64,000 nucleotides of DNA from positions 192,001-256,000 of the forward strand of contig JADJFV010000035.1 in the NCBI GenBank assembly GCA_016708435.1, in the 5' to 3' direction. Positions within the stretch are counted from its first letter, which is position 1. Each line of letters starts with the position of its first letter. The notes beneath the pieces are model-generated. The model made no database searches and was not told the origin of the DNA. It saw only the letters and a program-made list of their open reading frames with translations. Positions 1-64,000 of the stretch are shown one piece after another. A program made the position numbers and the translations under genes. Origin of the DNA: Leptospiraceae bacterium. GTDB lineage: Bacteria; Spirochaetota; Leptospiria; Leptospirales; Leptospiraceae.

Positions 1-333
1 GAAACGGAAATTGCATCAATAATTTCACCGGTTTGTGGGTTATAAACTTGCGCATAGATATTGGGCGGGAAATTTTTCTCTCTCACATAAAGTAGGTTGA
101 TGTATAAATGTAAGTCTGTTTCTTTAGAAAAAGAACTTACCTCCCGATCGGTGAACTCAACTTTATAACGAGAAGAAAGACTTTTGATTATAGACTGTTT
201 TAGAATGTCCTCAAATTTATTATCCTTTTCTGATTCTATTTGTCTGGGTTCACGAATAATAATTCTTTCCATTGCACTAACTCCTATTGTAAAAGTTAGA
301 AATAGAAAAAATATGTGAACAATTTTTATCATA
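1..333 (-). CDS. hypothetical secreted protein, partial (C-terminus beyond window edge)
   Basis: Minus-strand reading frame from ATG at 333 (MIKIVHIFFLFLTFTIGVSA... signal-like N-terminus) runs open to position 1; not in supplied ORF track because it leaves the window. Confidence 0.35.
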
Positions 334-627
334 GAAAATCTCTAGAAAAACTAATGTTAAATCTCAAATTTCTGTAAACAAGTTTTTTATTTACTCTGTT
401 CTTTTATTGATATCAATGGTTTCTTTTAAGTTGTCATTATTCTTGACTCAATTGCCAAAGGTTATTTTTGTGATTTTAACAGAATAGAGTTATTGTCGAT
501 TTATTCTTATTGAGTTTCTGATTCAATTCTTATGTGGAGTCGTAAATTCAGAGAGCAATCAGTCTAAGATTAGTTAGCCGCAAGATCTGCGTCAATACCA
601 ACTTTATGTTGTAAAGGAATTTCATTT

Positions 628-1878
628 ATGAGAAAAATATATTTATACTTGGCTTTATCATCCGCATTTTTGTTACTTGGTTGCGATGGATTAAAAAAAT
701 TTCTGATTCAAAAATTGGGTTCAACGGATAAATATGAAATTGAAGGAGATGCAGCGCATCTTGTTCCCGTTACATCGGGACTTGACGAAAAGCGGGAAAA
801 AATCCAAATCAACCTTCGAGAGGTTTCTTCTGGTTATGTGCAACCAACTGATATGCAATTTCCTCCGGGTGAATCGGAAGAATTTTTTGTTTTGGAAAAG
901 CAGGGAAAAATTCTATGGGGCAAAGTTGGAAAAAGAGAAATAAAAGAAATCTTAAAAATACAAGTAAAGACAGAAGCCGAAGAAGGACTTTTAGGATTAG
1001 CCTTTCATCCAGATTTTAGAAAGAATGGAAAAATATATCTAAACTATGTTTCGCAGCAAGGCAAAAAGGATATTAGCCGCATTGCTGAATGGACTGCGAC
1101 TTTACCCAATGATCTAAAGAATACAAAATTAGAATCAGAAAGAATTCTAATGGAACTAGAACAGCCGTATGAAAATCATAATGCGGGACAAATTCTTTTT
1201 GGACCGGATAGAATGCTTTATATTGGTTGGGGAGATGGTGGTTGGTTGAGAGATCCTTCCCGTAATGGACAGAATCCGAAAACCTTTTTAGGCAGCATGC
1301 TTCGTATTGATGTAGATGCAACTCCGGATACAGGCAAAGCTTATAAAGTTCCAGAGGACAATCCTTTTTATGCGGATAAATGCTGTAAGCCAGAGATATT
1401 TGCCTATGGATTAAGAAATCCGTGGAGATTTAGTTTTGATTCAAAAGGTAGGATGATAGTTGCAGATGTCGGGGAAGATACATGGGAAGAAATTGATATT
1501 GTTGAGAAGGGTAAGAATTATGGATGGAATATAAAAGAAGGGTTTCACTGCTTTGAGCCAAAAGAAAACTGTAAAACAGAAAACTTAACCGATCCAATCT
1601 ATGAATATGGGAGAGAAGATGGACAATCGATTACAGGCGGTTATGTTTATACCCGAAAAGAAATCTCTGCACTGACAGGTAAATACATATTTGCCGATTT
1701 TATGTCAGGACGAATCTGGGCTTTAACTGTGCCGGATAACGCATCGGAAAAAGTCAATTCTGTTTATACACTGGGAAAATGGCCTGTATTGATTTCTTCT
1801 TTTGGAAGAGATGCAGATGGAAATGTATATGCAGTTGATTTAGGAAAAGGAAAAATATTTAGGATAGAAGGGAAGTAA
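628..1878 (+). CDS. PQQ-dependent sugar (glucose/sorbosone) dehydrogenase-like beta-propeller lipoprotein (YliI/SGDH family)
   Basis: Lipobox-like N-terminus (LLLGC); motifs [13 protein letters not shown] and [23 protein letters not shown] typical of soluble aldose sugar dehydrogenases. Confidence 0.7.
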
Positions 1879-1882
1879 TCGA

Positions 1883-2467
1883 ATGAATAAAAATCTATTC
1901 ACACAAGCAATGGAGGCTTTTGATACAGCCAATTCTAAAGATCCGAATTTTATCGAAGTAAATGGATTTGAAAAACCATATGAATTAATCTATTCAAACT
2001 GGCTCTATGAGTGGATAATGAAGCTTAACCCTAATGCAATAGAAGAATTGCAATTAGCCGCTAAGTGTCAACATATTAAGAGATGGGAGATTCCACGCTC
2101 TAAGTATCCAGAAGGACTAAAGGGCTATACAAAGTGGAAAAAAGAATTAGCCGAGTATCATGCAGATGAAGCTGGTAAAATACTTAAACAAGTTGGATAC
2201 GATGAAGTAGTCGTTGATCGGGTAAGATCAATTAACCTTAAGAAAAATTTGAAAGCAGATTCAGATGTGCAAACCATGGAAGATGCACTTTGTCTTGTTA
2301 CCCTACAATACCAAATCGAAGGGTTTAGTTTAAAGCACGACGATGAAAAGATGATTGGAATTATTCAAAAGACCTGGGCGAAGATGAGTGATAGAGCAAA
2401 AGAAGAAGCTTTAAAACTGAGCTATTCGGAAAGAGTTCTATCGTTGATAAAAAAGGCAATAGCTTAA
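1883..2467 (+). CDS. hypothetical protein, DUF4202-like
   Basis: 194 aa ORF starting 5 nt after the previous gene; weak recollection of the DUF4202 family only. Confidence 0.4.
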   Translation: MNKNLFTQAMEAFDTANSKDPNFIEVNGFEKPYELIYSNWLYEWIMKLNPNAIEELQLAAKCQHIKRWEIPRSKYPEGLKGYTKWKKELAEYHADEAGKILKQVGYDEVVVDRVRSINLKKNLKADSDVQTMEDALCLVTLQYQIEGFSLKHDDEKMIGIIQKTWAKMSDRAKEEALKLSYSERVLSLIKKAIA

Positions 2468-2595
2468 TGCATTCGTTATTTGCCAGATAGACCTCTCACG
2501 AAAAGATGTTCGAGGTTTTCGTGGTGATAGTAAAAAAAAACCGAGGTGTTTTACCACCTCGGATCAATAGTTTCTAAAAAGAAAGCCTGCTAATT

Positions 2596-3765
2596 TTAAA
2601 CAGCAGCTTCAGCGGATTCTAATTCTTCCTCTAAAGCCATGTTCCTGCGTGAACCTTTTTCTGCCTTTTCAGGAGAAATACCTTTTCCATTTTCAGTAGT
2701 TGGCTTGATTGCAACAACGCCACTACCATTTGGAGGTAAATCATTTAGATCGCGAATCTGTGCTTCGAGTTTGCCTGATAGATCAGGATGCTCTTGCAAA
2801 TAGGCGCGAACTGTTTCCTTACCTTGACCAATTTTTTCGCCATTATAGGAATACCATGAGCCACCCTTCACAATGATTTCGTGTTTGACCGCGAGATCAA
2901 TGATAGAGCTCTCTCTATTAATACCAGAATTAAACATTACGTCAAACTCTGCTTGTTTGAAAGGAGGAGCGCATTTGTTTTTGACAACTTTTACACGCAC
3001 TCTATTCCCAATTGGGTCTTCCTTATCTTTTAAAGTTTCAATTTTTCGAATATCCAAACGCACACTTGCATAGAACTTGAGTGCATTTCCTCCTGTAGTC
3101 GTTTCAGGAGATCCAAACATAACACCAATCTTCATACGAATCTGGTTAATAAAAACCACCGTAGTCTTTGACTTGGAAATCGTTCCAGTCAGTTTTCTAA
3201 GGGCTTGTGACATCAGACGGGCTTGTAATCCCATATGAGAGTCACCCATATCGCCTTCAATTTCCGCTTTAGGAACGAGAGCGGCGACAGAGTCAATTAC
3301 GATGATATCAATCGCATTGCTACGAACCAGAGATTCGCAAATTTCTAATGCTTCTTCCCCGTTATCCGGTTGCGAAACAAGTAAGTCATCAATATTAACA
3401 CCAAGCTTTTTGGCGTAAGAAGGATCTAGAGCGTGCTCGGCATCTATAAAGGCGGCGATTCCACCTTTTTTTTGAGCCTGAGCAATTGTAGAAAGCATAA
3501 GTGTCGTCTTTCCTGAAGACTCAGGACCGTAAATCTCTACAATTCTACCAACCGGCAAACCACCGATTCCTAAGGCAATATCCAAATCCAACGAGCCTGT
3601 TGAGATAACGGGAATAGCAACGGCGGAATTTGCTCCCAAACGCATGATAGAGCCTTTTCCGAACTGTTTCTCAATTTGACCCATAGCGGCGTCAATCGCA
3701 CGCTTTCTCTCTTCATTTTTCTCGGAGAGAATTTCCTCTGCCTTATCCTCTTTTCCTTTTTTCAT
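2596..3765 (-). CDS. recA: recombinase RecA
   Basis: Canonical RecA sequence (GKGSIMRLG, Walker [11 protein letters not shown]1/L2 loop regions), 389 aa with a C-terminal extension. Confidence 0.95.
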
Positions 3766-4040
3766 GGATAACTCCTATTTAGTTTCTAATATAATTAGGT
3801 AAAAAATTGTTCTGATGTGCGCAAATTCTGAGATTTTTTGGTAAAATTTCAGAAAAAAACAATCTCTACCTGAATCTATTCTGAGTATGCAACGAGGCAC
3901 GGACAAAATAGAGGATAAATGATAACTTTTTCGCTTTTCCAATCTTCTAAGCTATACTAATGTATGTATAGATTTTTTTTCACCGAAATTGCATTTTTTT
4001 TCAAAAAAAACTGTTTTTACAGGCGATTTTTTGCTAAAGG

Positions 4041-4280
4041 TTGGCACGATTTATGACTAGAACGGAATTTATTCCTTATTATAAAACGAAAGACGTTCCA
4101 CTTCTTTCCATTTTGAAATTTCATTTAGATGAAATGGAGATTCCTTACTTCGTTACGGGAGAAGATTTTCTATTTTTAGAAAATCTAGCAATGCCAATGC
4201 ACGAAGCCTGCGCGATTTTGTATTTATTGCCAGAAGATGTAGATAAATTTCAGAAATTATTAGAAGAAGGATTCGAGTAA
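4041..4280 (+). CDS. small hypothetical protein
   Basis: 79 aa ORF only, no recognisable motif. Confidence 0.25.
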   Translation: MARFMTRTEFIPYYKTKDVPLLSILKFHLDEMEIPYFVTGEDFLFLENLAMPMHEACAILYLLPEDVDKFQKLLEEGFE

Positions 4281-4284
4281 AAAG

Positions 4285-4505
4285 ATTTGCCACAGAGGCA
4301 CTGAGTCACAGAGAGCGGATTGGATTGGAATTGATTTTATTTCTATTCTTCGCGTGAAAGAGAGTGGATGATAAAAATCGAAATGAATTCTTTCATCAAT
4401 ATTTCCTCAGTCTACAAACTTCAATTGCGAAAGGAAGTAAATTTTTCTGATGTAAGGCTCTGCCCTAAGAAACCTCTGTGTCTTTGTGACTCTAAGTATG
4501 GCAAT
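4285..4505. repeat. MITE-like hairpin element, CACAGAG-heptamer family (copy 1)
   Basis: Arms gccacagaggcactgagtcacagagagcgg and cctctgtgtctttgtgactc; terminal ttgccacagaggc shared with the 53397-53600 copy. Confidence 0.5.
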
Positions 4506-4840
4506 TAAAGCACGCATCGGACTAAAACTTTTTTGTCTTTTGCTAAACTGAATTTTACTCCGTTGAGCAATGTAAAATAAAAAGCGCGGTCAGAGGAAAC
4601 TTCATCTGATGTCCAGTAAGTGTTTCCGTCTTTCTTCCAGGATTCTAATTCTTGTTTCTCAAAGCTTATTTTTAATTCATCGAGTGTAGGAAGTCTCTTT
4701 CCTTCCTTTGCACATTTTGATTTTGCTTCTTCCCAATTTAATTTACCGAGACTTGCAGACCATTTTGCTTCTTTTGCATGGGTGCATTGTTGGAAAGATA
4801 AAAAGAAAAATAGGAGGATGTATTTTGCAAATGAGTTCAT
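4505..4840 (-). CDS. DUF1566 (Lcl C-terminal domain) family lipoprotein
   Basis: Signal peptide plus WSASLGKLNWEEAKSKCAKEGKRLPTLDEL...YWTSDE motif pattern typical of DUF1566. Confidence 0.55.
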   Translation of the reverse strand: MNSFAKYILLFFFLSFQQCTHAKEAKWSASLGKLNWEEAKSKCAKEGKRLPTLDELKISFEKQELESWKKDGNTYWTSDEVSSDRAFYFTLLNGVKFSLAKDKKVLVRCVL

Positions 4841-4944
4841 GGTTTAAGATTTTCTCTTTCCAAAAGAATTGTCAATGAAAAATACCATTAGATATGTATG
4901 ACTAAAAAACTTTACTTTAAAACAAGTTTCTAAAATCTAAATCT

Positions 4945-5496
4945 ATGAGTCTATTCATTGCCATCAGTCTACCCGAATCTATAAGAGAGAAAATCTTTAC
5001 AACAATGCAAGACAAAGAGATTCCAGAAGAATTATGGGAGAAAAAAGAAGACTTACACATAACAATGCTTTTCCTCCAAAAAGGAAATCCAGAATTAGAA
5101 TATATTCAATCAATAAAAGACAGATTAAAGAAACTCTCCTTCTCTCCATTTAAAATTGAAATTGAACGAGTAGAATATTGGACATTAAAAGAAAACCGTC
5201 AGATTTTACACTTAAGCGTAAAGCCTTCAAAAGAACTAATTGCACTTCAATCTGAAATTGTTTCCCTTATTCCCGAAGTTCCAAAGTCTACTCATGAGTT
5301 TAAGCCGCATATATCTCTGATACGCTCTTCCAGGATTACTCAATCCAAACTAGAAGAAATAAAAAATAAATTTTCTAGTTTTTCAACTGACGCATTTACA
5401 GTAAGTCAAGTTCATCTGTATATTGGTGATAGAGGAAAGGCAGATGAGGATAATAAAAGAAACCGGTATAGGGTTGTTGGGTCTTTTCCAAATTAA
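4945..5496 (+). CDS. 2H phosphoesterase family protein (RNA 2',3'-cyclic phosphodiesterase / 2'-5' RNA ligase-like, LigT/ThpR)
   Basis: Two H-x-T/S-x motifs (DLHITMLF and KPHISLIRS) at the spacing typical of the 2H superfamily. Confidence 0.65.
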   Translation: MSLFIAISLPESIREKIFTTMQDKEIPEELWEKKEDLHITMLFLQKGNPELEYIQSIKDRLKKLSFSPFKIEIERVEYWTLKENRQILHLSVKPSKELIALQSEIVSLIPEVPKSTHEFKPHISLIRSSRITQSKLEEIKNKFSSFSTDAFTVSQVHLYIGDRGKADEDNKRNRYRVVGSFPN

Positions 5497-6980
5497 TCGG
5501 AAAGGACATCCGCAATTTCCACGTGTCCTTTTTGTTTTGCAAGTTCAAGTGGTGTTCTACCCATATTTGTTTTTGCTAATTTGTCAGCATTTTGAGAAAG
5601 TAAAATCTCCACTGCTTGCGTTTTCCCAAAAAAGGCGGCTACATGCAAAGGTGTTTGTCCAAAATCATCCCTTATATTGCTATCCATTCCCTTCTTCAAA
5701 AGAAACTGTAATGAGTTTAGGCACATATTTTCTGCTGCATAGTGGAGACAACTGTATCCGAATTTCCCTCTTTCATGTAAGTCGGTTCCAGAGTCTAAAA
5801 GCAATTCGATTACTTCTACTATATCAGTCATCACTGCAAAATGAAGTGGGCTTGTGTGCTCATAATCTTTAACCTTAACACGGGAACCATTTTTTAATAA
5901 GGCTTTAACAGGTTCGAGCTTTGCTGCAAACTGTTCTTTTTCCAGATATTTAAAATTTATATGAACTGGAAATAATTTGCTAATTGCTAAATGTAGCGGA
6001 GTTCTATTATTATCCTCTCGACCATTTGTATTGAAACCCTTTTTTAAAAGGAAATGTAATATTTCTTTTTGTTCATATTTTACAGCAGAGATAACAAAGG
6101 AATCACTCTTTGGACTTTTTAGAAATTTTGCCCTATCAGTTCTAAACATATACATAAACATTCCAAGATCATCAGCAAGGATTGTTTTCTCCATCGCATC
6201 CCAGAGACCGATTCCTGTCTTTATTAAAAGCATAGCAATTCTAATATACTTTGCCTGCTTTTTTTTTTCCTTTTTTTGTTTGTGTTCATGTATCTTATTA
6301 ATAGCGCCGGATAACGTGGATTTAAAAACTTTTTTATAATCAGGGTTAGTTTTGATTTCATTTTCAATTAATAGTTTAATTACTGATATATCCAATTTCT
6401 CATAATGATATATCCTACCAAATGAAAACCGTTTCTTTTTACTCAAAAAATTATAATAGCGATCTTTATAAGAGGGGATGTCATATTCCAAAAGGAATTG
6501 CACTTGCGCGATGGAAATTTCCATAGATGAAAGATAAACTTTGTTTTTATCTGCTTTATTTTCTAAAAGAAATTTTATAATATCTTTGCGCTCTTCTGTG
6601 TATTCTTGAACTTTTCTAAACCCAGACCCAACAATAGCAGCAGACAAAGGCGTTGTATTATATTTATTTTTACAATTTACTCTCGCACCTTTTTGAACTA
6701 GTAGTTTTACAATTTCTAAATTTCCGATTTCGCAAGCAAGTATAAGGGGATTACTATCGTTACTCTCAAGATTCGGATCAGCACCTCTGAGAATTAAAAT
6801 TTTTGCGATATCAAAATTTTTAGAATTAAGAGCAGAAAGTAATGGAGAAAATTTTTTATTATTAATCTTTGCTCCATTATCAAGTAGAGCATTCACGATA
6901 TCCAAATTTCCAATTCTGACTGCTTGCTCTAAAATCCGTTCGGTATACTTCTTGTCTTTATTTATTTTTTTATTTCTCAT
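5493..6980 (-). CDS. ankyrin-repeat protein
   Basis: Multiple ANK repeats (GxTPLHxAAxxGHxxIVxLLLxxGAD-like) at both ends; lysine-rich central region. Confidence 0.8.
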   Translation of the reverse strand: MRNKKINKDKKYTERILEQAVRIGNLDIVNALLDNGAKINNKKFSPLLSALNSKNFDIAKILILRGADPNLESNDSNPLILACEIGNLEIVKLLVQKGARVNCKNKYNTTPLSAAIVGSGFRKVQEYTEERKDIIKFLLENKADKNKVYLSSMEISIAQVQFLLEYDIPSYKDRYYNFLSKKKRFSFGRIYHYEKLDISVIKLLIENEIKTNPDYKKVFKSTLSGAINKIHEHKQKKEKKKQAKYIRIAMLLIKTGIGLWDAMEKTILADDLGMFMYMFRTDRAKFLKSPKSDSFVISAVKYEQKEILHFLLKKGFNTNGREDNNRTPLHLAISKLFPVHINFKYLEKEQFAAKLEPVKALLKNGSRVKVKDYEHTSPLHFAVMTDIVEVIELLLDSGTDLHERGKFGYSCLHYAAENMCLNSLQFLLKKGMDSNIRDDFGQTPLHVAAFFGKTQAVEILLSQNADKLAKTNMGRTPLELAKQKGHVEIADVLSD

Positions 6981-7390
6981 TCGTCCTCTCTGTCAGAATC
7001 TTCGATGGCTTTTAACAAAAGCTCTATTTCATAGTCTCTTAATTTTATACTTTTATTTTTACCGGTTTTAAGTTCTTCTACGGCTTCTTCATAAGACTCT
7101 TCCTTGGTTTTTCTTTGTTTGCCGCTGTATTCATTTTGTGATAAAAAGTCTTGCTCTGTTTCTCCAAGCGTTGCCTTACATTCTTCTATCTCTTTATCAT
7201 ACTTTGCAATATCGGATTCTAATCTTTTTTCACCTCGAATAAGATTCTTAAAAAACTTTGCTCCATGTTCTGATTCATACCCCTGAGTAATATTCATCCT
7301 TGCAATATCTTTTTGCATAATGTCAATGTCTTCTATCGCTTCCGCTCTTCGTTTGTATAATGTTTCTAGTTTATTTTGGGCTTCGTTCAT
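6977..7390 (-). CDS. coiled-coil hypothetical protein, start overlaps ankyrin gene stop
   Basis: 4-nt overlap with the 5493..6980 gene; charged heptad-rich sequence. Confidence 0.45.
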   Translation of the reverse strand: MNEAQNKLETLYKRRAEAIEDIDIMQKDIARMNITQGYESEHGAKFFKNLIRGEKRLESDIAKYDKEIEECKATLGETEQDFLSQNEYSGKQRKTKEESYEEAVEELKTGKNKSIKLRDYEIELLLKAIEDSDREDE

Positions 7391-7423
7391 TTTTATTTCT
7401 CGATTGTTGTTATAGGGGATATT

Positions 7424-7480
7424 TTATATTAACCGCAATTCTTTTCTGAAATCATGCGTGATTGGAGAGGCACAGCCGTG
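7424..7480 (-). promoter_or_regulatory. conserved upstream element (copy 1 of 3) directly 5' of the 6977..7390 gene
   Basis: tatattaaccgcaattctt...tggagagg shares a core with 8095-8143 and 9305-9353. Confidence 0.35.
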
Positions 7481-7485
7481 CGTCT

Positions 7486-8082
7486 CTACGTGTAGAATTC
7501 ATCATCTTCCCAATTTCTTGGATTGTTTGCAATATAATTTCTGACGTTGTATAATTCTATTTCGTCTCTAACAATCCGGTCGTGGAATCGGGGTTGCCAT
7601 TGGAAATTGTTATTCAAGACGCGATGAATCGCGTCTCTACGAGATATTTCGAATGTAACGCGACCCTTATACCAACGAATTATTTTTGATAAAGACAATG
7701 GATTTAATACAGGATTGTTTATCCCTGTAATTCCGCCTTGCTGTAGAGACGCGATTGATCGCGTCTTATTTGAACGCGCAATTTCTGATTCCATCTCGAA
7801 TGATTTTTCCTGTCCTGATAAATATAACAATCCATGAACATGATTTGTCATTACAATGAATTCATCCAATTCTGCATGAGGAAAATGTTTTGGAACTTCA
7901 GACTAGATATTTTTTGCAATCAATCCCATTTCCGATAACACCATTTCCCCATTCTCAATCTCCCCAAAAAAATGCTCTCTATCCTTCGCGCATATGGTTA
8001 TGAAATAATATCCATTATCCGCATAATCCCAACCTTCTCTTCGTGTTGATTCGATTCTGTATTTATTTTGGAATAATGTCAT
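7486..8082 (-). pseudogene. REP-associated tyrosine transposase (RAYT, IS200/IS605-like Y1 transposase) interrupted by an in-frame amber codon
   Basis: N-terminal piece MTLFQNKYRIESTRREGWDYADNGYYFITICAKDREHFFGE... (8082..7906), TAG at 7903-7905, then the same frame continues SEVPKHFPHAELDEFIVMTNHVHGLL ... WQPRFHDRIVRDEIELYNVRNYIANNP (7902..7486); HuH motif HVH and C-terminal RAYT signature present. Confidence 0.6.
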
Positions 8083-8094
8083 TTTGCCTCTGTT

Positions 8095-8143
8095 TTTAAC
8101 TTAACCCCAACTCTTCTGCGATGTTGCGGGTGAGTTTGGAGAG
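8095..8143 (-). promoter_or_regulatory. conserved upstream element (copy 2 of 3) directly 5' of RAYT start
   Basis: ttaaccccaactcttctgcgatgttgcgggtgagtttggagag is near-identical to 9311-9353. Confidence 0.4.
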
Positions 8144-8148
8144 ATGAT

Positions 8149-9276
8149 TTACTTTGCCCATTTTTTGATTTTATCTAGTATTCTTTTATTCTCTTCCATA
8201 CGTTCCTGTAAAGATTTATCTGAAGGTATCTCATTGGTTTTCTCTCCCTCCTCATTGTCCTGCTTTGCTTGCGGAACATAAGTTTCAATTTCTTTTGCCA
8301 TTTTTTGAAGAGCTTCTTTAAATTCGGGAGTTATTTTTTCTTTTTCGTTATTAACGATTAAATCATAAAAACTTTCAATTTCTCCTCCCTTCTCCTCGGT
8401 CATTTTTGAATAAGATATGTATAATTCTCTTGCTCTATCAACCTGCCCATTCAATATATAGTCTGAAATACTTTCATTTAATTCTAGAATGTCATTTAGA
8501 TATTTCATTTGTTTATTTATTTCTTTCATGCCTTCGGAAAGATTTTTTATTACTTCCTCAAATTTCTTAACAGAATTTCTTTTATTACGTATAGCATAAC
8601 GTGTTTGCTCTTCAACACTAAGTGCTTCTAGCTCTACTTCTGTCAAAATGATTTCTTGCGAAGTGGACAGATTTGAATTGTCTTGCTTATTCTCTACAAA
8701 ATTTCCAAAATTTTCTAGAATATATTTTCCTTCTTTTTTGGGTAAAGAATCTATTAGAGCATTGATTTCCTTTTGAGTTGGAACTTCTTTAAAATTGCCT
8801 TCTTGTATTTCACGATTCAATGCCTCCAAAGCTTCACTATAAAGCTCATCAATAGATTTTGATTTTGACTTTTCGATTTCATCTGTTTGTATTGTTTCGC
8901 CTGCGATCTCATAATAAATTTTATTTGTATTTTCATACATATCTTCTAAACTTTTAATTTCTAATTCCATTGCGATCTTGTCAGTTTTCAGCGAATTTAT
9001 TCCTTCTTCCAGAACGACTAAGAGTTTTTCAAATAAATCATTCTTTTTTCTGGCTCTAAGTCTAAGGATACTTGTTTGAATAAGTTTTATGTTCTCTTGG
9101 TAATTAGCTCTTAGTTTGTTTAACCTGCTTAGAGAATTCACTTCTTTTTCTAGAAACGACTTTGTCAAACTAATAAAATACTGCCTCTGCTCTTCTTCAG
9201 GCATTGCTAGAATTTCTTCCTCTGTTAATATCCTGAATTTTGGATCATCTAAATCCGAGGTTTCATCGGTTTCCAT
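8149..9276 (-). CDS. acidic coiled-coil hypothetical protein
   Basis: 375 aa, E/K-rich heptad pattern, no enzymatic motif seen. Confidence 0.5.
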   Translation of the reverse strand: METDETSDLDDPKFRILTEEEILAMPEEEQRQYFISLTKSFLEKEVNSLSRLNKLRANYQENIKLIQTSILRLRARKKNDLFEKLLVVLEEGINSLKTDKIAMELEIKSLEDMYENTNKIYYEIAGETIQTDEIEKSKSKSIDELYSEALEALNREIQEGNFKEVPTQKEINALIDSLPKKEGKYILENFGNFVENKQDNSNLSTSQEIILTEVELEALSVEEQTRYAIRNKRNSVKKFEEVIKNLSEGMKEINKQMKYLNDILELNESISDYILNGQVDRARELYISYSKMTEEKGGEIESFYDLIVNNEKEKITPEFKEALQKMAKEIETYVPQAKQDNEEGEKTNEIPSDKSLQERMEENKRILDKIKKWAK

Positions 9277-9304
9277 GTATTAGCCTCATTTTTTTGTGGT
9301 TATT

Positions 9305-9353
9305 CTATATTAACCCCAACTCTTCAGCGGTGTCGCGGGTGAGTTTGGAGAGG
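9305..9353 (-). promoter_or_regulatory. conserved upstream element (copy 3 of 3) directly 5' of the 8149..9276 gene
   Basis: ttaaccccaactcttcagcggtgtcgcgggtgagtttggagagg; on the minus strand reads ...TTGGGGTTAATATAGAATAAC before the ATG (possible -35/-10). Confidence 0.4.
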
Positions 9354-9359
9354 GGACGT

Positions 9360-10231
9360 TTAATCTCTCGGTAAGTCAGGGAAATTTGCTCGAACCATTC
9401 CAGCGAATTCGGAAGAACTTTTTGCTAAATCAGAAATTTCAGTTTTATAATGCTTAATATTCTTATTTATTATATTTATAATAACTTGCTCTTTAGCTAA
9501 TTTTAAAGCTATTTCATTTTCTAGTCTAAGTTCCTTTAACTTAATTATTTTATTAAACAATATTTCTCGAGAATTATTTAAGGACGGACGTTCTAGTCCA
9601 CATGTATTAATAGTAACTTTACCCTTTTCTGACTCTATTCCTGTCGGCATTACTTGTGGAATTATTTTTTCACGGATAAAAGTAATATGCTCTTCGGGAT
9701 TATCTTTTGAGGGATGTAGCAATAAGGCATTTTCTTTATGCAAGTTTTTTGCATTGTGGTGTGAACTTACTCTAAACATATTATTTTTAATTGTAAATAA
9801 ATTTTTTTTATATCTTCTATTACAATATGCGCAACTCAATAAAAGATTATCCCATTTATATGTTAACCAATAATAACCCGGAAATATTAATTTTCTTTTC
9901 TATTATTTTTATACCCTGCCTTTGGTCTAAAATGCTCAACATCACCATCTTGTTCATTCGTTGTTATTTTTCGTTCACAGTAACAACATTTATCATGTTG
10001 ATTTTTTATTAAATAATTTTTAATCTTACTATAATGGTCTGTATCAAAATCAAATTTTTTGGGCTTCATTCCACTTGGTTGATTTTTATAGTCATCTGGT
10101 GTTTTTAAGTATTCATCGCAATGTTTTTTTCTTAATTTTCTGGATTTCTCAAACCAATCTTTATCTGGTCTTATTTTCTTTTTGATTTTTATCATGACAT
10201 ATCCTTTAAGTATAAAATTAAATAAAATCAC
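9360..10231 (-). pseudogene. PtuB-like HNH endonuclease (TIGR02646-type, Septu partner) split by a frameshift
   Basis: ORF 9887..10231 carries CCYCERKITTNEQDGDVEHFRPK (HNH motif I). After its stop the -1/+2 frame reads PGYYWLTYKWDNLLLSCAYCNRRYKK (HNH motif II W-NLL-C--CN--K) and runs into ORF 9360..9839. The frameshift falls in an A-run around 9876-9890. GTG start overlaps the PtuA stop (TAGTG). Confidence 0.6.
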
Positions 10232-11718
10232 TAATTATTTTCGTATATACTTCCAGTTTCTTTCATTAACATAAATAATTCTTTTTCTTCATCAGGAGTT
10301 AATTCCTTTTTTAAAAGGAGCTTTAACTTTCGATCTATTAATTTAATTTGATTATCAGAATAGGTTTTTGCTTCTGTATCAAATAACTCACTACTAAGAA
10401 TTTGATCGATTCGACGATTTTTAAAAATATTAATTCTTTTTTCTGGATTATCTGGATCTTCAGGAAATAGATTATTAAGATTAATGCTACCATCTTCTTC
10501 TTTTTCAAATTTATATAACGCAACATTTTCTAGGGTTGATGCGCCTAGCATAATTTCAGGACTATGAGTAGTAATAAAAAACTGAATATTTGGAAACCAT
10601 TCATTTAATTTACTTGGAAATTTTATTTCCCATTTTGGATGCATATGAACTTCTATTTCGTCAATGAAAACTATTCCGGTGAAGTCTGGGAATTTTGTTG
10701 CTTCTGGTTGAATTTGAATAAAACGGTAGGTAAGATTTATAAGAAAACAAATCATGCTTCTAAATCCAGCAGATAATTCATCATATCCGAATTGTTCATC
10801 ATTAATTATAAAATTAACAATATCAGTATTTAGAGAGATTATTACTTTTTTTTCTAAAAAAACGGATAACATTCTATCTAGAATTTCAAGGTTCATTTTT
10901 GAAATTTGTTCCTTCGCATTTCTTTTGTTATAAAAGTCTAAAAGTAATTTCTTGGGATGAATTAAAGTGTATTTATTTGAAAATAAAGTTTCACAAAAAA
11001 AAGATTGCTCTACTGTAGGAATGTAATCTCTTAAGGAACCAAATGCGATGATTCTGTTAAAATCATAATTAATTACTTCTTTACTATCTAGAATATTACT
11101 TAAACTATATGTATTTTCTTTTGCTTCATTTTTCAAAGAAAGAATTTCTTTATCATCTATCTGTTCGATAAATCCTTTGTTTAAAGAAAGAAATATCGAT
11201 TGTAATAATAGGGTTTTTCCGTCTCCATTCTCTCCCAATATATATATTTGCCGTTTATCTTTTAGTGAATGCAAAGTAATATTTTGAAGGCTATGAAAGT
11301 TTTTAATATAAAATTCATCTAAATAATAGTTTTCAACTGCATTTAGGAAAATATCGAAAAATTTCTTTCTTACTTCTAAGTTATTTACTTTTATTAGTGT
11401 ATTAAACCAATTGCCTATACCTTCTCCATACTCTTTTTTTGAAGGTGCTTTCCCTGAATACAAATCTCCTTTTCTTTTCCAATCAACTCCAACTTTTTTA
11501 TTAGAGTCAGCAGGAGAAGTGATAAAACCAATTGCCTTAATCTTTAAATCATATTCTCCTCCTAAAGACTTTAAAATTATTATATCATCTTTTTTTATTT
11601 CTGGTATATATTCTTCACCACCGCCTGAACCAATCCAATAATTTTTCTCTAAAAAATCATCCAATTGACTTTCTGTTTTTCCAAAATGGTATCCTGCTGC
11701 CCAATATTGTGGTTCCAT
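10231..11718 (-). CDS. PtuA-like AAA_21/ABC-type ATPase (Septu-like defence ATPase) with an N-terminal extension
   Basis: Walker A ILGENGDGKTLLLQSI, Walker B/D-loop IVFIDEIEVHMHP, TTHSP H-motif; about 130 aa N-terminal region without ATPase motifs; translationally coupled to the HNH gene. Confidence 0.7.
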   Translation of the reverse strand: MEPQYWAAGYHFGKTESQLDDFLEKNYWIGSGGGEEYIPEIKKDDIIILKSLGGEYDLKIKAIGFITSPADSNKKVGVDWKRKGDLYSGKAPSKKEYGEGIGNWFNTLIKVNNLEVRKKFFDIFLNAVENYYLDEFYIKNFHSLQNITLHSLKDKRQIYILGENGDGKTLLLQSIFLSLNKGFIEQIDDKEILSLKNEAKENTYSLSNILDSKEVINYDFNRIIAFGSLRDYIPTVEQSFFCETLFSNKYTLIHPKKLLLDFYNKRNAKEQISKMNLEILDRMLSVFLEKKVIISLNTDIVNFIINDEQFGYDELSAGFRSMICFLINLTYRFIQIQPEATKFPDFTGIVFIDEIEVHMHPKWEIKFPSKLNEWFPNIQFFITTHSPEIMLGASTLENVALYKFEKEEDGSINLNNLFPEDPDNPEKRINIFKNRRIDQILSSELFDTEAKTYSDNQIKLIDRKLKLLLKKELTPDEEKELFMLMKETGSIYENN

Positions 11719-11838
11719 ACTTAACTTCCTTTATATATAATTACGTTAATCTCTACATTTCAATCCAAACGTAAAGTAGTTCCATAGCTTTACATGGTAT
11801 TAGCTAATGACAAAAAAGGAAAGTAGAAATTATTTGAG

Positions 11839-12153
11839 TCAGCATAACAAACTCCCCGAATCCAAAACCCTAACTAATTTATTTACATTTGCTTTTTCCT
11901 CTACATTAAATAGCGTATTCCATATTTCAGGAAAGGCAAGAATTTCTAATTCTAATATTTTGGTAAAAGAATCTGTATTATACCGCTTTGCTACATCTTT
12001 TAAGAAATCACGAAATCGTTCTACGACTCTCGGCTCTATTGACACAAAGATTGGATTGTTCAAATCGTCTATGCCCACGAAAAAGAGAGACACGCCTGTA
12101 ATAAAAGGCATCTCATAGTATTCATTTTCATTCATGCCTACCTCCGTGCGCAT
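11839..12153 (-). CDS. hypothetical protein
   Basis: 104 aa ORF; preferred over the overlapping plus-strand ORF 11807..12118, which is low-complexity. Confidence 0.3.
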   Translation of the reverse strand: MRTEVGMNENEYYEMPFITGVSLFFVGIDDLNNPIFVSIEPRVVERFRDFLKDVAKRYNTDSFTKILELEILAFPEIWNTLFNVEEKANVNKLVRVLDSGSLLC

Positions 12154-12167
12154 AGTCCAGACAGCGG

Positions 12168-12860
12168 CTACTTAATACTATCCACTTTTTCCTGATTGAT
12201 ATTTTTTAGGCTTGGGACATATCCGTTCTCTTTGAGACTTAGCATTGAAATAATTTCTGGGACTACATATTCGTAGCCTCTTGGGTTTACTTCCATACCT
12301 GATCTGTAGCTGGATAATATCAATTTACCGTTATATACTTTGAACGTAATCTCTTGTGATTCACGGGCACCCGGTGGATTTAGAAAGACAGCGACTGTTT
12401 TTTCCTTTTTATTTCGTTTTAGATCCAAATTCTTTTTTGTAATGCTATCACCGGTTTCCGCATTTTTAGAAATATATAACATATACAAGTCTTTTAAAAC
12501 TAACTTGAAATAATTCTCTTCTCCCGTTGGATTATAGATTGGTAATTCCAAAACATCTTTTGAATCAGGAAATTCTTTCTTTAGTAACGCAAGTAATTTT
12601 CGGTTCAATACTTCTTCGAGCGCAGCCCAACTTTGCTTTCTCTCATAATCCTGTGATGTTTTAACATTTTCAATTAAATTTCGAATAGGGAGTTTTTTAA
12701 GGTTCTCTAATTTTTTATCGATTGTATCTTTTTCTTCTTGCGTCAACTCAGTCTTAGCCTCTTCTTTAGGCGCTTCTATATACGGTGCTGGCGCTGATTC
12801 TTCCGGTGTGCTTGCGCAGGTTATTAAACTGAATAGGCTAATTATCATTAAATACTTCAT
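12168..12860 (-). CDS. hypothetical lipoprotein
   Basis: Signal/lipobox MKYLMIISLFSLITCAS. Confidence 0.55.
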   Translation of the reverse strand: MKYLMIISLFSLITCASTPEESAPAPYIEAPKEEAKTELTQEEKDTIDKKLENLKKLPIRNLIENVKTSQDYERKQSWAALEEVLNRKLLALLKKEFPDSKDVLELPIYNPTGEENYFKLVLKDLYMLYISKNAETGDSITKKNLDLKRNKKEKTVAVFLNPPGARESQEITFKVYNGKLILSSYRSGMEVNPRGYEYVVPEIISMLSLKENGYVPSLKNINQEKVDSIK

Positions 12861-12969
12861 TCTATTTTCCTTTTTTTGTTTCTAAAATTATTCTCTCATC
12901 TTACAATAGAATCATTTCGCGATCCGGAAACTTTCTTTCCGATTCTAATTTTTTTAATAACATGACTGA

Positions 12970-13929
12970 TTGTCCGATAAAATAAGGATGAGTAGAAAAA
13001 AGAATCTGACATCCAGTGAACAAATCATTTTAGCGATTGAGTTTTTGAGTCTAGCTGATGAATATATATTTCGAAAGAAAGATTTAAATTCCCTTTCTTT
13101 GGCAGAATTACTCGATGAACTTCAAGACGCCGAGAAGGAAGGCAAAGAATCGGATTGGGGTCTTGATAGAAGGTTTCGACTGTATACAGGAAAGTTAAAG
13201 AAAATCGGTGTTAGTCTAAACTTGAAATCGAAAAAAATAGAATTTGAAAATAAAAATATTCCATTTAAAATTATTTCTACTTATGTAAAATTCTTTTGTG
13301 AGGATTACAACGAACAACACCTTCGTATATTTTTTAAATCAAAAAAAGAAGATTTCTATGAAGTATTGCGGTTATTTGTATTTATTCGATATGCTATAAA
13401 GTATTCACTTGTAATTGAATTAGAATTCGCTAAGTCTATGAATTGGCAGAAATCGATTCGGCGGATAATTCCTAGATACCTTATCTCTAAGAATCAATTT
13501 TTAGATGTTGTGGTAACAGATTTAAAAGATAAACGAGGTAAGTGGTTCTCACTTGTAAATATTATTTCATTAAAAAATGATTTACTCTCTGCCTATAAAA
13601 AAAGGAAAAAGAGTAATATTCCTTTTGATCGAGTTAGCTTTGAAGCTTCCCCGGAAAGTCAGTTTTATTGGGTGACTGTCGTATATACCGTTCAATTCAA
13701 TAGTTATTCCTTTGTTCATTTTTCTACTACGAATGAAATCGAATACAAAGTAATTAACAACGATAATCCACTTGCTATCATTGTAGAAATTTCGTGTAAT
13801 GATGTTTTCTTGATTCAAAGGATTCTGTTTAACTACGGAATTTATGTAAAACTTTTAAGTCCGGCATCTGCGGTTCTTGATTTTAAAAATAAAATTTCTG
13901 CTTTAGGGAAACATTATGAATACTTATGA
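12970..13929 (+). CDS. possible WYL-domain transcriptional regulator (BrxR/CapW-like architecture)
   Basis: 319 aa; central RRIIPRYLISKNQFLDVVVTDLKDKRGKWFSLVNIISL resembles a WYL core; C-terminal GIYVKLLSPASAV resembles the WCX V-V-LeP motif; assignment by pattern recall only. Confidence 0.35.
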   Translation: MSDKIRMSRKKNLTSSEQIILAIEFLSLADEYIFRKKDLNSLSLAELLDELQDAEKEGKESDWGLDRRFRLYTGKLKKIGVSLNLKSKKIEFENKNIPFKIISTYVKFFCEDYNEQHLRIFFKSKKEDFYEVLRLFVFIRYAIKYSLVIELEFAKSMNWQKSIRRIIPRYLISKNQFLDVVVTDLKDKRGKWFSLVNIISLKNDLLSAYKKRKKSNIPFDRVSFEASPESQFYWVTVVYTVQFNSYSFVHFSTTNEIEYKVINNDNPLAIIVEISCNDVFLIQRILFNYGIYVKLLSPASAVLDFKNKISALGKHYEYL

Positions 13930-13952
13930 AGACGCGATGAATCGCGTCTCTA
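13929..13952. repeat. REP-like palindrome agacgcgatgaatcgcgtctctacg
   Basis: Same palindrome as the two copies inside the RAYT coding region (7617-7640, 7745-7768). Confidence 0.55.
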
Positions 13953-14564
13953 CGGTTTCGTATTTTTCACAACCCACTCTCCCTACTAATATACCGGATA
14001 CTATCTATTAACTCCTGCGTGATGGAAATTCTTCTTGATTCTAAGGAGTCGAAGAGGAAGGAAACAAAAGTTGTATTAGGTTTTTCTCCGAAGGATTTTA
14101 CATGGTCTAAGTATAATTTTTTGCACTTCGCCACGTCTCTGTTAGCCACATCGGTTTCGATGCTGGTATCATTTCTTTTTTCTATTAAAGCTTGCACGAA
14201 TTTCTCCTTTCTTATGCACGAGAAACATTTCTAGAGGATGAATTTCTGAACTGTTTTCTGTTTATGAAATGATTCTATACCAAGGGCAGGACAAGATGCG
14301 GAAAATGTTTTTCCGATTTGGTAATTTCTTTTAGGAGGGGGAAATTTTTTTACTTTCTTTTACTTACCGTTTTATTACCGATACATCAAGGATAGTATCA
14401 AACATAGTTTCAAGAATAGTATCAAAGATACTACTTTTAATTCTATGACTATCTTTGATACTATGGATGTCAGTTTCTTTGATTCTATACTTGAGATATA
14501 GACAACTTAACGGCTTCTTAATTTCTACTAGAGCTTTGGACTTGTTTGATTAGAGACAGGCGGA

Positions 14565-14731
14565 CAATGTCATTCAGTTAAGTGCCATTTACCCCAGTCA
14601 CCTCGAACTGCTTAATCGTGAGAGGTCTAACCGGCATACGTCGTATAAGATTAACCAATACAATGTTTGAGAAATAGATTTCTCACATTCGTTCGAAATG
14701 ACCGTATAATTTCCTTAACTTAATGACTTTG
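14565..14731. repeat. TIR-bounded MITE-like element sharing TIR CAATGTCATT(C/A)AG with the CACGAAG family but with a different core
   Basis: caatgtcattcagttaag ... cttaacttaatgac termini; core cacctcgaactgcttaatcgtgagaggtctaaccggca has inverted homologues at 2478-2530 and partial ones at 29925-30040. Confidence 0.45.
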
Positions 14732-14751
14732 CCCGATATCGTTCAAAGTCA

Positions 14752-16035
14752 TTAAACATTCAAAATTATCCCTTCTATTACTTCAAATATTTTACCCAGG
14801 GAGCTTTGGCTGATTGTATACGGGGGAGCGACATACACTGTGTTACCCAGTGGGCGAATCATGACGCCTCTTTCGAGAGAGTAGGCTTTTATCTTTTTAG
14901 AAATAGGATTCAGGTAATCAGACTTACCCTCTAGTTCAAAAGCACAGACCGCTCCGAGAGTTCGGTCGTTTATCATGCGCTCTCCGTGTTTTTGTTTTAG
15001 GAGGGACATTCTTTCTTTTAGCTCTGCTTCCAAGCGGATAACATCGTTTAGGCGGTCTTCTCTTTCATACAATTCTAAAGAAGCAAGACCTGCCGCACAA
15101 GCGGAAGGATTTCCTGTCATCGTGTGACCGTGGTAGAATGCTTTGTTTGCGTCCTCTGAATAAAATCCTTCGTAGATTCTTTCTGATACAAGTGTAGCGG
15201 CTAATGGCATTACCCCACCTGTGAGACCCTTTGCGAGAGTGATGAAGTCAGGCTTGATACTCGCATGCTCATAGGCAAAATTCTTAGCTGTTCTCCCAAA
15301 CCCTGTAAAGATTTCATCTAGAATGAGAAGCATATTGTATTTATCACAAAGGCTTCTTAGTTTACTTAAAATTTCTTTTTTGTAAAACTTCATTCCTTCT
15401 GCCCCCTGGATTAAGGGCTCGATGATGATCGCTGCCGTAGTATCAGAATTAGCCGCTAGATATTCTTCTAGAGGAGCGAGACATTCCTCTTTGCAAGAAG
15501 AAGGATTTTTTCCAATTGGACAGTTATTGCAATCGGGAGAAGGAAATTCAGGGGAATGAAAAAGTAGATTTTTAAAGCTTGCGTTAAATGTTGATTTGCC
15601 CGCTACTGACATTGCCCCGATTGTATCTCCGTGGTAGCAATGACTAAAGTGTAAAATTTTTTCCTTTTTAGTTTCGCCTCTGTTTTGAAAGTATTGGGTT
15701 GCCATTTTAATCGCTATATCTATGGCACAGGAGCCGTTATCCGAATAGAATACAGCTTTAAAAACATTCTGATTCAATTGAATTAATTTCTCTGCAAGTA
15801 GTTCAGCGTTTACATTTGTGTAACCCGCAAGTAAGACATGATCTAAGTTAGATATACTTTCTTTTACTTTTTCGATTATGTAAGGATGATTGTGACCGTG
15901 AATGCTAATCCACCAGGAAGAAACTGCGTCGATGTAAGAATTTCCTTTTTCATCGTATAGAAATTCTCCTTTTGCCCGGACAACCTTGAGAGGATCGGGT
16001 TGTCCTTTTAAAATTGTATAAGGATGCCAGATCAC
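14752..16035 (-). CDS. bioA: adenosylmethionine-8-amino-7-oxononanoate aminotransferase
   Basis: Class III aminotransferase; SSWWISIHGHNHP motif as in BioA; adjacent to bioD. Confidence 0.85.
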   Translation of the reverse strand: MIWHPYTILKGQPDPLKVVRAKGEFLYDEKGNSYIDAVSSWWISIHGHNHPYIIEKVKESISNLDHVLLAGYTNVNAELLAEKLIQLNQNVFKAVFYSDNGSCAIDIAIKMATQYFQNRGETKKEKILHFSHCYHGDTIGAMSVAGKSTFNASFKNLLFHSPEFPSPDCNNCPIGKNPSSCKEECLAPLEEYLAANSDTTAAIIIEPLIQGAEGMKFYKKEILSKLRSLCDKYNMLLILDEIFTGFGRTAKNFAYEHASIKPDFITLAKGLTGGVMPLAATLVSERIYEGFYSEDANKAFYHGHTMTGNPSACAAGLASLELYEREDRLNDVIRLEAELKERMSLLKQKHGERMINDRTLGAVCAFELEGKSDYLNPISKKIKAYSLERGVMIRPLGNTVYVAPPYTISQSSLGKIFEVIEGIILNV

Positions 16036-16700
16036 TTAAATAGATTTTTGATTGATTCGTTTGTGTCGAAGTAAGTGTCTATGTATTGTAAAAATGGTTT
16101 TCCATCTACAATGCTAGCTGGAATTCCTAATTCGCCAAGGCATTTCACTCCGGAAAATTCTTGGATTGTAAAAATATTATTTCGCGACAAATCATTCTTT
16201 TCCCCTAGCATGTAAAAACCATGAATCGGAATGTCTCGATTTTGCATTGCCTCTATGGAGAGTAACGTTTGGTTAATCGTTCCAAGTTCTGGAGAGGAAA
16301 CTAGGATCACCGGGATTCTAGATTTTTTTAAAATGTCTACCATCATCGTGCTAGAATTAAGTGGAACTAAAAGTCCACCTGCGCCTTCGATGATCGTTGG
16401 CTCTGCCATTTGCGTCATGAACTTTTCTGCAAGACGGATTGTGTCTACACTTTTGAATTCGAGTTCTCCCGCATAATGAGGGGAGGCTGGTTTTAGAAAA
16501 TGGTAATCTGTCTCCATGAAGAATTTATCCTGGAGTCCGGTTAATTTTTTTACTTTTAAAAGATCGGAATCATTTAACGCGCCGGTTTGAACAGGTTTCC
16601 AATACCTTAACCCAAAATGCCTAGCATACTTTGCCATCAGCATAGATGAAAAGAGTGTTTTCCCGATATTTGTTCCAGTCCCAGTAATAAATATTGCCAT
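16032..16700 (-). CDS. bioD: dethiobiotin synthetase
   Basis: N-terminal P-loop IFITGTGTNIGKT typical of BioD; overlaps bioA start. Confidence 0.85.
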   Translation of the reverse strand: MAIFITGTGTNIGKTLFSSMLMAKYARHFGLRYWKPVQTGALNDSDLLKVKKLTGLQDKFFMETDYHFLKPASPHYAGELEFKSVDTIRLAEKFMTQMAEPTIIEGAGGLLVPLNSSTMMVDILKKSRIPVILVSSPELGTINQTLLSIEAMQNRDIPIHGFYMLGEKNDLSRNNIFTIQEFSGVKCLGELGIPASIVDGKPFLQYIDTYFDTNESIKNLFK

Positions 16701-16702
16701 AT

Positions 16703-17875
16703 CTACTTAGTTCCAAAGACTCTCTTTAAAATAAATGATTTTTTTATTACGTAATAGTAGAAAAAAAAACTCAGAAAGTAGACAAGTAGGGTATGAATAG
16801 AGAATTTCAGAAAAATGGGAATATTAACTTTCAGTAAAAAGTTTGCTAGGATAAGTGAAATCGGATGATGGAGTAAATAAATGCTCATTCCAGAATTTCG
16901 TAAATGGTCGAGTGTTGGACTCGTGTGATCTAAATATTTTTGGAAAAAGGGAAGCAATAAGAAAATAATACTCCAAGCCAGAAGAATATCAATGAGCCAA
17001 TGAAAAACTCGAATGAAAATTCTCTTGGAATCAAAAGTAAAATTCATCCAGTAGGGATCTATCTCACTCAGGTAAAGAAAAATTGCGAATAACAATATTA
17101 TTCCTATGGAGTGAAAAATATTTTTTATTCGCAAAGAATTTACATTTTGGAGTAAACTATTTTTGTAGGCAATTACCCCAATCATAAAGTAGGCAAGATA
17201 ATAGGTGAAGGAAACAGGTTGTATCCGCAAATAAGAATCGTCTTTGTTAAAAAACCAATTTACGATTAAAACAGGGGCAAAACAATATAAGACTGCTTTT
17301 GAATATAAAATTAGATTGGAAGAAAAATTCACAGTTAATTTAAAATGAATTTTCTTAAAATGCTTTCGTGCTCCGAAATAAGAACTAGAAGAAATTCTTT
17401 CGAATAGATAAAATTTATGATCCATCAGTAAAACAAAACTATATAAAAACAAATAAACCAAAAACCAGATATGAGAAAGATCAAATTCTTCTGTCGAAAA
17501 AAATCTTGGATAATATTCCCAAAAAGAAATTGGACTGTGTTTTTGATTGTATACCAAAAAGTATTGGACGGGGGAGAATAAAAAAAGTCCGACTAACAGC
17601 GGAGCAAACATTCTTTCAAACCTAGAGAAAGTAAAGTTTCTTCCTCCATGTTTGTTTAATACCATATAAGAAAAAAAACCTGACAGGAAAAAGAAAAGTG
17701 GCATTCGAAATACATGAATCAAGTGAACTAGGATTGTAAAAAAATAGTGTAGCTCGTCACTCTTTATCGCGTAGCCAATGCTAGGAGCATAGACAATGGA
17801 TGTGTGGAAAAGAACTCCAAGTAGAAGTGCGAATGTCTTTAAATTGTCTAGATAAAATAATCGTTTGTGCATCAC
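16703..17875 (-). CDS. acyltransferase family 3 (OafA/OpgC-like) integral membrane protein
   Basis: About 10 TM segments; N-terminal LFYLDNLKTFALLLGVLFHT typical of acyltransferase_3. Confidence 0.7.
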   Translation of the reverse strand: MMHKRLFYLDNLKTFALLLGVLFHTSIVYAPSIGYAIKSDELHYFFTILVHLIHVFRMPLFFFLSGFFSYMVLNKHGGRNFTFSRFERMFAPLLVGLFLFSPVQYFLVYNQKHSPISFWEYYPRFFSTEEFDLSHIWFLVYLFLYSFVLLMDHKFYLFERISSSSYFGARKHFKKIHFKLTVNFSSNLILYSKAVLYCFAPVLIVNWFFNKDDSYLRIQPVSFTYYLAYFMIGVIAYKNSLLQNVNSLRIKNIFHSIGIILLFAIFLYLSEIDPYWMNFTFDSKRIFIRVFHWLIDILLAWSIIFLLLPFFQKYLDHTSPTLDHLRNSGMSIYLLHHPISLILANFLLKVNIPIFLKFSIHTLLVYFLSFFFYYYVIKKSFILKRVFGTK

Positions 17876-17901
17876 TCATTAAGTAGATTCTATTTTTTCC
17901 G

Positions 17902-19761
17902 ATGTTATTAGAGCTTATGAAAAATAGATTTCCCCTTTATGTATTGCTAGCTTTTTTTCACATTTCCTTAATTGCCAAAGAAGTTGTAGTTATTGGAAAT
18001 ATAATCGGTGCTGGCTCCTATATCGAAACCGATGATAATACCTATCCTTTTAAACATACTGAAATGCAAAAGGAACTTTCCGAGCTTACCGGCAAAAAAG
18101 TTCGTATACTTTGTTTCTTCGAAGAAGATTCCTGTGTTCCCCTTAGATATGAAATAGCTCCTTTTGCTAGCGAAAAAAATTTAGCGAAGTGGACGATTAA
18201 GAAAATTCCTAAATATGTCTACCGTGGGCTAACTGCATTTAACCCCTCTGTTACTCCTGATGGAAACGTTTTATTCTGGACAGTTCTTGTTCATGAACCA
18301 AGCGGAAGCAGCACACAAAAAATTTGGTTCAGTGAAATGGATTCGCATGGATTTTGGAAGAAGGGAGTTCAAATGGATCCCCCTTTAAATAATAAAGCTC
18401 CTGCTGCAATCATATCTGCCTTACCCGGTGGAAATGAATTATTTGTATTTGGAAGTCATGCAGACCAAGAGACATTTGATGAAATTCGAAGGCAACTCGA
18501 TGCCGAAAAAGCAGAAATTGTTAAGACTTCTAAAAATGCCCGAGAGGTAGAAGGACGTTATGCGGCAGTGCGCGAGAGATATAGACGGGAGATGGAAAAG
18601 ATTCAAAACAAAGTTCCGCTTTATAAAAGCTTCAAGCAGGGCAATGGTTGGAGTAATCCACAGCGAATTCAATTTCCTGATTTTTACAATTTATATAGAA
18701 GTGAGGATAATGCCAATTTACAAATCTTTGGTGGCTCGACTCTTTCTTCTAGTGGTAAAACGCTAATATACTCCGCAAAGCATAAAGATTCTCTTGGACG
18801 ATTGGATTTATATGTGTCTAATATTACCGATGGAGTCTTTCCGCTCGGAACAAATCTTGGTAAAGTGATTAATACTGAATACGAAGAGATGGCTCCTTTT
18901 CTAGCCTCAGACGATAGAACGCTTTATTTTTCTAGCAACGGTCACAGCGGATTATCGATATACTACACACAGAGAGTGGGAGATAGTTGGACAGAATGGG
19001 GAGCGCCGCAGGAAACTTCTAAGAATCTAAAAGGAGTAAACTTCTTTTCTATTCCTGCTGCGGGTAATTGGGCTTATGCGAGTAAAGAAGGTCATTTACT
19101 TATGACCTATCTTCCGAGTGAAGCAAAACCAAACCCGGTAATCATTGTAAAAGGTAAAATTGTGACTGACAAAGGTTTGCCGCTGGGAGCAGAAGTTTTC
19201 TATGAATCTTTAACAACAAAAGAGAACAAAGGCTCTACAATTTCTGATCCGAATACAGGTAAGTTTTCGATTGTATTGCCTTATGGCGACAACTACGGGT
19301 TTCACGCAAAGAAAGAAGGCTATCTTCCTATTCACAAGAATAAAGATTTGCGAGAGAGTGAAAAATTATACCAGGAAGTCGAAGTGGACATGGTTCTTCC
19401 TAAAATCGAGAAAGGCGGGGAGATAACAATCAATAACCTCTTCTTTGAATCCAATCGCAGTGAAATCAAGAAAGAATCCGAGCCAGAACTTGATCGACTT
19501 GGTGAAATCATGAAAGCGAACAAAAATCTAGAAGTCGCAATTGAAGGTCATACGGATAATGTTGGAAAGAGTGCGGATAATATTGCCTTGTCTCTATCTA
19601 GAGCAAATGCTGTCGCGGAGTATATAGTTAAGAAATTTGGCATTGAGCCTCACCGACTTAAAGTGGAAGGGCGGGGAGAAGAAGCCCCTCTTACAGAAAA
19701 TAACACAGCAGACGCAAGGGCAAAAAATAGACGGGTAGTGTTTCGAATTTTGAAGAATTAG
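17902..19761 (+). CDS. OmpA-family outer membrane protein with N-terminal TolB-like beta-propeller region
   Basis: C-terminal OmpA domain (NNLFFESNRSEI...HTDNVGKSADNIALSLSRANAV...RRVVFRI); WD40-like TolB repeats upstream. Confidence 0.75.
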   Translation: MLLELMKNRFPLYVLLAFFHISLIAKEVVVIGNIIGAGSYIETDDNTYPFKHTEMQKELSELTGKKVRILCFFEEDSCVPLRYEIAPFASEKNLAKWTIKKIPKYVYRGLTAFNPSVTPDGNVLFWTVLVHEPSGSSTQKIWFSEMDSHGFWKKGVQMDPPLNNKAPAAIISALPGGNELFVFGSHADQETFDEIRRQLDAEKAEIVKTSKNAREVEGRYAAVRERYRREMEKIQNKVPLYKSFKQGNGWSNPQRIQFPDFYNLYRSEDNANLQIFGGSTLSSSGKTLIYSAKHKDSLGRLDLYVSNITDGVFPLGTNLGKVINTEYEEMAPFLASDDRTLYFSSNGHSGLSIYYTQRVGDSWTEWGAPQETSKNLKGVNFFSIPAAGNWAYASKEGHLLMTYLPSEAKPNPVIIVKGKIVTDKGLPLGAEVFYESLTTKENKGSTISDPNTGKFSIVLPYGDNYGFHAKKEGYLPIHKNKDLRESEKLYQEVEVDMVLPKIEKGGEITINNLFFESNRSEIKKESEPELDRLGEIMKANKNLEVAIEGHTDNVGKSADNIALSLSRANAVAEYIVKKFGIEPHRLKVEGRGEEAPLTENNTADARAKNRRVVFRILKN

Positions 19762-19850
19762 AGAAATAAGGGATTCTTATTAATTTATGAGTAAATTCGA
19801 CTTGACTCTAAAATAAAGATGTTTATTTTAGACTTGACTCGAAAAAAAAC

Positions 19851-20978
19851 ATGAAAATTGATATTATTCCCTTCATTCTGCAAGATTTGGAACATAAGAT
19901 GGTTTTTGTAGCCGGACCTAGGCAAGTGGGCAAGACTACCTTTGCCCTACAAATGCTCGGTGCTGAATCGAATGAGCATCTAGCTTATTTGAACTGGGAC
20001 TTTCCACCCGTAAAAGAACCACTTATAAGAGGCGAGTTACCGGCAGGGCAAAAGTTAATCGTTTTAGATGAAATTCACAAATACCATGACTGGCGAAATT
20101 TAGTAAAAGGAATCTTTGATAAATACAGATCCTCTCGTCAATTTCTAGTGACTGGCTCTGCTAGGTTAGATTATTATCGTAGAGGGGGAGATTCGTTACA
20201 AGGTCGATATCATCTATATCGGTTACATCCTATTAACCTCCGTGATGTATATACAAATCCAAATAAGAGTGATGTAGAGAATTTACTAAAATTCGGGGGA
20301 TTCCCTGAACCTTTTTTTAAGGGAGAGGAAATCTTTTGGAGACGATGGCAATTGGAGCGGCAAAAGCTTGTTCTCCAAGAGGACATGATAAGCTTAGAAA
20401 AAGTGCGCGAAGTTTCAAAAATAGAACTCTTACATTTTCTTTTGGCTGAAAGAGTGGGTTCGCCGTTATCCGTGAACTCATTGCGAGAAGATTTATCCGT
20501 TGCCCATGAAACAGTCGAGCATTGGTTGCAAATTCTGGAAAACCTTTATCTTACTTTTAGAATTTCTTCTTTTAGTTCATCTAAAATTCGTGCTGTTAAA
20601 AAAGAAAAAAAATTATACTTTTGGGATTGGTCTTTGTGTAAAGATAGCGGCGCTCGTTTCGAAAACTTAGTAGGCTCTCAACTTTTAAAGTATTGCAATT
20701 TTCGCGAAGACACTCTCGGTTATAAAATGGATCTTTGTTATATCAGAGATACAGATAAGAGAGAAATTGATTTTGTAGTTGTCGAAGACGGTAAACCAAA
20801 GTTTGCCGTTGAATGTAAATTAGGGGAAAAACAAGTTAGTCCACATATCAAGTATTTTTCTCTTCGAATGGATATTCCTAAATTCTATCAAGTGCATATG
20901 GGTGATTCTGACTTTGAAAACATTGATTATAGAGTTCGAGTTCTTCCCTTTTGGAAGTTTACAGAAGAGTTAGTGTAA
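19851..20978 (+). CDS. AAA+ ATPase, DUF4143-containing family
   Basis: Walker A VAGPRQVGKTT; Walker B LIVLDEIH; C-terminal region matching the DUF4143 pattern. Confidence 0.65.
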   Translation: MKIDIIPFILQDLEHKMVFVAGPRQVGKTTFALQMLGAESNEHLAYLNWDFPPVKEPLIRGELPAGQKLIVLDEIHKYHDWRNLVKGIFDKYRSSRQFLVTGSARLDYYRRGGDSLQGRYHLYRLHPINLRDVYTNPNKSDVENLLKFGGFPEPFFKGEEIFWRRWQLERQKLVLQEDMISLEKVREVSKIELLHFLLAERVGSPLSVNSLREDLSVAHETVEHWLQILENLYLTFRISSFSSSKIRAVKKEKKLYFWDWSLCKDSGARFENLVGSQLLKYCNFREDTLGYKMDLCYIRDTDKREIDFVVVEDGKPKFAVECKLGEKQVSPHIKYFSLRMDIPKFYQVHMGDSDFENIDYRVRVLPFWKFTEELV

Positions 20979-20982
20979 TTGA

Positions 20983-22344
20983 TTATATTGTTTTGATATG
21001 TCGTATAACGTCTTCTACCATGTAGACTGGAAGGGATAAAAGTTGAAACTCTCCCTTTGTGTTTGGTAGAGAGAAATCAGCCTTTTGGAGAATAGGTAAA
21101 TTTGCATTAAACCGAACGCCAAAGGAAATTTCTTTTTCTTTCATAAAAGATTGAAGGGATTTTAATGTGCCTGTTTTTCCTGCTTTTACTTCGATTGGAA
21201 TAATTTTCGGACCAACTGAAATAAGATAATCCAACTCTGCGGAAGATTGACTTTTTTCTCGCACCCAGTAAAATAATTCCGGCTCTTCAAAGGTTTCACC
21301 TGCGTATAATAAGTGTTGTCCTACAAATTGTTCACAAATATTTCCGATGTTAAAAAGTGCATCATTTTCTAAAGAAATAAAATCAGCGTAAGAATAACCG
21401 TAAGCGCTATTTAATAAGCCAACATCAAGCATCAGACATTTCTGAACCTTCTCATTTATTTGTGCGCGAAGTGGAATTCCATTTCCGGCTGTATGGAACA
21501 CGGGAGTATAAATTCGCGCCATCGATAAAAGATGCAGAGCTTTTTTTATATCTTGAATCTTTTCATCCGGTGCTAGATTCATATACATAATTTTTTTTCC
21601 TACGCTTGCGGGTAACGTTTGAAATATCTTTTGTAGAATACTTTTTTTTCCAGGACTAGTGTATTTAGAAAAGTCATCTCTATAGGTGAGAAGAATAGAT
21701 TTTTTTACTCGATCTACTTCCAAAAATGAATTTGTATCTTTATAGGTTTGGATTGCTTCTGGCATACCTCCAATGACCAAATAAATTCTAAATATTTTTA
21801 GTAGTTCTTCATGAATGGCTAATGGTAATTTATCCCTGATGGAGTAGGCACTCAAGTATTGACTTAGATTTTCTTTTCCGAGTCCTTCTAGGAATTCTTT
21901 GAACGTCATTGGTCCTAGATACAAATATTCAATTCGTCCGACTGGCATAGAGAAATTATGCTCTTCAAAAACAAAATCAAAAAGAGAGCCAGCAAGAATC
22001 ACATGAAGTTCAGGAAGTTTTTCGTAAAAATACCTTAACGACGCGAAAATTTCTGTCGCCTTTTGGATTTCATCTAGAAATAAAATTGTCTTCCCTGGAA
22101 TTATCTTTCGGTTCGTTTTAAGTTCTAAAAGAGAAACGATTTCGCTTGGATTTTTAGACTGAAAGCATTCCAAAATCCCTTCTTCGGTCTCTAGGTTTAA
22201 CTCTAAAAGATCAAGTCCCTCTTTTTCTGCAAAAATTCTGACCAAGTAGGATTTACCTACCTGCCTTGCCCCACGCAGGATTAAAGGTTTACGATTTGGT
22301 CTGGTTTTCCAGTTATTTAGAGATTCTAGAGCAATTCTTCTCAT
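20983..22344 (-). CDS. AAA+ ATPase, DUF4143-containing family (second, convergent copy)
   Basis: Walker A LRGARQVGKSYL; Walker B ILFLDEIQ. Confidence 0.65.
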   Translation of the reverse strand: MRRIALESLNNWKTRPNRKPLILRGARQVGKSYLVRIFAEKEGLDLLELNLETEEGILECFQSKNPSEIVSLLELKTNRKIIPGKTILFLDEIQKATEIFASLRYFYEKLPELHVILAGSLFDFVFEEHNFSMPVGRIEYLYLGPMTFKEFLEGLGKENLSQYLSAYSIRDKLPLAIHEELLKIFRIYLVIGGMPEAIQTYKDTNSFLEVDRVKKSILLTYRDDFSKYTSPGKKSILQKIFQTLPASVGKKIMYMNLAPDEKIQDIKKALHLLSMARIYTPVFHTAGNGIPLRAQINEKVQKCLMLDVGLLNSAYGYSYADFISLENDALFNIGNICEQFVGQHLLYAGETFEEPELFYWVREKSQSSAELDYLISVGPKIIPIEVKAGKTGTLKSLQSFMKEKEISFGVRFNANLPILQKADFSLPNTKGEFQLLSLPVYMVEDVIRHIKTI

Positions 22345-22527
22345 TGAAAATTCTCAATATTGAAATATTTAAGGGTAATATTATTATATATATGTAAAAA
22401 AGCAAGGGTAATTTTTGGGAAAATTGTAAAAACCGATATATTTAACTATTGTTTGGATTTTCCGTTCAACTATGTAATTCCAAAAAGAAAATCCGCACAA
22501 TAAAAACTTATTTGAACCAGTACGGGT

Positions 22528-23490
22528 ATGAGAATTCGATTCTTGTGTCTGTATTTTTTTTGGAGTAGTGTTTCGATTGCGGATGAAATTTCCCGTAACT
22601 TACTAATCGATCACTATTCTTTCTTGAATCCATCGATGGGATTAGGATTCGAAAAAGAAAACAGAAACAATCAGAAAGCCTTTGCCTGGTATCATGCCAC
22701 TAAAGAAATTAAACCTAAATTTGATTTCCATATACAGCTAATGGCTCTTAGCTACAAAAGAATTCTTCGAGAAAATTTGCCCTATACAGAAATTCCTTAT
22801 AAGCTACAAAAAGAATCAGGCGAGTTACTTACATTGAATCCAGGGATTCGATTTTATTTCTTTTCTTTCTACGGAAATTTTAAATCAACGAATCCAACTT
22901 ATAAAGGTCTATCTCTAGGTTTTCATCTTCATCCAGAAAAAAGTCTTTTTGTCTATTACAAAGAAAATCCAAAAGAGAATACGAAAGAGTATGCGCTATC
23001 TGTTCTATCCGGTAAGTCACCTGGAATTGGTCTCAGTATTGCAAAAGAAATTTCTCCCGAAAAGACAGAGTGGAGTGGGAGTATATCGTTTAGCTTTCAA
23101 GTAGAATCCTTTACAGGGGCAATTTCTCATTTGCCGGAGACTGAGTCAAGAGAAGAGACAAATTCTTTTTTTGTTTATAAAATATTCCAAGAGAATAAAG
23201 AAAGCTTATTTCAAGAAGAAATCAATCCTTATATAGATGAAACTGATTTAGAAAGGGAGAAAAAGAAAGAAGAGTGGGAAGCTAAAAAGTTTAAAAAGAA
23301 AGAACGAATTATCTTTGAAATAAAAATAGAAGAGCTTCTCAAATTTAGAATTCCTTTAGTTGTTGCCATTCGAATTTCCCGTGCGAGTAAATCAAAAGAA
23401 GAATACGAGGAACTTTTAAAAACTCTTTCACCTGACTTAGTTCGAAAATGCAATAAAATCCAATACGATAAAGTAAAGGCTAATCGTTGA
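22528..23490 (+). CDS. hypothetical secreted protein
   Basis: Signal peptide; overlaps the start of the next gene by 4 nt. Confidence 0.45.
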   Translation: MRIRFLCLYFFWSSVSIADEISRNLLIDHYSFLNPSMGLGFEKENRNNQKAFAWYHATKEIKPKFDFHIQLMALSYKRILRENLPYTEIPYKLQKESGELLTLNPGIRFYFFSFYGNFKSTNPTYKGLSLGFHLHPEKSLFVYYKENPKENTKEYALSVLSGKSPGIGLSIAKEISPEKTEWSGSISFSFQVESFTGAISHLPETESREETNSFFVYKIFQENKESLFQEEINPYIDETDLEREKKKEEWEAKKFKKKERIIFEIKIEELLKFRIPLVVAIRISRASKSKEEYEELLKTLSPDLVRKCNKIQYDKVKANR

Positions 23491-24779
23491 AAGCCCCTAT
23501 TTGTATTCTAGGATTTTTAATCCTCTTTGGTTTTAAAAATCTATTGGCAGAAGAGACAAAGCCTAAATTTACTTTGTATGGAACAGCGGAATACTTTGAA
23601 AGTAGATTTGTAAGAGAAAATCAGAAATCAAAAACAAGTGCCCTTTTTAATACTCAATACAAAAACTGGCAAGCAGGAATTGAGAAGAGGGGCGAAACGC
23701 CGTTAGGCTCAATTGAATTTAAAAATGAACTCTTTTATTTCTCAGCTGGGCATAGATACAAACCAATCCCAGGATTTTATATTTTACGAAATGAGAAATA
23801 CTATTCCGCCTTTCAAAATCCTAGACTAGGTGTGATTCCACAACCTCTTAAAAAATCAATTTGGTTGGGGTTACTACCCATTAGATGGTCAGCAGGAATT
23901 TTTATGGGAGAAGGAATTTCTGAGCATAAACCTTCCCTTTATATTAAATCTCCAGAAGATATTTTTGCCTATACCTATAGTCCTGAAACAAAGATTCATT
24001 TCTTAGCTTTAAATCTTAGAAACTATAAAATACATCCAAAGTCAGAAGGGGAATTTACCATTAGCTCTCAGGCTATGGGAAAGAGAGAGAACTATTACGG
24101 TTATATGAATCTTTCCGCTTTCTTTCCAAAAAGGGGAATGGAAGTAGAGCTTTCTCATTATAGAGAGGATAACGGTGGTTTGTTTGTATCTAATCTGGAT
24201 AATTTAACGGGAACAAATAACGAGAAAGCTTTTAATTTAAAAATATCTAGATATCACTACGATAGAATCGAAGCATTTAAAAATATTTCAGATAAAAAGG
24301 AAGAGCGGGTAATTGGCGTTAATTCTTCTATTCTAAGCGGTAGAATTGGGGCTTTATGTATTTCTGGTAGGGGGTATCAAAAATTACCCGCTGTTATTGA
24401 TGAAAAAAATCCAAAGTTAAACACTCTAGCGTTAGGAATTTCTTATGAGTATCGGCTAAAGTCAACAGAGTTTATGTTGCGATTCGAAAGAAGGAAGAAC
24501 TTGGATGAACTCGCAGAATTAAAATGGACTGTTCGTCCTATCTCTGATTGGAAACTAGAAATCTCTTCTATTCTCCAAAAAGATTCCAATCAATTTAGAT
24601 CTCTTTACGAACAATGGAGTGATGGGGAGAATATCAATACTATCCTCACTGATAGAGCAGCTGCATTCAAATTAAAACTAGTCAGTGATTTTCTCGTCTT
24701 TAACGTTAGTGGATCGCGCAGAATCAATGGAGCCGGTGAAATCTATTTCGCAAACATTCAATTCAAACAGGAATTCTAA
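23487..24779 (+). CDS. hypothetical exported / outer-membrane-like protein
   Basis: Signal peptide [21 protein letters not shown]; C-terminal aromatic residue; beta-strand-rich composition. Confidence 0.45.
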
Positions 24780-25378
24780 ATCGTCAGTCTTGACTTAATC
24801 GCTTTGCCGAGTGTATATTGATCGGCATATTCAAGTGTGCTACCAACTGTAACGCCGTGAGCAATACGTGAGAGTTTAATGCCTGTTGCCCGCAAGAGAT
24901 TAAATAAATAAGAAGCAGTTGCATCGCCTTCGAGAGTTGGATTGGTTGCGAGTAGGACTTCTTCTACTGGCTCTTCCTTGAGACGCTCTAGTAATTCTTT
25001 GATGCGTAGGTTTTCAGGACCTATGCCGTCTAACGGTGAAATGACTCCGTTTAACACATGGTATTTGCCTTTATACTCACCTGTGTTTTCGATAAAGAAA
25101 ATATCTTCCGGAAGTTCTACAACGCAAAGAATATTTTTAAGTCTAGATTCACCAGTGCAGATTTCGCAGACTTCGAATTCAGTAATGCCTGCGCATTTTT
25201 TACAAAACTTTAGATTGGATTTTACTGATTCAATGCTTTCTATAAAATTAGAGAATGCAGTCCCATCCATTCTTAGAATATGAAAGCCGAGACGATAGGC
25301 GCTCTTCTTCCCTATGCCGGGAAGAGAGCTCAGTGTAGAGACTAACTTTTTAAAGAGAAGATCAGTCACCCGATCCAC
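24776..25378 (-). CDS. recR: recombination protein RecR
   Basis: Hh[21 protein letters not shown]4 zinc finger [16 protein letters not shown], Toprim domain. Confidence 0.9.
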
Positions 25379-25712
25379 CGAAGAGTTTACTCAATTCATT
25401 TGGATCAAATCCGCCGGTCACGTTTTTCATCTCGTGAGTCATGGCGTCTTTTGATTTTTTGAGAGCTTCGTTTGTAGCAGATATGACTAAGTCTTCTAGC
25501 ATTTTCATATCATCGCCTTCAAAAAGGTTTTTGTTAATTTTAATATTTGTAATTACACCGTCTCCACTAGCGGTTACGTCTACCATGCCCGCACCTGCAG
25601 AAGCAGTAACGCGGATAACAGAGATTCTCTTCTGAATCGCTGCCATTTGGTTTTTCATGTCTTTCATCTTACCGAGTGTCTCGGCCATTTTGTCTATTTT
25701 TTTTCCAAACAT
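25362..25712 (-). CDS. ybaB: nucleoid-associated protein YbaB/EbfC
   Basis: 116 aa, characteristic YbaB sequence between dnaX and recR. Confidence 0.85.
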
Positions 25713-25732
25713 AATTGTCTCCTATTTCGTTT

Positions 25733-27097
25733 TTAAATTTCTGGAACTTTCGAAGAGTCTACTTCTGTTCCAAGGAATTTATCTTTTAGTATAGATTCCA
25801 TATCAATATCTTCTGGTGCCTCTTCTACTTCCGGTTTATTGGAAGTATCCGCTTTAGCTACGTTAGTAACTGACTGCCCTACAGGTCTTGAAGGTGCAGA
25901 TGCAACAAATTTCTCTCCTTCTTTTTGAAGAGCTTGTTGTAAGTCGTGTATTTTTTCCAGAACTCCTGCAACAGAAGGTTTATTCATATCAAGGATTAAT
26001 TTCCTAATAGAAATTTCTATAAAAATTTTCATCTCAAAAGAGTTTCTGAGCTTTAAATACATGAGTTTTTCATAGATAGTATAAATCTTTTCTGAAAGCA
26101 AGGTTAATATTTCTGGACTAAAGGATTCGAGTTCTTTTGTAATTTTTTGAATATCTTCGATTGGATAATTAAGTGAATCTCTATCTGCCAAATTTTCTTT
26201 GATAAGTATAAGGGCATGTGTGAATTCAACGAAATCCCACATAAATTTATGAAGGTCAGCTCCCTCATTGTAAACTTTTTCAATCGTTTGAAAGGATTTG
26301 TGAAATGTCTTTTCGCCGAGGATACTTTTGAATAGCTCAATTTGAACGTCAACTCCCTGGTAGCCGATCATTTTGCCGATGAGTTTACCAGTGATATGCC
26401 CGTCAGTGAAAGTAACCGCTTGCTCTAAGAAAGAAAGTGTATCTCGAACTGAGCCATCGCCTTTTTTAGCTACCCAGAATAAACCGTCTGAGTCATAATC
26501 TATTTTTTCGATTTTACAGAGATGCTCTACATAAGATTGTAAATTAGGTAGTGGAACTTTTTTGAAAACAAAGTCCTGGCATCTAGAAAGAATTGTCTCT
26601 GGAATTTTGTGATACTCTGTTGTGGCTAATATGAATACTACGTGATGCGGTGGCTCTTCTAATGTCTTTAACAATGCGTTAAACGACTGATCGGTGAGCA
26701 TATGAACCTCATCGATGATGTATATTTTGTATTTTCCACCCATTGGGGAAAATTTAACATTCTCCCTTAGGTCACGAATATTATCAATACCACGATTACT
26801 CGCAGCGTCAATTTCTAGAACATCGTTAGAGTTGCCTTTTATAATTTCGAGACAGGATTTGCATTTATTGCAGGGCTCATTGTCTTCTGGTGATTCACAG
26901 TTGAGTCGTTTTGCTAATAGTCTTGCGATAGTAGTTTTTCCAACGCCTCTTGGTCCGAAGAAGATATAGGCATGACCAACTCGGTTATTTTTGAGTGCAT
27001 TCATAAGAGCGCCAATGGCTAAATCTTGATGAATTACCTCTTTAAATAGCTGAGGACGGTATTTGCGGGCGAATACTAGATGGCTTTCTTCTGACAT
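25733..27097 (-). CDS. dnaX: DNA polymerase III subunit gamma/tau
   Basis: Walker A GPRGVGKTT, clamp-loader motifs, zinc module CNKCKSC; true start taken as MSEES at 27097 because the longer supplied ORF runs into the tRNA. Confidence 0.9.
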   Translation of the reverse strand: MSEESHLVFARKYRPQLFKEVIHQDLAIGALMNALKNNRVGHAYIFFGPRGVGKTTIARLLAKRLNCESPEDNEPCNKCKSCLEIIKGNSNDVLEIDAASNRGIDNIRDLRENVKFSPMGGKYKIYIIDEVHMLTDQSFNALLKTLEEPPHHVVFILATTEYHKIPETILSRCQDFVFKKVPLPNLQSYVEHLCKIEKIDYDSDGLFWVAKKGDGSVRDTLSFLEQAVTFTDGHITGKLIGKMIGYQGVDVQIELFKSILGEKTFHKSFQTIEKVYNEGADLHKFMWDFVEFTHALILIKENLADRDSLNYPIEDIQKITKELESFSPEILTLLSEKIYTIYEKLMYLKLRNSFEMKIFIEISIRKLILDMNKPSVAGVLEKIHDLQQALQKEGEKFVASAPSRPVGQSVTNVAKADTSNKPEVEEAPEDIDMESILKDKFLGTEVDSSKVPEI

Positions 27098-27110
27098 GGC
27101 AGTAAAAAAA

Positions 27111-27194
<84 letters not shown>

Positions 27195-27304
27195 TAGTTG
27201 GAAATTCCAATAAATTAGAATACGTTTAGAAATCTATCCAAAATAAATTCATTTTAAACTAAAAATTCATATTTTTACGAACAAATTTAATTTAATATAA
27301 TCTA

Positions 27305-29901
27305 ATGGTAATGAGAATCAAAATCAATAACATAAACCCAATTCAAATCATTTCAAATCTTCGAAAATCAAGTTTTCCAATCAAATTTGCTTTTTTCTTT
27401 CTGGTTTTTGTCGCGATTGTCTATTCCGATTCAATTCAATTGAAATCCGGTGAGCGCATTGACAATGTAAAGACAAATGCAATGGAAGAAAGTTTAGAAA
27501 TTCAATTTTCAAATGGAACTAAAATTACAATTCCAAAATCAGAAATTCTAAATCATGAAGTTTTACCTATTCAAAGTGAAAAGGATTTAAAAAAGGAAAA
27601 CATAGATAAAAAACCTGTTGAGTCAGATGTAAAACAATCGAGCGAACAACCAAAGGATTCAGAAAAAAAACCAGATACTTCTGGTATTGTAGTAAAAGGA
27701 GAAAAGGATAAAGATATCGGAAGACTTTCTGATATCCACGGGACAAATATTTTCTCCGGAAAGAAAAATGAAGTTATCCTCCCCGATAAGGCTAATGCCA
27801 ATTTGGCGGTAAATATGAATCGACAACTCTATGCAAAAGTTCCAGGAATCATGGTGCAAGAAAATGATGGAACTGGAATTCAAACTAGCATAGCAGTTCG
27901 TGGTTTAAATCCAAATCGTTCCTGGGAATTTAATACCAGGCAAAATGGATATGATATTTCTGCTGATCCTATGGGTTATCCTGAAGCCTATTATACGCCG
28001 CCGACTGAAGCAGTGGAAAGAATTGAAATTGTAAGAGGGGCGGGCTCTCTCCAATACGGTCCCCAGTTTGGTGGGCTTATCAATTATATTTTAAAAAAAC
28101 CAAAACAGAATTCTAAAATTTCTTTAGAAACTAGAAATACAGTCGGTAGTTATGGACTCTTTAATTCTTATAATGGAATTAGTGGGACTAGTGGCAAAGT
28201 TTCTTATTATTCTTTTTTCCATCAAAGAAGTGCAGACGGTTGGAGGCAAAATGCTATTTACCGCACTCAAACAGGACATGTGCATTTAAGTTATAATTTC
28301 ACAGAAAATTTGAAGCTAGGAGTAGAGTTCACTAGAAATGATTTCAAGAGCCAGCAGCCAGGAGGTCTTTTAGATGGACAAGCAGAATACGATCCAGTCT
28401 TAACTAAGCCAGGTATGGTCGTAAGTCCGAGGCAGTCAAATAGAGGTAGAAATTGGCTGGGAGTTGTATGGAATATTCCAGCGATTACTCTCGATTATGC
28501 GATAAATGAAAATTCTAAATTTTCCTGGAAGACGTTTGGTCTTTATGGAGAAAGACCAAGTGTTGGAAATACATCGTCAATAGATAGACCCGATTCGATC
28601 AACTCCAGAACTCTTACTTATTCTCCCAGACAGTTTGATGAAGATATTTATAAGACAGTTGGAACAGAAGCAAGGTTTATCACTTCTTATAATCTATTAG
28701 GAATTAAAAATACAACGTCCATTGGTGTTCGCTATTTTCATGGAAATACATCCCGTTCTAGAAATATTAATGGAAGCGTTGGGGCTAATTTTGATAAGAC
28801 GGAAACGAATCGTATTGATGATTTTGTTGTAAGAAATGGGGATTTGAAATTTAATAATACCAATCATGCCATTTATCTTGAGCACTTGTTTCAAATCACA
28901 AATGCTTTTCTGTTACTCCCGGTGTTCGATATGAAACTATTGTGAGTGAAGCATCTGGTTATTCCAATATCAATACAAGTCCAGGGGCTAATCTAAATTA
29001 CAGACCTGCAAATCCAAAGTCTTTACAAAATAGAGTCGTATTAGGTGGAGTTGGACTTCAATATAAATTATTTGAGAAAACTAATTTGTATGCAAATTAT
29101 AGTCAGGCATTTAGACCGGTATTGTTCTCAGATTTATATGCGATAGGCACTACAGTCAATGATATTGATCCAAACCTAAAGAACCAATTCGGGTATAACG
29201 CGGATGGTGGTTATCGGGGAAAAATAAAGAATTACCTCAACTTTGATGTTGGCGTTTTCCAACTTCGTTATAACAATCGCGTTGATACAATTAATGGCTC
29301 GAATAGGTCTGACTATGATTCTATTGCGCTGCGAAGCCTGGGTGGAAATCCAAATAATTTGCGCACGAATGTGGGAGATTCATTGCATCGAGGTGTTGAA
29401 GCCTTTGTTGAATTTGATCCTATTCTTTATTTCTTTGAGAAATCTGTTTTTGGAAATATAAGTATGTTTGTTTCTTATGCACAAATAAAAGCAACTTATA
29501 TTCGTTGGAATGCACCGACTAATACTGGTTTGCCAGATTGGGATAGAATTGGAAATCGAGTGGAAAACGCTCCTGATAAAATAATTAGATATGGGGCAAC
29601 GTATTTTTATAAAAGCCTTTTTTCTCTTACCTATCAAGTTAGTAAAGTTTCTTCCATTTATACTGATGCAACTAATACAGAGTATCCGACATTAAATGCG
29701 CAGGCGGGAAAAATTGCAGGGTATTCTGTTTCGGATGCTTCTTTTACCTATAATATTTTAGAAAATTTTGGGATAAGAGGAGGGGTTAATAATTTAGAAA
29801 ATAAAGTTTACTTCACTAGAAGAGCGGGGGGATTACCGGGACCAGGTTTGATTCCTGCTGAAGGCAGAACTTTATTTTTGGGAATGGTCGCTACATTTTA
29901 A
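27305..29901 (+). pseudogene. TonB-dependent outer membrane receptor, disrupted by a -1 frameshift in a T-run near 28906
   Basis: Plug domain (IVRGAGSLQYGPQFGGLINYILK) in ORF 27305..28945; beta-barrel and C-terminal TonB box (…TLFLGMVATF) in ORF 28942..29901; an alternative frame reads NAFSVTPGVRYETIVSEASGYS across the junction if gcttttctg were gctttttctg. Confidence 0.7.
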
Positions 29902-30206
29902 CATAAAGCTTGTCGGTAAGAATTTTTGCTTACTGTCACCTCGAACAGCCTCACCGACCACCCTTCGCTCGGTCGCGAACCAGCGCCTTCGCAAGGTCTA
30001 TCTTGCTTAATGCTATTGTTTTTTGCCAGATAGATTTCTCCATCCACACATTTGCTTAGTCGCAAATCCATCCGCCAAGCGATGTTCGAAATGACAGCAT
30101 AAGTCTTATATTGAGCTTGTGTAAATTAAACTTGGCAATAGCATTCATCTGTAATCTGTGGTGAATGATTTTTCTTAAGTGAATGTAGTAAGTTTAGGGT
30201 GATTTA

Positions 30207-30647
30207 TTATTCATTGCCTCTTTTATCTTTAAAAAATTTTTTTACTATAGCTTTTATTTCTTCTGAATGATGCAAAGTCAATTTAGGAAAATGGTTTTTT
30301 GAATAAATAGATTCAATGCTAAGAGATGTTATGCCCTCTGTTTTTGTGGCTTCTAGGAAGTAAATGACTTCAGCTAAGCGTGCGTGAATGATTGCACCCG
30401 CACACATGAGGCAAGGCTCGATGCTTGTGAGCATTACACAGCCATTTAAGAATTTGTTATCCATTATCCGCTGAGCTGATTCAATGCAAAGAATTTCACT
30501 GTGCATATGAGTGGTTGCATTTTCTTCTACCTTGTTGAACTTTTCCGCTAAGAGATTTCCTTCTCTGTAAATTTGTGTGAAGGAGGGAATTTCTTCTGGA
30601 TTTTCATTAGCGAGTTCAGTGAATCTTTCTAAGAATAACTTAATCAT
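30207..30647 (-). CDS. tadA: tRNA-specific adenosine deaminase (CDA-fold)
   Basis: HAE/PCxxC zinc-binding motifs (HSEILCIESA ... PCLMCAGAI). Confidence 0.65.
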   Translation of the reverse strand: MIKLFLERFTELANENPEEIPSFTQIYREGNLLAEKFNKVEENATTHMHSEILCIESAQRIMDNKFLNGCVMLTSIEPCLMCAGAIIHARLAEVIYFLEATKTEGITSLSIESIYSKNHFPKLTLHHSEEIKAIVKKFFKDKRGNE

Positions 30648-32779
30648 TTATCATCAAAGGAAGATACCCCTTCCCAATCAAGAGGAACACCGTGCGCTTC
30701 ATAATAAGAGCATCGCTTTAAATAGAGCTCTGCTGCTTTATCATGAGGATTTATACTTACAATTTCTGTGAAGCAACTAATTGCTTCGTGGAAGTCTTGC
30801 GTCAAATAGAGACTAACCCCCATTTCAAATTGGGTCTTGGTTGCTTTGAATAAATCAAATACTGCTACTGAGTGTCCATCTAGTATTTCTACTACTGTAA
30901 GATTTTTTTCTTTGCCTTTTACTTTGACTCGATCGAGTATTCGGTATAAATATTTATCCGCATCTTCGAGAGAGAAAAGAGTTTCGATACTCATTAGAAT
31001 GGATGCACCGTAAATCTTTGTCAGTCCTTCAATCCTAGAAGCAAGATTGACTGCATCAGAAATAACCGTTCCCTCCATTCTATCTTCTGTCCCGATTGTT
31101 CCAAGCATAATCATTCCAGTATGAATACCTATACCAATTTCAATGGGAGGAAAATTTTTTTGTAAGCGACTCTGGTTGTAGATTCTAATTTCTTTTTGCA
31201 TCTCAATTGCTGATTCAATTGCATCATCAGGACTTAAGGGGTAAAGAGCCATTAGCCCATCACCGATGTATTTGTCGATGAAGCCTTTATGAGATAATAC
31301 ACAGGGATTCATTCGTTTTAAATAGGCATTTAAAAAGTCGAAGTTTTCAGCCGGAGTCATCGTTTCGGATAATTGAGTGAAGGAACGAATATCCGAAAAA
31401 AGAATAGTCATCTCTCTTTGAATTTGGTTTCCAAGTTGAACTTCTAAGATACTTTCTTTTTTGAGATATAAAATTAATTCATAGGGAACGAATCTCGCGT
31501 AGGCAAAGTTTGTCTTTTTTAAATCCAGAGAAAGCTCTTCAATTCTTTTGAACGCAGAGGAGAATTTTAATAGTAGTGTATAAGACTGAGTAAGCGCCAT
31601 TATCACAATTCCATAAGGAATTAAAAACATATTTGTATGAATGACTTCGTTAATTGCGAGAAGATCATGTGCATTCGTGAGGATAATAGCAATTGTGCTT
31701 ACTAAGATAGAAATTGCGTATTCTCTTTTGTTTATAACTGCTTTTATTATATTATAAGGAATTAGAATGAGTGCAATAATTAATGCGGGTTGTAGAATTG
31801 GAAATGCATAGGTAAAATAGAGCGGCTTTAAGAGTAGGCTAAAACTTGCCAGGATACCAATTCCATAGTAGGTTAAGAAAAAAAGTCTATGAATTTCCTT
31901 TGGAAAAAGGTAATGCAAAAATTGAATCGCAAGTGCTGGAGATAAGAAGAATACTAAATATTCAAGCCGAACATACACTTCAAATTGATTGAAAAAGGGG
32001 TAATTCGTTATTAGCTTTTCACCCGTCGTAACGATTCTAAGGAATAATAATAAAAAGAAAAGAGAGAATAGAATAGACGACTTATCATTTTTTCTAAGCT
32101 GATAAAATCCAAGATGATACACAAAGATAAATAGAAGTAGCCCTGCTAAGAATGAATCTGTCTCTCTAGCCGTTTTTTCTATTGTGCTGATTTGTCGATA
32201 GGTTCCTAGAAAAACACTATGCCATGTTCCCCCTTTTCGATGATGGTAGTTGGAAATCTGCATAACAACTTCCATGTCTTGCATTTTTAGATCTGGCACA
32301 TATCCAATGGCAGGAACAGTATGTGGAATAGAGTCTAATTCGGATATACCTACTTTTCCTGAACCTAATGTAGGAATGCCGTTTACGAAAATTTGAAAGG
32401 CAGTTGCTTGTTGTTGGGAACGAATTGCTAATGCAGGACTGTTCTCCGGAAGTAGAATTCTAAGTCGAAAGCTTGCATACCCCTCCGCATCTAATCTATT
32501 GCCATCAACGATTGTATCGTTCCAGGTATGAGGAATTGTAAAATAATTCTTGTTGAGGAAAATCCCCGTTATCTCTTCTAAGGAATAAAGCTTCTCCCAA
32601 TAGAACTCCCATTCTCCATCCAATTTTACGGGACCATTCTTTTCGAAATCCCAGTTTCTTAAATCTAGAATTCCTTTTTGTGCTCGAAGTCTATGCTCTG
32701 TGAAATCAAAATGTAAGAAGTTACAGGAGTTGAAGACTAAAAGAAAAAGTCCGATGATGTAGAGAATCCTGAAACGCAT
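30644..32779 (-). CDS. class III adenylate/guanylate cyclase with N-terminal 7TMR-DISM extracellular and 7TM domains
   Basis: Cyclase core FSDIRSFTQLSE...IGDGLMALYP...IGIHTG; about 7 TM helices; periplasmic N-terminal domain. Confidence 0.75.
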   Translation of the reverse strand: MRFRILYIIGLFLLVFNSCNFLHFDFTEHRLRAQKGILDLRNWDFEKNGPVKLDGEWEFYWEKLYSLEEITGIFLNKNYFTIPHTWNDTIVDGNRLDAEGYASFRLRILLPENSPALAIRSQQQATAFQIFVNGIPTLGSGKVGISELDSIPHTVPAIGYVPDLKMQDMEVVMQISNYHHRKGGTWHSVFLGTYRQISTIEKTARETDSFLAGLLLFIFVYHLGFYQLRKNDKSSILFSLFFLLLFLRIVTTGEKLITNYPFFNQFEVYVRLEYLVFFLSPALAIQFLHYLFPKEIHRLFFLTYYGIGILASFSLLLKPLYFTYAFPILQPALIIALILIPYNIIKAVINKREYAISILVSTIAIILTNAHDLLAINEVIHTNMFLIPYGIVIMALTQSYTLLLKFSSAFKRIEELSLDLKKTNFAYARFVPYELILYLKKESILEVQLGNQIQREMTILFSDIRSFTQLSETMTPAENFDFLNAYLKRMNPCVLSHKGFIDKYIGDGLMALYPLSPDDAIESAIEMQKEIRIYNQSRLQKNFPPIEIGIGIHTGMIMLGTIGTEDRMEGTVISDAVNLASRIEGLTKIYGASILMSIETLFSLEDADKYLYRILDRVKVKGKEKNLTVVEILDGHSVAVFDLFKATKTQFEMGVSLYLTQDFHEAISCFTEIVSINPHDKAAELYLKRCSYYEAHGVPLDWEGVSSFDDK

Positions 32780-32850
32780 TCTTAATACACATCATACAAA
32801 GAAAGATTTTTCAATATTAATTTATAAAACGAATTAATTTTTTGAAAAAT

Positions 32851-34038
32851 CTATTCTGTAGAGTCATCCTCAAGATCCGATTCATTTGGGTTAATGGTCT
32901 CAGGCGTTGTGTCTGCTGGTTGTTTTTCTTCTTTTGCTGGATAATTGGCTTCTTCTTTTAAAAGTTGAATGCATTCTTTCGAGTATTTTCTCGCTCTCTC
33001 CGTGATTGTGCTTGGTTCATACTTATCGACTATCGCATTGAATACTGCTGCTGCCCGATCGTATTTCTTGGTAGAAAAAAGTGCCATACCTTTAGTGAAA
33101 AGTGCATAATGATCGAGAAGACCCGGTTCGTTTACTAGCACTTCTTCGGCAAAGCGAATTGCTTCCGCATAACGTCCTAACTTTAAGTTTGACTCGCCCA
33201 TATAGTAAAGAATTTTCTCTCTTTGCTTACCGGCAGGTGTAACCTTTAGGAGTCTGGCAAATGCCTTAAGTGCTTTGTCGAACTGATTCTTATTGTATAA
33301 TGTTTTGGCTCTATCGTATCCAGAAGATTTATCCTCAGTGATTACTGCTGGCTTAGGCTCTTCCTTATCTATCGAAGCAATTTCTTCTGAATAATTTTCG
33401 AATATGTCATAAGAAGCAAAGTCTTTTCCTAATTTTCGTAAGGCTCTCGTCCAACCAATTCTAGCTTGCACATTATTCGGGTATTCCTGAACAGCTAGAA
33501 AATAATTTTTACTAGCATTTTCGTATTTTGCTTTTCTCATATAAAAGTCAGCGATAGAAAGAAGTGCTCTTGATCTTAGTTTGTTGTCGCGACTTGTTTG
33601 GAGAACGGAGTTTAGATGAATCTTTCCTTCTTCTTCCTGATTGAGAACGAGTAATAGGTTTCCCAGCGCATAACTAAGATTTTCCCTTTCGTCTTTGGAA
33701 AGATTTGGAACCTGATTTAATTCCTTGTAGATGTCTAATGCTCTTAGTCTGTCTTTATTTTTTTGCAGTGCGCCTGCATGACCGAAAGTTACTCTAAACT
33801 TATAAGCATCAGGAACTGATTTGGAAGAAAGCTCAGTGAAAAGGAGTAATGCTTTTTGTGAACTCTTCTTGCTGGATTGACTCAAAAGCTCTTCCGCTAT
33901 CTTTAATCTTTCTTCAAACGGATAAGCATTGTTTTCCACCGATTTTTCTTCTGCTTTATTCACCATTATATACACGGCAGTTAAAACTCCACCGGAAACG
34001 AATAAAAACCCAACTAAGACATATATTAATCTACTCAT
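32851..34038 (-). CDS. TPR-repeat protein
   Basis: N-terminal TM segment then multiple TPR-like repeats. Confidence 0.65.
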   Translation of the reverse strand: MSRLIYVLVGFLFVSGGVLTAVYIMVNKAEEKSVENNAYPFEERLKIAEELLSQSSKKSSQKALLLFTELSSKSVPDAYKFRVTFGHAGALQKNKDRLRALDIYKELNQVPNLSKDERENLSYALGNLLLVLNQEEEGKIHLNSVLQTSRDNKLRSRALLSIADFYMRKAKYENASKNYFLAVQEYPNNVQARIGWTRALRKLGKDFASYDIFENYSEEIASIDKEEPKPAVITEDKSSGYDRAKTLYNKNQFDKALKAFARLLKVTPAGKQREKILYYMGESNLKLGRYAEAIRFAEEVLVNEPGLLDHYALFTKGMALFSTKKYDRAAAVFNAIVDKYEPSTITERARKYSKECIQLLKEEANYPAKEEKQPADTTPETINPNESDLEDDSTE

Positions 34039-35693
34039 TTACTTCCCCGATTTTCCAAACATCTTTTTACGTAAAAATCCACTCGCTCTTTATTATAGTT
34101 CATTTGCACATCTTCACTCAGAAGTATTTTTAACGCAGAACTATACTCTTTTTGGTTATAATAACAGAGGGCTGCGAAAAATAACGATTTACCTCTGATG
34201 GCATTGCTAGATACTCTATCTGCTAAGGACTCAAACTTCACACGAGCCTCTGTGAATTTATCCTTTTTATAATACTGGGACATGATTGTATCAAAGTCCG
34301 GATTTGTTTCTTCTTCTACTACTGGTTTAGAAGGAGAAGGTTTTTCTTCCGGTTTAATAACTTCAGGCTTGGTTTCTTCTGCCTTTGTCTCTTCGATTTT
34401 TTTCTTTTTCTTTTTTTTCTTCTTTTTGCTAGGATCGATTTTAATGAAAGATTGTCCTTCTTGGAGAATTAGGTTTTCTTCTCCCTCGCCTGTCTTTGAA
34501 GTCACTGCATAAAACATAGGAGTTTTCTTGTTTAAGTTTGGATGCAGAAAAGAAACGTCAGGATGAACTACAGTGCCAATCTTTTTTGCTTTTTCTATTA
34601 GGGTTGTATTTGTCTCGGAGGCGATGCGAGTATTCGATTCATAAATGGAATACTTGGTTGAATTCACAACTGCTCCTTCTGGTGCAGTCCATGCGAGTAG
34701 AATTCCATCTTTTCTTACATCACCTGTAAGATTTGTAACTTGCAAAGGTTTTGTAATGACTACAACTGTGTCTTTTTTTTCTTCAACGACTGCGATTTTT
34801 TCGTCTTTAGCAGGCTCTTCTTTTTTCTCTGTTTTAACAAAGTAAAATTTGCGAAAGGATTTATCTTCTATTAAAGGTGTTGCTTCCTTATCTTGAATTG
34901 TAACGGTTACTCCATAGTAGACGGTTTGAGAGGAATCGAGTCCTGTATCTAGAAAAGTAGTTTCAGGATGAATCACTTCTCCTATCTTTGTGGCTTTTTC
35001 CATTAGCCCCACATTCGACATCGGATCAGGAGATCGGTAAATGGTATACTTAATGGAATCCTCTGCTCCAATCGGGGGAGTCCAGGAAAGTCGAACTGAA
35101 TTTTCTACGGTTCTAATTTTTAAATTACTGATTGAATCCGCTTCGTGTTTTACTTCTGCGATTTGAGGGAGGACTTTTTTAGGAGTATCAATTGGAGCCG
35201 GAACGACAGCAGGGGTAATTGTATAGTTGACTCCCGGAAAAAGCTTGACTCGTTTTTTCTTAATTTGGGATACCAATACAATCGCGTAATAGTATTCACC
35301 AGGTCGGAGATTTGTGTCTTTAAAATTATTGAAAAAGTTTATCTTGTCACTCTTATACTTTCCAAGAGAATCGGATACGCCTAATTTTTCCATTGTATCA
35401 ATTACTTGATTCGATCTTGCGATGATTACATCCCCTTCATCGGCGGGAGGTGTCCATTTCAATTCAATGGAAATCGAATCTGCACTGAGAGTTGCTGTTA
35501 GATCGGAGACTACATCCTTATCTACTTTTTTCTTTTCTGTGACTTCTTTTTCTGTTTCTGTGATTTTTGCCTCTTGGGGAAAAATGGAAACAGTAAGCGC
35601 AAAAAAGGAAATCCAGAATAGCATAATGCACAGACTAGTGTGAAAAGGGTTTTTCTTAGGATTGGGCTGGTTGGTTTTAATTGAATGTTTCAT
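34035..35693 (-). CDS. Fn3-like repeat / TPR protein with internal poly-lysine tract
   Basis: Three WTPP...Y.Y... Fn3-like modules; C-terminal TPR; a K11 run encoded by the homopolymeric tract near 34395-34435. Confidence 0.55.
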   Translation of the reverse strand: MKHSIKTNQPNPKKNPFHTSLCIMLFWISFFALTVSIFPQEAKITETEKEVTEKKKVDKDVVSDLTATLSADSISIELKWTPPADEGDVIIARSNQVIDTMEKLGVSDSLGKYKSDKINFFNNFKDTNLRPGEYYYAIVLVSQIKKKRVKLFPGVNYTITPAVVPAPIDTPKKVLPQIAEVKHEADSISNLKIRTVENSVRLSWTPPIGAEDSIKYTIYRSPDPMSNVGLMEKATKIGEVIHPETTFLDTGLDSSQTVYYGVTVTIQDKEATPLIEDKSFRKFYFVKTEKKEEPAKDEKIAVVEEKKDTVVVITKPLQVTNLTGDVRKDGILLAWTAPEGAVVNSTKYSIYESNTRIASETNTTLIEKAKKIGTVVHPDVSFLHPNLNKKTPMFYAVTSKTGEGEENLILQEGQSFIKIDPSKKKKKKKKKKIEETKAEETKPEVIKPEEKPSPSKPVVEEETNPDFDTIMSQYYKKDKFTEARVKFESLADRVSSNAIRGKSLFFAALCYYNQKEYSSALKILLSEDVQMNYNKERVDFYVKRCLENRGSK

Positions 35694-35895
35694 AAATTAC
35701 CATTAAAGAACAAAAGAAAAACAAAAATAGAACACTTGGAAATAAATTTCAACCAATTTAATTATAAATATCAATGCAATTTACAATCAATCCTCTATTT
35801 ACTCTTTAAAAACTTAGGTTTAATCCTCCTTTTATTATCGACATTTCAGAAATGAGATTATATACAAGATAGAATAATTTACCCACGAATTCGCC

Positions 35896-36037
35896 CAATG
35901 TCATTAAGATAAGAGTTTTTCACCACGAAGAGCACGAAGTTCACGAAGGGGTTTATGATGGAATCCTTTTTTTCTTCGTGTTCTTCGTGCCCTTCGTGGT
36001 GAATTCTTTTTTCTTTTATCTTAACTTAATGACATTG
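35896..36037. mobile_element. MITE-like hairpin element, CACGAAG-heptamer family, copy A
   Basis: TIRs caatgtcattaagataag / cttatcttaa(ctta)atgacattg; arms caccacgaagagcacgaagttcacgaagggg and cttcgtgttcttcgtgcccttcgtggtg; flanked by direct repeat cacgaattcgcc on both sides. Confidence 0.7.
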
Positions 36038-36216
36038 CACGAATTCGCCTGGCGTCTTTGCAGTGAGACATAAGGAAGAGTGGAAAGCTCCAGACTCTCA
36101 CTTGAATTTTCGATTTTTCTAAATAGAATGTCAGAAGGAATTTCTTTGTTGATAGGCTTTCTAGTGACTAATAATTCCAAATCTTCTTCGAACGATAAAA
36201 ATTATCTCTAAATGAT

Positions 36217-36795
36217 TCAGCTTGCCAAAGGATGATATTTTTTTTCTGTATCTAAAACAGATTTCGACACCTCTGGATTTAAAGATAACGCTCCCCCATT
36301 TTTGTGAAATCGTAATACTGCAGGAGAAATTATAAAGTCTTCATAACCTTCTAGCTTGGGAGTCTTAAAAGTCTTACGAAACCACTTGAATAAATCGTTA
36401 GCCATATTTAGAAACTTATCATCTTTTGGTGTAAAGGTTTTTTCAAAATAGATTTCTTTGCTATAAAAAAATCTGCCCCTATTCAACTTGTCTAAATAGT
36501 TTTCATAAAACGGAATTAGTAATTCCACAACAGGTGAATTCGTTTCGTCAATAGTATAATAATTTTGATTTGCAATGAACTTACGGATAATTTTTTCTTC
36601 GTCACTTTTTAAAGCGATATAGTATTTATGAATCACAAACTCTGAACTAGAAATCGGATTCACGGAAGATACAATTCGTAACTGTTCTATCGGACTAGGT
36701 GAGGCTAATAACATTAATTCTTTTTCTTGAACATAACGCTCTACTAAGTCCCAATCGTTTGGCAAAAGATAAAAATTAATTTGATTAGTTCTCAC
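36217..36795 (-). CDS. hypothetical protein
   Basis: 192 aa ORF inside the AT-rich island, no motif recognised. Confidence 0.45.
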   Translation of the reverse strand: MRTNQINFYLLPNDWDLVERYVQEKELMLLASPSPIEQLRIVSSVNPISSSEFVIHKYYIALKSDEEKIIRKFIANQNYYTIDETNSPVVELLIPFYENYLDKLNRGRFFYSKEIYFEKTFTPKDDKFLNMANDLFKWFRKTFKTPKLEGYEDFIISPAVLRFHKNGGALSLNPEVSKSVLDTEKKYHPLAS

Positions 36796-37286
36796 GATAT
36801 TTTTCCTGCTCTACGCTTTCGTTGTTATTGTAAGAATGAAATTCTGGTTTAATTCCCATATTTTTATAAATTTCTCTAACATTTTCCCAGGATGAATAGG
36901 AGTTTGCGCTTTTGATTTTTTCTTAGTTGGTTTCTTTTTTAATGGCATCGGGAATGACCTTGAAATACTAAAATGTCCATTTGGACATTTTTTACAAGGA
37001 ATAAATATTTTTCTTTATAAGAGGAATTTTTTTTAAATTCATTAACCATTCAGCATTAATAATTCACCATTATTAAAAGCGGCTAATTGGGTGTAACGAT
37101 ACTAGTCTTCCTTAGCACGGGAAGAATTTTTGCTTGCCAATATATTATCATGGTTCAGTATCTAAAATAAAATATCTGATTCTGTGCGTCACATATCTCT
37201 TTGCTATTTGACTGTTACATGTTTAAATTTTGAAAATTCCATAAATTAGATAAATGGCCTTTAATCTACGGACTCTGCCTAATGTA

Positions 37287-38027
37287 TTAAGATAGTTCTA
37301 TAAGCCAGTCTTTAAACGCTGGCCATCTATTTTCTTCAATGATATTATTTAGTGATTCAATATCTAGTTCGTAGTGAGGTGATTCTATTTCAATTATTGT
37401 TTCATCTTCCTTACAAAATAATTTTTCATTTTCCCTTGCGAGCGAAAGAATTATCAATCCCATACCATATCTCTGTGATAATCTTTTAAATTCACGCTTT
37501 GCATCCAAATCAATTTCAGTGACCACTAAATATCTATAATTTGCCCAAGAAGAATTTGCTAGACACTGAAAAAAATATTTTCTTACTTGGCTACGATTAA
37601 CATTCTTTTTTACTTCAAAGCAATAAATATCTTTCCCTTTTCCTATGATTCTAATGAGATTTTTTAATTTAATAGGAAATTCTTTTATTCCTATTAAATC
37701 TGGGTATAACCATTCATTAACCCCTTTTATCCCATTACCTCCGGCTTGCGGAAAATGCTTTGCCTGAATGGATAGTTTTTTACCAAGCCAGCATATAAAC
37801 GGTTCATATAAATCAGTCTCTTTATTAAAAAGCTGTGATAGATATTCAAATTTTTCATCACTCTTTTTTATTTTTCCCTTTTTTAATAAATTATTTAAAC
37901 TAATATTTACAATGTCCTCGGAAATTTTATTTTTTAAATTATTGTTAACTCCTTTAAATATATCATTTTTAGATATAGGATACAGATTATTTTTTAGAAA
38001 AGTATAAATTAATTCTTCTTGTTTCAT
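37287..38027 (-). CDS. hypothetical protein with possible N-terminal wHTH and C-terminal PD-(D/E)xK-like nuclease motifs
   Basis: WLYPDLIGIKE ... IYCFEVKKN (D ... E-x-K spacing) in the C-terminal half; last gene of the ParA-like operon. Confidence 0.35.
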   Translation of the reverse strand: MKQEELIYTFLKNNLYPISKNDIFKGVNNNLKNKISEDIVNISLNNLLKKGKIKKSDEKFEYLSQLFNKETDLYEPFICWLGKKLSIQAKHFPQAGGNGIKGVNEWLYPDLIGIKEFPIKLKNLIRIIGKGKDIYCFEVKKNVNRSQVRKYFFQCLANSSWANYRYLVVTEIDLDAKREFKRLSQRYGMGLIILSLARENEKLFCKEDETIIEIESPHYELDIESLNNIIEENRWPAFKDWLIELS

Positions 38028-38029
38028 TG

Positions 38030-38590
38030 TTATTTTACTTTAACATCAAAGATAGAAATAATTTTTTTACTGTCCTGATAAATAGTAACCCATTCAGTAT
38101 TATTCTTTTTTGCCTGTGAAAGCATAAAAATATTGTCTTTACTTCCTTTAATTCCTTTGGTTAGATTTGCAAATAAACTCATTTCTTTTTTCTCCAATGA
38201 AGATAGTCCATTTATAATGTTTAGACTTTCTTGCAACGATGAAGTTTTTATTTTAGACAATACCTTCGCATACTTCATCGCTTTCTCTTTAAATCTTTTT
38301 TCTGCTTCTTGTAATTGTTCTAGAATTTGTTTTAACTCAAGAATTGTAGTTTTCTTGGATACTTTTGTGATACCTTTTGATTCTATTAAAAATAATCCGA
38401 GAAGATCAGAAGGGATATTGGATTTTAAATCACTTATTTTTAATTTTGCTTTATTTAAAATGATTTGGTTGTAATATTTTTCTAGGATACTACCAAGAGA
38501 AATTATTTCTTGTGTGCTGAGAACTTCTATATTCTCCTTAGATATAAGTTCCAATAATTCTTTAATTCTATATAAATTCATTTTTTCCAT
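38030..38590 (-). CDS. coiled-coil hypothetical protein
   Basis: 186 aa, overlaps the ParA-like gene end by 13 nt, 3 nt gap to the next gene. Confidence 0.45.
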   Translation of the reverse strand: MEKMNLYRIKELLELISKENIEVLSTQEIISLGSILEKYYNQIILNKAKLKISDLKSNIPSDLLGLFLIESKGITKVSKKTTILELKQILEQLQEAEKRFKEKAMKYAKVLSKIKTSSLQESLNIINGLSSLEKKEMSLFANLTKGIKGSKDNIFMLSQAKKNNTEWVTIYQDSKKIISIFDVKVK

Positions 38591-39540
38591 CCTTTTAAGA
38601 TATACTTTCCAATCTCATTTAATCTTCTGCCATTTTCCATATTTGCACTTCCATCATCTATTGGTCTAGAATTTTTGTATGCTGTCAGCACTGATGCAGA
38701 CTTTTTGAGACCCGGAAATATTCCGAATCCACTAATGTATTCTTTTAGATGCTTTTTCCATTTTGTGCTGTATTCATTTTCAATTAAAGAAAAATATTCC
38801 TTATGAACAGTAAGCCTCGTTTCCCAATTATTGTATACTAGACCCCTGAGTTTTCTTTGTTTATTATTAGGATAATTTTTAAACTCTTCAAATCTTTCAG
38901 ATATTTCATTTAGAAGTAATTCCATACCATGCAATGAGATAGAATCAGGCACAATGGGGATTAAAATACTATCACAGTAATAGAGAGCATTTATATTTAG
39001 GAAATTTATATTTGAAGGCGAATCAATTATAATGTAATCATAATTTTCTTCAACATCTTTCAAGCAATCTTCAAGAAAACTATAAATGTAAACAGGATCT
39101 TTTTTAGTTTTGATAGAAACTTTACTATCCTTAAAGCCTCTCTGAAAAATATCAATTTCAATTTTACTCAATTTGGGATGCGATGCTAGTAAATGGAGTG
39201 TTTCATAAGATTGCAAACCTTTTCCGGAAAATATCGGACTTTTTTCATTCATGCCTATAATGACATCTTTTGCGTGTGCAGGAGCCGATCCATCAATTCG
39301 AGTTTTAAAAAGATGATATAAAGTTAACGATGAATTTTGAGCGATATTATTTAAGTAATACTTTTCGCTGAGTAAATAAGTAGAAGCTGACTTTTGAGGA
39401 TCAACATCAACCAATAAAACTCTTACTTGTTTACCTTTAGAGTTAATTTGAAGCGAAAGAGCTGCGGCAAGATTTACAGAAAAAATAGTTTTTCCTACCC
39501 CGCCCTTACTATTAGCTATATGAATTCTATGTGCTGGCAT
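38578..39540 (-). CDS. ParA/MinD-superfamily ATPase, atypically long (320 aa)
   Basis: Deviant Walker A ANSKGGVGKTIFSVNLAAAL; Walker B YIIIDSP; about 90 aa C-terminal extension. Confidence 0.7.
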   Translation of the reverse strand: MPAHRIHIANSKGGVGKTIFSVNLAAALSLQINSKGKQVRVLLVDVDPQKSASTYLLSEKYYLNNIAQNSSLTLYHLFKTRIDGSAPAHAKDVIIGMNEKSPIFSGKGLQSYETLHLLASHPKLSKIEIDIFQRGFKDSKVSIKTKKDPVYIYSFLEDCLKDVEENYDYIIIDSPSNINFLNINALYYCDSILIPIVPDSISLHGMELLLNEISERFEEFKNYPNNKQRKLRGLVYNNWETRLTVHKEYFSLIENEYSTKWKKHLKEYISGFGIFPGLKKSASVLTAYKNSRPIDDGSANMENGRRLNEIGKYILKGWKK

Positions 39541-39715
39541 ATTACGGTTAATCCCTCCATATTATAATTTTACATCTAATAATTTCTATAGATTTTTTCT
39601 TTTGAAATTACTTTTTCCATCTCAATTCTCCTTTTTATTCTCTGGAGCTTAGCTTAATTTTGCTACCCTAAAATTCCGGTTTCATCTGAACTGGAATACT
39701 TTAATTTAAAAACTT

Positions 39716-40687
39716 TTAATCAATCTTATGTTTAGGATTTCGATAATATTGTAACTCTAGATCATACATTGGCTGTAATCTAGACTTAATTTCTCCAATT
39801 TCTTTTGTAATGGAATTTTCTTTATTCATGGCATCCTCATACTTTTCATTATTTAATTTTATTCGATTTATTTCTTCCTTACTAATTTGATTCTTTGGAG
39901 GGTTCTTTGAATAGAAGTTAAAATATCTTTTCTGACCGTTCTTCATTACAAAAGGCACTTCCCCATGAAAATACATTTCTGTGATTAATAACATTGGCAT
40001 TTGTGTAACGACTAAATCTTCTCTACTAATGATATAATAATTTTTACTTATTATCGCTCCATCAGTATTAAAATTACCATTATCAGGAACTGCAAGTCCA
40101 TACATGTAAATTTCATTCTCACCTTTAGAGTCAATTTCACAATATAGTTTAAAAGTTTTTAATGTTTTTTTATTCCTTTCTACAATTTTTTCCAATTCCA
40201 TTCTTTCATCTTGTATATGTAATAGTTCTTCTTCTCTTTGCTCCAAACGATTCATTAAATTTGCATTTTCTAATCTAAGTGAGTCGATTCTCTTTTTTAA
40301 ATCTTTGAAGTATTTAATTTCATTTTTGAAAGGTGGAAGATTGCTGCCACATACGTGTGAGTAGTGCATTATAAAATCCGAATAGTCATTATAATTATTT
40401 ATTTCGGAAACTGCATTTTGAGCCACATTTAAAGGTTCCTTGTGAGGAATAAAAACAATTCCGACTTTACTCTCTGAAAAAATATATTCTAAACCTTTTC
40501 TGTTATCAATTGTTTGTTTTCTTTTTAATAAAACACTTAGCACCTTTCTATTTCCTTCATTCATTATATTGCTTTCAGGAATATTTTTTAAATTACCAAA
40601 ATTAGGGCAAGCATCACTATTTTTCATCGGTGAAGAAGTGCTACATTTTAAAAGTAATACTAAGGATAATATAATGATTTTTTTCAC
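39716..40687 (-). CDS. hypothetical lipoprotein with central coiled coil
   Basis: Signal/lipobox LLLKCSTSS. Confidence 0.5.
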   Translation of the reverse strand: MKKIIILSLVLLLKCSTSSPMKNSDACPNFGNLKNIPESNIMNEGNRKVLSVLLKRKQTIDNRKGLEYIFSESKVGIVFIPHKEPLNVAQNAVSEINNYNDYSDFIMHYSHVCGSNLPPFKNEIKYFKDLKKRIDSLRLENANLMNRLEQREEELLHIQDERMELEKIVERNKKTLKTFKLYCEIDSKGENEIYMYGLAVPDNGNFNTDGAIISKNYYIISREDLVVTQMPMLLITEMYFHGEVPFVMKNGQKRYFNFYSKNPPKNQISKEEINRIKLNNEKYEDAMNKENSITKEIGEIKSRLQPMYDLELQYYRNPKHKID

Positions 40688-41350
40688 AGTATTCAGTATG
40701 TTTAGCTATTATTAACATATGTCAACTATTAATTTGATTTTTTTTTCTAGGAATTTACCGGATCTTCTTTAATCCAAAAAATCTGATTAAATGTATTCGT
40801 TCTAAATTCAAGGATTAGAACATAAGGACTAATTGTCTGCAAACAATAAAAGGCTTACTTGCTGTGTAAGAAATTTTCATTGAACAATGATTATCTATCA
40901 TAATAGAGGATTGCCTTCGTTTTCTGTTGAAATTAGATACAAAAAACCTTATTACCATCATTCAATATTACACATTGATAAGCTCTCGCGAAGGTTAACT
41001 TTGAGAGAGCATTTGGAAGAAAAAAGAATAGTGAAGGAAAACAAAAAATAGTCAATCCCAACAACATCGAGGATGTTTTTAAAAATCCCGATTTTTTACC
41101 CCTACCCAATACCTACCTTCCGATACATCAAAGACACTATCTATGATACTATCAAGGATACTATCAAAAATACTGTTTTCGCCTTTTTGAGTATGTTTGA
41201 TAGAAGACCTGACAGTGTAATTGATAGTAACATAGATGCATCGTCAATAAGAATCATCCAGAAGCTAAAAACACGGATAACCTTAAAATCCCAAACCTTC
41301 TATCGGTGTCCATCGGTGGTAATCTTTGAAAGTTTTCTCTAACCTGCTAG

Positions 41351-41493
41351 CAATGTCATTAAGTTAAGAAAAACCAAGAAAAATTTAACCACGAAGGGCA
41401 CGAAGAACGCGAAGAAAAGACAGGATTTCTTCATAAACCCCTTCGTGAACTTCGTGCTCTTCGTGGTGAAAAATTCTTATCTTAATGACATTG
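41351..41493. mobile_element. MITE-like hairpin element, CACGAAG family, copy B (inverted relative to copy A)
   Basis: caatgtcattaagttaag ... cttatcttaatgacattg; flanking direct repeats aacctgctag / aacgtgctag. Confidence 0.7.
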
Positions 41494-41601
41494 AACGTGC
41501 TAGCATCCGACACACTATTATTACCTAACAGGAAAAAGAGTGGAATTTATTTACAACAAATGATTTATTGAGTCGATTGGACATAATGGGGAATAATTGA
41601 A

Positions 41602-42237
41602 ATGATAAGCCAGGAAATTGATTACTATGAGGACATGAAATACCAAGATTTTCTTTTGTCTTCTAGACGAAAAATAATTTGCCCTCATGAAAAAATCATG
41701 AAGTATATTGAAATCAAAGACGCGATGAATGTGGCTGATTTTGGAATGGGAAAAGGTTTTTTCATTCACCATTTGAAAAAGAAAATGGATAAAGATGCAC
41801 ATCTCTGGGGAATTGACTACCAACAAGAACTCTTGGACTTGGTGTTGAAGAGGAAAGTAGAAGAGAGTATCGCAAACTTCACTGTAGTTCATATTGATAA
41901 AACAGAACATCCGCTTTTACCAAATTGGATTCCTTTGCCAGATGTAATATTTACAGCGATGTGTCTTTCTACTTTTCCTGATCCTGGATTTGCAATGGAT
42001 GGACTCATTCGTTCTATGAAGCCAGAAGGTAGACTTTTTGTGATTGATTGGGCTAAGGTCGAGTTTCCGGAAGGTCCTGCTATTAAAGATAAAATTTCTT
42101 TCGACAAAATGAAATATCTAGCAGAGTATCATAAACTCAAAGTTGTAAATGCATTTACAGTCAATGAGTTTGTATATGGAATGGAAATTGTTGCAGGTCC
42201 TGAATTTAAAACACAGTTTTATGATTATAGGGAGTAG
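41602..42237 (+). CDS. class I SAM-dependent methyltransferase
   Basis: Motif I VADFGMGKGFF and methyltransferase-type 11/12-like fold pattern. Confidence 0.65.
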   Translation: MISQEIDYYEDMKYQDFLLSSRRKIICPHEKIMKYIEIKDAMNVADFGMGKGFFIHHLKKKMDKDAHLWGIDYQQELLDLVLKRKVEESIANFTVVHIDKTEHPLLPNWIPLPDVIFTAMCLSTFPDPGFAMDGLIRSMKPEGRLFVIDWAKVEFPEGPAIKDKISFDKMKYLAEYHKLKVVNAFTVNEFVYGMEIVAGPEFKTQFYDYRE

Positions 42238-42239
42238 AC

Positions 42240-42632
42240 ATGAAAGAAAATAGAATCCTCGAATTATTAAATCAGAAAGATTGCACCATTGCGATTATTG
42301 GAGCGACTAACGACTCTAGCAAATATGGCAATATCATTTATAAAGATTTAAAAAGAAAAAATAGAAAGGTTTACGGCATTAATCCCCGCGCGACAACGAT
42401 TGATGGGGATAAGGCGTATCATGCGCTAGGTGATCTTGGTTTTATTCCTGATATCATTGATATGGTTGTTCCTCCTAAGATTGGACTACAAACTATCAAA
42501 GAAGCAGTGGCTAATGGCTACGATAATTTCTGGTTACAACCAGGTGCGGAAAGTGATGAAATCATTCAATACTTAGAAGACAATAAAAAAAACTACCTGG
42601 CTCATGCTTGCGTTATGGTAGAGTGCAGGTAG
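42240..42632 (+). CDS. CoA-binding domain protein (YccU-like)
   Basis: IAIIGATNDSSKYGNIIYKDL Rossmann-like CoA-binding signature. Confidence 0.65.
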   Translation: MKENRILELLNQKDCTIAIIGATNDSSKYGNIIYKDLKRKNRKVYGINPRATTIDGDKAYHALGDLGFIPDIIDMVVPPKIGLQTIKEAVANGYDNFWLQPGAESDEIIQYLEDNKKNYLAHACVMVECR

Positions 42633-42641
42633 AGGCAAATT

Positions 42642-44312
42642 ATGAGTAACTTCACTGAGTCCATATTAAATGAACTTGAGAACAAAGAAAACGGTTCCTT
42701 TCAAATCAAGAACGAAAACAATCATGCAGTTCTTGCTGTGTTTAAGCCCGGAAAGAATGGTAGACATGTCACCAGACAGGATGTATTTCAAAGGTTAAAG
42801 CTTTTTAATATTGATGGGTATGATAGAGCACAGGTAGAAGTTATTGTTGCCAATGCGGATGGAAGAGACCATCAGATTGCCGTTTGGACTGGTGGAAATC
42901 CAGTTGATTCTAAATTAGAATTAGAAGTTACTCCTGATAAGATGCAGGCATATATCATTGTTTATCCGGCGCTTCATGGAGGAAAGACTTTACGAAAAGA
43001 AGAAGTCGTTGAATCCTTGCGGACAAACGGTGTTATCTTCGGACTCAAAGAAGAAGTAATCGCTCACTTGCTTGACAATCAAAAGTTTTTCATGAAGACT
43101 CTTGTTGCAGAAGGAATTGCTCCAACTCCAAGTCTAAACGGATATATAAAAGTTTTATTTGAGCCTCATAATAAACCAAATCTTCATGAAGATGCTCATG
43201 GAAGAGTTGATTTCAAAGATATTCAAGTCATTAAGAATACAAAGCAAGGGGATGTCTTAGCAGAGAAAATGGATCCAAAGATTGGAACTGCGGGTAAGAA
43301 TATTTTTAGCGAAGAGGTATTACTTGAAAAACCCTTAGAGGGAGAATGGAAAGTAGGGGCTAATTGCAAGTTGTCGGATGATTCTAAGAAGCTATTAGCG
43401 TTAATACCGGGAAGACCTATTCTTGAAAGAGATGGAACGATTCGTGTGGATGAAGTTTGCTATTTAGAGAACGTAGATTATTCTACGGGTAATGTTGATT
43501 TTCCGGGAACGATCATTGTAGATGGAACGGTAGCGGATAATTTTACTCTCCGCACAAAAGGCTCTCTCATGATTAAGAAAAGTGTTGGTAGAGTATTTTT
43601 ATATGCCGAGAGAGACATTGTATTATCCGGAGGGGTTATGGGACGAAACGGTGGAGTCATAGAATCCAAGGCAGACGTATATGCAAGGTTTGTAGAGCAG
43701 GGAAATATTAGAGCCGGTAAAAGCATATTCATCGAAGAAGCATCTCTTCACTCTGAACTTGTAGCAGGGGATTCGATTACAATTAAAGGGGGAAGAGGAG
43801 AATTGATCGGAGGAGAAGCCATTGCCGGGAAAATGATTTCTGTCAGTAAACTAGGCGCGGTAGTGGAAACGAGAACAGAGTTAATTGTTGGTTTGCCTCC
43901 CGAAATTTTAGATGAATTAAGAAAGATGAAAGAAGAAATTGCTTCTCACGCGGATGTTCTAAAAAAAGTAAAGCAAAGCATGGCAAGACTCATTGATCCT
44001 AAAAAAGAAAACACTCCAGACGAGAAGCAAATGCTCCTTAAACTCTATGAGGTAGAAAAAAAATATATAGACCTACTTGCCAATACAAAGACTCAATATG
44101 AAACGTTAGTCGTAAGTTATGAGCCTGAAGCCTCTGCCTATGTAGAGATTGAGAAAAATTTATTTCCAAAAGTAAGCGTCAATTTAGGAAAAGGAAAAAT
44201 CTATAACTCTGAGCTAAAAAATTATAATGGTCACTGTTTTATCTATAATAACGATGAGGGAATTCCTTCTAGAACATCTCTACCACCTAAAAAGAAGGAT
44301 AATAAGGAGTAA
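42642..44312 (+). CDS. FapA/DUF342 family protein
   Basis: Repetitive beta-helix-like segments (GNVDFPGTIIVDGTV..., GNIRAGKSIFIEEASLHSELVAGDSITIKGG) plus C-terminal coiled coil, as in DUF342. Confidence 0.6.
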   Translation: MSNFTESILNELENKENGSFQIKNENNHAVLAVFKPGKNGRHVTRQDVFQRLKLFNIDGYDRAQVEVIVANADGRDHQIAVWTGGNPVDSKLELEVTPDKMQAYIIVYPALHGGKTLRKEEVVESLRTNGVIFGLKEEVIAHLLDNQKFFMKTLVAEGIAPTPSLNGYIKVLFEPHNKPNLHEDAHGRVDFKDIQVIKNTKQGDVLAEKMDPKIGTAGKNIFSEEVLLEKPLEGEWKVGANCKLSDDSKKLLALIPGRPILERDGTIRVDEVCYLENVDYSTGNVDFPGTIIVDGTVADNFTLRTKGSLMIKKSVGRVFLYAERDIVLSGGVMGRNGGVIESKADVYARFVEQGNIRAGKSIFIEEASLHSELVAGDSITIKGGRGELIGGEAIAGKMISVSKLGAVVETRTELIVGLPPEILDELRKMKEEIASHADVLKKVKQSMARLIDPKKENTPDEKQMLLKLYEVEKKYIDLLANTKTQYETLVVSYEPEASAYVEIEKNLFPKVSVNLGKGKIYNSELKNYNGHCFIYNNDEGIPSRTSLPPKKKDNKE

Positions 44313-44345
44313 CTGTTGAAGGACTCAAAGGGAAATATCTAAACT

Positions 44346-45638
44346 ATGAAGCTATCCATTTCACTCTTTTCCATTCTATTCTTTCAGTCGTGCATTTCTT
44401 TCTTTCTGGATGCACTATCCCCTGAAAAATCCAAATACAGTTTCGGTTTTATGGATAGGACTGGAAAAGTCTTGATATTGCAAGAATACGAAGGGGCAGA
44501 TAGATTTAGTCATGGACTTGCGCCCGTAAAAAAAAATGGACTTTGGGGATACATTGATACTAAGGGGATAGTTGTAATTCCATTCCAATTCCAATCCGCA
44601 AAGCCTTTTTCCGACAATCTAGAATTAGCCCCAGTTGAAAAATTCGATGCAGGTGAGAAGGCATGGGGTTATATTGATCTAAAGGGTAATTGGATTATAC
44701 CCCCGTCTTATTATAATGCGACTCCCTTTTATGATGGAGTAGCGGAGGTAGCCACAGAAAAATTTAAATACAAATCTGTTTCCAAAAGATACGATAAATA
44801 CTTTCTTACCAAAGATAAAAAATATATTTATCATAATGGCTTGTATTCGTATGGTTCAGGTCCGGGAAGATTTTCAGAAGGATTAATGCCTTCTTGTAAA
44901 GATGGGAAATGGGGATTTAAAGACAGTAGTAATAAATGGATCATTGAGCCTAAGTATACAATTGTAGGAAATTTTGAAAATGGACTTGCCCGTGTGCAGC
45001 TAACAAAGCCTAACCCCTATAATGATTGTGAATGGATTTCAGAAGAAGAGCCGAGTGGACTTTGGGGTTATATAGATAAATCAGGAAAAGAAGTTATACC
45101 ATTAAAATTTAAAGCGGCAAGTAACTTTAGCAAAGAGGGATTGGCACTTGTAGATGATATGTTTGCAGCAAGGACATTTCAACGAGGGACTGTCTTTTCA
45201 CGTTATTTCATTAACCGAGATGGAAACAAAGCATTTGATTTAAGTTTCCAAAAAGCAGAACCTTTCTCTGATTTTGGATATACGATAGTAGGTCAGGATG
45301 AAAAAAATACTTTAAACATCGAACCAAATAAAACTGCTTTTATAGATAAGTCAGGTAAGAAAAAAGAATTTATCCTAGGAAGTGGAGAAGAAATTTTCAA
45401 TCTACGAATGGGAACAAACGAGATGTTTCGAGTTACCATACAAATTAAGCCTGATCCAAACAAATACGAGCATAAATATGTTAGCCGCTACTATTCTTCC
45501 AAAGATTTAACTCAGAGTATTTCGCAAGACTTCCCTCCTTGCTTTGGTTCCTTTGCATCTCCTCCGAACTGTATGTCTGATAACTTCTATGAAGGTCTTG
45601 CATGGATTGCAAAAGAAGCACCCGATAGTAATAAATGA
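44346..45638 (+). CDS. WG-repeat (KWG) lipoprotein
   Basis: Repeated LWGYIDxxGxxVIPxxF / KWGFKD units. Confidence 0.7.
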   Translation: MKLSISLFSILFFQSCISFFLDALSPEKSKYSFGFMDRTGKVLILQEYEGADRFSHGLAPVKKNGLWGYIDTKGIVVIPFQFQSAKPFSDNLELAPVEKFDAGEKAWGYIDLKGNWIIPPSYYNATPFYDGVAEVATEKFKYKSVSKRYDKYFLTKDKKYIYHNGLYSYGSGPGRFSEGLMPSCKDGKWGFKDSSNKWIIEPKYTIVGNFENGLARVQLTKPNPYNDCEWISEEEPSGLWGYIDKSGKEVIPLKFKAASNFSKEGLALVDDMFAARTFQRGTVFSRYFINRDGNKAFDLSFQKAEPFSDFGYTIVGQDEKNTLNIEPNKTAFIDKSGKKKEFILGSGEEIFNLRMGTNEMFRVTIQIKPDPNKYEHKYVSRYYSSKDLTQSISQDFPPCFGSFASPPNCMSDNFYEGLAWIAKEAPDSNK

Positions 45639-45686
45639 TATTTTAGTTTTGACTAAAAAGCGTGTAGAAAAGGAAATATACAAACT

Positions 45687-47105
45687 GTGGAAAAACTTAG
45701 ATACGAAGTAATCATCTCCGGCACCGATTTTGGAAAGCGAAAGACTGATGTAATTCCAGGGCTTTATCGTGACACTGACGGCAAGTTATACTTAGACGCT
45801 TTAGAGCTAGAAAATCTAAGCCAACAAGCTAGAAACCTAAACTTGCTCATTGACTCTGCTAGATCTATCATGGCGGAAATTAGTTTAGATGCACTTCTTG
45901 ATTTAATTATCCAAAATGTGAAAAGCGTCATGAATGCAGATAGAGCTACTTTGTTTTTAGTTGATAGAGAAAAACGAGAACTCTTCTCAAGAGTAGCGAT
46001 TGGTAGCAAAGAAGAAATACGAATTGCATTTGGGGCAGGTATTGCAGGCTTTGTTGCACAATCAAGGGAAACAGTGAATATCCGCGATGCTTATTCCGAT
46101 GCAAGATTTAATTCAGACAACGATCAAAAAAGCGGTTATAGAACAAAGTCAATTCTTTGTATGCCAGTATATAATTCTCAGCAGGAGATAATAGGCGTTA
46201 TTCAGGTGTTGAATAAAGTGTATACAGACCATTTTACTGAAAAGGATGAAAAGCTACTAAGTGCCTACGCATCCTTAGCCGGTATTTCTCTTGCCAATGC
46301 GCAAGCCTATGATGAATTACAAAAAGAGAGAAATACTCTCGAAGCAAGAGTTAAAGAAAGAACAAAAGATTTGGCACGTGCTTTAGAAAAATCAGATAGT
46401 CTTCTTTTAAATATTCTTCCTTCGGAAGTAGCAGAGGAACTAAAAGAAAAAGGAGAAGTGACTCCTGTGCATTTTGACAATGTTACAATCATGTTCACTG
46501 ACTTCAAAGATTTTACTCATATAGCAGAAGGAATGTCACCTTCTCAACTCATCCGCGAGTTAGATGGATATTTTACTCAATTTGATAAGACAATAGATCG
46601 TTATCACCTAGAAAAACTAAAAACAATAGGTGATAGTTATATGTGCGCTGGCGGTATACCACGAATAGGCGACACACATCCGATTGAGGCTTGCCTTGCT
46701 GCCTTAGAAATTCAATCCTTCATGGATCAAATGAAAAAAGTAAAAGAAAAAATGAATGAGCCTATCTGGGAGTTACGACTTGGTATCCACACAGGCTCTG
46801 TTATGGCTGGAGTTGTAGGCGAAAGAAAATTTGCTTATGATGTTTGGGGGGATACTGTAAACATAGCCAGTAGAATGGAATTTTCGGGAACACCCGGCAA
46901 GATTAATATTTCGAATGCAACCTATGAACTAGTGAAAGATTTTTTTGATTGTGAGTATCGCGGGGAAGTGGATGCAAAGAACAAAGGCAAAGTCAAAATG
47001 TATTTTGTGAATCGAATCAAGTCAGAATACTCTCTCGATTACGATGGCTTTGTTCCCAATCAGAAATTATTAAACCATCTAGAAAATCAAAGAAACAAAG
47101 ACTAA
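45687..47105 (+). CDS. GAF-domain class III adenylate/guanylate cyclase
   Basis: GAF region then cyclase core FTDFKDFTHIAE...IGDSYMCAGG...LGIHTGSVMAGVVG. Confidence 0.8.
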   Translation: MEKLRYEVIISGTDFGKRKTDVIPGLYRDTDGKLYLDALELENLSQQARNLNLLIDSARSIMAEISLDALLDLIIQNVKSVMNADRATLFLVDREKRELFSRVAIGSKEEIRIAFGAGIAGFVAQSRETVNIRDAYSDARFNSDNDQKSGYRTKSILCMPVYNSQQEIIGVIQVLNKVYTDHFTEKDEKLLSAYASLAGISLANAQAYDELQKERNTLEARVKERTKDLARALEKSDSLLLNILPSEVAEELKEKGEVTPVHFDNVTIMFTDFKDFTHIAEGMSPSQLIRELDGYFTQFDKTIDRYHLEKLKTIGDSYMCAGGIPRIGDTHPIEACLAALEIQSFMDQMKKVKEKMNEPIWELRLGIHTGSVMAGVVGERKFAYDVWGDTVNIASRMEFSGTPGKINISNATYELVKDFFDCEYRGEVDAKNKGKVKMYFVNRIKSEYSLDYDGFVPNQKLLNHLENQRNKD

Positions 47106-47161
47106 GTTTATTCTTTTGTTGTAATTTGAATTTGGCGATAGAAATATCATAGAGGTAGACG

Positions 47162-48100
47162 ATGGGCAAAGAAAAAAAGAATAAACCTTTCTCGGAAGAC
47201 TATGAGAAAATATACAACGCAATTATAGACGATATGACAGAAGAGTTAGAGTCTTTAAACGATGATGAACAAAATCGTGACAAAGACAAAGAACTATTAA
47301 AATTTCCAATTGGGGGAGACATTACTCATCACACTCAATCGTATTTAAAAGAGTTACTTAAGCTACAGATTCAACTTGTTAAACTCCAAGACTGGGTAAA
47401 GGAAACAGGTTATAAATTAGTAATTCTATTTGAAGGAAGAGATGCAGCAGGAAAGGGGGGAGTCATCAAGCGGATAACGCAAAAATTAAACCCGCGTATT
47501 TATAAAGTAGTAGCTCTCACAGCTCCATCCGAAAGAGAAAGAACTCAATGGTATTTTCAGCGGTATATAACTCATTTGCCGGCGGCGGGTGAGATTGTAA
47601 TGTTTGATAGAAGTTGGTATAATAGAGCTGGTGTAGAAAAAGTAATGGGCTTTTGCACAGAGAAAGAATACCAGGAATTTTTAAGCACAGTTCCTGAATT
47701 TGAAAGAATGATTTGTCAATCAGGAATTCATTTAATCAAGTATTGGTTTTCGATTTCAGATAAAGAGCAGGAGTTTCGGTTCAATTGTAGAATTCATGAT
47801 CCTTTAAAGCAATGGAAATTAAGTCCAATGGATTTGCAATCTAGGATTCGTTGGGAAGATTATACAAAAGCAAAAGAAGTCATGCTCGAAAGAACCCATA
47901 TTCCAGAAGCTCCCTGGCATATCGTTCCCGCGATTGATAAAAAATTGGCTCGTTTAAATTGTATCTCTCATCTACTTTCTGAAGTTCCGTATAAAGAAAT
48001 TAAAACAAAACCAATCACACTTCCGCAAAGAAAACGAAATGAGCATTACAGGCGTAATCCTACACCGAAAGATTTAATCATTCCACAGGTGTATCTGTAA
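47162..48100 (+). CDS. polyphosphate kinase 2 family protein
   Basis: PPK2 Walker A FEGRDAAGKGG and lid region; about 300 aa. Confidence 0.8.
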   Translation: MGKEKKNKPFSEDYEKIYNAIIDDMTEELESLNDDEQNRDKDKELLKFPIGGDITHHTQSYLKELLKLQIQLVKLQDWVKETGYKLVILFEGRDAAGKGGVIKRITQKLNPRIYKVVALTAPSERERTQWYFQRYITHLPAAGEIVMFDRSWYNRAGVEKVMGFCTEKEYQEFLSTVPEFERMICQSGIHLIKYWFSISDKEQEFRFNCRIHDPLKQWKLSPMDLQSRIRWEDYTKAKEVMLERTHIPEAPWHIVPAIDKKLARLNCISHLLSEVPYKEIKTKPITLPQRKRNEHYRRNPTPKDLIIPQVYL

Positions 48101-48746
48101 GAATTTCTTTCTCGTATCGTAGAAATACTTCGTTGTCTATTTTTTCGCAGTGAGTTAAATTCCATTTATCCTCTGCGAAGTTAGGAAACTCGAATTCACC
48201 ATCTACGATAGAGGGAAGATTTTTTTTGCCGATAAGAAATGGAACTATTGTGAGATTGATTACATCAATAAGTCCTGCTTTTTGGAAGCTATAATTTAAA
48301 GTAGGACCGCCTTCTAATAATACTCGGTTCAGATTTCTATTTTTTAAAATGGAAAGGATTTCTTTCGGTTCAATTGTGTTTCCTTCTAAGACTAGAATTT
48401 CTGCAACGCCAGATAATTCTGCTTTGACTGAAAATTCATTTTCTTTGAGGCAAATCACAAGTGGTCGAACGTCTGGATTGGAAAACACTTTTCTATTTTT
48501 AGAAACAATTCCCTTTCGTAGCAAAATTACGGGTAACGGGTTTTTGCCTTCTACATATCTGAGTTTAATTACGGGATCATCATTGATAAGTGAATTCTTT
48601 CCAAGAATAAGAGCATCTGCTTGGCTTCGAATTCTGTCCATTTGTCTTTTGTCTTGCCTTGAGGAAAGACCATACCATTTCCCGTCCGGTCTTGCTACTT
48701 TACCGTCGAGGGTCATAGCCATGTTAATCGCTAATTGAAATTTCAT
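48078..48746 (-). CDS. RibD C-terminal domain (dihydrofolate-reductase-like) reductase
   Basis: MAMTLDGKVA...LLEGGPTLNYSF signature. Confidence 0.7.
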   Translation of the reverse strand: MKFQLAINMAMTLDGKVARPDGKWYGLSSRQDKRQMDRIRSQADALILGKNSLINDDPVIKLRYVEGKNPLPVILLRKGIVSKNRKVFSNPDVRPLVICLKENEFSVKAELSGVAEILVLEGNTIEPKEILSILKNRNLNRVLLEGGPTLNYSFQKAGLIDVINLTIVPFLIGKKNLPSIVDGEFEFPNFAEDKWNLTHCEKIDNEVFLRYEKEILTDTPVE

Positions 48747-48751
48747 TTGGT

Positions 48752-49045
48752 TTAAGAAATCCTCGATTTCTTCTTATCCATCTCTCTTTGGAAGATTACA
48801 AGAACCGAGCCTGCGCAGTTCCCACAATTTGTAGATGCTCTGGTTGTATCGATTAGCTTTTCCATTGTATCGCATCCATTTTCTATTGCTGTCACTAGCT
48901 CGGACTCTGTGACTGACTTGCAAAGACAAACTTTTTTAGGACGCATCATTGCATAAAGACTGGAAAGATCTATTTCTTCTGACATGAAGGACTCCTTGTA
49001 TATTAGATAGGACACCAATATAAAATTTAGTAAATTTCTTTCCAA
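48752..49045 (-). CDS. BFD-like [2Fe-2S]-binding domain protein
   Basis: Cys pattern CLCKSVTESEL ... CGNCAG. Confidence 0.6.
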   Translation of the reverse strand: MERNLLNFILVSYLIYKESFMSEEIDLSSLYAMMRPKKVCLCKSVTESELVTAIENGCDTMEKLIDTTRASTNCGNCAGSVLVIFQREMDKKKSRIS

Positions 49046-49167
49046 GCTCAGGTGTGATTGTAATGTAGCAAAAAAGAAACATCAAATACAGTAAATACTT
49101 CTTGCTATTTGGCAAGTAAATTTATGCGATACAGAAAGGTATTCTTAGTTTAAAAAATGAGGTCAGA

Positions 49168-50511
49168 ATGGAAGTAAAAGAAAGGGTTTCCTTCAAGGAA
49201 CTTTTCGGGTGGTGTATGTTTGATTTTGCAAACTCCTCCTACACAACGGTAATTATTAGTGTAATCTATTGCGATGTATTCAGTCGTCTTGTCGTTCCAG
49301 CAGGGACTAATCCTGATAATCCTTATCAGGAAGGAAATCTACTTTGGGGTATTGCTCTTTTTATTTCTTATATGCTAGTGGTAGTTACAGGACCTATTCT
49401 TGGGGCAATCACAGATTTTTCCGCTCGTAAGAAAAAATTCTTATTAGGAAGTTTTCTAGGATGTATCAGTGCAACGGCACTTCTCTGGTTTGTTTCTGAG
49501 CCAGGCTTTGGTTCTATCGGTCTTGCATTCTTCTTAATCGTTGCATCTAATTTCTTTTTTGCTTCAGGAGAAAATATTGCTTCTAGCTTTCTTCCCTTTC
49601 TTGGACCAAAAGATGATTTAGGAAAGATTTCCGGTTATGCTTGGGGGATTGGATATTTTGGTGGTGTAGCAAGTGTCGCAATTGTGTCTGGATTGGGTGA
49701 GATCACAACAGAAAATTTCCAAGCTCTACGGATGGTTGGACCTTATACCGCAGCTTTCTTTTTAATAGCAGGACTTCCTACTTTTTTATTCTTAAAAGAA
49801 TACGGTGCAGCCGTTAAAAAGCCACCAGGAAAATCCTATGTTCGAATCGGATTTGATACTGTGGTTAGAACGTTAAGAGATATTGCAAAATTTAAAGATA
49901 TGCAGATTTATCTACTCTCTCTTTTCTTTTCGATGGCAGCCCTTGGCGTAGTAATTAGCTTTGCTTTCATCTATGGAGCACAAGAAATTCATATCGAAAA
50001 TAAACACCGCCAAGCCATGTTCATCTTGATTCAAATTTCAGCAGCATTAGGAGCAGTAGCATTTGGATTCTTACAAGACAGGATGGGTGCAAAGAAAACG
50101 TTTAACGTTACTCTTGTCATTTGGATTATTTGTCTAATGGCGATTCACCAGGTTGTCAATATTACAAGTTTACTGAATTCAACTTTGTCTGTAGGAATTT
50201 CGGTTCAGTGGATGTTTGTGATTATTACTTCTCTTGCAGGAATGGGGCTTGGGTCTACTCAGAGTTCTAGTCGTGCCATTGTGGGAATGTTTGCTCCTGA
50301 ATCTAAAACGGGGGAGTTTTTCGGATTATGGGGATTATCCGGTAAACTCGCAGCAGCACTTGGAATATTCTCTGTCTCTCTTCTTCAGACAATGTTTAGC
50401 CTTCGAAATTCTTTTATTGCCATTGCAGTCTTCTTTATTATTTCTTTAGGAATAAACTTTTTTGTCGATGAAGAAAGAGGAATCGCCACAGCGAGAAACT
50501 ATAAGGATTAA
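49168..50511 (+). CDS. MFS transporter
   Basis: About 12 TM helices, MFS-like topology. Confidence 0.65.
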   Translation: MEVKERVSFKELFGWCMFDFANSSYTTVIISVIYCDVFSRLVVPAGTNPDNPYQEGNLLWGIALFISYMLVVVTGPILGAITDFSARKKKFLLGSFLGCISATALLWFVSEPGFGSIGLAFFLIVASNFFFASGENIASSFLPFLGPKDDLGKISGYAWGIGYFGGVASVAIVSGLGEITTENFQALRMVGPYTAAFFLIAGLPTFLFLKEYGAAVKKPPGKSYVRIGFDTVVRTLRDIAKFKDMQIYLLSLFFSMAALGVVISFAFIYGAQEIHIENKHRQAMFILIQISAALGAVAFGFLQDRMGAKKTFNVTLVIWIICLMAIHQVVNITSLLNSTLSVGISVQWMFVIITSLAGMGLGSTQSSSRAIVGMFAPESKTGEFFGLWGLSGKLAAALGIFSVSLLQTMFSLRNSFIAIAVFFIISLGINFFVDEERGIATARNYKD

Positions 50512-50513
50512 GA

Positions 50514-50753
50514 ATGCTATTAACCGAAGATGAAGTAGAACTCTATCAGAACCAACGAAATTTGGCGCTGTCTACAATTGATGATTTGACTGATTTAAAA
50601 ATATCCCTTTTAGAATCAGGAATGCCAGTCCCTCAATTTGTAAATAATTCTATCGGTTATTTAAAGAAGAAGTACCTGATCCAGGATCATACGATTGGTC
50701 AGGTACTTAGGACTCATGCAGGTGGACCTGCAAGCACTGGTTCTGGGTTTTAG
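50514..50753 (+). CDS. small hypothetical protein
   Basis: 79 aa ORF 3 nt after the MFS gene. Confidence 0.3.
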   Translation: MLLTEDEVELYQNQRNLALSTIDDLTDLKISLLESGMPVPQFVNNSIGYLKKKYLIQDHTIGQVLRTHAGGPASTGSGF

Positions 50754-51760
50754 AAATTAATCTCTGTCATCTTTCTGATGATGGTTCTTTGGTTTAATTC
50801 TATCGCTTTTACTTTTTTCTCAATCTCTCTATTCAACACCTTCAATACAACTCTATATGTATCAAATATATGCTTTTGACTTGCAAAAGGCAAAAGCTCA
50901 TTTGGGTCATTGAGTCTGTTGTTCATGGAAGCAAGATTTGTCATATCGGGAGAATCATTCACCCAGGGTAAATCTTTTGCTTTGTATGATGAATCGCGCG
51001 GCTTACTTGGAGTTTCTTTTACTTGCGGTGTTGTTTCTGGTTTTACATCCTTTGCTTCTGGCTTAGCTTTGTTATCCGCTGTAGGAGTAGGAGCAAGCTT
51101 TGGTGCTTCTAAGGCAGGAAGATTTTTATCATGTCCGGAATAATACTCAATCACTATATCGTTATTAGTATCAGGGGCAACGTTATCGTCTGTAATATTT
51201 TCCTCTTGGATTTTCTTACTGCCATTTTCTTTTTCTCCCTCTCTTTTTACAGGCTCAGTGGTATAGGGTGTTGGATTGATAATACGACGAACTTCTTTTA
51301 CATAAGTTGTCCCTGTGTAATTAACTTTTGAGAATTGAAAGATAACTTTAGAGAGAGACTTTCCATCTTCACTCAAATAGACAAATGCTTTTGTGTCGTA
51401 GATATGTCGATTCGGATAATCCTCGTAAGTTACACCTTGCCCTAAGTCCAATTTTAAATACGGTTTGTTGTCTTTGTCTTTGAAAAAGAGTTCATTTTTA
51501 TTGATGATGGATTCATCTATTGGTTCATGTTGAATGTATCTATACCCATTCTTCAAATAATTCTGATCAGCAAGTGTTTTGATTCGGGTTACGTTTAGCG
51601 CAATTGAATTGTGAAGTCGATCTAAGATTCGATCTGCAAATCCATGTGTCCGAATCGCGTCTATATATTTTAATTCGTCGATTTCAGATTGCTTGGGTGT
51701 GGTAGGTTCCGCAAATATTCCAAGAGCGGATACTAATAGTATGGCGATAAAAAATTTCAT
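50750..51760 (-). CDS. hypothetical secreted protein, proline/lysine-rich central region
   Basis: Signal peptide MKFFIAILLVSALGIFA. Confidence 0.5.
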   Translation of the reverse strand: MKFFIAILLVSALGIFAEPTTPKQSEIDELKYIDAIRTHGFADRILDRLHNSIALNVTRIKTLADQNYLKNGYRYIQHEPIDESIINKNELFFKDKDNKPYLKLDLGQGVTYEDYPNRHIYDTKAFVYLSEDGKSLSKVIFQFSKVNYTGTTYVKEVRRIINPTPYTTEPVKREGEKENGSKKIQEENITDDNVAPDTNNDIVIEYYSGHDKNLPALEAPKLAPTPTADNKAKPEAKDVKPETTPQVKETPSKPRDSSYKAKDLPWVNDSPDMTNLASMNNRLNDPNELLPFASQKHIFDTYRVVLKVLNREIEKKVKAIELNQRTIIRKMTEINF

Positions 51761-51802
51761 TTCATTCTCCTTTATGTATTATCGTTTTTCAGAGAGGCAA
51801 AA

Positions 51803-52468
51803 TTAATAAAACTCACCAAGATATTTCTTTTCAAGTGTTTTAAAATCTTCTGCTTCGACTACTTTGGAAGATTCTAGCTTTCCTTTAGTCAAAATTTGAA
51901 AGATCATCTTAGAGCCAACTTCTTTAGAGACTACACTTACTTCTTCCAATTTGCCTTTATTATCTTTGAAAATCTTACCCGGTAGAGAGCGAAGAACTAC
52001 AAACTTTTCAATATGCTCTTTATTTACGAGTTCTATGTTCAAGCGTTTTCCAAAATTCAGATAAGTAAGAGTCAATGAATCACTGTCTTTTTGGAAATTC
52101 TTTACATAGATTCCATCTTTATCGAATTCATTGAGTCCAATTAAATTATTATCCGTCCAGTATTCGATTAAGTTAAATACGAGTGCATCAGAGAATAATA
52201 CGACATAGACAGGAAATATAAAATAAACATAAGCAACTACAGTTCTGAGTGTTTTTCCAAAGAAACCTTCGCCGCCTAACGTTTCATTGAATGCATATGC
52301 CTTTCGGGTCAATGCAAATTTACCGAAACAATTTGCAGTGGATGTGAATGTAAAAAGAGTGATGAGTAATAATAACGTTAGCCGTTTAATGTTCTTGGTC
52401 ATGATTGTATTCCTTGTTGTAGTATCGAAAAAAGTTGGCACTTTAAATGATGTCACCCAGATTGTCAT
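51803..52468 (-). CDS. small membrane protein, paralogue of 52707..53312 (possibly DUF3332-like)
   Basis: Shares ANCFGKFALTRK ... NLIEYWTD ... LTYLNFG ... FVVLRS ... TKGKLESSKV blocks with its neighbour. Confidence 0.5.
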   Translation of the reverse strand: MTIWVTSFKVPTFFDTTTRNTIMTKNIKRLTLLLLITLFTFTSTANCFGKFALTRKAYAFNETLGGEGFFGKTLRTVVAYVYFIFPVYVVLFSDALVFNLIEYWTDNNLIGLNEFDKDGIYVKNFQKDSDSLTLTYLNFGKRLNIELVNKEHIEKFVVLRSLPGKIFKDNKGKLEEVSVVSKEVGSKMIFQILTKGKLESSKVVEAEDFKTLEKKYLGEFY

Positions 52469-52496
52469 TCCCAGAATCTCTGTCCCCGAAATCGCT

Positions 52497-52632
52497 CAAT
52501 GCTGCATAATTAAGAATTTTTCACCACGAAGGAAACGAAGATCACGAAGGAGTTTATTATAAAACTCTATCTTTTCTTCGCGTTCTTCGTGCCCTTCGTG
52601 GTTACTCTCTTCTTGGTTTTCCGACAGCATTG
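52497..52632. mobile_element. MITE-like hairpin element, CACGAAG family, copy C (variant TIR caatgctg...cagcattg)
   Basis: Arms caccacgaaggaaacgaagatcacgaagg / cttcgcgttcttcgtgcccttcgtgg; flanking gaaatcgct / gacatcgct. Confidence 0.6.
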
Positions 52633-52706
52633 GACATCGCTTGGAGGCAGTGTGTGATTCAAAAAGCTAACTCACCATGACATCATTTATAAAGCTAAAA
52701 AATTTA

Positions 52707-53312
52707 TTAGTAAATTTCGCCAGCGTATTTTTGTTCTAGTTGTTTGTAATCTTTTACTTCGATTACTTTGGATGATTCTAACTTGCCTTTTGTTGCCATA
52801 CGTAAAATCATTTTAGAACCAATGTTTTTAGAATCGACTGTAATCTCTTCTAGCTTATCATCTGTTTCTTTAAAGAATTTTCCTGGCTCAGATCTAAGAA
52901 CCACAAACTGATCTGATTTTCCGTTTTTGGAAACATCGATTACAAGTTTTTGTCCAAAGTTTAGGTAGGTTAGTTTTAATGACTCTCCTTCTTTTTGGAA
53001 ACTCTTTACATATTTGCCTTCTTTATTGTATTCGTTTAGTCCGAGTGGATTTGAATCTGTCCAGAATTCAATCAAGTTCAAGATAACTACGTCAATAAAC
53101 CAAACGATACCTGCAATGATTGGAATAAAGAAATAAACATACATAAGAATTGTTTTAACAATCTTACCTGCCCAATCATTTCCCATAAGCCCTTCATTTA
53201 ATCCATAGACTTTTCTAGTTAACGCAAATTTTCCAAAGCAATTTGCAAACGAAGTCAAGCTCACTCCTACAATTAAAAGTAATAGAGTAAGTTTTTTAAA
53301 CAATTTATTCAT
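52707..53312 (-). CDS. small membrane protein, paralogue of 51803..52468
   Basis: See paralogue; N-terminal TM plus a second hydrophobic segment. Confidence 0.55.
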   Translation of the reverse strand: MNKLFKKLTLLLLIVGVSLTSFANCFGKFALTRKVYGLNEGLMGNDWAGKIVKTILMYVYFFIPIIAGIVWFIDVVILNLIEFWTDSNPLGLNEYNKEGKYVKSFQKEGESLKLTYLNFGQKLVIDVSKNGKSDQFVVLRSEPGKFFKETDDKLEEITVDSKNIGSKMILRMATKGKLESSKVIEVKDYKQLEQKYAGEIY

Positions 53313-53396
53313 ATCGAAATCTCCTATATTATGTTACAGTTGGATAAATTCCCTATTCAGACAAGAAAAAAACTTTTTTAGGAAAAGAGAAAAACT

Positions 53397-53600
53397 ATTT
53401 TGCCACAGAGGCACAGAGAAATTTCTAGAGAGTCTTATTCAAAAAAAATTGCTTATTTTCGTTATTCAGGTTAACAATATTCAGTTACAGCTTGCTTATT
53501 TGCTCCAACTCTTTTTGGCTTTCCTTTATATGATGCACATGAATAAAATTGGCACAATTCCATAACCCTCTGTGACTACTCTGCGCCTCTGTGGCAAAAC
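53397..53600. repeat. MITE-like hairpin element, CACAGAG family (copy 2)
   Basis: ttttgccacagaggcacagagaaa ... ccctctgtgactactctgcgcctctgtggcaaaa. Confidence 0.5.
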
Positions 53601-53672
53601 ATTCTGATTAGATACAAATACATTGCACTTTTTTCCTTGACTGTAAATTTTCAGTGAAACAAGTAGTAAGGC

Positions 53673-53978
53673 ATGAACTCAAAAAAAATTGACATCAAAG
53701 ATTTTCTTCTCGGATTTTTAACTTGCCTTTGCCTATTGCTACTCACTAGCATATCAGGCTGTGGACGAACACTCTCAAGACTCGGACTGGGAGATCAAAA
53801 ACTCAATTTACCGAAAGATTTTAAATCCATGGTGAGCGTTAGCTTACACAAAGACTCAACAGGTGACACGGTCAAAGATTTAACCTACGAAACCTTAGAG
53901 GGAAAATTTAGATCCGTCGAATACAGAGATAAAATCTGGCACTTAGAAGGTGGAATTGTCTGGGAACAGGATAAGTAA
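53673..53978 (+). CDS. small hypothetical lipoprotein
   Basis: Lipobox LLTSISGCG. Confidence 0.4.
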   Translation: MNSKKIDIKDFLLGFLTCLCLLLLTSISGCGRTLSRLGLGDQKLNLPKDFKSMVSVSLHKDSTGDTVKDLTYETLEGKFRSVEYRDKIWHLEGGIVWEQDK

Positions 53979-54026
53979 TAGTAGCCGATGCTGGAGAATC
54001 GCAACTGCGTCGGGAGTAGCTAATCT

Positions 54027-55484
54027 ATGTTATTCACAAGTGTAGAATTTTTTATTTTCTTTGGGCTAGTCTTTTTTTATCAATGGTATGTGCATCCGTT
54101 GTTTACCAAAAAAGACGGAGACGAAGCTAGCACTTCCCTTCATGTATTCTTACTCATAGCTAGTTATTATTTTTATATGAGTTGGGACTATCGTTTCGGT
54201 GCCCTGATTCTAATTTCTACACTCATAGATTATTTTCTAGCAATCGAAATTGGTAAGTCAGAAGACCAAAAGAAAAGAAAGTTTTTTCTAATACTCAGTC
54301 TTTTTTTAAACCTAGGTTGTATCTTAGGATTTTTTAAATATTACAATTTTCTCGCTCACTCTTTTAATACGGCAGGGGAAACTCTCGGTTATTCTCCCTT
54401 CGTTCCTATTTTAAATATTATCCTTCCCGTAGGCATTTCTTTTTTTACGTTTCAGTCTTTGAGTTATACGATTGATGTATATCGAAGAGTAATTCCAGTA
54501 GAGAAGAGTCTAATTAAATTTGCACTCTTCGTTTCTTTTTTCCCGCAACTAGTAGCGGGACCGATTGTAACGGCTAAGACATTTATGCCGCAATTATTCA
54601 AGAAAGTAAAATTAGAAGATGTAAATTTCAAAAAAGCAATTCGGTATTTTCTCATGGGTTATTTTAAGAAAGTAATCATCTCGGATAATATTTCGCCTAT
54701 TGTAGATGTTATCTTTAAAAATCCAGAGAGTTATGGAACCTCTGCTCTATGGCTTGCCAATGCACTGTTCGCCGTTCAGCTTTATGGAGATTTTAGCGGA
54801 TACACTGATATGGCATATGCTTCTGGACTTCTACTGGGATACGAACTACCGGAAAACTTTCATTTGCCGTTCAAGGCAACTAGCGTGACTGACTTCTGGC
54901 GAAGATGGCATATCTCTCTTTCTACCTGGCTTAGAGATTATATTTATTTTTCCCTCGGTGGAAGTAAAAAAGGCTACGTGCGTCACAAATACAATTTATT
55001 TATGACGATGTTTCTTGGCGGTATCTGGCATGGAGCGAACTGGACTTTTTTCTTGTGGGGAACTTTCATGGGATTCTTCCTAGCAGTAGAAAGTGTATTC
55101 AGTGATTTAAAAGAAAAGTATTTTAAAGAAACCTTTTTGAAATACAATGTAATCGTAAATATATTCGGTTTTATTTACGGAATTGGAGCGGTTACACTTG
55201 CTTGTGCGCTCTTTCGCGGCGAGAGCATTGAAAAATCTCTGCTGATGATAAAGAATATGCTTACCTATGTAGCAGGAAGTCCAAGACCTTATATGATAAA
55301 GACGGGGGCTACGATGTTTGCAATCATTTTCATAGGTCACTACTTTGGACATTGGATATATGAAAATAAAAAAGATTATAAAATTCCTTATTGGCTTGAA
55401 GTTGCAAGTTATCCAATTATTATTTTAGGAATAGCTTATTTCACAAATGATAACGAAGCTCCATTCGTTTACTTTCAGTTCTAG
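54027..55484 (+). CDS. MBOAT family membrane-bound O-acyltransferase (AlgI/DltB-like)
   Basis: FFPQLVAGPIV and WRRWHISLSTWLRDYIYFSLGG MBOAT signatures including the conserved His. Confidence 0.8.
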   Translation: MLFTSVEFFIFFGLVFFYQWYVHPLFTKKDGDEASTSLHVFLLIASYYFYMSWDYRFGALILISTLIDYFLAIEIGKSEDQKKRKFFLILSLFLNLGCILGFFKYYNFLAHSFNTAGETLGYSPFVPILNIILPVGISFFTFQSLSYTIDVYRRVIPVEKSLIKFALFVSFFPQLVAGPIVTAKTFMPQLFKKVKLEDVNFKKAIRYFLMGYFKKVIISDNISPIVDVIFKNPESYGTSALWLANALFAVQLYGDFSGYTDMAYASGLLLGYELPENFHLPFKATSVTDFWRRWHISLSTWLRDYIYFSLGGSKKGYVRHKYNLFMTMFLGGIWHGANWTFFLWGTFMGFFLAVESVFSDLKEKYFKETFLKYNVIVNIFGFIYGIGAVTLACALFRGESIEKSLLMIKNMLTYVAGSPRPYMIKTGATMFAIIFIGHYFGHWIYENKKDYKIPYWLEVASYPIIILGIAYFTNDNEAPFVYFQF

Positions 55485-55495
55485 TTCTATCTCGT

Positions 55496-56200
55496 CTAAC
55501 GTATCGGTTGTGGCAAACCAGTAGTATTCGGCGTAAGACTTGTGCCGCCTGTGGTGCCAGTTGGACTTGTTGGATTTTGAGGAGTATCCGCAGGTTTAAA
55601 TTTAGACGGTGGATCTTCTCCAATGAAGGTTAATTTTGTTTTCTCTACACGCTCATATAATTTATCCTGAATGTTTCTAAACACAAAAGAACATTTCTCT
55701 GGATTAGAATAATCTTCTTTATAAATAAACATTGTGTCAAGAAACCAAGCAAATTCTCCGCGATTGACGAGAGGATTTTGAGATTTGGTAGTTCCTTTTA
55801 TTTTTTTATCGAAAATACTTGTATCGTCGGGGGAAGTTGATTTTGCTTCACTAAGGGATTTTTTGAACTCATCGCTTTTCTGTTTTGCTTTCTCGGAGTC
55901 GCTAGCTCCTTCTTTTTCAAAATCTCTTTGCTTCCTATTCCAATCGTCTTCCATTGCGATTTTTTTTAAGAGTGGGAGAATAATTCCATCTCTTTTTTTG
56001 AGTGCTTCTCGCTGACAGGATTTTCGCTCTTCTAAAATTGTTAGCTCGTCTTTGGTAAGAGGCACTTCCACAACAGCCTGAAAAAAATTACGCGAAATGA
56101 AACCGGTGTAATCTGTGTTCTGTAGCGGCTTAGAACGATAATTCGGATCAGCCGGTTTGCACAAAGAAAATAAAAAGAAAAGAAAAAATACAAGTTTCAT
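55496..56200 (-). CDS. hypothetical secreted/lipoprotein
   Basis: Signal peptide MKLVFFLFFLFSLCKP. Confidence 0.45.
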   Translation of the reverse strand: MKLVFFLFFLFSLCKPADPNYRSKPLQNTDYTGFISRNFFQAVVEVPLTKDELTILEERKSCQREALKKRDGIILPLLKKIAMEDDWNRKQRDFEKEGASDSEKAKQKSDEFKKSLSEAKSTSPDDTSIFDKKIKGTTKSQNPLVNRGEFAWFLDTMFIYKEDYSNPEKCSFVFRNIQDKLYERVEKTKLTFIGEDPPSKFKPADTPQNPTSPTGTTGGTSLTPNTTGLPQPIR

Positions 56201-56268
56201 ATTCTTGCATCATCAAATTTGTTTTGAGTAGGTCAAGTTTTAAATCAGAGCAGTTAAATTCGCACCTC

Positions 56269-56370
56269 ATTGCAGTTCATCTTGCAGTTTATGTTGCAGT
56301 CCAAATATACTTACAAATTTTTGTGGGTAAAGATAAACTGCAAGATGAACCGCAACATGGACTGCAAGTT
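56269..56370. repeat. long hairpin with triple TTGCAGT / ACTGCAA heptamer arms
   Basis: ttgcagttcatcttgcagtttatgttgcagtcc ... aaactgcaagatgaaccgcaacatggactgcaa. Confidence 0.5.
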
Positions 56371-56389
56371 GGTGTATCGGTTGTAAGAA

Positions 56390-56529
56390 TTTAACACGCT
56401 TACGCTAAAGCGCACAAAGTAAAAAGCCACAAAGGGCACTAAGGACTTAGTGTTGGAAAAAGAAACTTTGTGAGCCTTGTGAAATCCTTTGTGTTCTTAG
56501 TTTTAAAAAAAGTGGAATAAAAGATTCGG
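56390..56529. repeat. hairpin element, CACAAAG family, copy 1
   Basis: About 140 bp, about 93 percent identical to 58068-58207; arms gcgcacaaagtaaaaagccacaaagggcac / ctttgtgagccttgtgaaatcctttgtgttc. Confidence 0.65.
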
Positions 56530-56596
56530 AGACAAGTTTCGGAAGTCATGGAGCGATAATTCTTTTAGTTTACAAAATAGTGTTATCCGATTACAA

Positions 56597-56842
56597 TTGA
56601 AAATTATGGAAACTACAATGTCTTTAAAACAAATATCTAAACAGGCACTTTCTTTAAATGGAATACAAAGAGCAAAGCTCGCAGAGATGTTAGTCATTAG
56701 CCTTGATGTAAAAACATTATCTTCTATTGATAAATCTTGGATACAAATTGCATCAGATAGAAGAGAGGAGTTGACTTCTGGGAAAATAAAGAGTATAGAA
56801 GGAAAGAAAGCTCTCGCTCAAGCTAGAAAGCGATTAAAATAA
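56597..56842 (+). CDS. putative addiction-module antitoxin (TIGR02574-like small component)
   Basis: 81 aa; MSLKQISKQALSL..ERAKLAEML..SL pattern; overlaps downstream ParE-like gene (ATGA). Confidence 0.5.
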   Translation: MKIMETTMSLKQISKQALSLNGIQRAKLAEMLVISLDVKTLSSIDKSWIQIASDRREELTSGKIKSIEGKKALAQARKRLK

Positions 56843-57150
56843 TGAGATTTGAATTTCATCCTGAAGCTTTACAAGAATATGAGGAGGCAATAGATTATCA
56901 TTTACAAATAAACAAAAAGCTTGCGAATCTATTTGTTAGCGAAGTAGAGAAAAAAATAAAACTAATTTTAGAAAGACCCAAATCATATCCAATTCTTAGA
57001 AAAGACGTTAGGCGATGTCTATTGAATATTTTTCCGTATTGAATTCTCTATTCATTGGAAGAACATAATCCTGATTCAACAATCTTAATTTTAGCAGTAA
57101 TGCATTGTAGTAGAAAACCAAGTTACTGGAAAAGTAGAACGAAAAAATGA
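56842..57150 (+). pseudogene. ParE/RelE-family toxin interrupted by an in-frame TGA
   Basis: ORF 56842..57042 ends ...RRCLLNIFPY*; the same frame continues ILYSLEEHNPDSTILILAVMHCSRKPSYWKSR, which is the expected ParE C-terminus; reaches the ATG of the next gene. Confidence 0.5.
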
Positions 57151-58037
57151 AAAAAATATTCTCAAGAAATAAATCAATTGCGCTCTTGCTATTTTTGTTT
57201 GGGTATAATAATTTATTTGCGGTTAGTGTGATGACAAGTGCTACCTGTCAAGCACAACAAAGATTGACTCGAGAAATAGAAACTGCTCGTGAACTAGACA
57301 TTTGTAAGAATAGAACTAGAACATTTGAAGAGCGGCTAAAGGATAAACATGCTTTCTTATATTTAAAAATGCCGGAGTTAGGCGATGAGTATTTAGATTA
57401 CGATATTGACTATAGCCCTGAAGGTAAATCAAGAAAAGAGCGAGCCTTACCAATTTATATTGAACTAACCGGCGGGGCAGTGCTATTAAACCCTCCGAAA
57501 GAAGATAGAGAAAAATATCAGGTAAGTTCTGAAATAAAGGAAAGAATAATTTCAGAGAATTCTAGCATCACAAGAAGAAATTGCACCTTTATGGCAATAG
57601 GGTCTGAGTATTTATTTCCAATTCCAGCGAGAGAGGGAATACTCAGTGTTAAACTCTATTTCGATTATACGAATGATGAGGCGAGATACTCGTATTTGAA
57701 GAAAAATCCATTTTATAAAAATAGAATTCCGGAGAAATACTTTGATCAATTTGTTCACAGAGGCTTACAGACCCCCGTTAATTTTGAATCTGGTAAAATT
57801 TATCAGTTAGAAATACTTATTGACCCGAACTCATCAATTCCTCGCGGATCTTATAACGCAACTGCCCATTCTCCTTTTGAATGGAAACAGGAAACAGTCC
57901 CCGGCTTCACAATCACCCTCAAAGAACTACCGCCTAATACCAAGTTTGCGTTCGATGGGAAGGATGATGTTGGGAAAACTTATGAGCAAGTGAAAAAGGA
58001 ATTTATTTTGTATGATAAGAGTGCAGAGGAAAAATAG
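57147..58037 (+). CDS. hypothetical lipoprotein
   Basis: Signal peptide; no motif recognised. Confidence 0.45.
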   Translation: MKKIFSRNKSIALLLFLFGYNNLFAVSVMTSATCQAQQRLTREIETARELDICKNRTRTFEERLKDKHAFLYLKMPELGDEYLDYDIDYSPEGKSRKERALPIYIELTGGAVLLNPPKEDREKYQVSSEIKERIISENSSITRRNCTFMAIGSEYLFPIPAREGILSVKLYFDYTNDEARYSYLKKNPFYKNRIPEKYFDQFVHRGLQTPVNFESGKIYQLEILIDPNSSIPRGSYNATAHSPFEWKQETVPGFTITLKELPPNTKFAFDGKDDVGKTYEQVKKEFILYDKSAEEK

Positions 58038-58067
58038 GTTTAGCCTGAGCTTGAAAATAGAAAAAGA

Positions 58068-58207
58068 TTTTAACACGCTTACGCTAAAGCACACAAAGTA
58101 AAAATCCACAAAGGGCACTAAGAGCTTGGTGTAAGAAAAAGAAACTTTGTGAGCCTTGTGAAATCCTTTGTGTTCTTAGTGGTATAAAAAGTGGAATAAG
58201 ATATTCG
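58068..58207. repeat. hairpin element, CACAAAG family, copy 2 (direct orientation relative to copy 1)
   Basis: ttaacacgcttacgctaaagcacacaaagtaaaaatccacaaagggcac...ctttgtgagccttgtgaaatcctttgtgttcttag. Confidence 0.65.
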
Positions 58208-58242
58208 GGTAATTTTGTATTAGCTGCTAAATGGAAAATCTT

Positions 58243-60243
58243 TTACTCCAATAACAATCTCTTTTTATTCTCATCGAATTGTTCTTTGGATTTATTTCGG
58301 ATGGTTTTAAATGCATCGCCAGCGCTTTCGGATAATACAGAGCCTATCATGGCACCTACAGGACCACCGACTGTCATGCCTGCATAGACACTGGCTAACC
58401 ATACTTTGTCGATACTCAGTGGAACGTAACTTGATTTAGAATAGACGAGTGGAATTTTTATACCTGCTCCGGCGATGCGTGTGGATACTGCTAAGTTGAC
58501 TCGAATGTCTTCTGTTGGATTTTCTAAGCCAATATCAGCTGTTCCTTTTGTATTAAATACAAAGCCTTGCATATCTAAGTTTTTTACTTTGAATCTTTGG
58601 TTCTTTAGAGCGAAGTCAATGTCGATCGAATTAAACTTGGAAATGTTTGAGTTTAATTTGTCGTCTGTTGGAATGATTTTATTTAAGAATCGAATTGGGT
58701 AAAGAATATCAGCTTGTTCGAGTAGCACTCCTTCTTTCATTTGACTGTAACCGCTAAGGGTTAGATTTTTTAGGAAGTCTTTTTCGCCGTATTTATTGTC
58801 TGTTTGGAGTTTTACGTAGGTAGATAGAGTTCCTTCGGCAAATTTCTTTTTTAGGATTTGCTTTGTTATTTTTTCTAAGTTTACTCCTTCGATTTCTAGA
58901 TAGGCACTTGTCGAGACTCCATCTCTTAAATCTGCTTCCCCGGATAATAGCAAATTGCCTTCTGCTAGCTTTCTAAGCCCTAGATTGTAATTGAGAGAAG
59001 TATTCTTTAAAATTGTATTTGCATAGAAATTATATACGTCAATATTTTCATAGCTGATATGATTTGCTGTATACTTTAAGTCAATGAATGCTTCTAGGTT
59101 CTTTTGCTCGGATTGTTTTTGTTCTGATTTTGGCTGTTCGGTTTTAGTTTCTGGATTGGAAAGAGAATTTACTAATTCTAAAATCGGCGTGATGTGAACA
59201 AACGAAGAGTTTGCGCTTGCACGAATATTAGGACGATAAGTAAAATCCAAATCAGAATCAAGCTTTAAATCGAGTAGAGTCGGAAGAGTTAATCGTAAAT
59301 CTTTCGTTTTTACTTTTTTAGAAAGTAGGGGATAGTCTATATTACCTGCTAAACTAATCGGAGCAATTCGTTTTAAAAGGTTTTCTTTTGTTTTATACAA
59401 AATTGAATTTATTTTTAAATCTAGATTGTTTACTAAAAGCATTTGCTCTTTTTCTTTTTTTGTTTTGGCTTTTAGATTTAGATTTGAACCTACCACGCTT
59501 AGCGAAGGAATACTCTTTAGATAATGAGCGTATTCTTGCAATGGCAGGTTACTTAGAATTAGCTCCGCATCGAAGAATAAAGATTCTAAGTCTAGCTTAT
59601 CTGGAGAAATCCCTGCATTGCCTGTGAGGATAATATTCGTTTTCCCATAATCTACATTGAGCGAAATTGTAGCTTCTTGAAAAGATTCGTAGCTTAGTTT
59701 GATTTCTTTAGCAATTGGTTCATGGAGAATTTCTCTAGAGAAAGTTTTTACTTTTACTTCTACATTTTCTAGTAGAATCTGTTTTACTCTTAGGCGTGTA
59801 TTTAATAAATCAATGATTTCTTTTGGATCAGTTTCTGTTTCTTCTTTTACTTCCTCTTTTGTTTTGGGAAATGAATTGAGCAAAGCAGCTATATCGATAT
59901 ACCCATTTTTAAAAGAGAGATCGTCTACTTGTAATTTGCCGCCAGCAAATAAGGGAAGAAAAAATACAGCTAGATTTGCTTCTTGTAATTTTAAAATTTG
60001 TATTTCTTCTTTTTTTGTTTTTAGCTCTACTTCCTGTAGACCAAGTCGTAAATCTGGATAAACAGAAAGGTTTAATTGATTTAAGCTTAATTTATAATCA
60101 GAATAGTTTTCTACATTCTGCGTTATTAAGTCTTTGTAAAAATTCTTATCAAACAAAAGAGGAACATAGAGAACGAGTGGTAACGCAAGAAACAAAAGAA
60201 ATAAGATTGCAAAGAATTTTAATAGTTTTTTAATAAACTTCAT
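58243..60243 (-). CDS. AsmA-like outer-membrane biogenesis family protein (N-terminal TM anchor, large periplasmic domain)
   Basis: N-terminal TM helix, 666 aa beta-rich protein, C-terminal region resembling AsmA_2; assignment tentative. Confidence 0.45.
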   Translation of the reverse strand: MKFIKKLLKFFAILFLLFLALPLVLYVPLLFDKNFYKDLITQNVENYSDYKLSLNQLNLSVYPDLRLGLQEVELKTKKEEIQILKLQEANLAVFFLPLFAGGKLQVDDLSFKNGYIDIAALLNSFPKTKEEVKEETETDPKEIIDLLNTRLRVKQILLENVEVKVKTFSREILHEPIAKEIKLSYESFQEATISLNVDYGKTNIILTGNAGISPDKLDLESLFFDAELILSNLPLQEYAHYLKSIPSLSVVGSNLNLKAKTKKEKEQMLLVNNLDLKINSILYKTKENLLKRIAPISLAGNIDYPLLSKKVKTKDLRLTLPTLLDLKLDSDLDFTYRPNIRASANSSFVHITPILELVNSLSNPETKTEQPKSEQKQSEQKNLEAFIDLKYTANHISYENIDVYNFYANTILKNTSLNYNLGLRKLAEGNLLLSGEADLRDGVSTSAYLEIEGVNLEKITKQILKKKFAEGTLSTYVKLQTDNKYGEKDFLKNLTLSGYSQMKEGVLLEQADILYPIRFLNKIIPTDDKLNSNISKFNSIDIDFALKNQRFKVKNLDMQGFVFNTKGTADIGLENPTEDIRVNLAVSTRIAGAGIKIPLVYSKSSYVPLSIDKVWLASVYAGMTVGGPVGAMIGSVLSESAGDAFKTIRNKSKEQFDENKKRLLLE

Positions 60244-60276
60244 TGTTGTTAGTACCTAGTGGAAGGCTTGCTATCT

Positions 60277-60420
60277 AATGCTGTAAACTTAAGATTTTTT
60301 AACCACGAAGGACACGAAGATCACGAAGGGATTTTGTAATGAGATCCTGTCTTTTCTTCGCGTTCTTCGTGCCCTTCATGGTTAATTCTTTTTTTCTTTT
60401 CCTTAAGTCAACAGCATTAG
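60277..60420. mobile_element. MITE-like hairpin element, CACGAAG family, copy D (variant TIR taatgctg...cagcatta)
   Basis: aaccacgaaggacacgaagatcacgaaggg / cttcgcgttcttcgtgcccttcatgg; flanking gcttgctatc / gcattcgctac. Confidence 0.6.
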
Positions 60421-60475
60421 GCATTCGCTACTACAGGCTAATGCATATAAAATTAAAGTTATAAGGAATATCAAA

Positions 60476-61342
60476 TTGTTTTTATTTAAAAATATAGTGC
60501 ATTTATTAATTATAACAGTTTTATTTTCCTGCCAGTTAGCTTCTAGATTGAAAAATCTAAATCAAAAAACTTTGCCTTCTATCAAAAATTCTATTTCGAT
60601 GGAACTGGTTGAAATTCCAGAAGGAGAATTTCAAATGGGTTGTAGCAATGCGGATTCTAGCTGTGATGAAGATGAGACACCAGCTAGAAAAGTTTCCATT
60701 GATAAACTTTTTTTTATGGGCAAATACGAGGTAACCAAAGGTGAGTTTTCAAAATTCATTTTTGATACTGGCTATAAGACAGATGCGGAAACTCTTGGTT
60801 TTGCGAACTCCTGGAAGAGTTGTCATGGAATGAAACAAAAAGAAGATCATCCTGTAATTTGTGTAAGTTGGAACGATGCAAAAGAATTTACAAATTGGCT
60901 AAGCACAAAAGAAAAAAAGAAATACAGGCTACCTACAGAGGCAGAATGGGAGTATGCGGCGAGGGCTTCGATTGCTCTTTCTGTATCGACTAATCTAGTC
61001 GATACTCGATACTATTGGGGAATTGATATGAACGATAATTATGTATGGTATAATAAAAATTCAAATAAATCCACACACCCTGTAGGAACAAAAAAGCCAA
61101 ACGGGAACGGACTCTATGATATGGCGGGTAACGCTTCTGAATGGTGTGAAGACGATTACGATCCAGACTATTTTAAGAAAAAAGAAGTGAATTCATCAAA
61201 AAAAAAAGAGGAAAATAATAAAGTCCTGCGGGGTGGAAGTTGGTTTGATTCTTATTTAATGCTGAGAGTATCTGCTAGAGTTTTTGCTCCCAAGGATGCG
61301 AGAGAAAACTATTACGGCTTTCGGGTCGTAATGGAAAAATGA
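60476..61342 (+). CDS. formylglycine-generating enzyme (SUMF1/FGE-sulfatase) domain lipoprotein
   Basis: FGE domain motifs: GEFQMGC, HPVICVSWNDAKEFTNWLS, YRLPTEAEWEYAAR, MAGNASEWCEDDY, RGGSWFD. Confidence 0.8.
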   Translation: MFLFKNIVHLLIITVLFSCQLASRLKNLNQKTLPSIKNSISMELVEIPEGEFQMGCSNADSSCDEDETPARKVSIDKLFFMGKYEVTKGEFSKFIFDTGYKTDAETLGFANSWKSCHGMKQKEDHPVICVSWNDAKEFTNWLSTKEKKKYRLPTEAEWEYAARASIALSVSTNLVDTRYYWGIDMNDNYVWYNKNSNKSTHPVGTKKPNGNGLYDMAGNASEWCEDDYDPDYFKKKEVNSSKKKEENNKVLRGGSWFDSYLMLRVSARVFAPKDARENYYGFRVVMEK

Positions 61343-61383
61343 ACTCTGAATTTTCATATATTTATTTTGAAAACAAAAACTAA

Positions 61384-61806
61384 ATGACTCTCAAAATTTC
61401 ACAGGAATTGCAAACCGTGTATGAGCAAACGAATTATCGAGTAATCCTAGAACATAAAGAAATTTTACTGCGTGTTGGAGTGATTTCAGAAGAAATGAAT
61501 TTACTTTTAGAAGAGTCAGAAAAAGAAACCTATGTATTCGTCACAGCGGCTAATCCATATTCCGTGCTAAAGTCCGAAGAGGAAAATGTAAGATTAACCC
61601 AGAAACTAGAAGATAAAATCAAAGAGAAAGAGTATTTTTATATCAAAGGAATCGGAGAGTCACCTGACGGCAATTGGAAAGAAGAATCCTTTTGTATCTT
61701 GGGAATTGATTTAGAAGAAGCCAAACTTTTATCAAAAGAATTTTCCCAGAATGCATTTTTATTTGGCAAAAAAAATACTGTAACTGAACTTATTTGGACT
61801 GTTTAA
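61384..61806 (+). CDS. hypothetical protein, possibly DUF3293
   Basis: 140 aa; FVTAANPYS motif resembles the DUF3293 core; weak. Confidence 0.35.
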   Translation: MTLKISQELQTVYEQTNYRVILEHKEILLRVGVISEEMNLLLEESEKETYVFVTAANPYSVLKSEEENVRLTQKLEDKIKEKEYFYIKGIGESPDGNWKEESFCILGIDLEEAKLLSKEFSQNAFLFGKKNTVTELIWTV

Positions 61807-62350
61807 AAAACTTTTGAATCTCTTTGTCTTTCATAAATTCATAATCATAGTCGGGACCGTAGTCTACATAAAGCTCCTCACCGGCCTCTATTACGCGTAA
61901 CGTTTTTATAAGAGCATAAGGAGGATCACATATCTTTTCAAATTTTACATTTTGGAATTTTACTGGAGCATAATTCATTCTAGTAAATACATTGCCTTCC
62001 TGCCTGCCATCAGCGCCTACATAGTTTTCGAGATAAGGCTTCGCACAGTCTTTAAACCACATTACATATTGCCATTGGTCTTTGTCTACTAACGCATTGT
62101 ATTCCTCCTCTGTAATCAATTTACCCTTATACGATCCAAGAACAATTCCAGCCTCTAATCTCTGAGAGGTAAATACCCCTTTGCCTGACTTTGGAATCAG
62201 GGAGGTTTTAATCTCAAGAGAGGATTCTAGGTTTGGAATCTCTTTTTGTTTAGGAAAAGACGCACAAAATAAAAGGGGAGTGATTAAAAGAAGTAAGATT
62301 GTTTTTTTCATTGACTTATCCAATTGAAATTCCAATCTTTTGGGAATCAT
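61790..62350 (-). CDS. SET-domain-like lipoprotein (tentative)
   Basis: Signal peptide; GKGVFTSQRLEAGIVLGSYKGKLIT and C-terminal GEELYVDYG resemble SET-domain N- and C-motifs. Confidence 0.4.
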   Translation of the reverse strand: MIPKRLEFQLDKSMKKTILLLLITPLLFCASFPKQKEIPNLESSLEIKTSLIPKSGKGVFTSQRLEAGIVLGSYKGKLITEEEYNALVDKDQWQYVMWFKDCAKPYLENYVGADGRQEGNVFTRMNYAPVKFQNVKFEKICDPPYALIKTLRVIEAGEELYVDYGPDYDYEFMKDKEIQKFFKQSK

Positions 62351-62374
62351 AAATTTGAAAACAAAAGAAGTTTT

Positions 62375-62710
62375 TTAAGTTAATAAATACCAAAATGAGA
62401 TTAAAAAAAGACCTATTGGTTTTTCGAAGTTCATCTTGTAAATCTTCATAATCCTGTCAATAAGATATTTTTGGTTTAACCAGTTCTTTGGATAATCGAT
62501 ATTATCCGTTTCATATACTTTGATTTCTAGGATAAGAATAAAATCAGATTGATTTACTAGAATTATTATAAATTCTGGATATAGAAGTAGCGAGGAATAA
62601 AAATCATGATATTTGAACTGATACTTAAATTTTTTGGAATAGAAAATCATCAAGTCGGTGGAACAATCGAGACATTTCATACGATTCCAGAGATCATTGC
62701 TTTCTTTCAA
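62375..62710 (-). CDS. hypothetical protein
   Basis: 111 aa ORF; mutually exclusive with plus-strand ORF 62606..62875; weak. Confidence 0.25.
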   Translation of the reverse strand: MKESNDLWNRMKCLDCSTDLMIFYSKKFKYQFKYHDFYSSLLLYPEFIIILVNQSDFILILEIKVYETDNIDYPKNWLNQKYLIDRIMKIYKMNFEKPIGLFLISFWYLLT

Positions 62711-62899
62711 AGAATATATCCAGAGGCAAACGTTGAGAAAACGCCCGAGGATTCAGAAGAGCTAGGAATTTATATCAAAAGAAAAGATGTAAATCGGATT
62801 TTTATACCGATTCGAGAGAGTCAAAAGAGTGGCTATTTCTTAATAGAAGTTCCCAGTGAATCGAGTTTGAGTTAGATTAGCTCTTACACGGAAATCGCA

Positions 62900-64000
62900 A
62901 TGGATAAAAAGGATGAATTGCAAATTAAGATGGTAGAAGTTTTTCCTTGGAATACTAATTTTGAAACTGGTATTTCTAAAATAGATGAACAGCACAAACG
63001 TCTTGTTGAATTGCTAAATATGTTAGCAGGACATTTGGCATTCAGATCCGATACAATCGCTCTCAATTCAATTTTTGTTGAGCTAACAGAATATGCTCTC
63101 TATCATTTTCAATACGAAGAAGATATCTGGGAAAAATATCTCGGAGAGGATACTTTAAATTATGCGCACAAGCAAGAGCACTCTGACTTTGTAAATGATA
63201 TTCTAAAACTCAAAGCAGAAGAAGGTTGGAAACCAATAGATGATATTTTAGAAGATGTCCTTTCTTTTCTAACTCATTGGTTAGCGTTTCATATTTTGCA
63301 AAGTGATAAGCGTATGTCAAAAGTTGCCTTAGCAGTAAAATCCGGGTTGACCCTAGAAGAATCTAAGAAAACGGCAGACGAAGAAATGAGTGGAGTATTA
63401 AAAGTGCTCATTGAAACTATTCTTTCTATGTATGATAGTCTTTCTAGTCGCACACTCGAATTATTACGAGAAGTCACTGAGCGTCAAAAAGCAGAGGCTA
63501 AGCTTCGTTTGGCGGCAAACGTATTCGACAATACCTTAGATGCAATCTGTATCACCGATTCAGATTTTAAAATCATGGAAGCCAATCCTTCTTTTTGTCA
63601 GGTAACAGAATTTGCCTTTGTCGATGTGATTGGAAGAGACTTGAGTGATATAAAGTCTGGCTTGCAGGAAAAAGAACAAATTGAAGGCTTCTGGAGTATG
63701 CTAAATGAGTCCGGTCATTGGAGTGGAATTATTAGCAATCGCCGTAAGACAGGTGAAGTAGAAGCAGAATGGCTTACACTATCGGTAGTGAAAAATGAAT
63801 CAGCAGCTATTAGCAATTATGTGGCAGTGTTTTCGAACGTCAGCCATTTGATTCAACAACAAACTGTGCTTGAAAAAATCGCACATCACGATGCGTTAAC
63901 CGGTCTACCGAATCGATTATTACTCAAAGATAGATTGAGTCTGGCTGTCGCTCATTCCGAAAGAACAAAGACTTCACTTGCAATCTGCTATATTGACTTA
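62900..64000 (+). CDS. hemerythrin-like / PAS / GGDEF (diguanylate cyclase) signalling protein, partial (C-terminus beyond window)
   Basis: FPWNTNFETGISKIDEQHKRLVELLN hemerythrin HHE motif; PAS segment; HHDALTGLPNR GGDEF start; reading frame open to position 64000. Confidence 0.7.
   Translation, partial: MDKKDELQIKMVEVFPWNTNFETGISKIDEQHKRLVELLNMLAGHLAFRSDTIALNSIFVELTEYALYHFQYEEDIWEKYLGEDTLNYAHKQEHSDFVNDILKLKAEEGWKPIDDILEDVLSFLTHWLAFHILQSDKRMSKVALAVKSGLTLEESKKTADEEMSGVLKVLIETILSMYDSLSSRTLELLREVTERQKAEAKLRLAANVFDNTLDAICITDSDFKIMEANPSFCQVTEFAFVDVIGRDLSDIKSGLQEKEQIEGFWSMLNESGHWSGIISNRRKTGEVEAEWLTLSVVKNESAAISNYVAVFSNVSHLIQQQTVLEKIAHHDALTGLPNRLLLKDRLSLAVAHSERTKTSLAICYIDL

Follow-up and report, generated by a model that had tools for sequence, protein, structure and literature searches.

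A composite MITE-like element in a Leptospiraceae genome, probably made of IS1675-type ends and an ORF-less GxxExxY-cassette hairpin

Insertion sequences of the IS4 family generate target duplications of 9-12 bp. In IS1675 of Lactococcus lactis, as it is found in plasmid pB26A, the ends CAATGTCATTAAGTTAAGGAAAACAG are accompanied by a 10-bp duplication, GAGTATACCC. Related ends can reportedly also carry foreign DNA, as in MIC231, the IS231-derived mobile insertion cassettes that De Palmenaer, Vermeiren and Mahillon are said to have described in 2004. The ends of Mu, Tn7 and IS21 carry several subterminal transposase-binding repeats. A further relevant system is a protein family, GxxExxY (PF13366/TIGR04256), which has more than 8000 relatives. 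In a 2012 survey of PD-(D/E)XK proteins, the function of PF13366 was given as unknown and multiple transfers between divisions were reported (PMC3424549).

We analyzed a stretch of 64,000 nucleotides from a Leptospiraceae bacterium (GenBank assembly GCA_016708435.1, contig JADJFV010000035.1, positions 192,001 to 256,000), referred to as the window, in which a short repeat with terminal inverted repeats (TIRs) and target-site duplications (TSDs) occurs in four copies:

Copy A, 35896-36037, + strand: element with TIRs at 35896-35915 and 36018-36037
Heptamer arrays of copy A, 35922-35949 and 35974-36001
TSD of copy A, 35884-35895 and 36038-36049: 12 bp, CACGAATTCGCC
Copy B, 41351-41493, - strand: element, inverted relative to A
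TSD of copy B, 41341-41350 (AACCTGCTAG) and 41494-41503 (AACGTGCTAG): 10 bp
Copy C, 52497-52632, + strand: element with the variant TIR CAATGCTG...CAGCATTG
TSD of copy C, 52488-52496 (GAAATCGCT) and 52633-52641 (GACATCGCT): 9 bp
Copy D, 60276-60419, + strand: element with the variant TIR TAATGCTGTAAACTTAAG...CTTAAGTCAACAGCATTA, without a convincing TSD

Like the MIC231 cassettes and bacterial MITEs in general, these elements are small and intergenic, with TIRs and TSDs, and, as in MIC231, they appear to consist of IS4-family ends around a foreign passenger that would be mobilized in trans. Unlike in MIC231, the passenger is not a gene but a 100-bp non-coding hairpin, probably left over from a different putative selfish unit.

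The four copies are located within 25 kb and in both orientations, and every one of them is intergenic and free of ORFs. Their length of 136-144 bp agrees with the size of about 140 bp given in an initial annotation of the window, which had also placed A, B and C correctly; the ends of D were one base off, the true ones being 60276-60419. Identity is highest between A and B (91%) and amounts to 76-80% for the remaining pairs, and a full-length alignment of all four copies has a mean column identity of 80%. Each copy folds into a single long hairpin with a loop of 25-27 nt; the predicted energies lie between -54 and -68 kcal/mol, with z scores from -8 to -14 relative to shuffled sequences. The heptamer CACGAAG is found 23 times in the window compared to an expectation of 3.65, and 19 of these 23 occurrences are inside the copies. 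As annotated, arrays of this heptamer are present on both arms of the hairpins, but three perfect units on every arm are not: degenerate units occur in copies B, C and D (CGCGAAG), in C (AACGAAG) and in D (CATGAAG). The spacing, reported as roughly 10 bp, had to be corrected to a period of 9 nt, consisting of the seven bases and a 2-nt spacer; a pattern with a 10-nt period has no match in the window, while one with a 9-nt period has 20 matches versus 0.18 expected. Copy C lies between two paralogous DUF3332 genes (51803-52468 and 52707-53312), which share a 158-nt repeat with 71% identity.

The TIRs agree with the earlier description: A and B carry CAATGTCATTAAG(A/T)TAAG, whereas C and D carry YAATGCTG, which extends to ...TTAAG. 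The two ends pair at 18 of 19 bases in A, at 19 of 20 in B, over 8 bp plus an inner TTAAG-type pairing in C, and over 8 + 7 bp in D. A and B show the same asymmetry, with GATAAG on the hairpin side and GTTAAG on the T-rich side, indicating that both are copies of one master. The TIR also provides a weak outward-facing -35-like hexamer, ATGACA, as is seen at many IS ends (9 of 12 promoter matches; 35876-35904, minus strand).

All four copies had been annotated with a flanking direct repeat. Such a repeat is present at A (12/12 positions), B (9/10) and C (8/9), but can be written for D only by allowing indels. For two randomly chosen positions, the probability of a direct repeat of 9 bp or more with no more than one mismatch is 7.8e-4, and that of a 12-bp repeat 3.5e-5; the repeats flanking A, B and C each have p<1e-3. 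To compare strains, sister contigs were fetched by identical flanking proteins; sister assemblies are GCA_016718635.1, GCA_016720625.1, GCA_016703885.1 and GCA_018057905.1. The comparison of filled and empty sites, which had been suggested together with the annotation, was informative at B: GCA_016718635.1 (loci L187/L196) and loci L190 and L195 contain a single 10-bp AACTTACTAG. The empty site reads ...ttttctctAACTTACTAGcatctagcac..., and the window reads ...ttttctctAACCTGCTAG[143 bp]AACGTGCTAGcatccgacac..., with the layout AACCTGCTAG-[element]-AACGTGCTAG. At the empty site the alignments of the left and the right flank overlap by 10 bp, so that the difference between both alleles amounts to the element plus one 10-bp copy of the target. 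The single target copy demonstrates that the flanking repeat is a true TSD and that the insertion is polymorphic. Together with the TSDs, the empty B site bears out the original proposal of transposase-mediated insertion rather than slippage. The copies are therefore MITE-like: short, ORF-less and dispersed, with TIRs and a TSD that is single at the empty site, copy D being the exception with respect to the TSD.

Every sister genome examined also has copies A, C and D; C, for instance, is found in L198 and L199, and D in L198-L201. Copy A of GCA_016718635.1 has two left-arm units compared to three in the window, and the same holds true for copy D in L200 and L201. Between strains, A and D thus differ by exactly 9 nt, one left-arm unit, indicating that slippage alters the number of units but did not create the copies. 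The arrays at 35922-35949 and 60302-60329 behave as a small VNTR (three versus two units; L196, L200, L201). In L121, L122 and L188-L195, short-read contigs break off within the element, as expected of a genome-wide repeat.

The initial annotation had called for an insertion sequence with matching TIRs, and such elements were found in other organisms, where CAATGTCATTAAGTTAAG forms the end of IS4-family elements. The outermost 18-20 bp of both A and B coincide exactly with the termini of IS1675 and related IS4-family elements, the match to IS1675 and to an IS at locus L143 extending over 19-24 nt, and A and B match the IS1675-type terminus CAATGTCATTAAGTTAAG at 100% over 19-20 nt; C and D do not match it. 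A scan of viral contigs for CAATGTCATTAAGNTAAG yielded 64 loci. Among them are 1.6-kb inverted pairs enclosing a 435-aa DDE transposase, pairs about 190 bp apart that represent MITEs of 210 bp, and an end-to-end mini-element of 29 bp (L152). The L143 transposase belongs to PF01609, scores 164 bits with the model NF033592 "IS4 family" (cut-off 115) and is 41.6% identical to the transposase of L. lactis IS1675. Duplications at the reference elements measure 9 bp (L143) or 10 bp (L168, L152 and IS1675), and the TSD lengths of 12, 10 and 9 bp in the window fit the IS4-group range. A and B thus share with IS1675 the termini and duplications of 9-12 bp, and IS1675 ends also occur on short ORF-less derivatives elsewhere. 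In contrast to IS1675, A-D contain no transposase gene and have nothing in common with it past the first ~24 nt, and the ends of C and D have diverged.

No IS1675-like transposase was found in the window, in line with the annotation, which had noted the lack of a cognate enzyme there. No IS with C/D-type ends was identified, 79 single matches in viral contigs being at chance level. The combination of TIR and hairpin was absent from the viral contigs and plasmids searched, and in a BLAST search of plasmids neither the element nor the L143 IS had a DNA match. At one of the loci studied (L153, 4806-6892), a 584-aa IscB-like ORF (RRXRR + HNH) lies between IS1675-type ends with an imperfect flanking repeat of about 10 bp; this looks like an IS4-type cassette with an OMEGA nuclease as passenger.

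The window contains one more pair of such ends, and also a second family of heptamer hairpins:

Element G, 14565-14731, no strand assigned: IS1675-type TIRs with one mismatch each
Element E, 56381-56556, + strand: second heptamer-hairpin family, CACAAAG/CACTAAG units, no IS4-type TIRs
Element F, 58064-58208, + strand: 91% identical to E over 145 nt

Element G has an unrelated interior of 130 nt and no TSD. Since the same ends here surround unrelated DNA, the TIRs carry different passengers in this genome. A lone additional TIR (14744-14756) faces element G at a distance of 12 bp, which suggests adjacent or nested insertions. Element G is also present in GCA_016718635.1 (L364), and the region differs in GCA_020051655.1 (L370). 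A 106-nt repeat with a periodic GATACTATCAAAGATACT-like motif (14378-14483 and 41120-41225, 71% identical) has one copy upstream of element G and another upstream of copy B, each time at a distance of ~100-200 nt. In the E/F family the units are irregularly spaced, and neither a clear TSD nor a TIR was seen. Element E is missing from L201 and L203, which have 5 nt (agggt) instead, and is present in L198-L200 and L202. No HIP1 site was found in the window, which argues against a cyanobacterial origin.

The interior of copies A-D has a far wider distribution than their ends. We scanned 185,579 species genomes for the 24-base arm motif ACCACGAAGNNNACGAAGNNCACGAAGG; among the matches listed, the motif ACCACGAAGnnCACGAAGnnCACGAAGG together with an inverted partner was found at no fewer than 120 genome loci in more than 12 phyla. 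These matches include Acidobacteriota, Planctomycetota, Verrucomicrobiota, Lentisphaerota, Desulfobacterota, Binatia and Methylomirabilota as well as Nitrospirota, Chloroflexota, Gemmatimonadota, Alpha-, Gamma- and Zetaproteobacteria and others, and their loci range from 38 to 75% GC. Again among the matches listed, 87 of 135 arms have an inverted partner within 700 nt, 77 of the 135 belong to ORF-less derivatives, and the loops are shorter than 60 nt in 43 cases and 60-200 nt long in 34. The inverted repeat stops 0-5 nt outside ACC...GGT. Neither IS ends nor duplications were found around the ACCACGAAGnnCACGAAGnnCACGAAGG loci of other phyla, where TSDs at the hairpins did not exceed shuffled controls. 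The exact arm motif is also present in 57 IMG/VR stretches (L392-L448). Several viral contigs of 30-50 kb carry up to about seven arm motifs, often co-oriented and 1.5-4 kb apart; the dense arrays in some viral contigs were viewed with a loose pattern, which proved too noisy for interpretation.

Loops of about 380-450 nt hold a GxxExxY gene (TIGR04256, E = 1e-44 and 6e-35). Five loci have the full ORF in the loop (L016, L047, L054, L099 and L104), about six more contain remnants, and shorter loops often retain N- or C-terminal fragments of the gene. For the reverse test, 80 metagenomic GxxExxY genes (PF13366, PD-(D/E)XK fold) were picked by protein similarity alone. Using a strict pattern, forward array before the start and reverse array after the stop, 49 of these 80 genes are directly bracketed; 74 have at least one adjacent array and six have none, against a background of one array per 3.4 kb in the same loci. 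The heptamer is CACGAAG at 20 genes, CACAGAG at 18, CACGGAG at 14 and CGCAGAG at seven, with several rarer types, and its type tracks the relatedness of the proteins (41 of 60 nearest neighbors agree, compared to 12 expected). Conversely, 37 of 51 bracketed units are confirmed GxxExxY genes, and the other units of matching size are GxxExxY loci missed by the ORF picker; no other cargo was seen in these 51 units. There is no adjoining rRNA gene at 20 cassettes inspected for insertion into rRNA genes.

Two cases illustrate the genomic setting of these cassettes. The Candidatus Jettenia cassette (CP129467.1; L377, 2460-2910) has CACGAAG arms and is located between an rmlA-like NTP_transferase gene and an rmlC-like dTDP-sugar isomerase gene, co-oriented with its neighbors and at one fixed site in all Jettenia assemblies examined. 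An identical GxxExxY protein, P0037, together with its downstream 103-aa neighbor, is joined to two unrelated upstream sequences (L382/L384 versus L388/L390). The breakpoint lies within the left array, of which three units are left in one case and two in the other, and only this side varies, which is suggestive of cassette mobility. In the literature searched, no description of heptamer strings or arrays around GxxExxY genes was found, an absence that is no proof of novelty; the link between cassette and hairpin may be the part of this finding that is new.

As a reference for the window hairpins we used the cassette at L233 (metagenome contig Ga0209726_10071714, 42% GC), from which the ORF was removed before alignment. 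A-D align with this collapsed cassette along their whole interior, with a mean column identity of 72% over 139 columns. Common to all are a run of T ahead of the left arm, three units, the TTTAT that follows this arm, and a T-rich tail, so that the likeness reaches beyond the heptamers, and the right arm CTTCGTGTTCTTCGTGCCCTTCGTGGT is identical in A-D and L233, including its spacers TT and CC. The arrays of A-D also fit the general inverted-array pattern of the cassettes: C[AG]CN[AG]AG in two to three or more units with a period of 8-9 nt, ending in (T)CACC / GGTG(A). Unlike the intact cassettes, A-D have no ORF between their arrays, and tblastn detected no GxxExxY gene anywhere in the window. 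Because their interior aligns with the ORF-removed cassette, we interpret the elements as IS4-type ends plus an ORF-less GxxExxY cassette. Judged from these sequence comparisons, A-D are probably a composite non-autonomous transposon with IS1675-type ends and an ORF-less GxxExxY-cassette hairpin, a reading to which we assign a probability of roughly 0.8.

The layered structure could also be read the other way round, with the hairpin as the active mobile unit that entered a pre-existing TIR-only mini-MITE by GxxExxY-driven homing or recombination, the TIRs being merely its landing site. This would account for the existence of TIR-only elements and of elements with other passengers (the 29-bp L152 and element G), for the spread of heptamer hairpins without IS ends in other phyla, and for the differing upstream junctions of the identical GxxExxY protein, which break inside the left array. 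We nevertheless consider it unlikely, since A-D are built alike and can be aligned from end to end, TIR-proximal spacers included, indicating that TIR and hairpin moved as one unit once formed. Moreover, the polymorphism at B takes out the TIRs, the hairpin and one 10-bp copy of the target together.

Another possibility is that the hairpin is kept as a host RNA or DNA signal, such as a terminator, an mRNA stabilizer, an RNase III site or a small RNA, with mobility being secondary. Close relatives that have identical flanking genes lack the element at B. Copies A, C and D are retained in the sister genomes examined. The folds are very stable and all copies are intergenic, but no Rfam family matches them: at gathering and at permissive thresholds, the only matches in the window and 32 related loci were tRNA and, below threshold, generic long-hairpin miRNA models from plants. 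On one strand, the hairpin is followed by a T-rich tract; for copies A, B and C, however, this strand is the one opposite to the flanking genes, and a terminator scan was negative at A and B. The candidate classes Rfam RNA and intrinsic terminator, a short GC stem followed by a T-run, were rejected for these copies. Shine-Dalgarno-like cores are present in the heptamers directly upstream of the ATG of intact cassettes. The spacers are not selected for pairing. Overall, this explanation appears very improbable to us.

That the copies arose through slippage or local amplification of a palindrome, or as REP elements served by the RAYT at 7486-8082, can practically be dismissed: 9-nt units do slip and the window does contain a fragment of a Y1 transposase, but the copies are dispersed over 25 kb in both orientations, their 9-12 bp TSDs and the empty B site indicate DDE transposition, their TIRs are identical to IS4-family ends, and the RAYT ORF is truncated or interrupted and flanked by other repeats. 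The slippage/REP origin was accordingly ruled out by the empty-site comparison. Membership in the REP/RAYT class, with its palindromes of 20-40 bp, GTAG/CGTC tag and intact Y1 transposase, was likewise rejected, because size and sequence differ and the RAYT is fragmentary. Only a C-terminal Y1_Tnp fragment is left of it (ORF 7486-7869), with an in-frame stop before 8082. The initial annotation had associated this gene with another palindrome; it is flanked by different repeats (families D6 and D9). An identical 26-mer palindrome, AAGACGCGATGAATCGCGTCTCTACG, occurs inside the RAYT (7616-7641) and 6.3 kb away (13929-13954).

What the heptamer arrays do can be approached through their spacers. 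In 51 hairpins, purines make up 82% of the spacer bases when either arm is read on its heptamer strand, and their complementarity between the arms is 33.8%, compared to 36-38% by chance, which argues for mirrored arrays of 9-bp sites rather than arms selected for pairing. Protein binding on duplex DNA would therefore fit the arrays better than an RNA stem does, and they are putative binding sites, for which the GxxExxY nuclease itself is the most likely ligand. Within this protein family the residues D...E-x-K are invariant, and an AlphaFold model (pLDDT 94.6) shows a minimal PD-(D/E)XK nuclease core. No solved structure is detectable by sequence; the solved folds nearest to the model are lambda exonuclease, LHK-Exo and Cas4 (TM ~0.5). 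In intact cassettes the Shine-Dalgarno-like cores directly before the ATG are GAAGG, GGAG and GAGG, and a translational role for the cassette heptamers is also conceivable. The arrays of the window copies are best seen as a passenger. The cassettes resemble the ends of Mu, Tn7 and IS21 in having several short direct repeats per end, with the two ends mutually inverted. They differ from them in that the units are just 9 bp apart, in that no TSD accompanies the arrays in other phyla, and in that the linked protein is a 123-aa nuclease fold and not a DDE enzyme.

For the composite transposon, the following course of events may be proposed. The ancestral cassette would have consisted of a 123-aa PD-(D/E)XK nuclease-like gene between inverted arrays of three 7-nt units with a period of 9 nt, abutting the start and stop codons. 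It presumably came to lie between IS4-type ends, either by insertion into a TIR pair or by capture between TIRs, and its gene was lost. This would have left a 140-bp hairpin, which an IS4-type transposase then copied around the genome: a DDE enzyme encoded elsewhere would recognize the ends, and its staggered cut would leave the target duplication of 9-12 bp. Later, the element would have split into the A/B and C/D subfamilies, with both ends changing together, while 9-nt units may have been gained and lost by slippage.

For the Leptospiraceae genome, the element would be a marker of an active or recently active IS4-type transposase; its copies break short-read assemblies and can serve as strain-level markers. 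For the GxxExxY family, members of PF13366/TIGR04256 are nearly always enclosed by a conserved DNA motif, and bacteria of soil, sediment and wastewater carry this motif also in the form of orphan hairpins that number in the thousands. The link between both explains repeats that otherwise resemble unrelated lineage-specific MITEs, and gives a direct hypothesis for the substrate of the family, the heptamer arrays. A wider and more tentative proposal, which we regard as possible but less likely than not, is that GxxExxY cassettes are a so far unrecognized class of selfish unit found across phyla, built around a minimal PD-(D/E)XK nuclease gene, with the inverted triple-heptamer arrays as their own recombination-prone recognition sites and the solo hairpins as defective or empty forms, one relic of which rides on IS4-type ends. 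If this is true, the relic of one parasite would have been mobilized by another, and the solo hairpin would have escaped its dependence on the GxxExxY system.

Follow-up and report, generated by a model that had tools for sequence, protein, structure and literature searches.

Gene content and composition

The DNA analysed here is a 64-kb stretch of a Leptospiraceae genome, which we call the window. Between an Fn3/TPR gene and a methyltransferase gene, two copies of one MITE, copy A (35896..36037, plus strand) and the inverted copy B (41351..41493, minus strand), enclose a segment with five genes, all on the minus strand, and an array of 12-nt repeats. An earlier sequence-only reading had described an AT-rich segment with five minus-strand open reading frames and iteron-like repeats between inverted MITEs, and had suggested a composition profile and a comparison with related genomes as checks. 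Most of this description holds. The two MITEs are reverse complements, 91% identical over 144 nt, and the five reading frames lie where they had been placed. The enclosed segment has 29.3% GC against a 1-kb background of 36.1 ± 2.1% (Mann–Whitney p 1.6e-4), and the tetranucleotide profile deviates as well, its distance from background (0.374) exceeding the maximum among background windows (0.258).

The left part of the segment varies more between strains than the rest. It carries the gene for a 192-aa protein (36217..36795, minus strand), which elsewhere always lies downstream of a small ORF, and a decayed, indel-polymorphic spacer (36796..37286, minus strand), whose translations were compared with those of L006, L018 and L022. 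The spacer holds two remnants, one of a HigA-like antitoxin (36811-36948) and one of the C-terminus of the 192-aa gene's small partner ORF; 36875-37233 is missing from the conspecific contig L017, and L006 is longer here by about 83 nt. A natural fusion of a HigA-like protein to a member of the 192-aa family also occurs (P0278). There follow the genes for a predicted nuclease, a partner protein and a ParA-like ATPase, collectively the trio.

Beyond the trio lies the gene for a putative lipoprotein of 323 aa with a coiled-coil segment (39716..40687, minus strand), called from its ORF and a signal-peptide-like N-terminus. Its similarities are restricted to weak coiled-coil matches (FliJ, LmuB). 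Among all fetched loci the gene is confined to conspecific contigs, and it does not accompany the trio elsewhere.

The repeat array (41122..41237) consists of three to four direct 12-nt units, GATACTATCAAr, followed by two inverted units that extend to 41237, the whole forming an imperfect palindrome. Tandem Repeats Finder (TRF) reports 4.5 copies of period 12 at 41122-41174 (score 64), so the iteron-like repeats are real, and inverted repeats I8 and I16 fall within the array. The window has a homologous copy at 14378-14489 (75% identity to 14378-14460), and near-exact matches to the motif cluster at these two arrays, save for a lone overlapping pair at 13994-14008. The array DNA folds with a z-score of -3.4, and three compensatory pairs are seen between the two copies. 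The second array sits beside another low-GC island in the window, which carries a Septu locus; islands of this kind thus hold defence cargo in this genome. We consider the array, the lipoprotein gene and the 192-aa gene together with the decayed remnants beside it to be cargo separate from the trio.

MITE insertions and the origin of the segment

The bracketing elements have the features of MITEs: they are short (142-143 nt; 142 nt for copy A), non-coding (no ORF), multicopy and polymorphic in their insertion, and they carry TIRs at both ends (CAATGTCATTAAG(A/T)TAAGA) and target-site duplications. Each arm holds three CACGAAG units in a core hairpin. The arms of the two copies are 94% and 88% complementary, and the elements form long hairpins (DNA MFE -38.8 kcal/mol, z -12). 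The pattern CACGAAGnnCACGAAG matches 20 times in the window, where 0.18 matches would be expected. CACGAAG copies occur at 35.9, 41.4, 52.5 and 60.3 kb, the one at 52.5 kb with an imperfect 9-bp direct repeat; variants lie at 56.4 and 58.1 kb, and an element with the same TIR at 14.6 kb. Many metagenome contigs break inside MITE copies. A transposase with matching TIRs was not found in the window, where a truncated IS200-like Y1 fragment (7486-7869) is the only ORF that resembles a transposase. IS200-like Y1 transposases insert without target duplication.

Foreign cargo between two copies of one short TIR element recalls composite transposons and MITE-bounded mobile units, of which MITE-flanked integrons and resistance cassettes are published comparison cases. 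The sequence-only reading had suggested such a mobilisation as possible. On this account the outer ends of A and B would have been used in trans by a transposase, and the whole 5.6-kb unit moved into its present site. The bracketing of low-GC DNA by two related, inverted copies is compatible with this, as are the membership of these copies in a multicopy family (the 64 kb hold four CACGAAG copies plus related elements) and the recent mobility of at least one of them. However, unlike MITE-bounded units, each copy has a target duplication of its own. As read from the sequence, MITE A lies between identical 12-bp repeats, CACGAATTCGCC, at 35884..35895 and 36038..36049, whereas MITE B lies between 10-bp duplications, AACCTGCTAG at 41341..41350 and AACGTGCTAG at 41494..41503. 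The outer flanks of the pair, CACGAATTCGCC and AACGTGCTAG, are dissimilar.

Comparison within the species points the same way. MITE A is also present in conspecific L006 and L017, and MITE B in L227, L232, L233, L007 and L010. Three conspecific assemblies (L017/L226, L229 and L234; flanks 95-99.6% identical) keep the island but lack MITE B, and their empty sites are clean, with a single target copy, AACTTACTAG. Since each copy has its own duplication and B is absent from island-bearing conspecifics, the two copies did not travel together. Moreover, the DNA directly left of MITE B has its homolog in the intergenic empty site of the related species L004, so B inserted in ancestral DNA. Every contig that reaches past the island has the same flanks, and none of the 16 contigs places the A-island-B unit at a second location. 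The composite transposon is thus contradicted, and we regard it as very improbable. Instead, both MITEs are separate insertions of an abundant hairpin family into the DNA at the island's edges rather than the carriers of the island, with B inserted after the island arrived and still polymorphic today.

That the segment was acquired horizontally, as the sequence-only reading also held, is supported by the related genomes. The island is absent between the conserved Fn3/TPR and methyltransferase flanks in all five related Leptospiraceae species (L001-L005; FapA 83-92% identical), the only related species available and all metagenome-assembled. In these species the flanking genes are adjacent, 55-155 nt apart, and homology to the window stops at 35760-35881 and picks up again at 41532-41572. 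The content of the intergenic spot varies in every species: in the most distant relatives (L003 and L005) only ~20 nt separate the conserved flank motifs, and in the others short inserts occur that are unrelated. The converse history, an ancestral segment deleted in the relatives, would draw on the small number of these genomes and on their metagenomic assembly. Yet it would require loss in five of five species, and it sits poorly with the clearly deviant composition, with the ~20-nt and unrelated intergenic sequences just described, and with the unrelated context of the trio's closest homolog (L014). We find it hardly credible. The evidence favours a horizontally acquired island of one uncultured Leptospiraceae species, low-GC DNA that entered a hypervariable intergenic spot.

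The stretch 41298..41340 (TATCGGTG...GGTAATCTTTGAAAG) resembles the empty site of L004 and, less clearly, that of L001, and the L229 variant of it matches L004 over ~40 nt. As this stretch is ancestral intergenic DNA, the island's right edge lies at or left of ~41297, which gives an extent of ~36050-41297, or about 5.25-5.4 kb. How the island entered can only be suggested. Integrase, transposase and tRNA target are all missing at the island (the window's only tRNA gene is at 27.1 kb). Among repeats of at least 8 bp between the island edges there is only a 10-mer, AAGAGTGGAA (36076 and 41536); it could be an att-like core, but it is near chance level and at odds with the ancestral status of 41298-41531. 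With none of these genes and no convincing att repeat left, entry was most likely by recombination in the conserved flanks or on a vehicle since lost.

The island resembles the defence and other variable islands that occupy intergenic hotspots with core genes on either side, with its low GC, its presence or absence among close relatives, the species-specific content of the spot, and a mosaic, decaying cargo with toxin-antitoxin remnants. It differs from typical hotspot islands in having no integrase or tRNA gene, in its small size (~5 kb), and in that its sole defence-like content is an uncharacterised system.

The ATPase-partner-nuclease operon

The first gene of the trio encodes a ParA/MinD-type ATPase of 320 aa (38578..39540, minus strand) with a deviant Walker A motif, KGGVGKT, and intact Walker A, A' and B motifs. 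Pfam assigns it to AAA_31 (3e-33) and also to CbiA, and its nearest solved structures are Soj/ParA (E 4e-16). The NCBIfam models ParA_partition, RepA, SopA and MinD all score far below cut-off (at best 75 bits against 180), and the protein shares no more than 30% identity with plasmid ParAs. It belongs to a distinct subfamily, whose alignment shows four insertions and, at the C-terminus, a K(G)WKK motif.

The partner, possibly an adaptor, is a 186-aa protein (38030..38590, minus strand; gene call from L006 and L017). Its likely start at 38581 would give 183 aa and overlaps the stop codon of the ParA-like gene. Its homologs always lie behind a ParA-like gene (L014 55%, L016 36%, L015 33%, L237 29%, L238 25% and L235 24.5% identity). 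Neither the partner nor its homologs have a match in Pfam, NCBIfam or PADLOC, and they bear no ParB, RHH or HTH signature.

The third gene encodes a 246-aa predicted effector (37287..38027, minus strand), a winged-helix and PD-(D/E)xK nuclease of the HrgA/DUF511/COG2958 family. Structure prediction is confident and gives the C-terminal domain a restriction-enzyme-like fold; motifs I-III are intact, and the predicted catalytic residues D110, E138 and K140 (D-ExK) are invariant in 50 sequences. With tblastn, the protein matches annotated 'HrgA protein' and 'COG2958 family protein' entries at 33-34% identity (E 7e-20 to 1e-19). The Pfam model of DUF511, PF04373, matches neither this nuclease nor any of the 59 relatives scanned (E ≤ 0.01); the model may be narrow or retired. 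In Helicobacter pylori, hrgA is the 'restriction endonuclease-replacing gene A'; no activity has been demonstrated for HrgA, and doubt has been cast on whether it acts as a restriction enzyme (PMC3045609). Its best structural neighbour, 3dnx (PMC3045609), is also that of the window's nuclease. Like the family, the window's protein has an N-terminal winged helix (of HARE-HTH type in relatives) and a complete C-terminal PD-(D/E)xK core, although it is shorter than HrgA (246 against ~310 aa).

Restriction-modification (R-M) loci are a frequent setting of the HrgA/COG2958 family. The immediate neighbours of 80 metagenomic nuclease homologs are enriched in HsdR (6-7), HsdS (6), YhcG, Schlafen/AlbA_2, FokI and BrxL, and on a Vibrio plasmid HrgA lies directly upstream of hsdR. 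A ParA-like neighbour is missing from all of the family's best 80 loci. Unlike these 80 ordinary members, the nuclease described here is the third gene behind a ParA-like ATPase and its partner.

This order is kept in four other lineages, with overlapping or abutting genes and host GC contents of 34-57%. Identities for ATPase, partner and nuclease are 76/55/72% in L014, 31/24.5/31% in L235/236, 38/29/33% in L237 and 28/25/33% in L238/239. The claim that the segment contains only lineage-orphan genes therefore stands in part: the trio recurs in other lineages, and the nuclease family has 825 representatives at E ≤ 1e-3. The L014 trio sits between HsdS and HsdR, within a type I R-M operon, and adjoins HNH and AAA_21+RloB genes. 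The L235/236 trio has housekeeping-gene neighbours and host GC. L015 and L016 have the ATPase-partner pair without the nuclease, in ordinary chromosomal surroundings (53-57% identity).

Partition, positioning or defence

A ParA-type ATPase near a repeat array suggests partition, and the sequence-only reading had named a plasmid- or ICE-derived partition module as its alternative. The ATPase and its partner would then be a partition pair left by a plasmid or integrative element, and the 12-nt array its centromere. The fold and motifs are indeed of ParA type; the partner gene is downstream and translationally coupled, as in parAB operons; the palindrome-containing array resembles centromere or operator arrays; and genes for ParB_N and HTH_36 (Rep-like) proteins occur 6-8 kb from the trio of L014. 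To this extent, an ATPase with a partner, the alternative stands. The array is the part that fails: it lies ~1.6 kb from the ParA-like gene, with the lipoprotein gene in between, is absent from all homologous modules (L014-L016, L235-L238), and recurs at an island without ParA. The remaining evidence is also adverse, given the low identity to plasmid ParAs, a partner with no recognisable DNA-binding domain, a conserved third-gene nuclease foreign to partition loci, and no match in viral contigs. Nor does the island contain any gene for replication, transfer or an integrase, or show DNA similarity to plasmids. Overall, we judge partition unlikely.

A second possibility is that the ATPase and partner position some cellular cargo, as do the orphan ParA/MinD ATPases of McdAB and PomXYZ, and that the nuclease is an unrelated or regulatory passenger on the island. 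The nuclease-less pairs of L015 and L016 would suit this, as would the housekeeping surroundings of the L235/236 trio. On the other hand, the position and catalytic residues of the nuclease are kept in five lineages whose components share 24-76% identity, the L014 trio is part of a type I R-M operon, and the low-GC island is specific to the strain or species. This makes positioning a doubtful account. In both cases the comparison holds for the KGGVGKT Walker A, A' and B motifs, the AAA_31/CbiA assignment and the coupled downstream partner of ParA/Soj/MinD systems; the trio departs from them in its four ATPase insertions, the K(G)WKK motif, the nuclease as third gene and the lack of a conserved centromere.

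The reading we prefer, with a probability of about 0.6, is an acquired cargo island with independent MITEs, whose core, the trio, is proposed as a defence module. From its genes and their contexts, the trio is a candidate DNA-targeting, restriction-like system. An ATP-bound dimer of the ParA-like protein would bind DNA; the conserved N-terminus of the partner may modulate the ATPase, the partner linking it to the nuclease; and the nuclease would cut foreign DNA, recognised through its winged-helix domain. The general logic, an NTPase controlling a nuclease effector, is that of Septu PtuAB, Gabija, PARIS and Lamassu, as are the R-M or defence neighbourhoods and the patchy distribution. This likeness is not membership. 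Those systems use ABC-, SMC- or OLD-type ATPases, whereas the trio has a ParA/MinD-type ATPase and three components, including an unrelated adaptor. PADLOC-DB v2 gave no match for the ATPase, partner and nuclease or for their L014 orthologs; its only match was a weak one of the lipoprotein to LmuB. Besides this missing match, the nuclease-less pairs of L015 and L016, the housekeeping surroundings and host GC of the L235/236 trio, the 80 family loci with no ParA-like neighbour and the doubts about HrgA count against a defence role.

We tentatively suggest that the trio may be an anti-phage or anti-plasmid defence system not described before. If true, it would be the first system to place a restriction-fold nuclease under the control of a DNA-binding ATPase of ParA/MinD type and not of an ABC, SMC or STAND NTPase, and the HrgA/COG2958 family, long enigmatic, would gain a first functional context.

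An acquired low-GC island at a variable intergenic spot

The sequence-only reading had claimed an AT-rich segment bracketed by MITEs, with five minus-strand ORFs, and had suggested that it was horizontally acquired; the first two points are borne out and the third is supported. Inside the bracket formed by the inverted copies A and B, GC content falls to 29.3%, compared with a 1-kb background of 36.1 +/- 2.1% (Mann-Whitney p 1.6e-4) in a Leptospiraceae bacterium whose genome has ~35% GC. The tetranucleotide distance between island and background is 0.374, with all background windows at or below 0.258. The ORFs encode proteins of 192, 246, 186, 320 and 323 aa. The island itself (~36050-41297) lies between an Fn3/TPR gene (34035-35693) and a methyltransferase gene (41602-42237), and these conserved flanks are joined without it in 5/5 related species. 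The five Leptospiraceae MAGs were found with a FapA-like neighbour protein as query (83-92% identity; one genome taken per species). In all of them the gap between the flanks is 55-155 nt, the left flank ending at 35760-35881 and the right resuming at 41532-41572. Two MAGs (L003, L005) have ~20 nt separating conserved motifs at this spot, and the other three (L001, L002, L004) have short, unrelated inserts. The intergenic spot gathers small elements in several species. The insert in L002 (1173-1329, ~150 nt) is a different one at the same spot, with GCCACAGAG-type inverted repeats.

The island is carried by 16 metagenome contigs and by one 747-kb MAG contig (GCA_016718635.1), whose flanks share 99.6% identity with the window, and every contig reaching past the island places it at one common locus. 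One conspecific contig (L230, 1-42) parts from the window sequence directly left of 41516 and continues into unrelated sequence (TTGATTGCACAACATTTAGTCC...), which may be another hotspot allele or another repeat insertion. The neighbouring Fn3/TPR gene (minus strand) has a ten-lysine run at 34400-34430, an imperfect T/C-rich tract, and is broken into several ORFs in the same MAG; this split could be an assembly error or reflect slippage-prone sequence.

Several routes of entry were considered and rejected. Neither an integrase or transposase gene nor a nearby tRNA gene was found for the island, and tRNA- or integrase-mediated integration was rejected on that account. The sole repeat of at least 8 bp spanning its edges, the 10-mer AAGAGTGGAA, is near chance level and, as an att-like site, conflicts with ancestral DNA at 41298-41531. 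Plasmid or phage origin was rejected because matches were absent: the island DNA has none among 72,556 plasmids, the nuclease has no homolog in 50,697 phage records and its partner has none in IMG/VR. The spot is too variable for a multiple alignment to fix the left island edge. We infer that the island may have entered by flank-mediated recombination into this variable spot. As such the island is ordinary, and its horizontal acquisition is supported.

Its cargo includes a left module and a trio of genes encoding a ParA-like ATPase (38578-39540), a ~185-aa partner (38030-38590) and an HrgA-like nuclease (37287-38027). Between strains, identity is ~96-98% in the left module versus 100% in the trio, which makes the island a mosaic. 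The 192-aa protein has ten homologs, each preceded by a 58- or 105-aa ORF, with Mrr, Tox-URI2, DUF4240 and HepT among the neighbours in one locus set (L018-L021); no function could be assigned from its predicted fold. In the window, the small ORF before this gene persists only as a C-terminal remnant next to a HigA-like fragment, and the decayed spacer (36796-37286) has indels that differ between strains. The MAG contig (L017, 12308-12315) lacks 36875-37233, and ~83 extra nt in a conspecific contig (L006, 4541-4624) restore more of the HigA-like frame and the small ORF upstream of the 192-aa gene. The 323-aa lipoprotein is an orphan, present among all fetched loci in conspecific contigs only; its matches to FliJ and LmuB were judged coiled-coil noise.

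MITE insertions at the island edges

MITE A (35896-36037, 142 nt) and MITE B (41351-41493, 143 nt) are reverse complements, with arms 94% and 88% complementary, and are 91% alike over 144 nt. Each forms a long hairpin (DNA fold -38.8 kcal/mol, z -12). The ends carry terminal inverted repeats (TIR, CAATGTCATTAAGTTAAG) of the form CAATGTCATTAAG(A/T)TAAGA, and each arm holds three CACGAAG units; the core pattern matches 20 times in the window versus 0.18 expected.

Inverted copies around foreign DNA had suggested a MITE-flanked composite, and this mobilisation is refuted. A composite transposon leaves a single target-site duplication on its outer flanks. Here, A has its own 12-bp direct repeat, CACGAATTCGCC (35884-35895 and 36038-36049), B lies between AACCTGCTAG (41341-41350) and AACGTGCTAG (41494-41503), and the outer flanks of A and B are unlike each other. 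In addition, the island's right end is present with B absent, and one AACTTACTAG at the empty site, in L017/L226, L229 and L234 (the nearby repeat array being confirmed in these only where the contig extends that far); B is present in L227, L232, L233, L007 and L010. Since island contigs occur both with and without it, B is an insertion polymorphism that postdates the island. Moreover, the 40 nt left of B (TATCGGTG...GGTAATCTTTGA) match intergenic DNA of the L004 empty site, most clearly via the L229 variant, which places B in ancestral DNA and the island end at or left of ~41297. Campbell-type integration of a circle via a MITE copy was also rejected, as it would leave direct copies and A and B are inverted. 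The bracketing is a coincidental insertion into permissive edge DNA rather than a transfer mechanism, and we give roughly nine chances in ten to an acquired island with independently inserted MITEs. This case is a caution against calling composite transposons from sequence only.

Related repeats occur elsewhere in the window. A 167-nt element (14565-14731) has terminal repeats of the A/B type (CAATGTCATTCAGTTAAG / CCTTAACTTAATGACTTTG) around an unrelated interior without CACGAAG, which suggests that TIRs and core hairpin are separable modules. A sister repeat of the same architecture, with the 7-mers CACAAAG / CACTAAG, has two copies (56400-56500 and 58080-58190).

The core hairpin (cACCACGAAGnnCACGAAGnnCACGAAG ... 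CTTCGTGnnCTTCGTGnnCTTCGTGGTg) is not confined to this lineage. Its window copies lie at 35919-36003, 41384-41471, 52525-52600 and 60304-60380; the three units of each arm have 2-nt spacing and cACC/GGTg bounds, the 7-mers being conserved and the spacers free. The exact arm pattern matched >120 stretches of IMG/VR contigs (L026-L145), including 34 distinct two-armed hairpins on contigs of 52-70% GC, and frequently occurred more than once on a contig. Records of isolate plasmids and phages gave no copy, a literature search on the CACGAAG repeat turned up no relevant paper, and Rfam gave no family in MITE, array or island (sub-threshold generic hairpin matches only). The core hairpin looks like a cross-phylum repeat family.

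The repeat array and the partition reading

The iteron-like repeats claimed earlier are real: an array of period 12 with 4.5 copies (41122-41174) is followed by inverted units to 41237. Setting aside a lone overlapping pair at 13994-14008, the only other near-exact motif site is at 14378-14489, with ~75% identity over ~130 nt. The modules at 14375-14500 and 41118-41245 both have direct, then inverted 12-nt GATA[C/G]TATCAAr units. Each array sits just inside the right edge of a low-GC island, 75-115 nt away from a MITE bearing the same TIR, and each folds as an imperfect palindrome (z -3.4). The unit's central base is flipped between the two arrays and the opposite arm flips to match it; 3/22 pairs are compensatory in this comparison of two sequences only.

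An array on an island with a ParA-like gene could mean that the island is a partition module, and the ATPase is indeed of ParA/MinD type (AAA_31 3e-33), with the Walker A motif KGGVGKT. However, it falls below every curated ParA, RepA, SopA and MinD threshold. Neither the other trio loci nor IMG/VR contain the array, which rules it out as the centromere of the trio. Thus the ParA-type part of this alternative stands, its centromere does not, and the case for partition is weak.

The second low-GC island (6000-14600, 25-31% GC), which has the 14378-14489 array at its right edge, is nearer in tetranucleotides to the studied island than to background. It encodes a Septu system with PtuA (10231-11718) and a PtuB split into two ORFs (9887-10231 and 9360-9839), which is thus probably inactivated. 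It also holds a WYL-like gene (319 aa, 12970-13929), an ankyrin-repeat gene (5493-6980), coiled-coil orphans and a truncated fragment of an IS200-like Y1 (REP-associated-type) transposase (7486-7869, minus strand; Pfam Y1_Tnp 1e-6). No other transposase-like ORF was seen near the repeats.

A ParA-like ATPase joined to an HrgA-family nuclease

The trio is tightly arranged. The ATPase stop codon overlaps the start of the partner, which matches no family and has a conserved, basic N-terminus, and the nuclease gene starts 2 nt past the partner gene. The ATPase shares at most 30% identity with plasmid ParAs; four insertions and a K(G)WKK motif at the C-terminus mark the small subfamily to which it belongs. 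Two further loci (L015, L016) have the ATPase and a longer partner with a duplicated N-domain, lack the nuclease and lie in an ordinary chromosomal setting.

The nuclease is a member of the DUF511 family, which was predicted in 2011 to combine a winged helix with a PD-(D/E)XK domain (nearest structure 3dnx) and has no established function (PMC3045609). In the AF2 model (pLDDT 90.5), residues 1-62 form a winged helix, and a restriction-enzyme-like domain is also present; D110, E138 and K140 do not vary across an alignment of 50 sequences. A word-indexed search returned one homolog versus 825 representatives in a full HMMER search. Annotated plasmid homologs ('HrgA protein', 'COG2958 family protein') share 33-34% identity (E 7e-20), and relatives have HARE-HTH or Mrr_N N-termini. 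Members of the wider family are ~310 aa; among their 80 best metagenome loci none has a ParA-like neighbour, and the immediate neighbours are enriched in HsdR, HsdS, YhcG, Schlafen/AlbA_2, FokI, BrxL and recombinases. On a Vibrio plasmid, HrgA lies immediately upstream of hsdR.

The trio recurs, with gene order kept, in four other lineages (host GC 34-57%). The closest locus (L014, host GC 34%; ATPase/partner/nuclease identity 76/55/72%) lies within a type I R-M operon, with HsdS on one side and HsdR on the other, and also beside HNH and AAA_21+RloB genes. The others are L235/236 (53%; 31/24.5/31%), with housekeeping flanks and a composition that is not foreign, L237 (57%; 38/29/33%), on a short contig, and L238/239 (45%; 28/25/33%), where the contig ends inside the ATPase gene. 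Order kept at such divergence argues for a functional unit. PADLOC v2 models gave zero matches to all trio proteins, and a literature search on ParA-type ATPases in defence turned up no relevant paper; Menshen, which has a ParB-DUF262 protein and an ABC ATPase, is unrelated. We propose a defence role tentatively, as a possibility a little short of even, and the trio could plausibly be a new defence module, assembled from domain families already known. On the model of ParA biology and of ATPase-nuclease defence pairs, an ATP-bound dimer of the ATPase would bind DNA, the partner would modulate it and couple it to the nuclease, and the winged helix would pick the target DNA for cutting by the PD-(D/E)xK site. 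The overall account, candidate defence trio included, is moderately favoured.

The cargo is worth more than its MITE bracket: a ParA-class ATPase joined to an HrgA-family nuclease is testable by cloning. If the trio defends, nuclease-based immunity would gain a new class of ATPase, and a widespread but functionally uncharacterised R-M-associated family would be given a role.
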